The notes under the pieces were generated by a model. It worked only from the letters and a program-made list of their open reading frames with translations. It was not told the DNA's origin and did no database searches. A DNA stretch of 64,000 nucleotides from the NCBI GenBank assembly GCA_030390025.1, contig JASTWF010000695.1, positions 1 through 64,000 on the forward strand, given 5' to 3'. Positions 1-64,000 of the stretch are shown piece by piece. The DNA comes from Squalus acanthias. Its lineage: Eukaryota. A program made the position numbers and the translations under genes. Within the stretch, counting starts at the first letter, position 1. Each line of letters starts with the position of its first letter.

Positions 1-94
1 TTGAGGTCGATGATCAGCCATGATCTTATTGAATGGCAGAGCAGGCTCGAGAGCGGTATGGCCTAGTCTTGCTCCTATTTCTTATGTTCTTATA
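1..94 (+). mobile_element. 3' tail of CR1 LINE or CR1-related SINE
   Basis: gatcagccatgatc...gcaggctcga...tcttatgttcttat matches the CR1 tails at 26075-26173 and 53510-53605. Confidence 0.7.
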
Positions 95-215
95 TAACCT
101 CCTCTCTCACCTTGCCTGGGAATATCAACAGTCGGTTGGTGAGATTAAACAAGCAATCGTTCATCGTCAACTTGGAGCGGTGCCTGGACCACTCGCAAGG
201 CCCGAAACCATCAAT

Positions 216-487
216 CCCAGACCCCCCATCCATCACAATGTAGGCGGGGCTCCCAGACCCCCCATCCGTCACAATGTGGGCGGGGCTCCCAGACCCCCCA
301 TCCATCACAATGTGGGCTGGGCTCGCAGACCCCCCATCCATCACAATGTGGGCGGGGCTCCTAGACCCCTCATGTCACAATGTGGGCGGGGCTCCCTGAC
401 CCTCCATCCGTCACAATGTGGGCGGGGCTCCCTGATCCTCCATCCGTCACAATGTGGGCGGGGCTCCCAGACACCACATGTCACAAA
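216..487. repeat. 36-bp minisatellite, about 7.5 copies
   Basis: Unit cccagaccccccatccatcacaatgtgggcggggct; produces the 12-aa repeats in ORF 33..503. Confidence 0.9.
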
Positions 488-2335
488 CGTTTCAGGTCAA
501 TGACCCTCTCGTCAGAACTGGAAAAAGCTGGAGATTGAACAGGTTTTTAAGCAAGTGCAGGGGCAGAGAAAGGGGGGAGGGCAGGAAAGAACAAATGGGA
601 AGGTCTGTGATAGGGTGGTAGGCAGGAGAGATTAAGAGAGATTAAGAGATGGTGCATGACAAAAGGAGATGGTAATGGGACAAGTTAAGAAACGAAAGAT
701 GGCTCTAGATGAAGTGTAAATGGCATTGGCAGAATGAAAGACAGCTGCCATGTGGGAGAGAGAAAAAGATATATAAAATGAATGGAGAAAAAAAAGGATA
801 GGGGCCGAGGTTATGATCTGAAATTGTTGAACTCGATGTTGAGTCCAGAAGGCTGTAAAGTGCCTGATCGAAAGATGAGGTGCTGCTCCTCGAGCTTACG
901 TTAAGCTTCATTGGAACAGTGTAAGAGGCCGAGGACGGTGAGGTCTGAGTGGGAGTGCAGCGGAGAATTAAAGTGACAGGCGACCGGAAGCTCGGGGTCC
1001 CCCTTACAGACTGAACGGAGGTGTTCCACAAAGCAGTCACCCAATTTGCGTTTGCTCTCCCCATTGTAGAGGAGACCACATCGTGAGCAGCTAATACAGT
1101 ATATTAAATTGCAAGAAGTACAAGTAAATCTCTGTTTCACCTGGAAGGAGTGTTTGTGGCCCTGGACAGTGGGAAGGGAGGAGGTAAAAGGGCAGGTGTT
1201 GCATCTCCTGTGCTTGCACGGGAAGGTGCCGGGCGAAGGGGAAGGGGTGTTGGGGGTGATAGAGGAGTGGTCCAGGGTGTCGCGGAGGGAGCGGTCCCTG
1301 CGGAATTGTGAAAGGGGAGTTGAGGGGAAGATGTGTTTGGTGGTGGGATCACGCTGGAGGTGGCGGAAATGGCGGAGGATGATCTGTTGAATGTGGAGGC
1401 TGGTGAGGTGAAAGGTGAGGACAAGGGGAACCCTATCATGGTTCCAGGAGGGACGGGAAGGGGTGAGAGCAGAAGTGCGGGAAATAGAATGGACACGGTC
1501 AAGGGCCATGTCAACCACAGTGGAGGGGAATCCTCGGTTGAGGAAAAAGGAAGACATGTCGGAAGCTCTAGTATGGAAGGTGGCATCGTCAGAGCAGATG
1601 CGGCGGAGACGGAGAAACTGGGAGAATGGACTAGAGTCCTTACAGGAAGCAGGGTGGGAGCAAGTTTAGTCCAGGTATCTGTGTGAGTCAGTGGGCTTGT
1701 AGTGAATGTTTGTCAATAGCCTATCCCCAGAGATGGAGACAGAGAAGTCGAGGAAGGGAAGAGTCGCAGATGGACCATGTGAAGGTGAGCGAAGGTAGGA
1801 AATTGGAAGCAAAGTGAATGAAATTTTCTAGTTCAGGGCGAGAGCAGGAAACAGCACTGATACATCTCCTTTTGCCTTGCACCATCTCTTAATCTCTCTT
1901 AATGTCTCTTTATCTCTCCTGCCTTCCAATCTATCACAGACCTTCCCTTTTGTTCTTTCCTCCCCTCCCCCCTTTCCCCACCCCTGCACTTGTTTAAAAA
2001 CTTGTTCCATCTCCAGCTTTTTCCAGTTCTGACGAAGGGTCATCGACCTGAAACGTTAACTCTGTTTCTCTCTCCCTAGATGCTGCCTGACCTGCTGAGT
2101 ATTTCCAGGATTTTCTATTTTTATTTACTTAATCACTCCTGCCCTCCATCCTGTCACAGACCTTCAGCCTTTTGATCTTTTCATGCCCCCCTTTTCCCTG
2201 GCTCTTTAATTACTAAAAGCGGTTCATCTCTACCATTTTAAATTTCTGAAGATATCACTGACATGAAATGTTAACTGTTTCTCTTTGCACAGATGCTGCC
2301 TGACCTGCTGAATGGTTCCAGCATTTTCTGTTTTT
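486..2335 (-). mobile_element. Penelope-like element (PLE family A), 5'-truncated, with inverted pseudo-LTR
   Basis: ORF 901..1557 has GIY-YIG-type NLIYCISCSRCGLLYNGESKRKL. Region 486-650 is inverted at about 1870-2125. Hammerhead motif present in the terminal repeat. Confidence 0.85.
2025..2061 (+). ncRNA. Minimal type-I hammerhead ribozyme motif in PLE pLTR
   Basis: AGTT-CTGACGA-agggtc atc gacct-GAAAC-GTT-AACT: stem I AGTT/AACT, stem II hairpin, loopless palindromic stem III. Confidence 0.7.
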
Positions 2336-2349
2336 ATATTAATAATGTT

Positions 2350-2430
2350 GGCCCTCTGCTGGTGGTTATTTGCCATTGCATTGGTAATACTGTTGGGATA
2401 AGCATCGCCACCTGCTGGCGGACACTGCAC
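2350..2430 (-). promoter_or_regulatory. Two tandem CTCF-like motifs
   Basis: Minus strand CCACCAGCAGAGGGC (2351-2365) and TGCAGTGTCCGCCAGCAGGTGGCG (2406-2429, with an upstream TGCAG module). Confidence 0.6.
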
Positions 2431-2689
2431 GGCACAGTCGTTTTGCTGATTGAGTGACTATTGCTCTCTGCGGCTGAATAACTGAAATAATTAGCTTTTA
2501 AAATTAAAGCCCAAAAACAGTGGCCGTGAAACTCTGATCAGATTCTCCAGGTCTCCCGCATACGCCGAATTCCTAGGGACAGGTGTAGTGCAGTAAAACA
2601 ACATTGTGCTGAATCTAGGAATTGGTTTGTGTTTACAAATGGGACATAATAAAAACATGAACATCGACAAAGGCACAAATTTCAAACAT

Positions 2690-3257
2690 AATGTTTAATA
2701 AATGCATTTTTTATTTTTAAACGCTATGTACATCACCACTTCCAGTATGAAACTGCAGCTGTCTCTGTACATCGAGTATATGGCGGTGCAGGGAACAGTT
2801 AAAATAAAGGGAGATAAACAGACAGACCATTCATTTGACCCCCTGCGGGTTCTGAACCATCTTAAATGGAGTATGAACAAGTGAAGCGGTTACAAAATGA
2901 AGTTCATATAAACCCTTCAACAATAAACAGAGGTTCTTAATCTCTGTTACAGAGTTGATTAATCCACGCAGAGCAGTGTCTTACAGTATTAATATAGACA
3001 GAGCAATGATCCGAATACATTCTTTCTGTTTTATAATTTTTAATTAAGCAGAACGCAGCCAAAATACAGAGAAAAGCTAAATGAATGTATTTCAAAACAA
3101 ATTAACATGGCGATTGTTTAAAATAAAGTGATGTTTATATCTTGTTCACACTGTTGGAAAAGTTAGTGGACATTCTCTCAGATTTCACACAGAATATTTC
3201 CCGCTACTCTGTGAAAGACCCGGGACATCGCATCCGGGATTTTCCGCTGACTTTTAC
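2690..3257 (-). other. Terminal exon: stop codon (TAA 3256-3254) and 3'UTR with poly(A) signals
   Basis: Acceptor tttttcctttcag|G-TAA completes CGG then stop. Minus-strand AATAAA at 2710-2715 and ATTAAA at 2694-2699. Confidence 0.65.
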
Positions 3258-3668
3258 CTGAAAGGAAAAAACAAACACCTTGACAGAGAGAGAGGATTAA
3301 ACAATTCCCACCAACACACGATACAATCAAATGGAGTCTTTTTCACTACTCAGAATATTCTCTCTGATATTTCACTTCAATTAGCCTTTTATTTAAATAA
3401 TAAATAAACAACATCTTCTCTCTGATAGTTTCAGTCTCATTTGCCGTTAAACCCACTCCCCACAATCACAGAATTGAATTAATTACAGCCAGTATAATGG
3501 GGTATTTATTTCAACAGTAAATACACAGCATGTTCTCTCTGCTAGTTTCAGTATCACTAACGGTTGAACACACTGCCCATTGTCACACAGTAGAATCCAC
3601 CCGGGACTGGACACTTCCCCAGCACTGGGGCACAAACAATGCAACAGATAATAAAACATTGCTCTTAC

Positions 3669-3825
3669 CGGCTTGACGTAGATGTAAAATTTTTAACCAC
3701 ACAGTCACTGCCCATCGGTGGCGGAATGTCCGGGGTTGTGAACGTGTCACAGTGAACATGGTCATTGTTACCAGGAGTGGAAGGAACCGGTAAACCGGGA
3801 TCAGTGCGGGTCTGAGTGCTGTACA
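3669..3825 (-). CDS. Cytoplasmic exon 4
   Basis: tctcccacag|VYSTQTRTDPGLPVPSTPGNNDHVHCDTFTTPDIPPPMGSDCVVKNFTSTSS(R)|gtaaga; 157 nt. Confidence 0.75.
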
Positions 3826-4274
3826 CTGTGGGAGAGACAGATTATGGATTAATGATGGCATTAAAACCCGCATCAGTGTGGGTCATATATATCTGTCAAT
3901 TTGGTGAAGGGGCTGGACTTTGTTGGTCTGTGAGTGGAAGAGAATTGTTTTCTACCCACCCCCGTGCTGTGTTTGACCGCTGGGTGACAGCAGACGAGGT
4001 GCATCTAATATCCGAGAATCGGGCGGTTCAGTTTGAGCACTGGAATGATTCCTGGTGCGAGTATTAACAAGGAAGATAATCCACACTGAACAGCATCAGG
4101 ATCTCTTTTCTACAACATCTCTTTTCTAGAACACTTCATTTCCTGTAATCACAACATGAACTTAAACCAACCATCGCTCTGTGTCACCGCCGATTGAAAG
4201 GGAATTTAAAACCGCGCCAGTCCATTCCTACACAGAGGGCTGGTGACTGCGGGAATGTCAGAGATGTAACTCAC

Positions 4275-4406
4275 CGAGAGTCGAGAGATCACCGCCGGCA
4301 CTTCTGAGTGTGAGGAGATCATCAGGACCACCGTCCAGCAGAAAGTGACCGCCCTGAGTGTCAGTGACTCCAGTCTCAACATCGTCATAATCGCCCGGAA
4401 CCGGAC
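4275..4406 (-). CDS. Cytoplasmic exon 3 with DYDDV motif
   Basis: GPVPGDYDDVETGVTDTQGGHFLLDGGPDDLLTLRSAGGDLSTL; 132 nt; cctcccag|...|gtgagt. Confidence 0.85.
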
Positions 4407-4900
4407 CTGGGAGGAAATAGAGATTTCCACTGAAACCAAATGCCAGCGCTGAGTACTCAGAATGATATTATTATAAATCAATCTACCCGGGCCTTGCAGG
4501 ACGGGAGAGTGGACCAATGTGGTCTTCGGGTGAAGTGGGGTATCTGGGGGAATGATTGGACCGTGTCGTGTCGAGGTAGTTTAGTCTCCGTTTTAAAGTC
4601 ACACATATCGCACTGCATCACCCACCCAACCTGCACACACATTTCACATTTCACGGCCCATAGAGCCGTGTGAGGAAACACAATGAATTGGATGTTTCTT
4701 TCCATTACATCGATATGATTTTATTTCAAATCAAAAGTATTTCCACAATATTTTGTAACTGAAATCATTGTCCAGTACTACGGATCCTTGGCAGTGTCAG
4801 TTTTCGGCGATTTAACTGCTGATGTCTTTAGTTGTTGGTTTTAGGTGGTAGAGAGCTTGAAGTCCAAAAAAGAGATCGTAGGAAGTAAAAATGTACCCAC

Positions 4901-5011
4901 CCTGAAAACTGGAGGAGTTCCCTTCAGGATTTTCTGATCCCGGATCAGTGTCACCCAAAATGTCACTGGTGTAATATTCGATCTGATTGAGGGAGTCAAT
5001 GGAACCCGAAA
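4901..5011 (-). CDS. Cytoplasmic exon 2b (tandem duplicate of 2a)
   Basis: VSGSIDSLNQIEYYTSDILGDTDPGSENPEGNSSSFQ; 111 nt; same splice sites as 2a. Confidence 0.8.
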
Positions 5012-5344
5012 CTGTCAAACACAAAAAATGGATGGTTATTGGAGAGATTGATCAGGAGCAGACAACTACCTTCATCGTCCCTGTGACAATATCCTGGAAT
5101 TTGGTAACTGACACCATTGTGGGAGATCATTCACTACAAGGACCGCAGTGGTTCAGAGGAAGGCCCACCACTACCTTATCAGGGCAACTAGGGATGGACC
5201 ATAAATGTCGGCCCTCCCAGCAGTCAGACACAATAATGTACAGTCCAAGAAAACAGGTAATATCTCAGGTATCAGAGCAGAGAAAATATGTACAACATAG
5301 TCGATTAGTACAGAGAGAGTGAGCGGGGTTACCTGATCATTATC

Positions 5345-6925
5345 ACCTTTGGACACGACAGCGGAACATCCAGCCCAGTCAACAATGCAAAGTCCACCTC
5401 ATTAACATCTGGGGATTGTGCCAAATTGGGAGAGCTGTCCTACAGACTAGCAAGCAACAGCCTGACATAGTCATACTCACAGAATCATACCTTTACGCCA
5501 ATGTCCCAGACTCCACCATCACCATCCCTGGGTATGTCTTGTCCTGGGAGGACACACTGACCAGAAGTGATGGTACAGTGCTATACAGTCGGGAGGGAGT
5601 GGCAATGGGAGTGCTGAACATTGACTCCAGAACCATGAAGTCTTATGGCTTCAGGTCGAGCACGGACAAGGAAATCTGCTGATGATTCGCACCTACTACC
5701 CTCCCTCAGCTGCTGAATCAGTACTCCTCCATGTTGAACATCACTTGGAAGAAGCACTATGGACAGCAAGGGTACAGAATTTACAGAATCAACGGTTCAG
5801 ATCAAAGCTCTGCAGTCCTGCCACATCCAGTAGTGAATGTTGGTGGATAATTAAACAACTAATGGGAGGAAGAGGGTTCATCAATATCCCCATCCCCAAT
5901 GATGGGGGAGCCCAGCAAGCGAGTGCAAAAGACAAGACTGAAGCATTTGCAACCATCTTCAGCCAGAAGTGCCGAGTGGATAATCCATATCGGCCTGCTC
6001 CTGAGGTCCCCACCATCACAGAAGCCAGTCTTCAGCCAATTCAATTCACTCCACGTGATATCAGGAAACGGCTGAGTGCACTGCATACAGCAAAGGCTAT
6101 TGGTTCTAACAACATCCTGGCTGAAGACCTGTGCTCCAGAACTGGCCGCACCTCTAGCCAAGCTGTTCCAGTACAGCGACAAAACTGGCATCTACCCGAC
6201 AATGTGGAAAAATGCCCAGGTATGAACTGTTCACAAAAAGCAGGACAAATCCAATCCGGCCAATTACCACCCCATCAGTCTACTCTCAATCATCAGCAAA
6301 GTAATGGAAGATGTCACCACTGACCAGTCACATAAATACTATGGATACAAGAGCAGATCAGAGGCTGGTACATCTGCGGCGAGTGTCTCATTTCCTGACT
6401 CCCCAAAGCCTTTCCACCATCTATAAGGCACAAGTCAGGATTGTGATGGAATGCTCTCCACTTGCCTGGAAACATGCAGCTCCTACAACACTCAAGAAGA
6501 TCGACATCATCGAGTACAATGCAGCCCGATTGATCGGCACCCCATCCAGCACATTATAGATTCACTCCCTCCACCACCAGCGTACCGTGGCTGCTGTGTG
6601 TACCTTCTACAAGATGCACTGCAGCAACTCGCCAAGGTTCTTCAGCAGCACCTCCCAAACCCGCGACCTCTACCACCTAGAAGGACAAGGCCAGCATGCA
6701 CCTGGGACCACCATCACCTGCAAGTTCCCCTCCAAGTTGCACACCATTCTGACATGGGAATATATCAACATTCCTTCATCGTCGTTGGGTCAAAATCCTG
6801 TAACTCCCTCCGTAACAGCACTGTGGGAGCACTCTCACCACAGGGACTCCAGCGGTTCAAGAAGGCGCCTCACCACCACCTTCTCAAGCGCAATTGGGGG
6901 TGTGCAATAAATGCCGGCTTTGCCA
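5345..6925 (+). mobile_element. Internally deleted CR1/L2-group LINE (family B)
   Basis: APE fragment KQQPDIVILTESYL and RT C-terminal LSTIYKAQVR; same family as 61512-64000. Confidence 0.8.
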
Positions 6926-7157
6926 GTAAATCCAGGAACGAAAAAAATTACATTACAGCATTGGGGGAAATTGACATGATTTTGGTTCAAATCCCAATTA
7001 TTTCTACAATATTTTGTAACTAAAATCACTGTCCGGTACGACGGGTCCTTGGCAGTGTCATTCATCGGCAAGTAAGCTCTGTTATCTTTAGTTGGTTTTC
7101 GGTAGTAGAAAGTGTGAAGTCCAAAAAAGAGATCGTATGAAGTAAAAATGTACCCAC

Positions 7158-7268
7158 CCTGAATACTGGAGGAGTTCCCTTCAGGATTTCCTGATCCCGG
7201 GTCAGTGTCACCCAAAATGTCACTGGTGTAATATTCAATCTGATTGAGGGAGTCAATGGAACCAGAAA
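7158..7268 (-). CDS. Cytoplasmic exon 2a
   Basis: VSGSIDSLNQIEYYTSDILGDTDPGSGNPEGNSSSIQ; 111 nt phase 1-1. Confidence 0.8.
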
Positions 7269-7795
7269 CTGTCAAACACAAATAATGGACGGTTATTGGA
7301 GAGATTGTTCAGGACATCTGAGCAGACAACATAATGGCCCCAATATTCGGGGCCCTATGAGCGTAAAACAGATCGTTAAAGGAAAGACAATAAGTGGAGG
7401 AATGAAGATGGTTTCAATCGATCTGTGACTTCATGTCATGTTTGAGTGAATATTACAATCAGCCGATGCGTTTATTATTCCTGGGCTCAGATATCTGAGG
7501 GAGTCCGTGTGGAGCCGGGTGGGAAATGGAAACAGCGACTCTGCTCGCTATTTACAACCAAACCGAAAACCCGCTCTTTGAGCAATACCGACCAGTGGGA
7601 ATCTTCCCAAACCATTGCTGGTCTCACTATACACACGGACACAGAGACACTCTCACTGTGATAGGACTCCTTCACATGGGGACAGTGAGCGGACTGCTGA
7701 CCGTGTCCAGTCAGTACATTCACCATTAAAAGGGCTATTTAAGGGGAGGCGACATTTGTCCAGTGAAGATTCGATATCAAACGGAAAATACAGAC

Positions 7796-7903
7796 CTGAA
7801 CCCTGGGGCTGAGCGGAATTCTCGCCGGGTGGAATATTCTCAATCTCTTCATAAATTGCTTGGTACAAACCAGCAGGTGACTCCCTGCCGCGAGTGACAG
7901 CAC
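7796..7903 (-). CDS. Cytoplasmic exon 1 with AIYEEI motif
   Basis: GAVTRGRESPAGLYQAIYEEIENIPPGENSAQPQGS; 108 nt; canonical sites. Confidence 0.85.
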
Positions 7904-8869
7904 CTGTTGGAGGGAGGGCGGGGAGATTAACATTTTGATTCACTCCACGCGCGTTTCACAGGAATTCATCAGCGAATAAATCCAACTAACAGATATAGTG
8001 ATAGTCAAGGGCCAGAATTAGTTAGCGTGAATGTGGAGGAGTCTAGTTGTGTGTGTGATTCCGTGTGTGTGTCTGTGTCTCTGGATAGACACATGTTCAC
8101 CTCCAGCAGACTGCGGCCAGTTGTATTGACCTCCGGAAGACGGAATGAGGGGGTATCAGGAGAAATGAGCTCCAGTTGATCGCTCGGTTACGGGGCCACA
8201 CAGGGAGTTCAGCTGAAGAGAAGCTGGGTGAAGTTGACTGATCTCTGCGGACAGCATCAGTTTGGAAGCGCGAGTGAGGAGCTGATGGTTCTTTGGCATG
8301 TCCCGTCAGTGTGAGAGGAGCCTTGCTGTGTACACAGAGCAGGAGTGTATTGGGTGGTGAGATATGAGTGGAATATGTGTTGGGATGTAGAATAATCACC
8401 GGAGAATGCAGAAAGTCCGATAAAACTGGCACCTCTCTAAATGGTGGACAGAAAGCGGTCAGAGAGTTCGAGATTGGGCATCCGGACCCAGAAACTGAAG
8501 GGGTGGAACGGATACCCAATGGATAAAGGAAGAATAACAGACCAATAAATAACTGAGCGCACAGCCCAAACAGTTCAATAAACTTTCTGTCCCATTGTTG
8601 CAGCAAGTAAATTATTCTGGAATCTCATGTACCGGCTGATGAACTGGGACAGTGAATGTGGACACTTTAAATAACACTCCATTTTAAATGTCCAATTTTA
8701 CTAATTCGGGCAGCACATTGAATGGATCAATTCGCCAAAAGCGGATTCAGATTTATTTCGAACAATACCACGTGACACTCTATGGAAAAGTGCAATGAAC
8801 TGGAGACTCGCCAGGATATGAAGCGATCTGAGATCAAGTGTTAGTTCAGCGGTAAGATTTGAGCCTCAC

Positions 8870-8986
8870 CTCTTCTTGTTGATTTTCTCTGTATTACCGC
8901 CATCAGTGCGATCAGCTCACAGATTAGAAGGACTCCGAGGGTTATGCAGACGGCAACAGGGATGGATGTGGTTTTACCTCCCTGTC
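8870..8986 (-). CDS. Transmembrane exon GQGGKTTSIPVAVCITLGVLLICELIALMAVIQRKSTRR
   Basis: Hydrophobic stretch followed by basic stop-transfer residues; 117 nt; donor GAG|gtgagg. Confidence 0.85.
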
Positions 8987-9178
8987 CTTAATCACAAGAT
9001 TACAGAAAGATTTAACACAAACACAGTCCGCCTTATATTTAAAAAATGTTCCAGTCAATTTAAAACCGCTCACATTATCTTCAGAAATGAACAAAATCAA
9101 GAAAATGTCAATAACACCAATTCCACTAATACGAACGCTAACATTAACACTAATAATAGTACTAATAATGGTCAGTAC

Positions 9179-9220
9179 CTGCAGGTGTGGACGGAGAAGC
9201 AGCAGGAGGCAAATCGAGTT
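9179..9220 (-). CDS. Pro/Ser/Thr stalk mini-exon ELDLPPAASPSTPA
   Basis: ttccacag|...CAG|gtactg; 42 nt phase 1-1. Confidence 0.8.
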
Positions 9221-9355
9221 CTGTGGAATATATTGTACAAACATTTCTTAAACTTCAAACATTAGGATTTTGCATTAAAAATATAAACGTTGTTCTTATT
9301 TTCCGAAATCCATGAGTCATGTTCACAGAACGAGGAAATCCCCTGCGACCCTTAC

Positions 9356-9673
9356 CGGAACAAATCACACTGGCATCTTCCTTGTGATCACAGTCATGTT
9401 GACCTGGCGGTGAGGAACGACAGTCGGACAGAAAGGATTCACTTCCGGTGCACTTCACCTCATCCAGCCAGATAAGACCGGCACCCTGGGCAATTGCGGC
9501 CCCTCCTGCGGCCAATAGAGCGGGGCCGCAACCCAGCTGTCTGCAGACAACATTGGCATCGGCCATATCCCAGGAGTCATCACACACCGTGCCCCAGCTG
9601 TGATTGGACAATATCTCCACTCTCCCGGAGCAGTTGGTGTTGCCTCCAACCAGGCGCAACAGTTGTCCCGAGT
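9356..9673 (-). CDS. SRCR domain 7 exon (membrane-proximal)
   Basis: [36 protein letters not shown]...EDASVICS; 318 nt; donor gtaagg. Confidence 0.92.
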
Positions 9674-9761
9674 CTATCAAATAGAATCGTTTATTGTTAT
9701 TTATTTAGTACAAGCCTGGAACACAAGTCAGATAGTTGGTATAATGAAGAGGAGGAAGCAC

Positions 9762-9839
9762 CTGGTGAATGTCCATGTTTAGAATCAGATTCTCGAACGC
9801 AGTCCCTTGAACTTTGGGATCTCTCCGGCACTTTGGCTT
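9762..9839 (-). CDS. Inter-domain linker exon EAKVPERSQSSRDCVRESDSKHGHSP
   Basis: Acceptor ttctcaacag; 78 nt phase 1-1. The donor CAG|gtgctt is weak, so the 3' end is uncertain. Confidence 0.6.
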
Positions 9840-9922
9840 CTGTTGAGAAGAGAAATATGCTGACTGTATTGGACATCAATGTTTGAAATAACACCCGCAC
9901 ATTGAGAGGTTCCTTGTGTTAC

Positions 9923-10240
9923 CTGAACAAACAACACCTGCATCCTCCCTGTGATGACAGTCGTGTTCCCCCCACGGGTCTGTCTGACACTGCCAAAGGA
10001 AGGACTCGTGTGATTTGCACTCCATCTCATCGAGCCAAATGGGTCCGGACCCCGCTCCGAATAACCGAGTGTCATAATCAATAGATATGAGGGGGCCGCA
10101 ATATAACTGTTTACAGATCATTTCTGCATCATGTCGATCCAGTTTATCCGAGCACACAGTTCCCCAGGTCCCATTGTAGAACACTTCCACTCTTCCCTCA
10201 CAGCGATGCTTTCCGTTCACCAGCCGCATCTCTTTGTGCT
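9923..10240 (-). CDS. SRCR domain 6 exon
   Basis: EHKEMRLVNGKHRCEGRVEVFYNGTWGTVCSD...EDAGVVCS; 318 nt. Confidence 0.93.
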
Positions 10241-10394
10241 CTGTCAATGAAACAAGAATATCCAGGTTGTTCGATTGATAACTCGCTGTGTGTTCATGCT
10301 GCACAACACATGTTGCACCGGTTTGTTCACTAGTGTCGATAATTATTTCAGAAATTTAATAGAAATTCAGCTAGAAATCGAACATAAAACAAAC

Positions 10395-13300
10395 AATGAA
10401 AACAGAACATGCTGGAAATACTCAGCAGGTCAGGCAGCATCTGCGGAGAGAGAAACCGAATTAACTTTTCAGGACGGTGACCTTTCGTCAGAACTTGAAT
10501 AAAGTTAGAGATGTAACAGGTTTAAAGCAAGTACAGGAGCGGGAAATTGGGGAGGGGAGGAAAGAACAAAAGGGAAAGTCAGTGATAGGGTGGAAGGCAG
10601 GAGAAATTAAATGACAAAAGGGATGACAGTGCAATGTAAAAGGGGATGGTAATGGGACAAGTAAAGAAACGAAAGACACAATCAAAATACTGCGGATGCT
10701 GGAAATCTGAAATAACAGAAAATGCTGGAAATGCTCAGCAGGTCAGGCAGCATCTGTGGAGAGAGAAACAGAGTTAACGTTTCAGGATGATGACCCTTCG
10801 TCAGAACTGGAAAAAGTTGGAGATGGAACAGGTTTTTAAGCAAATACAGGAGCGGGAAATTGGGGAGCGGTGGAAAGAACAAAAGGGAATGTCTGTGATA
10901 GGATGGAAGGCAGGAGAGATTAAGGGACAAAAGGGATGATGGTGCAAGGCAAAAGGAGATGGTAAAGAAACAAAAGATGAGTCTAGAGGAGGTGTTAATG
11001 GGAATAACAGGATCATCAGCAATAGCTACTGCAGGAAAACATTTGGGAGAGGTTATGATCTGATATTGTTGAACTCAATGTTGAGTTCAGAAGGCTGTAA
11101 AGTTCCTTATCGAAAGATGAAGTGCTGTTCCTCGAGTTTACCTTGAGCTTCATTGACCAGTGTAGGAGTTTGAAGACAGAGAGGTCAGAGTGGGAGTGGG
11201 GCACAGAATAAAAATAACAGGTAACTGGAAGCTTGGTGTCAGCTTGCGGACTGAACGGAGGTGTTCCACAAAGCGGTCACCAATCTGCGTTTGGTCCCCC
11301 CAAAGTAGAGGGGACCACATCGTGAGCAGCGAATGCACGATACTAAATTTAAAGAAGTACAAGTAAATCGCTGTTTCGCTTGGAAGGATTGTTTGGAGCC
11401 CTGGATGGTGGGAAGGGAAGGGGTAAAATGGCAGCTGTTGATTCTCCTGTGCTTGCACGGGAAGTTGCTGTGGGAAGGGGAGGGGGTGTTGTGGGTGATT
11501 GAAGAGTGGAGCAGGGTGTCGCGGAAGGAATGCTGAAAGGGGAGGGGAAGAAATGGCAGAAATGGTGCAGGTTGATCTGTTGAATGTGGAGGATGCTGGG
11601 GTCGAAGGTGAAGACAAGGGGATCCTATCGTGGTTCTACGAGGGAGGAATGGGGCGAGAGCAGAGGTACGGGCAATGAAACGGAGAGTTCGAGGGCACTT
11701 TCCACCATGGTGGAGGGGAATCCTCGGTTGAGGAAAAAGGAAGACATATCGGAAACACTAGGATGGAAGGTGGCATCATCAGAACAGATGCGAATGAGAT
11801 GGTGAAACTGGGAGAATGGAGTAGAATCCTTACAGGAAGCAGCCTGGGAGGAAGTGAAGTTAAGTTATCTGTGGGAGTCAGTGGGCTTATAGCGGACATT
11901 GGTCGATAGCCTATCCCCAGAAATGGAGAGAGAGAGATGTCGAGGAAGGGAAGGGAAGAGTCTCAGATGGACCATGTGAAGGCCAGGGAAGGGTGGAAAT
12001 TGTAAGCAAAGTTGATGACATTTTCCAGTTCGGCACAAAAGGAGGAAACGACATCGATACAATCATCAATGTACCGGAATCAGATGTGAGGGATGGGACC
12101 TGAGAGGAATGGAACAAAGAATGTTCCACATAGCCCACGAAATGTCAAGCACAGCTAGGACACATACGGCTTCCCATAGCAACACCATTTATTTGGAGGA
12201 AGTGAGTGGAGTCAAACGAGATGTTGTTTAATGTGAGAACAATTTCAGCCAGGCGGGGGAGAATGGTGGTGGATGGGGACTGGTTGACCCTCCATTCAAG
12301 GAAGAAGCGGAGAATCTTCAGGCCATCCTGGTGGGGGATGGAGGTGTAGAGTGATTGGACGTCCATGGTGAAAGGGAGATGGTTAGTGCCAGCAAACTGG
12401 AAACTGTTCAAGTAGTGGAGGGCATCATAAGATTCATGGATGTCGGCATGAAGAGGCTGGATAAGTTGAGAAAAAAAGTCGAGATAGGAAGGAATCATTT
12501 CCGTGGGGCAAGAACAGGCTGAAACATTGGGTCTACCAGGGCAGTCCTGTTTGTGGATCTTGGGAAGGAGGTAGAATCGGGCTGTGCGGGACTAAGAGGT
12601 TGGAGGCCATTGAGGAAAGATGAGGTCAGTGACCGTCTTTGAACCGATGGCTTGACGTTCGGTGGTGGGGTCTTGGTCCACGGGGAGTTAGGAGGTGGCT
12701 TCAGAGACTGGGCGTTCAGCCTTTGTTAGAGGTCGGTTCGCCAATCAACAACAGCGCCACTCTTGTCAGCAGGTTTAATGACAATATTAGGATTAGATCC
12801 GAGAGAATGGATCGCTGTTCCATTTCAGAGGGAAGTAGATTAGAGTGAGTGAGTGGAGCAGAGAAACTGAGACGGCCGATGTCACGCTGGCAGTTCCCAA
12901 TGAAAAGATCTAGAGACGGTAAGAGACCAGAGCAATGGGTATAGGGGGAATGAGAATTCTGAAGATGGTAGAAAGGATCCACTGAACGGGGGCAGATTCT
13001 GGCCAGAGAAGTGGGCACGGTGGTGAAGGTGATGGAAGATTAGCGCAGCATTGTGCCGATCTCGAATTTCATTGAGATAGGGGCGTATGGGATGCTGATC
13101 TTATGGGGTCAAACACGGCAAGGGCTGAAATTGGAAGTTCGATGTCAGCTCGAGGAACAGCTCCTCATCTATTGATTCGACACTTTACAGCCTTCCGGAT
13201 TCAACATTGAGTTTAACAATTTCAGATCATAACTTTGCCCGATTTTTTTCTGATGGCAGCCATTGCTGATGATTCTGCTGTTCCCATTTACACCTCCACT

Positions 13301-13580
13301 AGACCCAACTTTTGTTTCTTTATTTGTCCCATTACCATCTCCTTTTGCTTGGCACCATCACCCCTTTTGTCATTTATTCTCTCCTGACTTTGCATTTGTT
13401 CTTTGCTCCACTCCCAGCTTTCCCGCCTCTGTACTTGCTTAAAAACCTGTTACATATTTTTCCAGCTCTGCCAAAAGCTCTGTCTGTGTCTCCAAAGATG
13501 CTGCCTGACCTGCATAATATTTCCAGCATTTTCTAGTTTTATCTCAGATTTCCAGCATCAAAAGTGATTTGCTTTTGATG
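10395..13580 (-). mobile_element. Degenerate Penelope-like element (family A) with tandem pLTRs and inverted 5' copy
   Basis: RT motifs FTMDVQSLYTSIPHQDGL and QINGVAMGSRM, plus GIY-YIG remnants. Tandem pLTRs at about 10400-10680 and 10683-11000; inverted copy at about 13135-13580. Confidence 0.85.
10772..10808 (-). ncRNA. Minimal hammerhead ribozyme motif (second, degenerate copy at 10459-10495)
   Basis: Minus strand AGTT-CTGACGA-agggtcatcatcct-GAAAC-GTT-AACT. Confidence 0.65.
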
Positions 13581-15590
13581 TAATAAAGAATAGTCAACAC
13601 GGATTTCAAAGAGATGGTCACGCTTTACCAACGTAATTGAAATAATGAAGAAGTTACAGAAAATGTAGACAAGGGTAATGTAGGTGTAATGTACGTGGAT
13701 TCTAAAAAGGTCTTCGATAATTTAGCACATCGTAGAAACAGGACTGACGTCAGACGATGTGGAGTCAGAGGACAAGTAGCAGAATAGATAGCTAGCTGGC
13801 TACAAAACAGAAAATAGAGCTTTGGGGTTATAGGTCGTGACTCAGACTGGTGGAAGGTCAGAACTGGTATTCCACAGGGACCGGTGCAGGAACTGCTGTT
13901 CATCATTTACATAAACGATTTGGACTTGGGATTTGGAAGTACAATTTTAAATTTATGGAGGACACCAATCTGGGGGCTATAGTTAATACCGAGGAAGATT
14001 GCAACAAAATATTAGAAGACATTGGGCCAAAAATTCATCCCGCGACGCGAGAGTACGCATTGCGTACTCTCGCGTATTCCCACTCCAATTGCCGGTTTTC
14101 TGCATGCCCTGCGCATGCGCTGAAAACCGGCAATTGCTCTTTTGAAAAGGGGGCGGTTCCTCGGTGCATCGCGTGCGCGCTACAGGCTGCGCGCACGCTG
14201 TGCACTTCATGCTTTGGACGCGCAGGTAAGTACGGAAGATTTTAGAAATGGAAAAAGGAGGAGTAAGACCCACTTTTAAGAAGGTAAGTAGTGAATTAAG
14301 TATTTTTTTGAATTTTTTTTAACAGGTATGTCTTTTTTAGAGACTTTAAAGACAGGTAAGTTTATTTTTATAACTTTTTAAAAGATTTTAAATTTTTTCA
14401 AAAATTTAATTTTTTATTTAAAATGGTTAATTTAATTAACTATACTTATTTTATTAATGTGATGGTTTTTTTTTAAATTTAATTGAGGTTTAGCTGTTAT
14501 TTTGGGGGGGTGTAAGATTCATAGCTTTCACAGCACGTATGTGAAACTTATGAATGGAAGATGGTGTGCTGCCATTGGCTCTAACTGAGTCACGTGATCC
14601 CACAGCTCGCACGAATTCACTACGCCGGTGGGATACGCAAGCACTGCCCAGCTGATGTCTGGAACATCAAGTTCGTGCGAGCTGGATCTGAAAAAGCACA
14701 AGCGGAGTGAGACAACGCGGGGAAGCCTTACCCCCGCGGGAACAGAGCGAGATCAATTTCTGGGCCAATAATTAACTTGCAGAATGGGCGTGTAAAAGGA
14801 AAATAATTTTAATATAGGTAAGTGTTAGGTGGTGCATTTTGATAGGCGGCATAAGGAGGCCACATAATCCTTCGAAAATAAAAGCTTAATTGGGATCGAG
14901 GAACAAAAGATGCACTTTAACTAATAATTAAAAGTAGCAACGGAAGTTAACAAGGCCACAAAAACGCAAACAAAGCCCCGAGGTTCAATTCTAGAGGAAT
15001 TTAATTGAAAAGCAAAGACATTACTTTAGACCTGTATGGAAACTTGGTTTAGAACACACTTAGAGTAATGTATAGTGTACTGGTCACCATATTACAAAAA
15101 GGATATACAAGCACGGGAGAAGGTGCAAAAAATGATTTACAAGAATGATACCAGAATTCAGAGGTTAGAACAATCAAATAAGACGGAACAGGCTGCGGCT
15201 CTTTTCTCCAGAAAGAGAAGGCTGAAGAGATCTTTAAAATTATGAAGGGAATAGATAGGTAGACATAGAGAAGATGTTTCCAATTGTGGGGAGTCCAGAA
15301 CAAGGTGTCATGAATATAAAATAGCCGCCAGTCCAACAGGGAATTCAGGAGAAACCTCTTTACACAGAGAGTGGTTAGAATGTGGAACTTGCTCCCACAT
15401 AGAGTAGTTGAGGCGAATAGCGTAGATGCCTTTAGGTGAAGCTGCATAAGTACACGAGGGGGAACTGAACAGAAGGATATGGAGATAGAGTTAGATGAAG
15501 TACGGAGTGAGGAGGCACGTGCGGAGCATAAACATCACACAGACCAGTTGGGTCAAATGGCCGGTTTCTGTGCTGTAGATTCTGTGTAAA
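13580..15590 (+). mobile_element. Old CR1 ORF2/3' fragment interrupted by a MITE
   Basis: Degenerate RT (gtggattctaaaaaggtcttcgataa; ccacagggaccggtg) resumes at about 14770 after the insertion. Confidence 0.7.
14022..14768. mobile_element. Non-autonomous TIR element (MITE; possibly PIF/Harbinger-type)
   Basis: Imperfect 22-bp TIRs ttgggccaaaaattcatcccgc / gcgagatcaatttctgggccaa; inserted into CR1; internal palindromes and an AT-rich core. Confidence 0.65.
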
Positions 15591-15653
15591 ATCTCCCGAG
15601 TAAAGCCTCGCGAATAACCCTGCAGTAATTGAGCAGATAGAAAGCGCCCTTAC

Positions 15654-15968
15654 CTGAACACACCACCCTCACATCTTCTTTATGAGTGCAGTCGTGGTTA
15701 CCCCACGGTGCTGAGGGACATTCCCAGAGAAACGATTCGTTACCCGAACAGCTCAGTTCATCCAACCAAACTGGGCCTGAGCCTGGTCCACAAGCAGCAG
15801 GAAGTTCCACGTCCACCGCATTTCCGCAACCCAGCTGTTTGCAAACCACGTCAGCGTCGGCCAGGTCCCAGGAATCATCACAAACTGAGCCCCAGATCCC
15901 ACTGTAATAAACCTCCACTCGCCCAGCACATGGGCTTCCACCGTCGGACAGCCTTAACTGCACGTGTC
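15654..15968 (-). CDS. SRCR domain 5 exon
   Basis: [35 protein letters not shown]...EDVRVVCS; 315 nt. Confidence 0.93.
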
Positions 15969-16589
15969 CTGTTGGAGAACAATACAGGAGGATTATACTT
16001 CCAATATACATTTATCACATCACTCAATCCAAACATTGCTGCTTCTCCAGTTTATGAAAAAGGTGCTTTTAATGTGTCTGTGACAGGTACATGATATTAT
16101 ATCCCCAAACATCTGTCTGCACTTACATATTACATAGAATTATATAGAATGTACAGCACAGAGTCAGGCCATTCTGCCCAAAGGGTCCAATCCGGTATTT
16201 ATGCTCCACACGAGCCTCCTCCCACCCCACTTCCTCTAATCCTTTCAGCATAACATTCGATTCATTTCTCCATCGTTCGATTTATTGCCTCCAGTTCTCC
16301 CGTTTGGTTTCGAATGCTGTGCACATTGTTGTACAGACAATTTAAATTGTTTTTATTAGTTGTTCCACTCACCTTATTTTTAACAATCAATTTATAATTA
16401 TGCTCTATAAGTGTATCTGTTCCCTAACCGTTAATGTTACCCATATTCATTACCTTGGTCTGATATTTACTCGCATCTCCTATTTCTTTTATCTTCAGGC
16501 TTATGTTAATTTCACCAGATTCCTCCCCCCGTCATACCAGCTTACAGTCTTATCCACAGCTTTATTTATCACTTCCGCTGCACACTGCG

Positions 16590-16945
16590 CACTGCAGAAT
16601 GCAACGTGCGGAAGTACAAGCCCAGAAAATCTGTCTACACGTAAATACAGCATATTGGAACTGACATCAGTCCGTCCCCAGAATATCTGTCCTAATTTAC
16701 ATACTGCATTATGCAACTTACACAAGTACATCTCAATAACATCTGCTCACACTTACACACTGCATAATGGAACTTACACCATTTCAGCCCCAGAACGACT
16801 GTCTACATTCACATGCTGTATAATGACACTTAGACCAGTACATGCCAAAACATCTGTCCACACTTATACACAGCATAATGGAACTTACACCAGTGAATCT
16901 CCTGCACATCTGTCTACACATTTATGCTGCACAATGGAACTGATT
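16590..16945. repeat. Degenerate ~48-bp tandem repeat
   Basis: Recurrent ..catctgtctacacttaca..tgcataatggaacttacacc.. Confidence 0.6.
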
Positions 16946-16959
16946 TGCAAACTCGGCGC

Positions 16960-17512
16960 GCATTTGACCGCCGAGCTGAGCTTCCAATCCCACGTGCTCT
17001 CCGTCACAAAGACCGCCAACTTCCACCTCTGTATCATCGCTCACCTCCGTCCCTGCCTCGGCCCATCTGCTGCTGAAACGCCGTCCTCCCATCCTGCACC
17101 CTCCATAACCTGCAGCTCACCCTAAAATTCCTGATATCCTGACCCGCACCAAGTCCCACTCACCAGCATCCCTGTGTTCACTGGTCTCCATTGGTTTCCT
17201 GTCCGCCAAAGCCTCCAGTTATAAATTACCGTCCTCATGTTCAAATATCTTCATGGACTTGACCCCCCCACATCACTATAACCGACTCCAGCCCTAATCA
17301 TTTCGGGAACTCTACTGTTCTCCAAATTTGGCCTCTTGTGCCTCACCCACTTCCTTCCTGGTTTAAGACCACCTCTTGAAACCTACCCAAATGGCCAGGC
17401 TTTTAGTCAGCTGTCCTAATACATTCGGCTTTCTCTGTTGTCTCCCTGTGAGGCACCTTACGACGTTTGTCTTTCGTATAACGCGCTATATAAATGCAAA
17501 TTCGCGTTGTTT
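16960..17512 (+). mobile_element. L2-type LINE 3' fragment
   Basis: ELSFQSHVLSVTKTANFHLCIIAHLRPCL..SAAET; tail gcgctatataaatgcaaatt..gttgtt. Confidence 0.65.
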
Positions 17513-17664
17513 TTCAGTTCTGCCCGAGTCCTCTCTCTTTGCTTTCACCCCCTGAGTTAAATAACTGGTGTAGAGACACGAGGAACAAGTGACCAATATT
17601 AACACTGTTATAGCAGATTAGATATTCCCCTTTATGGTTCTGTAAAAGTGAACCATTTGTTCAC

Positions 17665-17979
17665 CTGAACACAGGACCGCTACGCCGATGCTGTCATTGA
17701 GAGATGGATTCAATGTGAATGAGCTGCAGTTCCGGAGCTGAGACTCGTTTCCTTCACACTGGACATCATTCACCCACACGGGCCCTTCACTCTCTCCGTA
17801 CTTTGAAGAGTGAAAAGCGGCTATCGCAAAGCCGCAGCCCAGCTGTCTGCAGACCACGTTTGCATCATTTAGGTCCCAGAGGTTGTCCCGCACTCTTCCC
17901 CAGCTGCCGTTGCATTAAATCTCCACTCGCCCGTCACAGCGGCTTCCCCCATTAGTCAGTCTCGGCGGCCAACCTTCAT
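17665..17979 (-). CDS. SRCR domain 4 exon with premature stop; lacks Cys2/Cys7
   Basis: DEGWPPRLTNGGSRCDGRVEI*CNGSWGRVRDNLWD...VAVLCS; TAA at 17915-17917 where Tyr is expected; 315 nt. Confidence 0.9.
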
Positions 17980-19130
17980 CTACAAAAATAAACACATTGA
18001 GAGCAACGGTTAAACTGAGCCAAAATATTCCATAATTTACTAACTCTCACCCGCACTGTTATTATTAATTTTAATGATTACATTGCTGTAATAATTACCC
18101 ACAAGGCTTGTAGGCAGATCCTCTCCGCCTTTACCTTTTCTCAGTGAATTGATTTTAGAGAGATGCCGAGCAGCTTCCGGAGGCTAATCTGGGGAAAGGG
18201 GCTTAAAACAAACTGGGGGCGGGCGGCCCAGGCCGGCTATTGATATGAGCTGTGATCAAAGGCAGGAGCACGGGCTTAGAATGGGTCCCGGATGCTCACA
18301 GTTCAGCTGATGTGGAGAGAAACAAACAGAAGTGTCATTGATAGAGCGCTTCCCAGGACGGCCCAAAGCTCTTCACAGACACTGAAGTCCTTCTGATTTG
18401 CAGTCACTGCGACAGCGGCGGGACAGGCCGGAGGGGCTGAAGGGCCTCCTCCTGTCCACATGTTGCGATGTTTTAATGTGTAATTTGCGCTCAGTCAGTT
18501 CCCACAAACAGCAATGAGATAACGGACAAGATAATCTGTTATAAGGTGGCGCTGGTTTATGATAAATGTGTTCCAGGACACCGGGATAATTGTGATGTGT
18601 GTAAAGTTCGTGAAATAATCAGAGAGACAGCGCAGTTTATGGATATTAAAACTCATCTCGCACTATTTATCTGGCAAGAAATTAACAGAATTTTCTGTTA
18701 AAATACAGCTGATCTCTGCGGAGAATTCTATGTTGATTCATATTTGAACCGGTAACATTGATAACGGTTCCAATACTGGTGCAGTTATTCCGTGCAATAG
18801 CAGTTGTCCCGGGGGCTTTTTGCCGTTTCAATAGCTGTTGGTGGCGAACGCTGGGTAATGCTCTGAATTTACAGAGATTTACACCGTAACACGAGATTTG
18901 TATTTATTAAGTGTGCACCGGATTGAAACCCTTTGATTCATTGCTAATTTACTTCAGACCAATCGACCGACACACACAGCTCAGACTCGCTTAGTGTCAG
19001 AGGAAGAAGGTGATCTTGATCAGTAAAACCAGTGAATCAGTGACTTACAGAAATAGAGCCACTGGTGTGAGACTCTGCTCGACAGGAGAACAGTTGTTGT
19101 ATTTCAGTTCAATAGACTGAGTGGACTCAC

Positions 19131-19445
19131 CCGAGCAGATGATACTGGCGTCATTTCCATGTGAGCAGCGAAACTGATCCCAGGATGAAACCGGACAATC
19201 CCACAATCGGGACTCGTTCCCCCGGCACCTGTAGTTCTCCTTCCACACTGGGCCGGTTCCCTCCCCAAAGTGAGCTGCTCCCGGGGTTGCGGTGACTGCC
19301 CCGCACTGAAGGTGCTCACAGACCACGCTGGCGTCTTCTAAACCGAAGTAAACATCACACAGCGTCCCCCACTGGTCTCCATGTAGCACTTCCAGCCGGC
19401 CGGAGCACCTGTTCTCCCCACCAACCAATCGGGGTCCATGGTTCC
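19131..19445 (-). CDS. SRCR domain 3 exon
   Basis: GNHGPRLVGGENRCSGRLEVLHGDQWGTLCD...DASIICS; 315 nt; canonical splice sites. Confidence 0.92.
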
Positions 19446-19639
19446 CTGTTTTGGAAACAAATACAGATTCAAATTGATTGTAAATCACCTTTAGTATATA
19501 TACGGGGCAAAATAGAAAACAGGGGAAGCTTATCCACCACACTCGCATATCCGTAATTTATCAAATAATTATTTATTTGTAACAATCAAATTTACTGCAG
19601 GACCCCGTTAAGAAGTTGTCTGATAACTCAAAGTTGACA

Positions 19640-20690
19640 GCTCTTCCTGAAAAACTAATGGAATGTTGGCCTTTACCCCAAGGGGCTTGGAATATAAAAG
19701 TGAGGAAGTGATGTTTCAGTTGTACCGAGTCTTGGTCAGACCCCATCTGGGGCACTGCTGTCAGTTTTGGGCACCGCATTTCAGAAAAGCTATATTGGCC
19801 TTGGAGGTGGTGCAGCGCAGATTGAGCAGAATGACAACAGTGCTTAAAGTGATGGAGGGACTGGATGTTTAAGGTGGTGGATGGGCAGGCAATCAAGTGG
19901 ACGGCTTTCATCTGGATAGTGTCGAAATTCTTGAGTATTGTTGCAGCTGCACCCACCCAGGCAAGTAGAGAGTATTCTATCAACTCATGGCCTGCACCTT
20001 GTCGGTGGTGGAGAGGCTTTGGAGAGTCAGAAGGTGAGCCACTCGCTGCAGAATACCCAGCATCTCACCTGCTATATTCGCCATGTGGCTGGCCCAGTTG
20101 AATTTCCAGCGAATGGCCACACCGAGGATATTGATGGTGGGTGGGCCGGCGATGGTAAAGCCAATTAATGACAAGAATAGGTGGTTAGACTTTGTCATAT
20201 TGGAGATGGTCATTGCCTGACCCTTGTGTGACACGAATGTTACTTGCGACCTATCAGCCCAAGTCTGGACAATGTCCACGTCTTGGTGTAAGTGGGCGTG
20301 GCTTGCTTCATTATCTAAGGAATTGGAATGGAGCTGAACACTCTGCAATCATCAGCAAACAGCAACACTTCTGACGTTAAGTTGGAGGTAAGGCAAATTA
20401 CGAAGTAGCTGACGATAGTTGGGCCAAAGACTGAAATTTGGAAAAAACTTTTCACATAAAGGGGAGTGGAAATCTGGAACTTCTCCACCTGCTCCCCAAA
20501 GGAGAGGCTTTGCATGGTGTGTTCAATCGAAATGTTCAAGACTGTGATATATTTTTGTCAGTTAAGGTTATCAAGGAATATGGTTCAAAGGCAGATAAAT
20601 AGAATTGAGGTTCATATGAATCATGATCTAATTCAATGACCGAACAGTCTAGAGGTACTGTATGCCCTATTTCTGATCATATGGATTTGT
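19640..20690. mobile_element. CR1 fragment (+) interrupted by a family-B LINE fragment (-, about 19860-20370)
   Basis: LYRVLVRPHL on plus; minus KFNWASHMANIA..LQRVAHLLT; CR1 tail at about 20430-20690. Confidence 0.65.
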
Positions 20691-21417
20691 TTCCCATCAT
20701 ATCAGCTGTGGGGAGTAAAGTGCATAGATTCTATAATATAACTGCCCAATCTTCTCCCTCTGGCCTGATTGTACTGACCAGTGCGGGAGTACAGCCGCCC
20801 TCTGATACCCTGCTGTTCAGTAAGTGTGACTCTGGACAGGGTGGGTCGAAAGGCTATTGCCGTGTGGACAATTAATGGGGCCTGGTGTTCACATCAAAGT
20901 ATCTAAACAGTTCAATGCATGTTTATGAAGTCAATGTCCGAATTTTGGGGACAATGGTCAATTATCTTGGTCAGTGAACAGTTAATGAGATAAGTGATCA
21001 GTGTCGTGTTAATATGATTGATGCTAATTAAAGTGACTGTACTACTGAGAAGTTCAGTGCGGGTCTCCTAAGTCAGTGTACCGGCAAAGGTGACAGTGCA
21101 CGGCTGGTGACATCATTGCGCCGTTAATCAAGTGAATGTCGGGCTAATGACCGCAGTGCAGGCGCCATCACACAGGAGCATCAGCAATGGAAATGGTGCC
21201 CGGGGTGGAGGTCAGTGCCGGTTTAATGACGTCAGCGGGTGGGTAAGGAGCGCAGTGCAGGGATCAGAAAGTCCGCGTTCGGGCAACGAAGACAATCGAC
21301 CGCCCGTAACATCAGTGCACGAGAAATCAAGTCAGAACTCAAGGGATGGTTAACGAAAAAGGGCACAAACTGATGACGTCAATGCACGGTTCATCAAGTT
21401 AGCTTATTTTTAAAAAA

Positions 21418-21956
21418 CTGAGAAGTCGCACAACACCAGGTTATAGTCCAATAGATTTATTTAATTTTACAAGCTTTCGGAGCGGTGATACACGACAGCG
21501 CAAAATCATAGAGCACAAACTGATAGCCAAGTTCCGCACTCATGAGGATGGCCTCAATCGCGATATCGGGATCGTGTCACGATACAGAACGTGACTTGAC
21601 ATCATGGCCGGTCTTCCCAGGTGTTTTTTTTTTTTAAAAGACGAACACAAGAACCAACACAAATTGACAGGATATGCAGCCAGCAGGTGGTTTGACACAT
21701 TGGACCCCCTGGGACACATCTCATTGTCTTGGCTGTGCTCGTAGTGTGTCTTTGATGTAGGGAAAGATTTGAATAGATTTTGTCTGTGTTTAAATTGTGA
21801 ATTCTTGGAGATTCTCTCACTGCTAACTTACCTGAGGAAGGAGCGAACCGCTCCGAAAGCTTGTAAAATTAAATAAATCTGTTGGACTATAACCTGGTGT
21901 TGTGCGACTTCTCATTTTTGTCCACCCCAGTCCAACGCCGGCATCTCCACATCATG
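21418..21956 (+). mobile_element. Short PLE (family B) 3' fragment with inverted pLTR and hammerhead motif
   Basis: C-terminal remnant DTRQRKIIEHKLIAKFRTHEDGLNRDIG; 21418-21486 is inverted at 21848-21915; HHR TTAC-CTGAGGA-aggagcgaaccgctcc-GAAAG-CTT-GTAA at 21828-21866. Confidence 0.75.
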
Positions 21957-22526
21957 ACCTCTATTTTTAACAAGGGTTCTGAGTTGTTAGTTAAGTCAAC
22001 CTGTGGTTAATGAAGTCAACCTAGAATTAATGAATGCAACCTATGGTTAATAAAGTCTGTAATTTGTTAATGAGTCAACGTACATTGAAAGATGTGCACG
22101 GTCAATTATGTCAGCCTGTGATTAATGAAGATAATCCATAGCGAATGAGGCGGTGTCCTATTAATGAACCGACTGTGATGGTCTATGAGGTGGGCGCAAG
22201 ATTAATGAGACAGTGCGCGACTAGTGAGTTGTTAGACACCGATTGCTACATCAACTGTCTAAGTGAGAAATACGTTCGCTGCAGGCGGTAAATAAACTAG
22301 CAACAAATCTGCTTACTTCAGAAAAAATCTTTAAGTTTAGAAACGTTTTATTGACAAATAATTGCGGATACTTTGACGTGTTAGGCCAGACGTATAACAA
22401 TAACAGTAAACTGTAAGGACTAGTTTATATATGACCGTGTTAGAGTGAAAGACAGGAATGTCATCTTCCTCAGTTTTCCCAATATTAAGGAGGAAGTTGT
22501 CTGTTGTTCAGTAAGTCTGTACTCAC

Positions 22527-22841
22527 CGGAACAGATCACACTGGCATCGTTCCTGTGGGTGCACTCGTGGTTATTTACTGGAGAAAGAGGGCAGTCCGTC
22601 AGACTTGTCTCGTTGCCTGTACATTCAAAGACATCACTCCGTAGAAGTCCAGTGCCCTCTCCAAAATAAGCCCCTCTTGGCACGGACACCGCCACTCCAC
22701 ACTGAAGCTGAGCACAGGCCACATTGGCGTCATTCAAATCCCAGTGAAGGTCACACACTGTTCCCCAGGTTTCACCGTACTGGATCTCCAGTCTGCCCGA
22801 GCATGGGGAGTCTCCGGATACTAGTCTAGGAAATCTGTGAT
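22527..22841 (-). CDS. SRCR domain 2 exon
   Basis: DHRFPRLVSGDSPCSGRLEIQYGETWGTVCDLHWD...DASVICS; 315 nt; cag|...|gtgagt. Confidence 0.92.
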
Positions 22842-23904
22842 CTGAATAATCATAATAATCACAATAATCACAACAGTTACAAAAAGAATTACATATGAAT
22901 ACACATCTGATTAATCACAGATCTGACACTATTGGTTCTCAGATTGGTTCCATTCTGGTCCAATACCGCTGATGTTGTTTTTCCACTAACGCTATTGGTT
23001 ATAATGTGAGGACTGGCTTTTGATAATATTGCTTTATTTGTTGGTACCTTACCCAGTGGTCGTCACTGTGATGTTACAAACACGCACTGTATCAGATGAG
23101 AGAACGCGGCCAAGTATCGATGGAGAGAGATGAGTAAATCGAAGTCAAGCAATCTCTGTCCTCCCTGCACCCACTTTGGGTCCGCTCCGCTGCCGGCCGC
23201 ATCCGTGTTCTCCTCCAGAAAGCAGAGGCCGAGATGGGCCGGCAGAGGGCGCTCTCGCTTTCACCCTGTAACTGAAGGACACCGAGGGGAGAATTTCCCG
23301 ACCACCCCGTCTCCCTCCAGGCACACTCTGCTTTTACACAACACACGATGCATCCGTCTGATGATGACGGTTGGAGCCGGTACAGCTCATTAACACAGAC
23401 TGACCCTGAAGACGGCTTGTCGCATCTGTCTTTTCAATGATTCTATTTTCCTCAACCAATCTACACCGGAGTCCAGACCAATCCTCCATCGCTCTCTGTG
23501 AGAAGAATATCCGAACACCTGTCCTAAGTCTGTCTTTCTCTCCCTTCAGTATTTCCCACCTTGTTCTGCTGACACGTTTAAATTAAAGGTTTTTTCTCAG
23601 ATTCACCATTTCGGTCCATCCACTGCCTCCAGCAGCTCACTTCCCGCTACAAGGCCCATTATTCAGCACATCAGCTTGTAGAGTTCCGACTCCAGTTTTG
23701 GGTCCACACCACTTCCAGGGTTTAATTACCCGCCTGTACCTGGTTACCGGAACTATACACGGTGCACAAGGTGGGGCCTGGACAGAGCTCTGTTTAGTTT
23801 AACTCTGACCTCTTGTGCATCGTGACCGGAACTATACACAGAGCACAAGGCGTGATTGGATGGACCTCTGGTCCGTGAAATCCCGACACCCTGATTTCTC
23901 ACTC

Positions 23905-26173
23905 GAAATGGAGAGCGAAGAAATTGACTCAGATACTAAGGTCCTGAATTTAAACAAGGGGAATTATGATGCCATTAGACGGGAACTGAGTAGGTCTGAT
24001 TGGACAACGTTCCTGGGAGGACTGGAGGTAGATAAACAATGGCAAGCATTTAAAGATAGAATGACAAAATTGCAAAAATTGTTTATACCAATCTGGCATA
24101 AAAGGAAATCTAAAAAGGTGACTCAACCGTGGATAACAGGGGAAATTAGAGACAGCATAAAATCCAAAGATAGGGCGTATAAAATAGCCAAAAAAAGCGC
24201 CAGAGCGGAAGATTGGGAACAGTTTAAGATAGAGCAAAGGAGGACAAAGGGCTTAATCAAGAGGGGCAAAATAGCTTACGAAAGCAAGCTGGCGGAAAAT
24301 ATAAAAACTAACTCCAAAAGCTTTTATAAGTATATCAAGAGGAAAAGACTGGTGAAAACCAAAGTTGGCCCATTGCAGTCAGATACGGGGGAATATATAA
24401 CGGGAAATAAAGAAATGGCAGACCAACTAAATGCATACTTTGGGTCAGTCTTTACGAAGGAAGACACAAAAAACCTCCCTGGGATATCGGGAAAAATAGG
24501 GACATTTGCAAAGGAGGAACTGACGCAAGTCAATATCTCTAAGGATATGGTGTTAAGGAAGCTAAAGGGATTGAAGGCGGACAAATCCCCAGGGCCTGAT
24601 AACATGCATCCTAGGGTGCTGAAGGAGGTGGCCCTAGAGATAGCGGATGCACTAAGTATGATTTTTCAGAATTCATTAGACTCGGGAACAGTGCCCATGG
24701 ATTGGAGGGTAGCTAACGTTACCCCACTATTCAAAAAGGGGGGTAGGGAAAAAGCAGGTAATTACAGACCTGTAAGCCTTACATCAGTTGTGGGCAAAAT
24801 GCTGGAGTCCATCATTAAGGATGAAATAGCGGAGCACTTAGCAAATGGGGACAGGATAGGACAGAGTCAACATGGATTTACAAAGGGTAAATCGTGCTTG
24901 ACTAATCTATTGGAATTTTTTGAGGGAGTAACTGGTAAAATAGATGGGGGAGAGCCAGTAGATGTGGTGTACCTGGACTTCCAAAAGGCCTTCGATAAGG
25001 TCCCACATAAAAGATTAGCAGGGAAAATTGAAGCTCATGGGATAAAGGGGAAAGTATTGACGTGGATAGAGAACTGGCTGTCAGATAGAAAACAGAGAGT
25101 TGGAATAAACGGCTCATTTTCTGAATGGCAGGCAGTAACAAGTGGGGTACCACAGGGATCTGTCCTGGGTCCCCAGCTGTTCACAATTTACATTAATGAC
25201 CTGGATCAGGGAGTCGGATGCAGCATTTCCAAATTTGCAGACGACACTAAACTAGGAGGGGGGGTGGGCTCAGAGGAGGAGACCAGGAAGCTCCAGAGCG
25301 ATTTGGACAGACTGGGTGATTGGGCGGATAAATGGCAGATGCACTATAATGTGGACAAGTGCGAAGTTATCCACCTTGGGTGCAGGAACGGGAGGGCAAA
25401 TTATTATTTAAATGGCAATAAATTGGGAGAGGGGGAAGTACAGAGAGACCTGGGTGTTCTTGTACACCAGTCACTGAAGGCAAGCATGCAGGTGCAACAG
25501 GCGATCAAGAAGGCAAACGGTATGCTGGCCTTCATAGCAAAAGGGTTGGAATACAGGAACAGGGATACCTTGCTGCAGCTGTACAGGGCACTGGTGAGAC
25601 CACACCTCGAGTACTGTGTACAGTTTTGGTCGCCTCATCTGAGGAAAGATGTTCTTGCCATGGAGGGGGTGCAGCGGCGATTCACCAGTCTGATACCAGG
25701 AATGGCGGGATTGACCTATGAGGAGAGACTATGTAGTTTAGGGATGTACACACTGGAGTTTAGAAGATTGAGAGGGGACCTCATAGAAGTGTATAAAATT
25801 CTGACAGGTCTAGACAGACTAGATGCAGAAGGAATGTTTCCCTTGGCGGGTGAGAACAGAACTAGAGGACATAATTTAAGGATAAGGGCTAAACCATTTA
25901 GGACAGAAATGAGGGGGAATTTCTTCACTCAGAGGGTGGTGAACCTGTGGAACTCATTGCCACAGAGGGCAGTGTACGCCAGCTCATTAAATATATTTAA
26001 GAGGGAATTAGATATATTTCTACAGGCAAAAGGGGTTAAGGGTTACGGAGAGAAGGCGGGGACGGGATACTGAATTGGAGGATCAGCCATGATCTCATTA
26101 AATGGCGGAGCAGGCTCGAAGGGCCGGATGGCCTACTCCTGCTCCTATCTTCTATGTATCTATGTATCTATGT
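23905..26173 (+). mobile_element. Young 5'-truncated CR1 LINE with uninterrupted ORF2 fragment
   Basis: ORF 23815..26073 has RT motifs YLDFQKAFDKV, GVPQGSVLGP, KFADD; tail (tctatgta)n. Confidence 0.95.
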
Positions 26174-26269
26174 CTTGCACTCTTTTGATTAAATAGTTGA
26201 ACATTCGGTTTGTTTGCTGGTTGCTGTTGTTCGCTGATTGGACATTTGAGGATCAAGGCCAAGAAATGC

Positions 26270-27040
26270 GCTCGATCAGAAACAGATAGATCCGTGAATT
26301 TCTAAATGGTGAAAAGGTAGAAACAATGGCGGTCCAAAGAGATTGAGGGGTCCATGTAGACAGATCACTAAACTGCAGTGGTCAGTTACAAAAACACAAT
26401 ACGAAAGGCTAGGGCAATGTCAGCCTTTTTATCTAGAGGGCTAGAATGTAAACGGGAGGAGGTTTTGCTACAGCGATACAACGCCCTGGTTAAACCACAT
26501 CTGGAGTGCTGGGTACAGTTCTGGGCGCCGCACCATAGAACGAAGATATTGGCCTTGGAAGGAGTGCAGCGCAAATTCACCAGAACATTGCCAGTGCTCC
26601 AAGGGTTAAATTATGAGGAGGGATGACATGAACTAGGCTTGTATTTCCTGAAGTTTAGAAGGTTAAGGGGTGATTTGATTGGTGTTTTTAGAATTTTGAA
26701 AGGAGCTGGTAGGGCAGATAGAGAGAAACTTCTTCCACTGGCGGGGAATCTAGGACCAGGGGACAGAACCTTAAAATCAGAGCCTGGCCAGTCACTGGAG
26801 AAGTTCGGGAACAATTCTTCACATTAAGGTTGGTAGAAGTGTGGAACTCATTCCCACAAAAAAGCAGTAGATGCAAGCTCAATTAATAATATTAAATCTG
26901 AGACCAATATATATTTGCTATGCAAGTTTATGATGAGATATGAAAACAAGGCTGGTCAATGGCATCCGGATACGCCATGATCCATTTGGATGGCGGGACA
27001 GTCTCGAGGGGCTGAATGGTCTAATCCTGTTCCTATGGTT
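26270..27040 (+). mobile_element. Older CR1 3' fragment
   Basis: YNALVKPHLECWVQFW, RRLRGDLI and a CR1 tail. Confidence 0.75.
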
Positions 27041-27906
27041 CCTCTCCTCAACGCCCCTCTCCTCCCCCAGTGTGATGTTATTCACGAAGATGACCAGTTT
27101 GGATCCAGTTTATTGAACGTGAATTAGTGTGGGCTCTCACTAAATATCTTCATCGCCCCCACTTCTTATCCATTCCCAGACCTCCCTTAAATTGCCACTG
27201 CTTTAAATATACGTCAGATTATACGTCTGGCAGATGATGCTGGGTAACATCCCACTGGCTTTACAGTTTCTACAAATGAAAGAGACCCGTCCAGACTAGC
27301 TGGATATAGTTTCTCTACAAGGCCAGGGATAAACATCCGGCACAACTTCTGATTTCTCCCACTAACAGACACTACATGTGAACACGTCCGAGAACAACGG
27401 GAGTCACCATATAGAGACCGATCTCTCACTTCAGATTCAACATTTTACAGTGAAATTCCCATAACCACCTATTTATTTAATCAAACACTTCCGCAAAAGT
27501 GCTCACAAGACGACGACTAAAGTGACCATGATTGATGAGAAACACGGGCCGGAGTGCAGATTTCCAGCCATGTTCTCTCTCTTCCCCACTTCCTCTCCCT
27601 CAGTTCCTGTTTAACTGAGACAGTGAGTGCCGATGTGAAGGGAGCCGCAGTGATCCCGATCCTTCCTCATCGACCTCCGCCAATAACAGCCAGCAACCGT
27701 TCAGCACATGCCCCGCATTACCCCGAATAATTTCGGTGAACGCAAATCCACCCTCAGTATAGCTCTGAGTAAACAGGATCTCTTAATCCCGGACAACCCT
27801 TATACTACCGGACCCAGACCGCTCCATTTGAGAACCGGGACCCAGACCGCTCCCTTTGATAACCGGACCCAGACCGCTCCCTTTGAGAACCGGGACCCAG
27901 ACCGAT

Positions 27907-29481
27907 TGTGAATTTACTGCGAAGTCCCCATTTTTATTTTCTCTTACGAACTAAACTGAACTAAATCAATGATTATATTATGAATTTTAGTTTAAAGATT
28001 TCATTGTGTTATTCTATGCCGAGGCATAGAATATAAGAGCAGGGAGGTTATGATGGAGCTGTACAAAACGCTAGTTAGGCCACAGCTGGAATACTGTGTG
28101 CAGTTCTGGTCGCCACACTATAGGAAGAATGTGATTACATTGGAGGGTGCAGAGGAGATTCACCAGGATGTTACCTGGGCTGGAGCGCTTCAGCTATGAA
28201 GAGAGACTGGACAGGCTGGGGTTGTTTTCCTTAGAGCAGAGAAGTTTGAGGGGGGACCTGATTGAGGTGTAAAAAATTATGAGGGGCATAGATAGGGTAG
28301 ATAGAAAGGAACTTTTCCCATTAGTAGAGGGGTCAATAACCAGGGGGAATAGTTTCAAGGTACTGCGCAGGAGGTTTAGAGGGGATTTGAGGCAAAAGTT
28401 TTTCACCCAGAGGGTGGTTGGAATCTGGAACTCACTGCCTGAAAGGGTGGTAGAGGCAGGATCCCCCCACAACATTCAAGAAGCATTTAGATGAGCACTT
28501 GAAACGCCATGGCATACAAGGCTACAGACCAAGTGCTGGAAAATGGGATTAGAATAGACAGGGCTTGATGGCCGGCGCGGACACGATGGGCCGAAGGGCC
28601 TCTTTCTGTGCTGTATAACTCTATGACTCTATTGCTGCATTTATAACCATACTTGTAAACCCTGATGTAATATGCCCTGGGTAGACCCGATTAGATATTT
28701 AAATGGAAAAAACAGAGGCGTTGGGCCTCTCTTGATTAACATTTTAAAACTGCCTCTCAGTAAACATAATAATAACAGACAGCGTGTCTGTGGGAACAGA
28801 ACTAGCAAGGTCCTGTGTGGCTGCCGCTGTGTGAAATGTTCTGATATCTGCAGTGAATGAAAAACATTGGCAAACAGCAAGGACACCACATCTCTGCCTA
28901 TGGAGACATGTTCCGTGTGTGTTGCCATAACTACACCAGATATGAGTCTTGATGGTCAAAAACAGATGATGTCAGGGTGTTATGAGATGAGGGCCTGACA
29001 GGGCCGGGCGGGAGCATTCGGTACGGGGCATCCCTGTAATTCACAGGGGCTTTCAGGTGTAAGTCAATGATTGGGTTCACTGGGCCCCATAGGCTTTGCT
29101 GGGAAGAAGAAGTATAAGAAGGGGGTTCTCAAACACATAGGTTGTAGAGACATTCAGCAAAGAGCTTTGGAACATCCTCCAGACGAGCCGAGGAGGGATT
29201 CGGGTTGGTGGAGGACCCGCACGCGTCACACCAGGCGGCCGAGCGAGCCTCGAGGCCAGGGCCGATTGGAGTTGAACCCTGGAGATCGCGTCTTCTACCC
29301 AGGGCATAACGGGAAATATGAATCTTGATTGTACCTTGTTTAACTACCGCTCAGATGCTGTAATTTATCACATCTCACTTAAACTGAACAAAATATAATT
29401 ACTGTCACCAATACGGGTCAAGTCGATCTTCTGGAACTTGGGAGTGAAAGGGTTAATTGGCAAAGACCCAGAACCTCTACA
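27907..29481 (+). mobile_element. Probable solo LTR containing a nested CR1 fragment
   Basis: TGT...ACA termini; flanks cgat/cgct interrupt a minisatellite unit; TATA-like gtataagaag; about 950 bp once the CR1 is removed. Confidence 0.45.
28010..28632 (+). mobile_element. CR1 3' fragment (same family as 36719-39680)
   Basis: MELYKTLVRPQLEYCVQFW; tail ctctatgactctat; short 5' inversion tattctatgcc/ggcatagaata. Confidence 0.85.
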
Positions 29482-29789
29482 CGCTCCCTTTGATAACCGG
29501 GTCACAGACCGCTCCCTTTGATAACCGGGTCACAGACCGCTCCCTTTGATAACCGGGACCCAGACCACTCCGTTTGATAATGGGGACCATCTCTGTACAG
29601 GGATTGTTCCCCCAATAACAGCAGCTGCCCCAGAATATTCCCTCTTGCTTTCGTAATGATGAAATGTCATCGACCTGAAACGTTAACTCTGTCTTTCCAC
29701 AGATGCTTCCTGACCAGCTGAGTGCTTCCAGCATTATCGGATTTTAGTTCAGATTTCCAGCAGCCGCAGTATTTTGCTTTTGTTTCAGA

Positions 29790-30590
29790 GTGAAATTCCG
29801 GGAATCTGGTGTAAATAAACACTTCTGAATTCGGGTAGTAGCAGAATGGATAGTAAACTGGCCACAACACAGGAAACAGAGAGTAAGGGTTAAAGTAATT
29901 ACTCAGACTGGTAATAGGTCGGAAATGTTGAGCCACAATGATAGGTCCTGGGACCACTGTTGTTTACAATTTACATAAATGATTTGGACCAGGAAACGGA
30001 AGCTAAATTTCAAAATTTGCTGATGAAATCTACTTGGCGCAATAGTTAATACTGAGGAAGACTGCGATAAACAACACAAGAAGGCATTAATAAGATTGCA
30101 GAATGAGTGGGTCATTTTTCTTGGAAAGTAAGAGCCTAAATTGGGTCGAGTAGCAATGAGATCTAGAGGTACAGATACACAAATCACTAAAAGTAGCGAC
30201 GCAAGTTAATAAAGCCATAGAAAATGCAAACAAAGCACTGGGGTTTATTTCTAGAGGGACAGAATTGAAAAGGAGAAGAGCTATGTTCGACTTGTCTAGA
30301 ACCTTGGTTAGACCATACTTAGATTACTGCGCACAGTTCGGGATTCCATTTTATAAAACGGATAAAGAGGCACTGAGAAAAGAAAGATTTACAACGATGA
30401 TACTGGAACTGAGAGGCAATACCTATCAGGAAAGATTGAACAAGCTAGAAAAGAGGCGGCTGAGGGGGTGAATTAGTAGTGGTATTTAAGAATATGACAG
30501 CATTTGTTAGGGTTGAATAGAGAAAGTTTCCACTCGTGGGGTGAGCAAAATTGGAGCCATAAATATAAACGCGTCACAAATGAACCACTC
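29790..30590 (+). mobile_element. Old CR1 fragments, preceded by a PLE pLTR remnant at about 29655-29785
   Basis: RTLVRPYLDYCAQF; gacctgaaacgttaactctg..gatgct..ctgacc. Confidence 0.6.
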
Positions 30591-31253
30591 TCTGGGTAAA
30601 TATGTTTCCCCTGAATTCCCTATTGGAGTCATTTGTCTGAGATTCTGTCCTTTTTATCTTCTCAATATTTATCAAAACTCGAAATGAATGGGAATGTACA
30701 GGCAGCTGTGGGATCATACTGTGTAGTTACCTCCCGTGCTGCCCACAGCAACCGCGGACCCATTGCCCAGGCTCCCCGAGGCTGAGAAACCTCCCTCCCC
30801 AGTCTCAGATTCACAGTCTGTGGAAAATATCAGATCCCACAACAAGCGATGAGCGCAGGCGCACAGCCGGGCTCACGGCGCATGCCCGGTAGCGGCTGTT
30901 GGGTTGAGAATGGAGAGTTGGATTGAGATTGTGACATTTCCAGCGGGTCAGCTCATTCACTGCGGCTTTGGGGCAAATCTCAATGGAAACTTGTTCTGTC
31001 TGCATTGTAAATGTGCCGAGTGTCAGGTATTTACTGCTCCCGGTGGGGGTGTTTATTATATATAAAAATAGTAAAATTATAACACAAACAGTAACCCTAA
31101 TATTAATAATATAACATTAATAATAACCGGGGAATACTGGAATTATAATCTCTCGCTTTCCGGGGACGGACACCCGCTGATTATTTTACTTCAGCTTTTT
31201 TCCGGAAACCATCAGAGGCGGCGGGAGATGAGAGACAGAAGAAAGATTTTTAC

Positions 31254-31569
31254 CTGAGCAGATGACGCCGGCATCCCTGGAGTGTGACAGGGAATAGTGA
31301 TCCCATTGATATGAACCACACTCCCGCAGAGCGGCCTCGGTCCCGCCGCACTCAACACCATACGTCACAATGGGTCCGGACCCTTCCCCAAAGTGAGCCC
31401 CGCGCGGTGCTGACAGCGCGGCCCCGCAGCCCAGCTCCCGGCACACAACAGCGGCGTCCGGCAGGTCCCAGAGATCATCATCACACAGTCCCCCACTGTC
31501 CCCTGTAGTGAATCTCCAGTCTCCCAGCGCACCGACTGCCCCCATTCACCAGTCTCAGCTTCACCGTCT
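31254..31569 (-). CDS. SRCR domain 1 exon, frameshifted
   Basis: Reads [29 protein letters not shown], then continues in another frame [20 protein letters not shown]...DAGVICS. Length 316 nt versus 315 for most sister exons. Confidence 0.9.
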
Positions 31570-31789
31570 CTGTAAAATATCAGAAATAACATCAAGCGGT
31601 TAGAGTGTATTAAACCCGCAGTCTCCCAGCGCACGGACCGCCCCCATTCACCAGGCAAGAGGGACCATGTGAGGAATCAGTGGGAACATCAGACTGTGCC
31701 CAGACCCCGAATAAAACCCGGAGTAAATATTAAACATGGCAAAAGGGAGAGGGAAATACCAACAAACGGTGTGAACGAGCAGCGAACCG

Positions 31790-32120
31790 GGAGTCCGCGG
31801 GAAGTTCCCAGCAGCAGAGCGGCTCCCACGGGGACGGGGTGGGCGATTGGCTCAGAATATATTCCAGCCTCCAGACGTCGGCAGATGGGCGTGGCTGCAA
31901 TGGTCAGCTGTTCATCATGCTCAGTACCGATTGGCCGAACGTAGTGAGAGCTCACAGACAGTCAGGATTGGAAGATATTCTCCCCAATCCCCGGAGACAA
32001 TAGAGGAAGAGGCGGGGATGGATGGTCATGTGATCCTAATGTCAGCGCTGATTGGTGAGGTGGAAAGTGAGAGCTGCTGTGGGACCGGCAGCAGTGTCAG
32101 TGGAGCCGGTCCTTCACACT
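31790..32120. promoter_or_regulatory. Intronic promoter/enhancer-like cluster (NF-kB-like site, multiple CCAAT boxes, GC boxes)
   Basis: GGGAAGTTCC at about 31799; ATTGG at about 31846, 31930, 31967 and 32051; CCAAT at about 31984; ggggtgggcg and ggcgggg; CpG-rich. Confidence 0.4.
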
Positions 32121-32358
32121 CTGCCCTTCAGGGACCCCGTTTATTGTCGCTCTGCATGAAGGCAGCAGCCGCCTCTCAGCTGGAATTAAAGATCTTTAGT
32201 AACAGTCCGCGGGAAACACTCTTCCCGTCCGAGGGACACACGAGGAGCCGGTTAATCGGTGATCAAAAAGGCCCTGAGATTGTCACCCAGCCTGAATATT
32301 CAATGTGATGGATCAGAGCAGAGAGATACCAGATAATGTGAAAATAAAAGGCTGTTAC

Positions 32359-32391
32359 CTGACGGGTCAGCCTGACTGTTCCCGGGTCTGC
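32359..32391 (-). CDS. 33-nt linker mini-exon (C)RPGNSQADPS
   Basis: tctcatttcag|...CAG|gtaac; phase 1-1, in frame with the signal peptide exon. Confidence 0.75.
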
Positions 32392-32756
32392 CTGAAATGA
32401 GACATTGAGAATTAGAGTTCACTGGGGCAAGAAATCAATAAAACTGTCAGAAAGAAAAGTCACAAATACAAAGAACTGTGGGGTGAGAATTCCCGTCACT
32501 TTGCCAAAGAACTGATACCGGGGTCTGTGATTTCATCTGTCCTTCATTCCTTATAAAACCGCAAATATAATCTATGCAGCAACCTGACATTTGTAAAGTG
32601 CCTTAATTTATCGAGAATTGTTTTCACAGAAACACACACTGACACCGGGGCGCACTCTCTCCTTGTGGTGCTGGTGCTCGGGCCCCATTTATTACCAGTG
32701 TGTAGGTGCCCAGAGAAGGCGGTGGTGATGGGTCCGTTCTTTTAACAGCTGCAGTA

Positions 32757-34072
32757 CTCTTCTTCTTCTTCTTAGGCAGTCCCTCGGAACCGAGGATGAC
32801 TTGCTTCCGCACTAAAAATGAGTTCTCAGGTGAATGCTGAGTCCAATGCGGGACCTAGAGTCTCTGTCACAGGTGGGGCAGACGGTGGTTGAAGGGGCGG
32901 GTGGGTGGGGTTCTTGGGTTGACGTGCGCTCCTTCCGCTGTTTGTGCTTGGCTTCTGCTTGCTCCCGGCGAAGAGACTCGAGGTGTTCGGCACCTTCCCG
33001 AATGCTTCTCCTCCATTTTGTGCGGTCTTGCACCAGGGATTCCCAGGTGTCGGTGGGGATGTTGCACTTTTTCAAGGAGGCTTTGAGGGTGTCCTTGAAG
33101 CATTTCCTCTGCCCACCTGGGGCTCTCTTGCCATGTCGGAGCTCCGAGTACAGCGCTTGCTTTGGGAGTCTCGTATCGGGCAGGCGGACGATGTGGCCCA
33201 TCTATCGGAGCTGTTCGAGCATAGTCAAAACTTTGATGCTGGGAATGTTGGCCTGAGCGAAAACACTGATGTTGGTGCGCCTATCTTGCCAATGGATTTG
33301 CAGGATCTTGTGGAGGCAGCGTTGGTGGTACCTCTCCAGTGCTTTGAGCTGCCTCCTGTACATGGTCCATGTCTCTGAAGCATACAGGAGGGCGGGTATC
33401 ACTACTGCTCTGTAGACCATAAGCTTGCTGCTGGATTTGAGGTCCTGGTCTTCAAACACTCTCTTCCTCAGGGGACCGAAGGCTGCACTGGCACACTGAA
33501 GGCGGTGTTGCACATTGTTATCAATGTCTGCCCTAGTTGACAGTAGGCTCCCGGATTATAGAAAGTGGTCCACATTGTCCAAGGCCTCGTGATGGATTTT
33601 GGTAATTGTGGAGCAGTACTGTGTGGCGGTGGCAGGTTGGTAGAGGACCTTTTTCTTACGGATGTTTAGTGTAAGGCCCATGCTCTCATACGCTTAAGTA
33701 AAGGTGTTGACGATGGTTTGGAGTTCGACCTCCGAGTGTGCGCAGACGCAAGCGCCGTCTTCATACTGTAATTTGATGACAGAGGATGGGACGACTTTGG
33801 ATCTGGACTGGAGGCGATAGAGGTTGAACAGTTTCCCGTTTGTTCTGTAGATTAGCTCCACTCCAGCGGGGAGTTTACTGAGGGTGAGATGGAGCATTGC
33901 AGCAAGGAAGATTGAGAAGAGCGTTGTTGCGATGACACAGCCTTACTTGACCCCGGTCCATACGTGAATTGGGTCTGTGTTGGATCCGTTGGTCAGGATC
34001 ACGGCTTGCATGTCATCATGAAGCAGGCGGAGGATGGTGACAAACTTTTGAGGGCAGCCGAATTTGAGGGCG
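32757..34072 (-). mobile_element. RTE-clade LINE (BovB/RTE-1-like), 5'-truncated
   Basis: KLMVYRAVVIPALLYASETW, GHIVRLPDTRLPKQALYSEL, terminal CPTC..H; (GAA)n tail. Confidence 0.9.
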
Positions 34073-34490
34073 CTCTCACAGTGATATTAGATAGCGAAGT
34101 ATAGGATTCCCTTCCAAAGTTCATGATGGAACAGAAATATAATTGAAATTATTTATAGATTATCTTATTGTGTGATGAATTTCGGTGCCTTTTAGTTTAA
34201 TTCAATGTTTTCCACGTGGAAATTTCAAAGTTTCCATAAAGTTGTAATTGGAAGTTTCTGTTACTCATTTTTTTTCTAAATTCCTCAAACAAAACAAATT
34301 GAACCATTTGTCAGGCGGGTTCACGCCTCCTTTCTCCGTGCTGGCTCTTCCTCATTAAGTTCCTGCTGAGTGAATTCTCTTGTAAACTGTCCTCGCCGAT
34401 TGGTCCATCATTTTACCCGTTAATGATGTTCGGTTAATTGTCCTCTCGTTTACTGGTTAAGCTTTGCTGCTTTTTAAAATGCAGCCAGTT

Positions 34491-34667
34491 TGTTGACCTG
34501 CTCCCAATCCCCTGATGATATTGTGTCCCACAGATCTCCAGGTCTCTTTCTATTCTAAATGTTATATACTAGAGACAGTGTGTTGACCTGCTCCCAATCC
34601 CCTGATGATATTTTGCCCTCCAGATCACCTGCTCTCTTTCTATTCTCTCGGTTATATATTACAGACA
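34491..34667. repeat. Tandem 90-bp direct duplication
   Basis: tgttgacctgctcccaatcccctgatgatatt at 34491 and 34581. Confidence 0.8.
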
Positions 34668-36718
34668 ACGTGACACCGATTCCTGTCCTCAGCTGCGTTT
34701 GTCAAGAATTCTTGAATGAGAGCAGTTTCCAAACAGAATCTCTCTGGTCTCGTTCTGGCCCGGGTTCTGTAACTTTGACAGAGCGTTACATGCTTCCACT
34801 CCAGGAGAGCCTCAGCAGTCCTTACCAACACTCTCCTGTCCTGCAAATTCATCTTTTATTCTTATCCATTGACAGACTAGTGGGAATAATCTTTCAGTAT
34901 TTACTCAAAAACGTTAAAAACTCAACGCTTCTGTTGGAATTGGTGATTTTGAGATTACAAAATAGAGTCCATACATAGTGTTTATAAGAAAATTCTTCTG
35001 ATGTCAGATTATCAGGTGTGTCAAGAATCAAAATAATTATTTTATATTAAACTACTTCAAGTCCCACTTGAACAGTTTTCTTAATTACATGAGTTCCTGT
35101 TGGGTTTAAGAAGCAAATTAATTGAAAAACATTAATTGTAGGTTAAAACCTCCAGTAAAACACCAGAGTGAGCTCACACCAAACAATCCAGACTCTGAGC
35201 GTTAACAGCGCAAAGAGTAATTTAGAACAAAATATCTCCATAGCCCTTAACTAGTGCCTGGATAAACGTTACCATGGTTAGAAAATCAACACACAGACAT
35301 CGAATATTGACAAGAACAGGACAAAGTGCTCTGATCGCTATCTGCCGAAGTTCAATATACAAACACATTCAGGATTTGTTACACAAAGCTACCAGAGCAT
35401 GGGACATGTGGAAGGAGATTGAGAAACAAGTCCCGCTATCTCATTAAATACTACATGATTCTGTAGTAAAAGTATGGAGCATGTGGAAAGAGACTGAGAA
35501 ACATTAATTATTACATGACACTGATCATATAAATGTATGAAATAGAAAGCTTAATTTAATATAAAAAGCCCATAGTTTTGACGATCCTCACTGACTAAAC
35601 AAAAATACTCAGACAGCAAATCCCGGGGAGATTTAGGGTCTTTCAATAGCATCATTTTTGACGAGTGTACTTGATAAGAACGCCATAAATATTGATTACT
35701 AATTGAAGCAATATTATTTCCAGCTCTGGTTAATATTTAACTTTACAATATTTACAGTCCTTCTCCAACACTCCAAAGCTGAACAAATTATTTAAAAAAA
35801 TTAGATCAATTCTCTTTATCACATGGGGTCAGACAGCACTTCACTGAGAAATATCTGGGACCGAAATCTGTGTGTGGGTTCAGTCGGCAGTAGGTGCAGC
35901 TTTGACTGGTGTTCTACACTCAGTGAGTTCACTTACACCCCAGACTCCGATACACTCTATTCTAACAGTGACCGCGCTCTGCTTCCAATAGGCTCGGTTT
36001 GAAACCCCGACTGGAATATCAACTCCAGTCTGCTCTGTCTGTACGAGAGCCGCAGGGAACAAAATAATACAAACTGGCGCGGAATTTGTGTTCGATTTCG
36101 GTTTTAAATCTAAATTTGACACAAAGGTCCTCTGAAAATTAAAGTAAGTGTTAATCAGATGCAATATATAATACACATGTTTACTGTCACCGACAGAATT
36201 GAACAATTGTTCCCTATTTGAACTTGATGGAACTTTAAAATCAAACAAACAACCCAAAATATGTATTAAATGAAAATTCTACAAATTAAATAAACCATTT
36301 CAATATTCACTTCATACGATCCCAATGAATGACAAATTTGAATCAAATATGCCCATTATCTGTCAATTGATTTTCATCAACACGCGATTTGTGAAAATGA
36401 TTCAGGGAGTGATGTACATTTCATGTGTTTTCTTGTTCTATGATTTGCAGAACATGTTCTTTAAATTATCGACAAAACAGGATTTTAGTTTCCAATTAGT
36501 TTTATAATATCAAATAAAGTGAATCACGGTAACATATTTCATTAAACGTACAATGTTTCTGATAACAGTGCGAGAAGGTTTCCCTGTCAGTAAACCAGAC
36601 TTTGTTAATGATCGAGATTAATAAATATAACCAAACACACACTGGAAACAGAGAGAAAATGAATGAAGTAATCAACCGACAAACTCAGCAAAAAGTATCG
36701 AACAGTTGGAAGGAGATT

Positions 36719-39680
36719 AGAGTCATAGAGTTATACAGCACAGAAAGAGGCCCTTCGGCCCATCGTGTCCGCACCGGCCATCAAGCTATTCTAATCCCAT
36801 TTTCCAGCACTTGGTCCGTAGCCTTGTATGCTATGGCATTTCAAGTGCTCATCTAAATGCTTCTTGAATGTTGTGAGGGTTCCTGCCTCTACCACCCTTT
36901 CAGGCAGTGAGTTCCAGATTCCAACCACCCTCTGGGTGAAAACGTTTTTCCTCAAATCCCCTCGAAACCTCCTGCCCCTTACCTTGAAACTATTCCCCCT
37001 GGTTATTGACCCCTCTCCTAAGGGGAAAAGATCCTTTGTATCTACCCTATCTGTGCCCCTCATAATTTTGTACACCTCAATCAGGTCCCCACTCAGCCTT
37101 CTCTGCTCTAAGGAAAACAACCCCAGCCTGTCCAGTCTCTCTTCATAGCTGAAGCGCTGCAGCCCAGGTAACATACTGGTGAATCTCCTCTGCACCCTCT
37201 CCAATGCAATTACATCCTTCCTATAGTGTGGCGACCAGAACTGCACACAGTATTCCAGCTGTGGCCTAACTAGCGTTTTGTACAGCTCCATCATAACCTC
37301 CCTGCTCTTATATTCTATGCCTCGGCTAATGAAGGCAAGTATCCCATATGCATTTTAACCACCTTATCTACCTGTCCTTCTGCCTTCAGGGATCTATTGA
37401 CATGCACACCAAGATCCCTCTGATCCTCTCTCCTTCCTAGGGTCCTACCATTCATTGTGTATTCCCTTGCCTTGTTAGTCCTCCCAAAATGCATCACCTC
37501 ACACTTTTCAGGATTAAATTCCATTTGCCACTGTTCTGCCCATCTGACCAACCCGTTTATATCGTCCTGTAGCCTGAGGCTTCCCTTCTCGCTATTTAGC
37601 ACCCCACCAATTTTCGTGTCATCTGCGAACTTACTGATCATACCTCCAACATTCACATCTAAATCATTAATGTACACGACAAACAGCAAAGGACCTAGCA
37701 CCGATCCCTGCGGTACACCACCTGACACAGGCTTCCAGTCACAAAAACAACCTTCGACCATCACCCTCTGCCTCCTGCCACTAAGCCAATTTTGGATCCA
37801 ATGTGCCAAGTTGCCCTGGAACGCTTGGGCTCTTAGCTTCTTGACCAGTCTCCCATGCGGGACTTTGTCAAAAGCCTTACTGAAGTCCATGTAGACCACA
37901 TCAACTGCACTACCCTCATCCACACACCTAGTCACACCCTCGAAATATTCAATCAAATTGGTCAGACATGATCTCCCCCTGACAAAGCCATGCTGACTAT
38001 CCTTGATTAATCCTTGCCTCTCCAAGTGGAGACTGATTCTGTCCCTCAGAATTGTTTCCAATAATTTCCCTACCACTGATGTTAGGCTCACTGGCCTGTA
38101 CTTCCCTGGTTTATCCCTACTACCCTTCTTGAACAATGGTGCTACGTTAGCTGTTCTCCAGTCCTCTGGCACCTCCCCTGTGGCCAGAGAGGTTCTGAAA
38201 ATTTGTGTCAGAGCCCCTGCAATCTCCTCCCTTGCCTCACACAGCAGCCTGGGATACATCTCGTCTGGGCCTGGGGATTTATCCACTTTTAAGCCCGCTA
38301 AAACCGCTAGTACCTCCTCCCTCTCAATACTAATTTGTTCAAGTATATCACAATCCCCCTGCCTGATTTCTATGCCTACATCGTCCTTCTCCATAGTGAA
38401 CACAGATGCAAAATATTCATTTAAAACCCCACCTACATCTTCCGGCTCTACACACAGATTGCCACTTTGGTCCCGAATGAGCCCTACCTGGTTATCCTCT
38501 TGCCCTTAATATACTTATAAAACACCTTGGGATTTTCCTTTATTTTGCCCACCAGTGTTATTTCGCTCTCCTAATTTCTTTTTTAAGTACCCCCCTGCAC
38601 TTTCTATTCTCCTATAGGGCTTCTACTGTTTTTAGTCCTTTGTATCTGCCAAAAGCCTCCCTTTTTTACCTAATCCATTCTCGTATATCCCTTGACATCC
38701 AGGGTTCACTGGGCTTGTTGGTCCCACCCTTGACCTTTATGGGAACATGTTGCCGTTGTACTCTCTCTATATCCTTTCTGAAAGACTCCCACTGCTCTGA
38801 TGTGGATTTTCCTACAAGTAGCTGATCTCAGTCCACTTTGGCCAGATCCTGCCTTATCATATTAAAATCTGCCTTCCCCCAATTTCGAACCTTTATTTCT
38901 GGTCCATCTTTGTCCTTTTCCATGACTACCTTAAATCTCACCGAATTATGGTCACTGTCACCAAAATGCTCTCCTACTAACACTTCTACCACTTGTCCGG
39001 CTACATTCCCTAGAATTAGGTCCAGTACCGCCCCCTCTCTTGTAGGACTTTCTACATGCTGGCTCAAAAAGCTCTCCTGGATGCACTTTAAGAATTTTGC
39101 ACCCTCTAAGCCTTTCACACTCTGACTATCCCAGTTAATATTGCGGAAGTTGAAATCCCCTTTATTAGTACCCTATTATTTCTACACTTCTCTGAGATTT
39201 GCCTACATATCTGTTCCTCTATCTCCCCCTGACTGTTTGGGGGCCTATAGTACACTCCCAGCAAAGTGCTTGCCGCCTTTCTGTTTTTAAGTTCTACCCA
39301 TATGGCCTAATTAGAGGAACCTGCTAAGATATCATCCCTCCTTACAGCAGTAATTGACTCCTTGATTAATATTGCGACACCCCCTCCTCTTTTACACCCC
39401 CCTCTGTCTCGTCTGAAGATTCTATACCCCGGAATATTGAGCTGCTACTCCTGCCCATCTGTGATAGCAACAATATCATACTCCCATGTGTTCATCAACA
39501 CCTTCAATTCATCTGCCTTACTCGCAAGACTGCTTGCATTAAAATAAATGCCATCCAGTCTTGTCATACTCCCTTGTGCCGTTACATATTTGCTCTGCCT
39601 TCCAGGTTGACTTGCTTTTTCCTCTATATTTGGCTGTGCATCACCCCCTACTATAGCTCCACTCGGTATCCCATCCCCCT
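36719..39680 (-). mobile_element. CR1 LINE, most of ORF2, degenerate, inserted in the tandem repeat
   Basis: APE and RT ORFs 39445..39741, 38828..39118, 37315..38403, 36791..37294; splits the repeat sequence gagatt|gagaaac. Confidence 0.92.
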
Positions 39681-40212
39681 GAGAAACCAGTCCCGATATC
39701 TCATTAAACACTACATGATATTGTATAAAAACATGGGACATGTGGAAGGAGACTGAGAAACGTTAATTATTATGCGATACTGCTAATATAAATGTATGAA
39801 ATAGAATGATTAATTTCAGGTAAAAAGTTCATAATTTTGAAGATAATCACTGACTAAACAACAATACGCACACTGGAGTGTGTGGAAATTTCAGCAACAT
39901 TTTTTTGGAGAGTGAACTTAACAATGATTATACTGATAATTAATACAAATTGAAACAATATGTGTTCCACGTCTAGTTAGTATTTAACTTAATATTTAAA
40001 TTCATTCTCCAACGCTCTAATACTGAATAAACTATTTAAAATAGTTCAGTTCACTCTGTCACACGGGGTCAGACAGCACTTCTGCTGAGAAATATCTGTG
40101 ACAGAAATGTGTGTGTGGGTTCAGTCGGCAGTAGGTGCAGCTTTGACTGGTGTTCTACACTCAGTGAGTTCACTTCCACCCCAGACTCCGATACACTCTA
40201 TTCTAACAGTGA

Positions 40213-40526
40213 TGTGGAGATGCCGGCGTTGGACTGGGGTGGACAAAAATGAGAAGTCGCACAACACCAGGTTATAGTCCAACAGATTTATTTCAAATTA
40301 CAAGCTTTCGGAGCTATCGATCGCCCCTTCTTCAGGTAAAGTTACTATGAGTGAATCTACAAAAGTTCACAATATAAACACATTTTTTCTGTGTTTATAT
40401 TGTGAACTTTTGTAGATTCACTCATAGTAACTTTACCTGAAGAAGGGGCGATCGATAGCTCCGAAAGCTTGTAATTTGAAATAAATCTGTTGGACTCTCA
40501 CCTGGTGTTGTGCGACTTCTCATTTT
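40213..40526. mobile_element. Palindromic non-autonomous PLE (family B) insertion with two opposed hammerhead motifs
   Basis: 138-bp inverted arms 40245-40382 / 40390-40527; 14-bp flanking duplication tattctaacagtga; HHR at 40433-40474 (+) and 40298-40339 (-). Confidence 0.8.
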
Positions 40527-42681
40527 TATTCTAACAGTGACCGCGCTCTACTTCAAACAGGCTCGGTTTAAATAATCCGATTAGAATTTCAACTCAAGTC
40601 TGCTCTGTCTGTACAGGAGCCGCAGGGGACAATACAAAACAAAACTGCTGCGGTCGTGTCTCAGATTTCGGTTTTAAAACTAAGTTTCACTCAAGGCTCA
40701 CCTGGGAATTTAAAATAAGTGCTATTCAGGTGTAAAATATTCTTACATCTGAATAGAATGACATCGGCAGAAATGGGTAAAGTTTCCCTATTTTAAAATG
40801 ATGGAATTTAAAATGAAATAACCAACCCAAAATATTAATCAAAAGAGAAATTTTCAAATTGCATAAAGCATTTCAATATTCACTTCATGCGATCCCAATA
40901 AATGACAAATTTGAATAAAAAATGCCAGTTTTCTTCAAATTGAATTTGATCAGCAGGCGATTTGTGAAAATGATTCAGGGAGTGAGATACATTTCATGTT
41001 TTTTTCTCCGTTCTATGATTTGCAGAAAATGTTCTTTAAATTATCTACAAAACAGGATTTTAGTATCCAATCAGTTTTATAAATTAAAATAAATTTAACC
41101 ACATAAATATATTTCGTTAAACTCACAAAGTATCTGATAACAGTGAGATAATGTTTCCCTGTCAGTAAACCAGCATTTGTTATTGATAGAGGTTAATAAA
41201 TATTACCAAACACAAACAGGAAACAGAGAGAAATTGAATGGAGTCACCGACCAAAAACCTCAGCAAAAAATATCGATCATGTGGAAGGAGATTGAGAAAC
41301 AAATCCCGAAATCTCATTAAACTCTACATGACACTGTATAAAAAGTATGGAGCAGGTGGAGGGAGATTGAGAAACAAGTTCTAATATCTCATTAAATTCT
41401 ACATGACTCTGTATGAAAAGTCTGGGGCATGTGGACGAAGACTGAGAAAGCTTCGTTATTACATCAGTCTTTACATATAAACGTGATAAACAGAAAAAAT
41501 AGTTTAATATTAAAAGTTCATAACTTTGAAGATAATCACTAACTAAACAACAACACTCACACAGCAAATTCTACAAAGATTTAGGAAATGTTACTAACAT
41601 CAATATTTGGAGAATGTATTTAATTATAATTAGACTAATGGTTAATGCTAATTTATACACTATTGGTTCCTCCACCAGTTAATATTTTATTATACAATAT
41701 TTATAAACTTCATCCAACATTCTAATGCTGAATAAAGTTTTTAAAATAGTTCAGTTCACTCTATCACACCGGGTCAGACAGCACTTGTACTGAGAAATAT
41801 CTGTGACAGAAATGTGTGTGTGGGTTCAGTCGGCTGTAGGTGCAGCTTTGACTGGTGTTCTACACTCAGTGAGTTCACTTACACCCCAGACTCCGATACG
41901 CTCAACCTAACAGTGAATGCGCTCTGCTTCTAACAGGCTTGGTTTAAATAATCCGATTAGAATTTCAACTCCAGTCTGCTCTGTCTGTCCAAGTGCCGCA
42001 GGGGGCAAAATAAAACAAAACTGCCGCGGTATTTGTGACCGATTTCGGATTTAAATCTAAGTTTGACACAAATCTCGACTGGGAATTTAAAATAAGTGTT
42101 AATCAGATGAACAATAATCTAAACGCGCTGATTGTCACCGACAGAAATGTAGAATTTATTCCCTATTTCAAGTTGATGGAACGTAAAATCAAACAAAGGG
42201 CCCAAAATATGTATTAAATGAATATTCTACAAATTAAATAACAATTTCAATATTCACTTTATATTAGCCCAATAAATGGCAAACTTGAATAAAATATGCC
42301 CGTTTTCTTCAAATTGAATTTGATCAGCAGGCGATTTGTGAAAATGATTCAAGGAGTGATATGCATTTCATGCTTTTTTCTCCGTTCTCTGATATGCAGA
42401 AAATGTTCTTTAAATTATCTACAAAACAGGATTTTAGTATCCAATCAGTTTTATAAAATAAAATAAATTTAACCACATAAATATAATTCGTTAAACTCAC
42501 AAAGTATCTGATAACAGTGCGATAACCTTTCCCTGTCAGTAAACCAGCATTTGTTATTGATAGAGATTAATAAATATAACCAAACACACACTGGAAACAG
42601 AGAGAAACTGAACGGAGTCACCGACCAAAAACCTCAGCAAACAATATCGATCATGTGGAAGGAGATTGAGAAACAAGTATC

Positions 42682-42827
42682 CATGATGTGGAGATGCCGG
42701 TGTTGGACTGGGGTGGACAAATGTGACAAGTCGCACAACCCCTGACGAAGGAGAAGCGCTCCGAAAGCTTGTGATTTCAAATAAAGCTGTTGGACTATAA
42801 CCTGGTGTTGTGCGACTTCTCACATTT
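42682..42827. mobile_element. Minimal PLE family-B insertion with hammerhead core
   Basis: catgatgtggagatgccg tail; CTGACGA-aggag aagcg ctcc-GAAAGCTT at 42742-42770; inverted aaatgtgacaagtcgcacaac / gttgtgcgacttctcacattt. Confidence 0.75.
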
Positions 42828-44714
42828 ATAAAAAGTATGGAACAGGTGGAGGGAGATTGAGAAAACATTTCCAATATCTCATTAAATTGACTCCGTATGA
42901 AAAGTATGGGGCATGTGGACGGGGACTGAGAAAGCTTCCTTATTAAATTAGTCTGTACATACAAATGTATTAAATAGAAAAAATATTTTAATATTAAAAG
43001 TTCATAACTTTGAAGAAAATCACTAACTAAACAATAGCACTCACACAGCAAATTCTCCAAAGATTTAGGAAATGTTATTAATATCAATATTTGGAGAGTG
43101 TATTTAATTATAATTGTACTAATAGTTAATGCTAATTGTTGCAATATTGGTTCCTCCACTAGTTAATATTTTATTATACAATATTTATAAACCTCATTCA
43201 ACATTCTAATGTTGAATAAAGTTTTCAAAATTGTTCAGTTCACTCTATCACACCTTTTCAGACTAGTGAGAAATATCTGTGACAGAAATGTGTGTGTGGG
43301 TTCAGTCGGCAGTCGGAGCAGCTTTGACTGGTGTTCTACACTCCGTGAGTTCACTTACACCCCAGGCTCCGATACACTCTATTCTAACAGTTAACGCGCT
43401 CTGCTTCTAACAGACTCAGTTTAAATAATCCAATTAGACTTTCAACTCCAGTCTGCTCTGACTGTACAGGAGCCGCAGGTGGAAGGCGATTGAGAAACCA
43501 GTCCCGATATCTCATTAAACTCTACATGACACAATTAAAATTCAAGAAAACAGCATTTATTTTGCCATCACCTCAATGTGTCCAGTAGTAAAGACCAATA
43601 ATTATATTAATGAGGTACATATTATGAGAATAAAAAGCGTATCCATAGACAAACTAAACAACAACACACACACAGTAAATTCCCCAGAGATTTAGGAAGT
43701 TTCAGTGACATCTTCTTTTGAGATAGTGCACTTAAAATACTAATAATTAATGCTAATTGAAACAATACTGGTTGCACCTCTAGTTAACATTTTATAATAC
43801 AATATTATAGACCTTGTACAACACTCTAACGCTGAACAACCTAATTTCTCAATTCCAGTTTCTGCAAAACCCGGAGGTTAGACAGCACTTCTACTGAGAA
43901 ATATCTGTGACAGAAATGTGTGTGTGGGTTCAGTCGGCAGTAGGTGCAGCTTTGACTGGTGTTCTGCACTCAGTGAGATCACTTACACCCCAGACTCCGA
44001 TACACTCCATTCTAACAGTGAACGCGCTCTACTTCTAGCAGGCTCGGTTTAAGTAATCCGATTAGATTTTCAACTCCAGTCTGCTCTGTCTGTACAAGAG
44101 CCGCAGGGGACAAAATAAAACAAAACTGCCGCGGTATTTGTGACCGATTTCGGTTTGAAATCTAAGTTTGACAGAAATCTCGACTGGGAATTTAAAATAA
44201 GTGTTAATCAGATGAACAATATTCTAAACGCGCTGATTGTCACCGACAGAAATGGAGAATTGATTCCCTATTTCAAGTTGATGGAACTTAAAATCAAACA
44301 AACAGCCCAAAATATGTATTAAATGAAACTTCAACAAATTAAATAACAATTTCAATATTCACTTTATACGATTCCAATTAATGACAAACTTCAAGAAAAT
44401 ATACCAGTTTTCTGCAAATGGACCCAGGCTCCGATACACTCTATTCTATCAGTGAACGCGCTCTACTTCTAACAGGCTCAGTTTAAATAATCCGATGAGA
44501 TTTTCAACTCCAGTCTGCTCTGTCTGTACAAGAGCCGCAGGTGGAAGGCGATGGAGAAACCAGTCCCGATATCTCATTAAACTCTACCTGACACGATTAA
44601 AATTCAAGAAAACAACATTTACTTTCCACATCACCTCAAACTGTTCAGTATTAAAGACCAATAATTATATTAATGAGGCACAGATTATAATAATAATCAT
44701 CAGCGATGACTCAC

Positions 44715-44760
44715 AGTTGAGAAGCTGCAGTAAAAAGAGGGTCAGGAAGGACCGCAGCAT
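44715..44760 (-). CDS. Signal-peptide exon (coding part) MLRSFLTLFLLQLLN(C)
   Basis: ATG at 44760-44758, hydrophobic 15-mer, phase-1 donor T|GTGAGT. An acceptor ttcag at 44791-44795 gives exon 44715-44790. Confidence 0.8.
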
Positions 44761-45084
44761 CGTCCCCGGAGCCGGTTACAGCGACGGGACCTGAACATTA
44801 ACCGAATGCTGTTCGCAGATACCGAGCGGGCCCTCCAGCACCTTCCGACACCCCGACTGAACTGGAACTTAATTCTTTGATAACAGTTTGTACAGAAACC
44901 AATGTTTCTTTCAAAATAAGCAATAGATGTTGAAAGGTGCTAACCGTGAATTGCAGTCTGGTAAAATACACCAATGAGATGGAACCTGCCCATTAATAGA
45001 TGCAAAGAGCCCAGGTTCCATCCACTGCCGTTGAGGTGCGTGAGTCTGATAAAGGAAATGAGTCACCGACCCCGCATCCGGATC

Positions 45085-48000
45085 ACAGAATCATACAGAA
45101 CAGAAGGAGGCCATTCGGCCCGTTACACCTGTGAATTTACACCTCTTTGAAAGAGCTGTTCAATTTAGTTTCACATCCCCAGCTTTTTGCCTATAACCCG
45201 ATAATCCTTTCTAAAGTGTGGTGCCCAGAATTGTACCCAATACTCCAGCTGAGGCATAACCAAAGATTTGTAAAGTTTTAGCATTATTTCCTAGTTTTTT
45301 ATATTCAATGCCCCTATTTACAAAGCCAAGTATCCCATACGCTTTCTTAACCACCCTTTCAACTTACCCAGTCACCTTCAAAGATTTGTCAATATGCTCC
45401 CCAGTTCCCTCTGTTCTTGCACCCCTCAGAATAGTCCCATTTAGATTATACTGTCTCTCCATATTATTCCTCTCAAAGTGCAACATTTCACACTTAGCCA
45501 CGTTAAATTGTATTTTCCATGCGTCTGCCCATTTCTCCAGTATGTCTATGTCTTTCTGAATTCTGCTACAATCATGCTCACTATTTAATACGTTGCGTAA
45601 ATGTATATCGCCCGCAATATTGGAAATTGTATTCCCTATACCCAAGTCCAGGTCATTTATAGATTGCAAGAAAAGCAATGGTCCTAATACCCACCCCTGG
45701 GGGACCCCACTTCATTATTCTATCCAGTCAGAGAAAAATCCCTTCACCACTACTCTCTGCCTCCTATTCCTTAGCCAATGTACTACGCAAGTTACCATCG
45801 TCCCTGTAATATCATGAGCGTCTATTTTCGGAATGAATCTTCTGTGAGGCACTTTATTAAATGGCTTTTGAAAGTCCATAGATACAACATGTACTGCAGT
45901 ACCTTCATCAACCATCTCTGTTACTTCATCAAAGAACTCAATCAGGTTAGTCAGACACGAATTACCTTTAACTAATATGTGATGGCTGTCCATTATTAAC
46001 CTATGCTTTTCCAAGTGAGAATTAAGTTTGTGTTTGACAATGGTCTCCAGTAGTTTTTTTCCAACCTCCACTGACGTTAGACTGACTGGCCTGTAGTTTC
46101 CTGGTTTATCCCTCTCCGCTTTTTTGAACAGGTGTGTGACATTTGCAATCCTCCAGCCCTCTGGCACCACTCCAATATCCAAGGAGACTGAAAGATTGTG
46201 GTCAGAGCGTCTGTTATCTCTATCCTAGCTTCCCTTAGCAACATAGGATTCATCCCATCTGGACCGGGTGACTTGTTAACTTTGTGTGGTGCCAACATAT
46301 TTAGCACCTCCTTTCTAACCTTTTTATCTTATCCAATATCTCTACTCCCCACTCCTCTACTCCGACATTAACTTCATCCTCTTCTTTTGTGAAGATGGAT
46401 GCAAAGTATTCATTCATTAGCTCAGTCATGCCCTCTGCCTCCACGAGAATATTTCCTTCTTTGCCCCTAATCGGCCTCACCATACCTTTAACTATCCTTT
46501 CACTTTTTATCGGTTTATAAATGATTTTCGGGTTCCCTTTTACATTACAAGCTAATCTTTTCTCATACTCTCTCTTCGCTCGTATATCCTTTTTCAATTG
46601 TCCTCTGCACTCTCTGTATTCTGCCTGGTTTTCAATTGTATTCTGTACCTTACTTTTGTTATAAACCTCAGTATTCTGTTTTATTTTCATCTCTATTTCC
46701 TTTGTCATCCAGGGAGCTCTAGTTTTGGATGCCCCATTTTCCCTCTTTATGGGGATGGGTTTGGTTTGTACCCGAACTATCTCTGCCTTGAAGTCCGGTC
46801 ATTGTCCCTCCACATGTTCTAGAATCCTTCACAAATCAGTGAAATTTTAGCTCTCTTCCATTTGATTATTTTCACCTTTGATTTTTCTTGTACCATGTTC
46901 ATAACAACTTACACATAATTATATTATGATCACTATTACCTAGATGTTCTCACTCTGAATCACGCTGCACTTGCCCTACTTCGTTTCCCAGAACTCGATC
47001 CAGTACTGTTTCATTCCTCAGAAATGTAACAGCTCATTTTCTGTTCCTTAACTCTAAGCTAATAGATTCAGTGTTTGAACCATCTAGTATATCGTCCCTC
47101 TCTATAACTGTAATATTATCCTTGATCAAATGTGCCAGCCCTCCTTTCTTTACCCCTTCCCTATCCCTCTTTACTACATTATAGCCATGAATGTTTAGTT
47201 CACATTCCTGGCCATGTTTAAGCCAGGTTTCCGTCATAGTGAATTTATTATAACCCCATGTGGCAACTTGCACCTGTAGCTCGTCAACTTTATTTGTAGC
47301 AGTCCTCGCACTAACACACATGCATTCCAACACCATGCTAGTGGCTTTGTTTTTTTCCTCCATTTACTTACTGCTCTCACTAAGTTATTGTTTGTTCTGT
47401 TGCTGTTTCTATGCACCTGGTCTCTCCTCTCTGCTGCTGCGTCCTGGTGCCCTTTCCCCGGCCAAATTAGTTTAAACCCTCGCCCAGGGCACTAATTAAA
47501 CTCCCCGTGAGGACATTGGTCTCAGCCCTGTTCAGGTGCAACCCGTCCTGCCTATACAGGTCCCCCCTACCCCATAACTGGTCACAATGTCCCAGGAATC
47601 TGAAGCCCTCCCTCCTGCACCACATCTCCAGCCACGCATTCACCTGCACTATCTTCCTGTTTCTGTACTCTCTAGCACGTGGCACTGGGAGTAATTCAGA
47701 GCAGATCACCGTTGAGGACCTGTTCTTTAATCTTTTTCCTAGCTTCTGAAACTCTACCTGTTTGACCTCAACCCTTTTGCTGCATTGGTTCCAATATGGA
47801 CCACAACTTCTCCTGTTCCCCTTCCCCTCGCACAATGTCCTGCACCCGTTCAATGATATACTTTACCTCGGCACCAGGGAGGCAATACCCCATTCGGAAC
47901 TCATTTCTCTGGTTGCAGAAACGCCTGTCTATTCCCCTGACTATCAAATCTCCAATAGCCCCCAGAGCTACACTCTCTTGTGCCCCCCTGTGCAGCCCAG

Positions 48001-48095
48001 ACTCCCACAGTGCTTTCATTTGCTTCTGACTGCAAGCCCCCGAGCTAACTTCACCCGGACTGTTATTCAACACTGAATACCGGTTTGTGAGTGAA
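45085..48095 (-). mobile_element. Old near-full-length CR1 LINE
   Basis: ORF1 esterase remnants (IGDLIVRGIDRRFC, DGLHLN) and APE/RT remnants with many frameshifts. Confidence 0.85.
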
Positions 48096-49576
48096 AATAT
48101 GAGTCAATGAGGGAAACACGGACGTAAAACCTCATGGGAGATAATTTTGGTCTCAGACCAACTTTACTGATCATTATTAATGATATTATCATTTTATTAC
48201 ATATAAAGAAGATTGAATCCGCTCACTTTCTGATGTGCTGCAGCACTTTACCCAGCACGGAAGTATTCGGAACAGGATTGAGTGATTGAACACCGACAAT
48301 CAGATGGATTCAATCCCAGTTAATGCCTTTCCCAAGAGCGGTTCATACTGGAGCGGCGCTCACTGTTTTAAATTGACTTCACCGATATAGAGAGGAGAAT
48401 GTGAGATCCATGAACACTCCGAGCCGGGAGATTCCCGAGTCGGGCCGGTCACCATTCCCGCTGGCGGTCGGCACCAGCCGGGCTAGAGCTGGACCGATAA
48501 CCCCATTGGGACAGGCCCGGAGCAGCAACAGGTCACCTCACACATTAGAGCAGCAGTTGCTTTAAATTATAACATATTAAGGTAATTATATGTAACACGT
48601 TAAAATGAAATCATTCTCCTTTCCGGATAAATACCGTGATTGTTATTCACCCGGTAGAATTCCCTTCGTCCCTTACACGCATTAAAGCTGGAGCTTAACA
48701 TCAGTGATCGGCCCCAGAATGGTTCCAGTGGTTCCCCCGGTACTGCAGCTATAATGATCTCACTCTGAACAGAGTTTCAGTCTTTGGTTTATTCACTTTA
48801 ACAGCGTCCCCGAAACTTCCTCGCCCTGGACTATACAGGGGTAGAGAGCCGATCCACGGACAATTCCCCTTTAGTTGGCGGCCTATATGACTGGGTCTGG
48901 TGAAAAAGGAGACGCAGACAAAACTGTCGCTCAGGCCCATTTGTGTTTCCCGATATCACATCTGATACCTTCTGCCTCTAATGTAAAATATCCGCAAAAG
49001 AACAACGGGATTTACAAACAGCGTCGACAGCGGGGGAGGAGGAGCCTTTCTTTCTTTTTCTCTCCCACAGAGCGGTCGGCAGCGGGGAAGGAGGGGCGGA
49101 CCTGGTTGGAGCGGCAGAGGCCTGAGGTGAGTCATTAAAGGGAGGCCCGAGGCTCAGGTAGGCCTCAGACCAGCGTCGACAGCGGGGGAGGAGGAGCCTT
49201 TCTTTCTTTCTCTCTCCCACAGAGCGGTCGGCAGCGGGGAAGGAGGGGCGGACCTGGTTGGAGCGGCAGAGGCCTGAGGTGAGTCATTAAACTCACCTAC
49301 GTGGCCTTTTTCCCCAGCGGGGAAAGAGCTTCGCGGGCTTTTTCAAAGGCAGGGGGCGGGGCCAATTCATTGGTACCCGTATATAGGTGGAGCGGTTGCT
49401 AAACCCGAGACACTACACTAGTAGTGACTCCCACCCTCCCACCTCCTCTAACCTTTAGGGGTAGAGGGAATTTAAAAGGTAGGTTCGATTTTATATTTTG
49501 TTTTCAGGGACTTAACTCCTGGACCTAAGATAAATAAGTTTAAATTTTAGTAATAAAGTAACATAAGGGTTAAGTC

Positions 49577-50521
49577 ATGACAGGAAGTCTCGGACCCGTT
49601 TCATGCTCCTCCTGTGCCATGTGGGAAACCAGGGACACTTCCAGTGTCCCTGACAACTACGTGTGCGGGAAGTGTGTCCAGCTGCAGCTCCTGACAGCCC
49701 GCATGGCGGTGCTGGAGCTGCGGGTGGACTCACTCTGGAGCATGCACGATGCCGAGAACTCGGTGAATCGCTCATTTAGTGAGTTGTCCACACCGCAGGT
49801 AAAGGCTAGGACAGACAGTGAATGGGTGACCAAGAAGCAGGGCAATATCAGGAAGGTAGTGCAGGAGTCCCCTGTGGTCATCTCCCTCCAAAACAGGTAT
49901 GCCGCTTTGGATACTGTTGGGGGAGATGGCCTACCAGAGGAAGGCACTAGCAGCCAGGTTCATGGCACCATGGCTGGCTCTGCTGCACAGCAGGGCGGGA
50001 AAAAGAGTGGTAGGGCTATAGTGATAGGGGACTCAATTGTAAGGGGAATAGACAGGAGTTTCTGTGGCCGCAACCGAGATTCCAGGATGGTATGTTGCCT
50101 CCCTGGTGCAAGGGTCAAGGATGTCTCGGAGCGGCTGCAGAACATTCTGAAGAGGGAGGGTGAACAGCCAGCTGTCGTGGTGCATGTAGGTACCAACGAT
50201 ATAGGTAAAAAGCGGGAAGAGGTCCTACAAGCAGAATTTAGGGAGCTAGGAGCTAAATTAAAAAGTAGGACCTCTAAGATAGTAATCTCTGGATTGCTAC
50301 CAGGGCCACGTGCTAATCAGAATAGAGAGAACAGGATAGTGAGATTGAATACGTGGCTTGAGCAGTGGTGCAGGAGGGAGGGATTCAAATTCCTGAGGCA
50401 TTGGAACCAGTTCTGGGGGAAGTGGGACCTGTACAAAAGGGACGGTCTGCACTTGGGCAGGACTGGAACCGATGTCCTCGGGGTAATATTTGCTAAAGCA
50501 GTTCGGGAGGATTTAAACTAA
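49577..50521 (+). CDS. CR1 ORF1p (Zn finger/coiled coil plus SGNH esterase-like domain)
   Basis: CSSC..CGKC, VIGDSIVR, HVGTND, DGLHL. Confidence 0.92.
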   Translation: MTGSLGPVSCSSCAMWETRDTSSVPDNYVCGKCVQLQLLTARMAVLELRVDSLWSMHDAENSVNRSFSELSTPQVKARTDSEWVTKKQGNIRKVVQESPVVISLQNRYAALDTVGGDGLPEEGTSSQVHGTMAGSAAQQGGKKSGRAIVIGDSIVRGIDRSFCGRNRDSRMVCCLPGARVKDVSERLQNILKREGEQPAVVVHVGTNDIGKKREEVLQAEFRELGAKLKSRTSKIVISGLLPGPRANQNRENRIVRLNTWLEQWCRREGFKFLRHWNQFWGKWDLYKRDGLHLGRTGTDVLGVIFAKAVREDLN

Positions 50522-50568
50522 TATGGCAGGGGAATGGGAACCTATGTAGCGAAACAGGGGGAAGTAAT

Positions 50569-53505
50569 ATGCAGTCAGAAACAAATGTTAGAAGGGTGAG
50601 AAACAATAGGGGAAGGCCGAGTAAACAAAGGCAAGAAACACAAAGGGCCATACTAAATCATAAGTCTAAAAGGACAAAGGATGTTAATAAAACAAGCCTA
50701 AAGGCTCTGTGTCTTAATGCAAGGAGTATCCGTAATAAGGTGGATGAATTGACTGTGCAAATAGATGTTAACGGATACGATGTGATTGGGATTACAGAGA
50801 CGTGGCTCCAGAACAATCAAGGCTGGGAACTGAACATCCAGGGGTATTCAACATTCAGAAAGGATAGAATAAAAGGAAAAGGGGGTGGGGTAGCATTGCT
50901 GGTTAAAGAGGAGATTAATGCAATAGCTAGGAAGGACATCAGCTTGGAGGATGTGGAATCAATATGGGTTGAGCTGCAGAACACCAAAGGGCAGAAAACG
51001 TTAGTGGGAGTTGTGTACAGACCTCCAAACAGCAGTAGTGAGGTGGGGGAGGGTATGAAACAGGAAATCAGAGGTGCGTGCAAAAAAGGCACGGCAGTTA
51101 TCATGGGTGACTTTAATATGCATATAGATTGGGCTACTCAAACTGGAAGCAATACGGTGGAGGAGGATTTCCTGGAGTGTTTAAGGGATGGTTTCCTAAA
51201 CCAATATGTTGAGGAACCAACTCGAGGGGAGGCCATCCTGGACTGGGTGTTGTGTAATGAGGAGGGACTAATCAGCAATCTTGTGGTACGAGGCCCCCTG
51301 GGGAAGAGTGACCATAGTATGGTGGAGTTCTACATTAGGATGGAGAAGGAAACAGTTAAGTCAGAGACCATGGTCCAGAACTTAAATAAGGGCAACTTTG
51401 AGGGTATGAGGCGTGAATTGGCGAGGTTAAATTGGCAAGCGATATTTAAGGGGCTATCAGTGGAAGGGCAATGGCAGACATTTAGAGATCGCATGGATGA
51501 ACTACAACAATTGTACATCCCGGTCTGGCATAAAAATAAAAAAGGGAAGGTGGCTCAACCATGGCTAACAAGGGAAATCAGGGATAGTATTAAAACCAAG
51601 GAAGTTGCATACAAATTGGCCAGAAGTAGCAGCAAACCCGGGGACTGGGAGAACTTCAAAACTCAGCAGAGGAGGACAAAGGGTTTGATTAGGGCAGGGA
51701 AAATAAAATATGAAAGGAAGCTTGCAGAGAACATTAAAATGGACTGCAAAAGCTTCTATAAATATGTAAAAAGAAAGAGGTTAGTAAAAACAAATGTAGG
51801 TCCCCTGCAGTCGGAAACAGGGGAAGTCGTAATGGGGAACAAGGAAATGGCAGATCAATTGAACAAGTACTTTGGTTCGGTGTTTACTGTGGAGGACACA
51901 CACAACCTGCCGGAAATAAAAGGGGTCAGAGGATCTGGTAAGAGGGAGGAGCTAAGGGAAATCCTTATTAGTCGGGAAAAGGTATTGGGGAAATTGATGG
52001 GACTGAAGGCTGAAAAATCCCCGGGGCCTGATGGTCTGCATCCCAGAGTACTTAAGGAGGTGGCCTTGGAAATAGTGGATGCATTGACGATCATTTTCCA
52101 ACATTCCTTAGACTCTGGATCAGTTCCGATGGAGTGGAGGGTGGCCAATGTAACCCCTCTTTTTAAAAAAGGAGGGAGGGAGAAAGCAGGGAATTATAGA
52201 CCGGTCAGCCTGACATCGGTCGTGGGTAAAATGATGGAAGCAATTATTAAAGATGTCATAACAGACCATTTGGAAAGTGGCGACATGATAGGTCCAAGTC
52301 AGCATGGATTTGTGAAAGGGAAATCATGCTTGACAAATCTTCTGGAATTTTTTGAGGATGTTTCCAATAGGGTGGACAGGGGGGAACCAGTAGATGTGGT
52401 GTATTTGGACTTTCAGAAGGCCTTCGACAAGGTCCCACACAAGAGATTGGTGAGCAAAGTTAAAGCACATGGGATTGGGGGTAATGTGTTGACGTGGATT
52501 GAGAACTGGTTGGCACACAGGAAACAAAGAGTAGGAGTAAATGGGTACTTTTCAGAATGGCAGGCAGTGACCAGCGGGGTACCGCAGGGTTCGGTGCTGG
52601 GACCCCAGCTGTTTACATTATATATTAATGATTTGGACGAAGGGATTAAATGTAATATCTCCAAATTTGCGGATGACACTAAATTGGGAGGCAGTGTGAA
52701 CAATGAGGAGGATGCTAGGAGGCTACAGAGCGACTTGGACAGGTTGGGTGAATGGGCAAATGTATGGCAGATGAAGTACAATGTGGATAAATGTGAGGTT
52801 ATCCACTTTGGTGGTAAAAATAGAGAGGCGGACTATTACCTGAATGGTGGCAGATTAGGGAAAGGGGACGTGCAACGAGACCTGGGCGTCATGGTACATC
52901 AGTCACTGAAGGTGGGAATGCAAGTGCAGCAGGCAGTCAAGAAAGCAAACGGAATGATGGCCTTCATAGCAAGGGGATTTGAGTACAGGAGTAGGGAGGT
53001 GATGCTACAGTTGTACAGGGCCTTGGTGAGGCCACACCTGGAGTATTGTGCGCAGTTTTGGTCTCCTAACTTAAGGAAGGACATTCTTGCTATTGAGGGA
53101 GTGCAGCGAAGGTTCACTAGATTGATTCCTGGGATGGCCGGACTGACATATCAAGAAAGATTGGGTCAACTGAACTTGTATCCTCTGGAGTTCAGAAGAA
53201 TGAGGGGGGATCTTATAGAGACATTTAAAATCCTGACTGGTTTAGACAAATTAGATGCGGGCAGAATGTTCCCAATGGTAGGGAAAACTAGAACCAGGGG
53301 TCACAGTCTAAGGATTAAGGGGAAGCCATTTAGGACTGAGCTGAGGAGGAACTTCTTCACCCAGAGAGTGGTGAATCTATGGAATTCTCTTCCACAGAAG
53401 GTTGTTGAGGCCAGTTCGCTAAATATATTCAAAAGGGAGTTAGATGTAACACTCACAACTAAGGGGATCAAGGGGTATGGCGAGAAAGCAGGAATGGGGT
53501 ACTGA
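50569..53505 (+). CDS. CR1 ORF2p (APE endonuclease plus reverse transcriptase)
   Basis: LNARSI, ITETWL, MGDFN, SDH; YLDFQKAFDKV, PQGSVLGP, FADD; 978 aa uninterrupted. Confidence 0.95.
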   Translation: MQSETNVRRVRNNRGRPSKQRQETQRAILNHKSKRTKDVNKTSLKALCLNARSIRNKVDELTVQIDVNGYDVIGITETWLQNNQGWELNIQGYSTFRKDRIKGKGGGVALLVKEEINAIARKDISLEDVESIWVELQNTKGQKTLVGVVYRPPNSSSEVGEGMKQEIRGACKKGTAVIMGDFNMHIDWATQTGSNTVEEDFLECLRDGFLNQYVEEPTRGEAILDWVLCNEEGLISNLVVRGPLGKSDHSMVEFYIRMEKETVKSETMVQNLNKGNFEGMRRELARLNWQAIFKGLSVEGQWQTFRDRMDELQQLYIPVWHKNKKGKVAQPWLTREIRDSIKTKEVAYKLARSSSKPGDWENFKTQQRRTKGLIRAGKIKYERKLAENIKMDCKSFYKYVKRKRLVKTNVGPLQSETGEVVMGNKEMADQLNKYFGSVFTVEDTHNLPEIKGVRGSGKREELREILISREKVLGKLMGLKAEKSPGPDGLHPRVLKEVALEIVDALTIIFQHSLDSGSVPMEWRVANVTPLFKKGGREKAGNYRPVSLTSVVGKMMEAIIKDVITDHLESGDMIGPSQHGFVKGKSCLTNLLEFFEDVSNRVDRGEPVDVVYLDFQKAFDKVPHKRLVSKVKAHGIGGNVLTWIENWLAHRKQRVGVNGYFSEWQAVTSGVPQGSVLGPQLFTLYINDLDEGIKCNISKFADDTKLGGSVNNEEDARRLQSDLDRLGEWANVWQMKYNVDKCEVIHFGGKNREADYYLNGGRLGKGDVQRDLGVMVHQSLKVGMQVQQAVKKANGMMAFIARGFEYRSREVMLQLYRALVRPHLEYCAQFWSPNLRKDILAIEGVQRRFTRLIPGMAGLTYQERLGQLNLYPLEFRRMRGDLIETFKILTGLDKLDAGRMFPMVGKTRTRGHSLRIKGKPFRTELRRNFFTQRVVNLWNSLPQKVVEASSLNIFKRELDVTLTTKGIKGYGEKAGMGY

Positions 53506-53709
53506 GGTAGCACGTTCAGCCATGAACGCATTGAATGGCGGTGCAGGCTCGAAGGACCGAATGGTCTACTCCTGTACCTATTTTCTATGTTTCTATGTTT
53601 CTATGAATGAAACTCGCTTTCACACAACTGTTCAATCTCCCGAATATAAAGAAAAGCGGAACAAGAGGCTCCAACCCCAGTGACCCTTTCGAGTCAATAC
53701 TAAATGTGA

Positions 53710-56700
53710 TGTTGTGGCAGATCGCCACCTAAACGGGCGCAATTCACTTTTCCGTCCGTGGACAATAAATCAGGCACCTTGCCTTTCAGGCAGAAGAAAA
53801 GAAGTGGGCGGGGCCTCTGGATTTTGGAGAGAAATGTGGCTGCAGCCATTTTCACCAGAGTTGTGATTAAAAGCTATGTGTTTCACATGTTGACTCGGCC
53901 TCAATTCGTGCTCCACGGCAGCCACAACATTGGTGACCCCGACGCTCAGAACGTATTCCGAGCACTGCAATGGCGGACACAAACGCAGTTTCCGTGAAAC
54001 TGCCGGAGTTTTGGTAAAACCAGCCCGAAGCCTGGTTTCTCCAAGCCGAGTACCGATTCCGGCTGCAACAAATCACCACAGATGGGACGAAGTACGACTT
54101 CCTCGTCACATCACTCGGTAGCCCCACAGTTACAAAGGTCTGGACAGCGCTGCAGAACCCACCAGAAGGGGGCAAGTATGCACATTTTAAGGCCGTGCTC
54201 CTCAAAAAATTTACGGCCTCGACATACCAGTGCAACTGCCACCTCCTCAACCTTCCAGGCCTCGGTGATGCCTCACCGTCAGACCTCCTCTTCCACATGC
54301 TCTCCCTCACCGACGAGAGCCCACCCGGATCCCTCTTCCGCACGCTGTTCATCCGCCAGCTACCTCTCAGCATCCACCCAGCGATCGTGGCGTCCGGCCT
54401 CACGGAACTGGAAGCCCTGGCCGATGAGGCCGACAAGCTGCTGTCCGCTCACTCCAGCCGCGACGTCACTCCGGACCTGGCAGCCACTGCCTTGGGCGTG
54501 CCCCTCACCGGCCACCACGCGGCCACAAGGGCCTGCCACCGGGCTCACGGGGCCTTCGTGCCCCACTAACCCGGGCCACTGTTACTACCACGCACGGTTC
54601 GACGCCAGGGCACAACGGTGCACACCTCCCTCCTCTTTCAAGTCTGCCCCCGTACCAGCCCCCGCGATGGCCGTGGGCCACGCAGGCTCCCTGCTGTACG
54701 TCACGGATGACAAAACCGGCCGCCGGTTCCTGTGCGACACTGGAGCTCAGCACAGCATCATCCCGGCTCCTCCCTCGACATTCAAAAGGGCAAACGAGGA
54801 CCGGCGCTGGCTGCTGCTAACGGCTCGGACATCCCGACGTACGGCACCCGCATAGTCACCCTCGACCTCGCTGGTCGCCACTACCGATGGGAGTTCATCA
54901 CTGCCAAGGTGCTCTCCCCTCTCATCGGAGCAGATTTCCTGTGCACCCACGGCCTACTGGTCGACATCCCTCGTCACCGCCTCGTGGACATGAACACCAT
55001 GTCCCCCATCCTGGGCGCCATGGCCCCCCGTCAACCCGCCGACATGGCGTCACAGTGCCACGCCCGAGCCACGGATGACTACTCGGCACTCCTGGCCGAA
55101 TTCCCGGCCCTTACCAATCCGACCTTCTCCGCGGAGGCCGCCAAACACGGGGTGGAACACTTCATCCCCACCACAGGCCCCCCAGTGTACGCCCATGCCC
55201 GGAGGCTGGACCCGGCCAAACTGGACATCGCGCGGACCGAGTTTGCCACCATGGAACAGCTCGGCATCATCCGCCGCTCCAACAGTCCCTGGGCCTCCCC
55301 ACCCCACATCGCCCCCAAACCAGACGGGGGTTGGCGCCCCTGCGGGGATTACCGCCGGCTCAACCACGCCACCACCCCTGATCGGTACCCCGTGCCGCAC
55401 ATCCAGGACTTCTCGGCTAGACTGGCCGGCCTCTCAGTCTTTTCCAAGGTCGACCAGGTGCGCGGCTACCACCAAGTCCCCGTCTACCCCGCGGACGTCC
55501 CCAAGATGGCCATAATCACCCCCTTCGGCCTTTTCGAGTTCCTGCGGATGCCCTTTGGCCTCAAAAACGCAGCCCAGGCATTCCAACGGCACATGGACTC
55601 AGTCCTTCGGGACCTGAAGTTCCTGTTCGTCTACCTGGACGACATCCTGGTAGCCAGTTCCTCCAAGCAGGAACACCTCGAGCACCTTCGCATCCTGTTC
55701 GGGCGCCTCAGCGACCACGGGCTCATCCTCAGCCCAGCCAAATGCCAGTTCGGCCTGGACAAGATCGACTTCCTCGGCCACCACATCACCCATGCTGGGG
55801 CCATTCCCCTGCCCACCAAGGGGCAGGCCGTCCAACAATTTCCCCGCCCCACCACCAAAGGCCTTCAGGAGTTCCTCGGGATGGTGAATTTCTACAACCG
55901 CTTCATCCCCAAAGCGGCGTCCCTCATGAGGCCCCTGTATGAAGCCCTCCGGGGCATGAGCGGCAAGATGGCAGTCGAATGGATGGCAGACACGTCAGCC
56001 GCCTTCGACTCCACCAAGACCGCGCTCACCAACGCCACCCTGCTCGCGCACCCACGGCCCAATGCCAGGGTAGTGCTCATCACGGACGCCTCTGACCACG
56101 CGGTCGGCGCCGTGTATGAGCAGTGGGTCGATGGTGCCTGGCAACCACTTGCCTTCTTCAGCTGCCAACTACGCCCCCCGGAGGTCAAGTACAGCAGCTT
56201 CGACCGCGAGCTCTTCGTGTTGTTCCTGGCGGTCCACCATTTTCGGTTTTTGCTGGAGGGCCACCCCTTCACTGCGTTTCTCGACCACAAACCCAACATT
56301 CGCAGTGGCAAAGACAACCGACCCCTGGTCCACCAGGCAGCAGCGCCAGCTCGCGGCAGTGTCCGAGTTCACCACGGACATCCAACACGTCTCCGGCCGA
56401 GACAATGTGGTAGCCGACTGCCTCTCCCGCCCCGCCATCCATGCCGCACACCTGGCAGTCGACTACACTCAACTCGCAGCAGACCAGATCACCGACCCTG
56501 ATCTGCTCTCCGCACCTACCAACCTACCAGGGCTACGCCTGGCCGACATCGCCTGAGGCCCGACCGCAGTCACGGTCAAGTGCGACATATCCCTATGTCA
56601 ACCTCGGCCCGTCGTCCCAGCTTCCTGGCGCCACCGGGTATTCGAGATTCTTCACAACCTCTCCCACCCACACGCATCCATCAAATTGGTAGCCAACCGC

Positions 56701-57919
56701 TTTTTCTGGCGCAGCCTTCACAAGGATGTGCATACTTGGGCCAACTCCTGCCTAGCCTGCCAACGGGCCAAGGTGCAGCAACACACGAAAGCACCCCTCG
56801 AGGAGTTTACCATCCCTTCGCGTAGATTCGACCACATCCACGTGGACATCGTCGGGCCCCTGCTGCCGTCGCAAGGCCACACGCACTTGCTGACGATCGT
56901 TGACCGCACCACACGCTGGCCTGAGGCAATTCCACTGACCTCTACCACCGCCACCGACATCGCCAGAGCCTTCGTCAGCACCTGGGTCACACGGTTCGGC
57001 GTCCCCTCCGACATGACAATTTACCTCTGAACTCTGGACCAGCGTCGCACGCAATCTCGGGGTGACCATTCACCGCACCACAGCGTACCACCCCCAAGCT
57101 AACGGACTGTGTGAGCAGTTCCACAGATCCTTGAAGGCATCTCTTCGAGCCAGCCTCCAGGACGGTGCCTGGACCGACCGACTCCCATGGGTCCTCCTCG
57201 GCCTGGATACCGTGGTTAAAGAAGACCTCCATGCATCAGCAGCAGAGCTCATGTACGGCCAGCCACTGCGCGTACCCGGCGAGTTCCTGCCCACCGCCAC
57301 GGCACCCTGGTCAGCCGACCAGCAACGACACGACTTCGCCTCACCGGCGCTACAGTTTGCCCCGGTGCCCATTGCCCAACACGGCAAATCCACCTCATAC
57401 GTCCCACTAAGCCTGCACCAGGCACGGTTCGTTTTCGTCCGGCACGACGCCCACCGTGGACCCCTTCAACCCCCGTACGACGGGCCCTACAAGGTGCTAC
57501 AGGCTGGGGACAAATTTTTCACCCTGCAACTGGGCGACTGGACCGAAAAAGTGTCGGTTGATCAACTCAAACCAGTTCACCCAGCTGCTCCACGCCCGGC
57601 CGTTCCACGTTCCCCGGCGTCCTACAAGAGCCACCCCGGCCAGCCCATCAGACCACCGCACCATCTCATCCACACCTCCTAAGCGGATTCTGTGGGGAGC
57701 TGTGTGGCGGATCGCCACCTAGACAGGCGCAATCCACATTTCCGTCCTTGGACAATAAATCGGACACCTTGCCTTGAAGGCAGGAGAAAAGCAGTGGGCG
57801 GGGCCTCTGGGTTTTGGAGAGAAATGTGGCTGCAGCCATTTTGACCAGAGTTGTGATTAAAAGCTATGTGTTTCACATGTTGACTCGGCCTCAATTCGTG
57901 CTCCGCGGCAGCCACAACA
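53710..57919 (+). mobile_element. Ty3/Gypsy LTR retrotransposon, complete but frameshifted
   Basis: LTRs 53710-53929 and about 57701-57919; flanking ATGTGA duplication; PBS TGGTGACCCCGACG complementary to tRNA-Trp; gag VKLPEFW*NQPEAWF, protease FLCDTGA, RT YLDD, RNase H TDAS, integrase HVDIVGP and GPY. Confidence 0.93.
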
Positions 57920-58644
57920 ATGTGATAATTAGGACAGCTCCATACAAAGAAAGGGAACGTAGTGAGGGAGAATAAAACAAGAATTCCGGCTCCTCAGAAA
58001 TTTGGAGACACTGTGACAGGTAAGGACACCAACAGACTCATTTGGAGCCGGACACTGCAGTGCTGGAGTGTCAGAGACACAGAGCAGAATGGCGGAGGGG
58101 CAACTGAGAGACCAATGGTTCCAGTAAACCAGTGTTAAGAAGTAAACAGAGGTCGAGATAGGGATTACAAACGCTCCCCCTGACAAACAGACTCTATTGA
58201 CCTGACCACAGAGAGTGTCGATGCATTTTGACAGAACCAAGGGTTCAGGACCTCTTGTGTCCAAGTGTTCCACTGGAGTTTATCCAGCGGACCGGGGCCG
58301 TTTTCCAGTACAGAGCACTGGGAGGGCTCTTCAGGCTACAGGTAATGCCTCCAGCGCAGTCCCCAGAGTCTCAGAGTTTCCCATTTAGACATAAGATTTG
58401 CCCAAAAGCTGCATCGAAACTTGGTCGTGGATCTTGCACATGGAGCAGAGGGACTGCTTCTACTGCATGTCTCGGAGTTCAAAACAATGAAGTAGAACAT
58501 GCAGCACACCTGTATGATTCTGCCACTTTCCTGCCGCACTCTCTCATCCCATTCGATCTGCCCAGCACAGTTTATTTTTCTCATAAACACTTTAATGTCG
58601 GTGTATGTCTGCCATATGGCATTAAATGCACGTGAAGAGAAAAC

Positions 58645-59361
58645 CCATAGAAACATAGAAGATAGGAGCAGGAGTAGACCATTCGGCCCCTCGAGCCTGC
58701 TCCGCCATTCGATGAGATCATGGCTGATCATCCAAACTCAGTACCCTGTACCTGCCTTCTCCCCAAATCCCTTCATACCTTTAGCTTTAAGAACTATATC
58801 TAACTCATTCTTGAATATATTTAATGACTTGGCCTCAACTACCTTCTGTGGTAGAGAATTCCACAGGTTCACCACTCTCTGGGTGAAGAAATTCTTCCTC
58901 ATTTCTCTCCTAAATGGCTTACCCCTTATCCTTAGATTATGACCCCTGGTTCTGGACTCTCCGAGCATCGGTAACATTCTTCCTGCATCTAGTTTGTCCA
59001 GACCTGTCAGAATTTTATATGTTTCGATGAGATCCCCTCTCATTCTTCTATACTCCAGCGAGTATAAGCCCAATCGACCCAATCGCTCCTCATATGTCAT
59101 TCCTGCCATCCCAGGTATCAGCCTTGTGAATCTTCGCTGAACTCCTTCCATGGCAAGAACATCCTTCCTCAGATAAGGCGACCAAAACTGCACACAGTAC
59201 TCAAGGTGTGGTCTCACCAAGGCCCTGTACAACTGCAGCAGGACATCCCTGTTCCTATACTCAAACCCTTTCGCTATGAAGGCCAACATATCATTTGCCT
59301 TCTTCACCGCCTGCTGCACCTGCATGCTTACCTTCAGCGACTGGTGCACAAGGACACCCAT
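58645..59361 (-). mobile_element. CR1 3' fragment (same family as the intact copy)
   Basis: ORF 58738..59361 closely matches the ORF2 C-terminus; tail present. Confidence 0.92.
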
Positions 59362-59499
59362 GAAATGGCTTTCCCAGTCTGTCTCCTTCTTTTACCTTTC
59401 CCTGAAATCGGACACTACCGGTTGTGCCACTCTGTCCTGATCTTATTAAATCCTCCTGCACCTTTACCCCCCTTATCACCCTGCCTGCTCCAGATTCTC

Positions 59500-60000
59500 T
59501 GTTTCCGTCTTTCTATTGTCTTGTGGTCTCTCTCTCTCTCTCCATTAGTTTGATTGGTGTACTGTTTGTCATCCACTCCAGTATATTTTTTTCACTGGCA
59601 TCCTCTCTCTCTATCTGTCCGTCTCTCTGTCCATCTCTCTCTCCATCTCTCTGTCCATCTCTCTATTCCTCTGATTAGGGTACAGGTTTCTCACGTGCTC
59701 CAGTTCATTGGTTTCACTCTCCTCTCTCTGTTTCTATATCTCTCCTTTTCTCTCTGTCTCTCTTGCTCTCTCTGCATTTTAACATTTTTCTCTCTCTGTC
59801 TCTTTCTCTCTAATGTTCTCTCCATGCCTTTGATTCTTGTACAGGGCTGCCTCATGCTGTAGTTAATTGCGTTCACTCTCCTCATCTCTGTGTGTGTCTC
59901 TGTCTGCATTTCTCTCTCTGCCTGTGTCTCTCTATATCTATCCGTCCCTGTCTGTCTGTCTCTCTCTCCATCCCTCTGATAAAAGTACAGTGTCACTACA
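59500..60000. repeat. CT-rich low-complexity / microsatellite tract
   Basis: (ct)n and ctctgtccat repeats. Confidence 0.85.
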
Positions 60001-60847
60001 TGCTCTAGATCAAAGCTTTCATTCTCCTCTCTGTGTCAATCTCCAGTCCCACTCACTCCCACCGCTCACTGTTTCTCACATATACACTGTTCTACCTTCG
60101 AACGGTGGAACTGCAGCTCCGGGAAGTTCAGGCTCCAATAGTTAAACCAGTATGTCGAGCTGTTTTTATTCCTGTTTAAATAGGTTCATGTTTATCTAAA
60201 TACTCTTACGTGAGTTTCGCCGATGGGCAGTTCTACTCAGATATTGTTTTGGTAAAACATATGGTCGATTCGCATTGTTTAATTAAGGCTAAATAATTAC
60301 ATTAATTTTTTTCTTAGATAATACATAACCGCAACTTATAATGCTGGTTCATTACATCTATTTCTCCATACAATAAGCGAGTACTGAAACGTCTATATTT
60401 CCTGTTGTGTTGAAAAGACTGAGAGGCGCATGACTGTGAATGTAGTTCCCAACAGTGAGTCCTGTGGTGTCCGCTCATTTATTAAAGGGTTTATGAAAAA
60501 TACTTGTATAAGTATCTATTCTGGGAACAGGTCCGGTAGAGTCTCATCATTAGATTTAGTTATTCTTCTGTGTCTAATGGGGCCCGCTGATTATCTGGGC
60601 CTATCCATCTGAAATCTAACTGTGAGTCTTGTCATTTAATACAGTCTGAATCCACCACAGGTCGCCAATGTTTTGCGATCATGTTTCATCTTCAGTTTAG
60701 GCAAACGGAATTATACTATTGACCTGTAACAATAAATGGAATAAAACAAGAACAATACAGGGCCTTTAACATAGTAAAACGTCCCATGGCGCTTCACAGG
60801 AGCGTTATCAAACAAAAATTAACACCGAGCCACATAAGGAGATAAAT

Positions 60848-61510
60848 GGCCTGGAAATTGCGGTCTGAGTCTTGCCGCCCGCGTACACCTCCAAACCGTA
60901 AGAATCCTCCGTACTTACCTGATGGCTCCGGAGCTTCGGACTCTTGCGGTCCTGGGCCTGCACCTGAGTGAAGACCCACGGATCCCAGGGGCGCAGGCGG
61001 TTCGAAAGCGTCCCTGGGATCAATTAGCCAGGCCAACCAGTGACAAAGGTTGGATTCTGATTGTGCTCAATGGGATCCATTTGCGGACGGAATCCCCACA
61101 AGCAGAATAGGAATCACCTGATAAATACAACTTCACAACACTGAAATAAAAATAAATAATCACAGGTTCAAAATTAATTAAAATACCCTTTAATTAAACA
61201 TTTAAAAATAGATTTAATTTTTTGAATAATAAATTTAAACATTTTTAAACGGGACAATAATAACCTGAACTAATTTTAAATGAAAATGAATGTTTAAATC
61301 ATTAAAAAAATTGATTTAACATTTATTTAAATGCTCATGCTGGTAAAAGGTCTTACGCCTACTTTTACCAGGTGTAAGGGTTTGGTGGGTATTCACTGGG
61401 CAGTAGTTGGGCAAATAGCCCAAATCTGCGCCACCGAAAGTGAATTTGTAGCGACTGGGTACGATCTGTCAAGGAGAAACATGACAGATCGCAAGTTCCG
61501 GGTTATCACG
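60848..61510. mobile_element. MITE-like element related to 14022-14768, in opposite orientation
   Basis: Terminus ggcctggaaatt; ccgtacttacctg is the reverse complement of caggtaagtacgg at 14223; AT-rich core. Confidence 0.45.
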
Positions 61511-61511
61511 C

Positions 61512-64000
61512 ATCAGTACCTCTCCATGTTGAACACCACTTGGAAGAAGCACTGAGAGTAACAAGCGCACAGAACATACTCTGGGTGGGGGACTTCAATG
61601 TCCATCACCACGAGTGGCTCGGTAGCACCACTACTGACCGAGCTGCCCGACTCCTGAAGGACATCGTTGCCAGTCAGGGCCTGCGACAGGTAGAGAGAGA
61701 ACCAACACGAGGGCAAAACCCACCTGACCCCGTCCTCACCAATCTCTCTGTCGCAGGTGCATCTGTCCATGACAGTATTGGTAGCAGTGACAACCGCAGT
61801 CATTGTGGACACGAAGTCCTGTCTTCACACTGAGGACACCCTCCATCGTGTTGTGTGGCACTACCACCATGCTAAAAGGGATAGATTCAGAACAGATCTA
61901 GCAGCTCAAAACTGGGCATCCGTGAGGCACTGTGGGCCTTCAGCAGCAGCAGGATTGTATTCCACCAAAATCTGTAACCTCATGTTAACATTACCACCAA
62001 GTCAGGGGACCAACACTGGTTCAATAAGGAGTGTAGAAGAGCATGCCAGGAGCAGCACCAGCCGTACCGAAAAAAGGGTGCCAACCTGGGGAAGATGCAA
62101 CACAGGACTACATGCATTGTAAAAAGTGGAACAGCAAGCTACAGAAAGGGCTAAGCGATCCCACAATCAACGGATCAGATCAAAGCTCGGCAGTCCTGCC
62201 ACATCCAGTGGTATACCATTAAACAACTAAAGGGAGGAGAAGGTTCCATAAATATCCCCATCCTCAATGATGGTGGAGCCCAGCACGCGAGTGCAAAAGA
62301 CAATGCTGAACCGTTTGCAACCATCTTCAGCCAGAAGTGCTGAGTGGAAGATACATATCGGCCTCCTCCTGAGGTCCCCACCATCACAGAAACCAGTCTT
62401 CAGCCAATTCGATTCAATCCACGTGATATCAAGAAAAGGCTGAGCACACTGGATACAGCAAAGGCTATGGGCCCCGACAACATCCCAGCTGTCGTGCTGA
62501 AGTCTTGTGCTCCAGAACTTTCCGCGTCTGTAGCCGAGCTGTTGCAGTACAGCTAAAACACTGGCATCTATCCGACAATGTGGAAAACTGCCCAGGTATA
62601 TCCTGTCCACTAAAAGCAGGACAAATTCAATCGAGCCAATTACCGCCCAATCAGTCTGCTCGTAATCATCAACAAAGTGATGGAAGGTGTCATCGACAGT
62701 GATAACAAGCGGCACTTACTCACCAAATACCTTACCCGCTGATGCCCAGTTTGTATTCCGCCAAGACCACTCGGCTCCACACCTCATTACAGCCTTGGTC
62801 CAAACATGGACAAAGGAGCTGAATTCCAGAGGTGAGGTGAGAGTGACTGCCCTTGACATCAAGGCAGCATTTAACAGAGTGTCACATCAAGGAGCCCTAG
62901 TAAAACTGAAGTCAATCGGAATCGGGGAGAAAACTCTCCATTGGTTGAAGTGATACCTAGCACAAAGCAAAGTGGTTGTGGTGGTTTAAGGTCAATCATC
63001 ACAGCCCCAGGACTTCGCTGCCGGAGTTGCTCACGACAGTGTCCTGGGCACAACCATCTTCAGCTGTTTCATCAATGATCTTCCCTCCAACATAAGGTCA
63101 GAAATGGGGATGTTCGCTGATGACTGCAGTGTTCAGTGCCATTCACAAATCCTCAGTTAATGAAGCAGTCCATGCCCGTATGCAACAAGATCTGGACGAT
63201 GCTCAGGCTTGGGCTGATAAGTGGCAGATAACATTCACGCTACACAAGTGCCAGGCAATGAATATCTCCACCAAGCAAGAGTCTAACCACAGCCCCTTGT
63301 CTTTCAACGGCATTACGATTGCCGAATCCCCCATCATCAACATCCCAGGGGTCACCATTGACCAGAAATTTAACTGGACCAGCCACATCAATATTGTGGC
63401 AACAAAAGCTGGTCAGAGGCAAGGTATTCTGCGGCGAGTGTCTCACTTCCTGACTCCCCAAAGTCTTTCCACCATCGACAAGGCACAATTAAAGAGTGTG
63501 ATGGAATACTCTCCACTTGCCTGGATGAGTGCAGCACCAAAATCACTCAAGAAGCTCGACACCATCCAGGACAAAGCAGCCCGCTTGATTGGCACTCCAT
63601 CCCCCACCTTAAACATTCACGCTCTCCACCACCAGCGAACCGTGGCTGCAGTGTGTACCATCTACAAGATGCACTGCAGCAACTCGCCAAGGCTTCTTCG
63701 GCAGCACCTCCCAAACCCGCGACCTCTTCCAACTAGAAGGACAGTGGCAGCAGGCGCATGGTAACACCACCACCTCCAAGTGCCCCTCCAAGTCACACAC
63801 CATTCTGACTTAGAAGTATATCGCTGATCCTTCATTGTTACTGTGTCAAAATCCTGGAACTCCCTACCTAACAGCACTGTGGGAGCACCTTCACCACATG
63901 GACTGTAGCGGTTCAAGAAGGTGGCTCACCACCACCTTATGAAGGGCAATTATGGATGGGCAATAAACGCTGGCCTTGCCAGCGACGCTTACATCCCATA
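61512..64000 (+). mobile_element. Degenerate CR1/L2-group LINE (family B)
   Basis: WVGDFNVHH, ALDIKAAFNRV, ttcgctgatgac (FADD); 3' end homologous to 6330-6925. Confidence 0.88.

Follow-up and report, generated by a model that had tools for sequence, protein, structure and literature searches.

Genomic context of the insertion

The window (the whole 64,000-nucleotide stretch analyzed) carries on its minus strand an SRCR (DMBT1/CD163-like) gene, which runs from 32398 down to about 4270 and whose nearest named match was 89% identical. Just upstream of this gene, between 35396 and 44700, lie five to six units of a locally duplicated ~1.7-kb sequence, and only one of these sister units holds the short palindromic insertion described here (Table 1). 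In every full unit, a leader-like frame of 19 codons on the plus strand precedes a donor-like site, and ~45 nt beyond that, an acceptor-like site falls at the insertion point; a coding exon further downstream was not found. In the SRCR/DMBT1-like region (4270-35241), the reading frame is broken near 31490 and meets a stop near 17.9 kb, defects that reflect either a pseudogene or assembly errors, and one late SRCR exon is duplicated (5015-4899 and 7272-7156). Elsewhere in the window, two long LINE-type open reading frames (49574-53505 and 23809-26073, open for 1002 and 754 amino acids, respectively) and an LTR-retrotransposon-like element (53713-57922, with 220-bp repeats at 53713-53932 and 57703-57922) were recognized by eye.

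The position of the insertion relative to the SRCR transcript depends on the leader exon. A phase-1 donor must lie upstream of the exon at 32398, and a simple scan of the minus strand passed three leader-exon candidates: 35241-35178, 44760-44715, and 53523-53457. Of these, 35241-35178 lies nearest and is the most hydrophobic, and it would place the insertion ~5 kb upstream of the SRCR gene. It was in this regard that we considered whether the palindrome might act as double-stranded RNA (an ADAR or Dicer substrate) on a host transcript and thereby affect its neighbor. Its arms would form a near-perfect 138-bp duplex (-251 kcal/mol), and the candidate at 44760-44715 would put it in an intron; but the more hydrophobic, phase-matched leader leaves it outside the gene, the gene itself carries the frame break and in-frame stop, and the other sister units do without the insertion, all of which make such a role improbable.

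Anatomy of the insertion

The structure first described at this site was recovered in full. A 14-bp direct repeat (14/14) flanks the insertion, 314 bp separate its two copies, and the inserted sequence consists largely of inverted arms of 138 nt each (40245-40382 and 40390-40527) on either side of a 7-nt centre, with two mismatches between the arms (40273/40499 and 40275/40497). The predicted hairpin is far more stable than that of shuffled sequence (z = -30 versus 100 shuffles), and the insertion is without any open reading frame, in line with the lack of coding capacity noted initially. The empty site is likewise visible in sister units, as an exact single copy at 35958-35971 and as 13/14 copies at 43380, 44008, and 44442; in the unit near 41906, the target site is more diverged than in the others. 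Because the last 3 nt and the first nucleotide of the duplication are also compatible with the element ends, the true target-site duplication (TSD) is 10 to 14 bp.

Table 1. Positions of the insertion, its parts, and its sister copies in the window
Feature	Position	Strand	Remarks
Left target-site duplication, 14 bp	40199-40212	none	14/14 identical to 40527-40540
PLE tail, 32-35 nt	40210-40244	-	Left end alone; closes the minus-strand copy at its 3' end; also in copies B and C
Left arm	40245-40382	-	5'-truncated pLTR copy running on into the tail
Minimal type I HHR motif	40298-40339	-	Mirrors the plus-strand motif; predicted cut between 40302 and 40301
Right copy	40383-40527	+	5'-truncated pLTR including the 7-nt centre (40383-40389); stops at the tail-less end point (U run)
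Minimal type I HHR motif	40433-40474	+	Predicted cut after 40470
AATAAA hexamer	40480-40485	+	10 nt past the predicted cut; mirror at 40287-40292; retained in copies B and C
Right target-site duplication	40527-40540	none	Direct repeat
Sister copy B	21414-21956	+	73-nt tail-less inverted arm, ORF end, 3' region, pLTR with HHR, tail; no clean TSD
Copy B, ORF end	21487-21594		Last 35 codons of a PLE ORF
Copy B, HHR	21828-21866		
Sister copy C	42682-42829		59-61-nt tail-bearing copy (-) joined to ~86-nt tail-less copy (+); no TSD

The palindrome is asymmetric. An extra 32 bp (40213-40244) is found on the left side only, and the 7-nt centre reads as plus-strand family sequence, with 6 of its 7 letters as in copy B. 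On the basis of this left-only tail and of the matching centre, the insertion is two outward-facing, 5'-truncated copies of one terminal sequence: a minus-strand copy of 170 to 173 nt that includes the tail and a 145-nt plus-strand copy that lacks it. The AATAAA hexamer past the plus-strand hammerhead is possibly a poly(A) signal, judged by its sequence. Relative to copies B and C, both arm mismatches are A-to-C changes in the right arm (40497 and 40499), 2 nt apart and possibly from one event; they carry no A-to-G editing signature.

Outside the insertion, the unit that bears it has a change of its own at 40176, by which an inverted match of the flank (40175-40184) to the tail (40233-40242) grows from 8 to 10 nt; the change may be a template-switch mutation that arose after insertion. 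RNA-guided target choice, for which this 10-nt match between flank and tail was considered, was rejected: the match is 8 nt in the sister units, and by eye none is seen beside copies B or C, leaving chance plus one private change.

Sister copies and the link to Penelope-like (PLE) proteins

Two further copies of the family lie in the window, termed B and C. All three window copies are inverted, with a tail at exactly one end, tail-less ends at the same U run, and different centres. Opposed 5'-truncated pseudo-LTR (pLTR) copies with a 30- to 40-bp tail at one end were thus found in 3/3, which bears out the earlier suggestion of an inverted, truncated PLE insertion. A TSD and an empty site are present for the insertion at 40199-40540; copies B and C are without a clean TSD, and the hammerhead ribozyme (HHR) of copy C is without the 5' strand of stem I.

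In a Pfam search, none of the window's own three PLE fragments (0/3), nor the 35-amino-acid ORF end of copy B, reached any PLE family, and the link to PLEs was therefore drawn via homologues. Copy B joins the pLTR to a PLE ORF end, which upholds the assignment of these hammerhead motifs, minimal and of the dimer type, to a PLE pLTR. Of 20 candidate proteins, 15 matched this ORF end; those with names were from sharks, which, together with the 89% identity of the nearest named SRCR match, makes a shark the likely host. The ORF end was 27/33 identical (82%) to the C terminus of P0003, a reverse transcriptase (RT) protein (RVT_1, E 5e-9). Among close relatives of P0003, P0007 has a GIY-YIG domain (endonuclease, EN) above the Pfam cut-off, and P0006 and P0001 have one below it. 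In P0003, the nearest shark protein, an additional Cys cluster lies between RT and EN, and by eye this cluster looks Neptune-like. The combination of RT and C-terminal GIY-YIG that marks an EN-bearing (EN+) PLE is reached via copy B only: the ORF link is 33 residues of that copy, which is 85 to 89% identical to the insertion at 40199-40540.

Taken together, we regard it as highly probable that the insertion derives from a high-copy, EN-bearing PLE and consists of two 5'-truncated HHR repeats placed head to head within a TSD. As part of that same well-supported reading, it was likely made in one insertion event and is likely unable to self-cleave or to be mobilized again.

A second PLE family occurs at 486-2337 and 10396-13577, with inverted ends and outward-facing hammerheads. 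On the left of the element at 10396-13577 are hammerheads and pLTRs in tandem; its right end is inverted and, by eye, is the only one with a tail (~35 nt). The element seems to share the inverted, one-tail build. In the element at 486-2337, the left inverted arm ends no more than 1 nt from where the hammerhead is predicted to cut and adjoins a 36-bp minisatellite. Seen in one copy, this arm end could reflect cleaved RNA as template or a later deletion.

Family copies in sequencing contigs

Twenty sequencing runs cover part of the region, and contigs of four were compared with it at 90% likeness (X1, X5, X6, and X10, with 11,966, 9,830, 956, and 1,571 contigs, respectively). The contig results rest on 15 of 57 joints and 24 of 388 loose ends, these being the matches listed, and a further 24,606 pieces lie outside them. 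Among the matches listed, loose ends fell at 40210 in 84, 65, 20, and 27 contigs (X1, X5, X6, and X10) and at 40240-40250 in 93 contigs of X1, 105 of X5, 6 of X10, and none of X6. Two end points are fixed in the family, separated by about the length of a tail, and the two large runs show them in similar numbers. The HHR cleavage site was not seen as a common family end among the 24 of 388 loose ends. Depth at the tail end was thousands of times that of the flank, a ratio that is not a copy number, and the family is high-copy. The exact tail pattern was found at 0 loci in metagenome contigs and at 0 in viral contigs.

The centres of the family were anything but fixed. Arm-to-arm joints, of which 12 were among the 15 of 57 and 5 were additional (at least 17 in total), lay at different places, the offset of the centre ranging between -17 and +60 nt; each has only 24 to 28 nt on its short side at 90% likeness, and we read them as coming from other family copies. 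Among the matches listed, all family centres differed, in window copies and joints alike. For the copy number and structure of the arm, both proposed at the outset as checks, the contigs of the four runs show a very abundant family and, among the matches listed, centres that vary. High copy number, two end points, and at least 17 differing joints point to a doubly 5'-truncated PLE insertion rather than a fixed mini-element or retrozyme, and this is likely an ordinary dead insertion, not a new mini-element.

Another explanation is that the palindrome is an artefact of assembly or of library fold-back. Inverted PLE structures are described as troublesome for assemblies in PMC8557442, and no contig spans the centre among the pieces listed from X1, X5, X6, and X10. 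However, an artefact would not produce the TSD, the tail on one side only, mismatches between the arms at two positions, or tail-less ends at the end point fixed for the family, and one X10 contig crosses the left junction with 27 to 30 nt on the flank, a hint only, as this is under the 31-nt bridging rule. We give this explanation almost no weight. One contig of X1 skips the insertion (40198 to 40527) and may represent a sister unit or an empty allele. In X10, guessed to be an RNA run, flank depth was about 2 to 20.

For the locus, these results matter little, as they describe one likely inert insertion among duplicated units near an SRCR gene. The family is of wider use: with two fixed ends and variable centres, it offers a clean, high-copy read-out of PLE integration. 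For annotators, such PLE stumps mimic MITEs and microRNA hairpins.

Hammerhead motifs and their predicted fate

A full HHR motif with an intact core was found on each strand, as the initial annotation had reported. Both motifs combine an intact core with a stem I of 4 bp, a stem II of 5 bp, an extra A, a palindromic 15.2/16.2, and a CUU triplet. In the plus-strand motif, these correspond to stem I at 40433-36/40471-74, the core at 40437-43, the extra A at 40444, stem II at 40445-49/40458-62, GAAA at 40463-66, and the palindromic 4-mer at 40466-69. All features of the minimal PLE hammerhead are therein: the conserved core, a short stem I, a stem II closed by G-C, the extra nucleotide 9/10.1, the palindromic 15.2/16.2, and an NUH triplet. 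Core position 7 is A, G, or C among the window copies, with the remaining core kept. The proposed hammerhead search gave a divided answer: a strict minimal-HHR descriptor found 5 sites in the window (2 in the insertion and 3 in other PLE copies) and 0 in 100/100 block shuffles, while Rfam at its gathering score gave no match in the window, the hammerhead covariance models included. At E <= 10, Rfam returned 33 sub-threshold rows on 40150-40600, for the most part models of microRNA hairpins and none of a hammerhead family. Its microRNA rows were generic hairpin matches below threshold, and a microRNA identity was rejected.

A TATA-like, AT-rich stretch, a putative promoter by its sequence, lies ~40 nt upstream of the HHR core both in the insertion (40393-40399) and in copy B (21782-21792).

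Since the two motifs are on opposite strands, no single transcript carries both HHRs, and the insertion cannot provide a same-strand HHR dimer. In equilibrium folding, stems I and II are predicted to form with probabilities of 0.7 to 0.99 when the HHR is taken by itself; the values fall to 0.0 for either strand of the entire insertion, as they do in transcripts terminated right after the HHR. The competition between the long hairpin and the ribozyme, suggested from the outset, is thus predicted to be won completely by the hairpin. In read-through RNA, from whichever side, the antisense arm would come first, and the HHR would thereby be trapped in the 138-bp duplex; the predicted block on each HHR is its own mirror copy. 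For the plus strand, a transcript start at 40330 is predicted to lose stem I and a start at 40320 to lose stem II. Both stems could form only in an RNA starting at ~40340 or later on the plus strand (or at the mirror position on the minus strand), and even there, cutting would require another HHR RNA and perhaps the PLE protein too. The stem II probability of copy B also drops to 0 in prediction once its inverted arm is included, and its stem I is predicted to be unformed even without that arm; in these folding models, the HHR motifs of the family are marginal folders in any case. When two HHR copies were cofolded, they paired via stem II and not via the helix III palindrome, a result with no bearing on catalysis.

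These observations also bear on whether the palindrome could be a fixed-length, non-autonomous mini-element, a retrozyme-like unit that is transcribed, self-cleaving, and re-inserted whole by PLE proteins. The clean TSD, the intact HHR cores, and the slight divergence of the arms (2/138) would suit such a unit, as would a subfamily contig sharing the stem II loop that is deep in X10 (record 13) and the derivation of vertebrate retrozymes from pLTRs, which is given in bioRxiv 10.64898/2026.07.22.740005. Against it stand the opposite-strand HHRs and the lack of tandem units, the different centres in 3/3 window copies and at least 17 joints, and the predicted block of the HHR in every full-length RNA. 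No tandem same-strand units, each with a type I HHR, were found at the site. We consider a mini-element very unlikely, and the retrozyme-like interpretation floated in the initial annotation found no support, given the opposed hammerheads, the lack of a tandem array, and the varying centres of the family.

How the inverted insertion may have formed

With the insertion read as a doubly truncated PLE copy, the mechanism behind the inverted junction is the remaining live question, and the family could be used to test it. The insertion junctions fit priming from both target strands. In such a scheme, the element's GIY-YIG endonuclease would nick both target strands, 10 to 14 bp apart in AT-rich DNA. 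The 3' end of the top strand would prime cDNA at the end of the RNA tail (a 3-nt match), and that of the bottom strand would prime at a second start site, 32 to 35 nt further in. Both cDNAs would terminate early, at 170 to 173 and 145 nt, and would then be joined with little or no homology (~one base) and filled in. Priming at both start sites, with the cDNAs joined mid-element, would account for the single tail per insertion and for the self-silenced hammerheads. Both-strand priming is carried over to the shark family from another PLE studied in vitro. We offer only tentatively the proposal that PLE stumps record twin priming, from both nicked strands, one per fixed RNA start site, with truncated cDNAs joined. 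No published model of both-strand, two-start-site priming for inverted PLEs was found in the literature searched, which was mostly outside subscription papers. If the proposal is true, the mechanism is testable from junctions alone, given the very many copies.

A rival mechanism leaves the identity of the element unchanged. The mirror half could have been made by self-priming, through fold-back on an antisense template, and the one-sided tail would then come from endonuclease resolution of a hairpin intermediate, as proposed in PMC3846280 and PMC8557442; this is a possibility that we hold short of probable. It is consistent with the centre, which is antisense sequence on the bottom strand, as antisense fold-back would leave. 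Several near-symmetric joints (offsets -5 to +2) cluster at 40341-40346, beside a short quasi-palindrome upstream of the HHR, and other joints fall in stem II. It fits less well with the many joints that are strongly asymmetric (+42 to +60) or have inserted letters, and the strand that would fold back is the one whose first half is without the tail. For the junction at hand, the family sequence of copy B offers about one base pair for fold-back.

Comparison with known systems

The layout of the element, an inverted pair with a one-sided tail, is already known for the PLE class. PMC3846280 and PMC8557442 describe inverted, 5'-truncated copies of EN+ PLEs with a 30- to 40-bp tail at one end, 8- to 10-bp TSDs, and head-to-head junctions, and the integration step of PLEs is listed as still undefined in PMC8557442. 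The "tail" is used here as it is defined in PMC8557442 and PMC11167929. The shark insertion shares with those elements the head-to-head truncated copy and the tail at one end, but its TSD is 10 to 14 bp, its halves are so short that almost only pLTR remains, and its arms nearly meet, with a 7-nt centre. A palindrome at the centre, which the rotifer cases have, was not seen at the 40383-40389 junction.

Dual minimal HHRs on opposite strands, ~100 to 700 bp apart, are reported in PMC4209133, where they are tied to truncated PLEs in Schistosoma and where the activity of minimal HHRs is low even as dimers. Held in common with the motifs described here are the short stem I, the extra nucleotide 9/10.1, G10.1-C11.1, the palindromic 15.2/16.2, and the lack of helix III; the present motifs differ in being of a shark-type family, with a 5-bp stem II, an 8-nt loop, and a CUU triplet.

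The lizard PLE Poseidon PAc of Anolis carolinensis (PMC11167929) resembles the shark family in its two end points one tail apart, its predicted stem-loop region, its AT-rich targets, and the HHR in its pLTR. For PAc, nicking of both strands of the target, their extension, and the dependence of the hammerhead on protein were shown in vitro, and its tail lies between two RT start sites, whereas the shark family is described here from sequence.

The metazoan non-LTR retrozymes, according to PMC7229834 and bioRxiv 10.64898/2026.07.22.740005, are likewise small, non-coding, and pLTR-related, with a type I HHR. They are built of same-strand tandem repeats, with one such HHR per unit, that give rise to unit-length circular RNAs, whereas the insertion described here is one inverted pair with a single sense HHR per strand.
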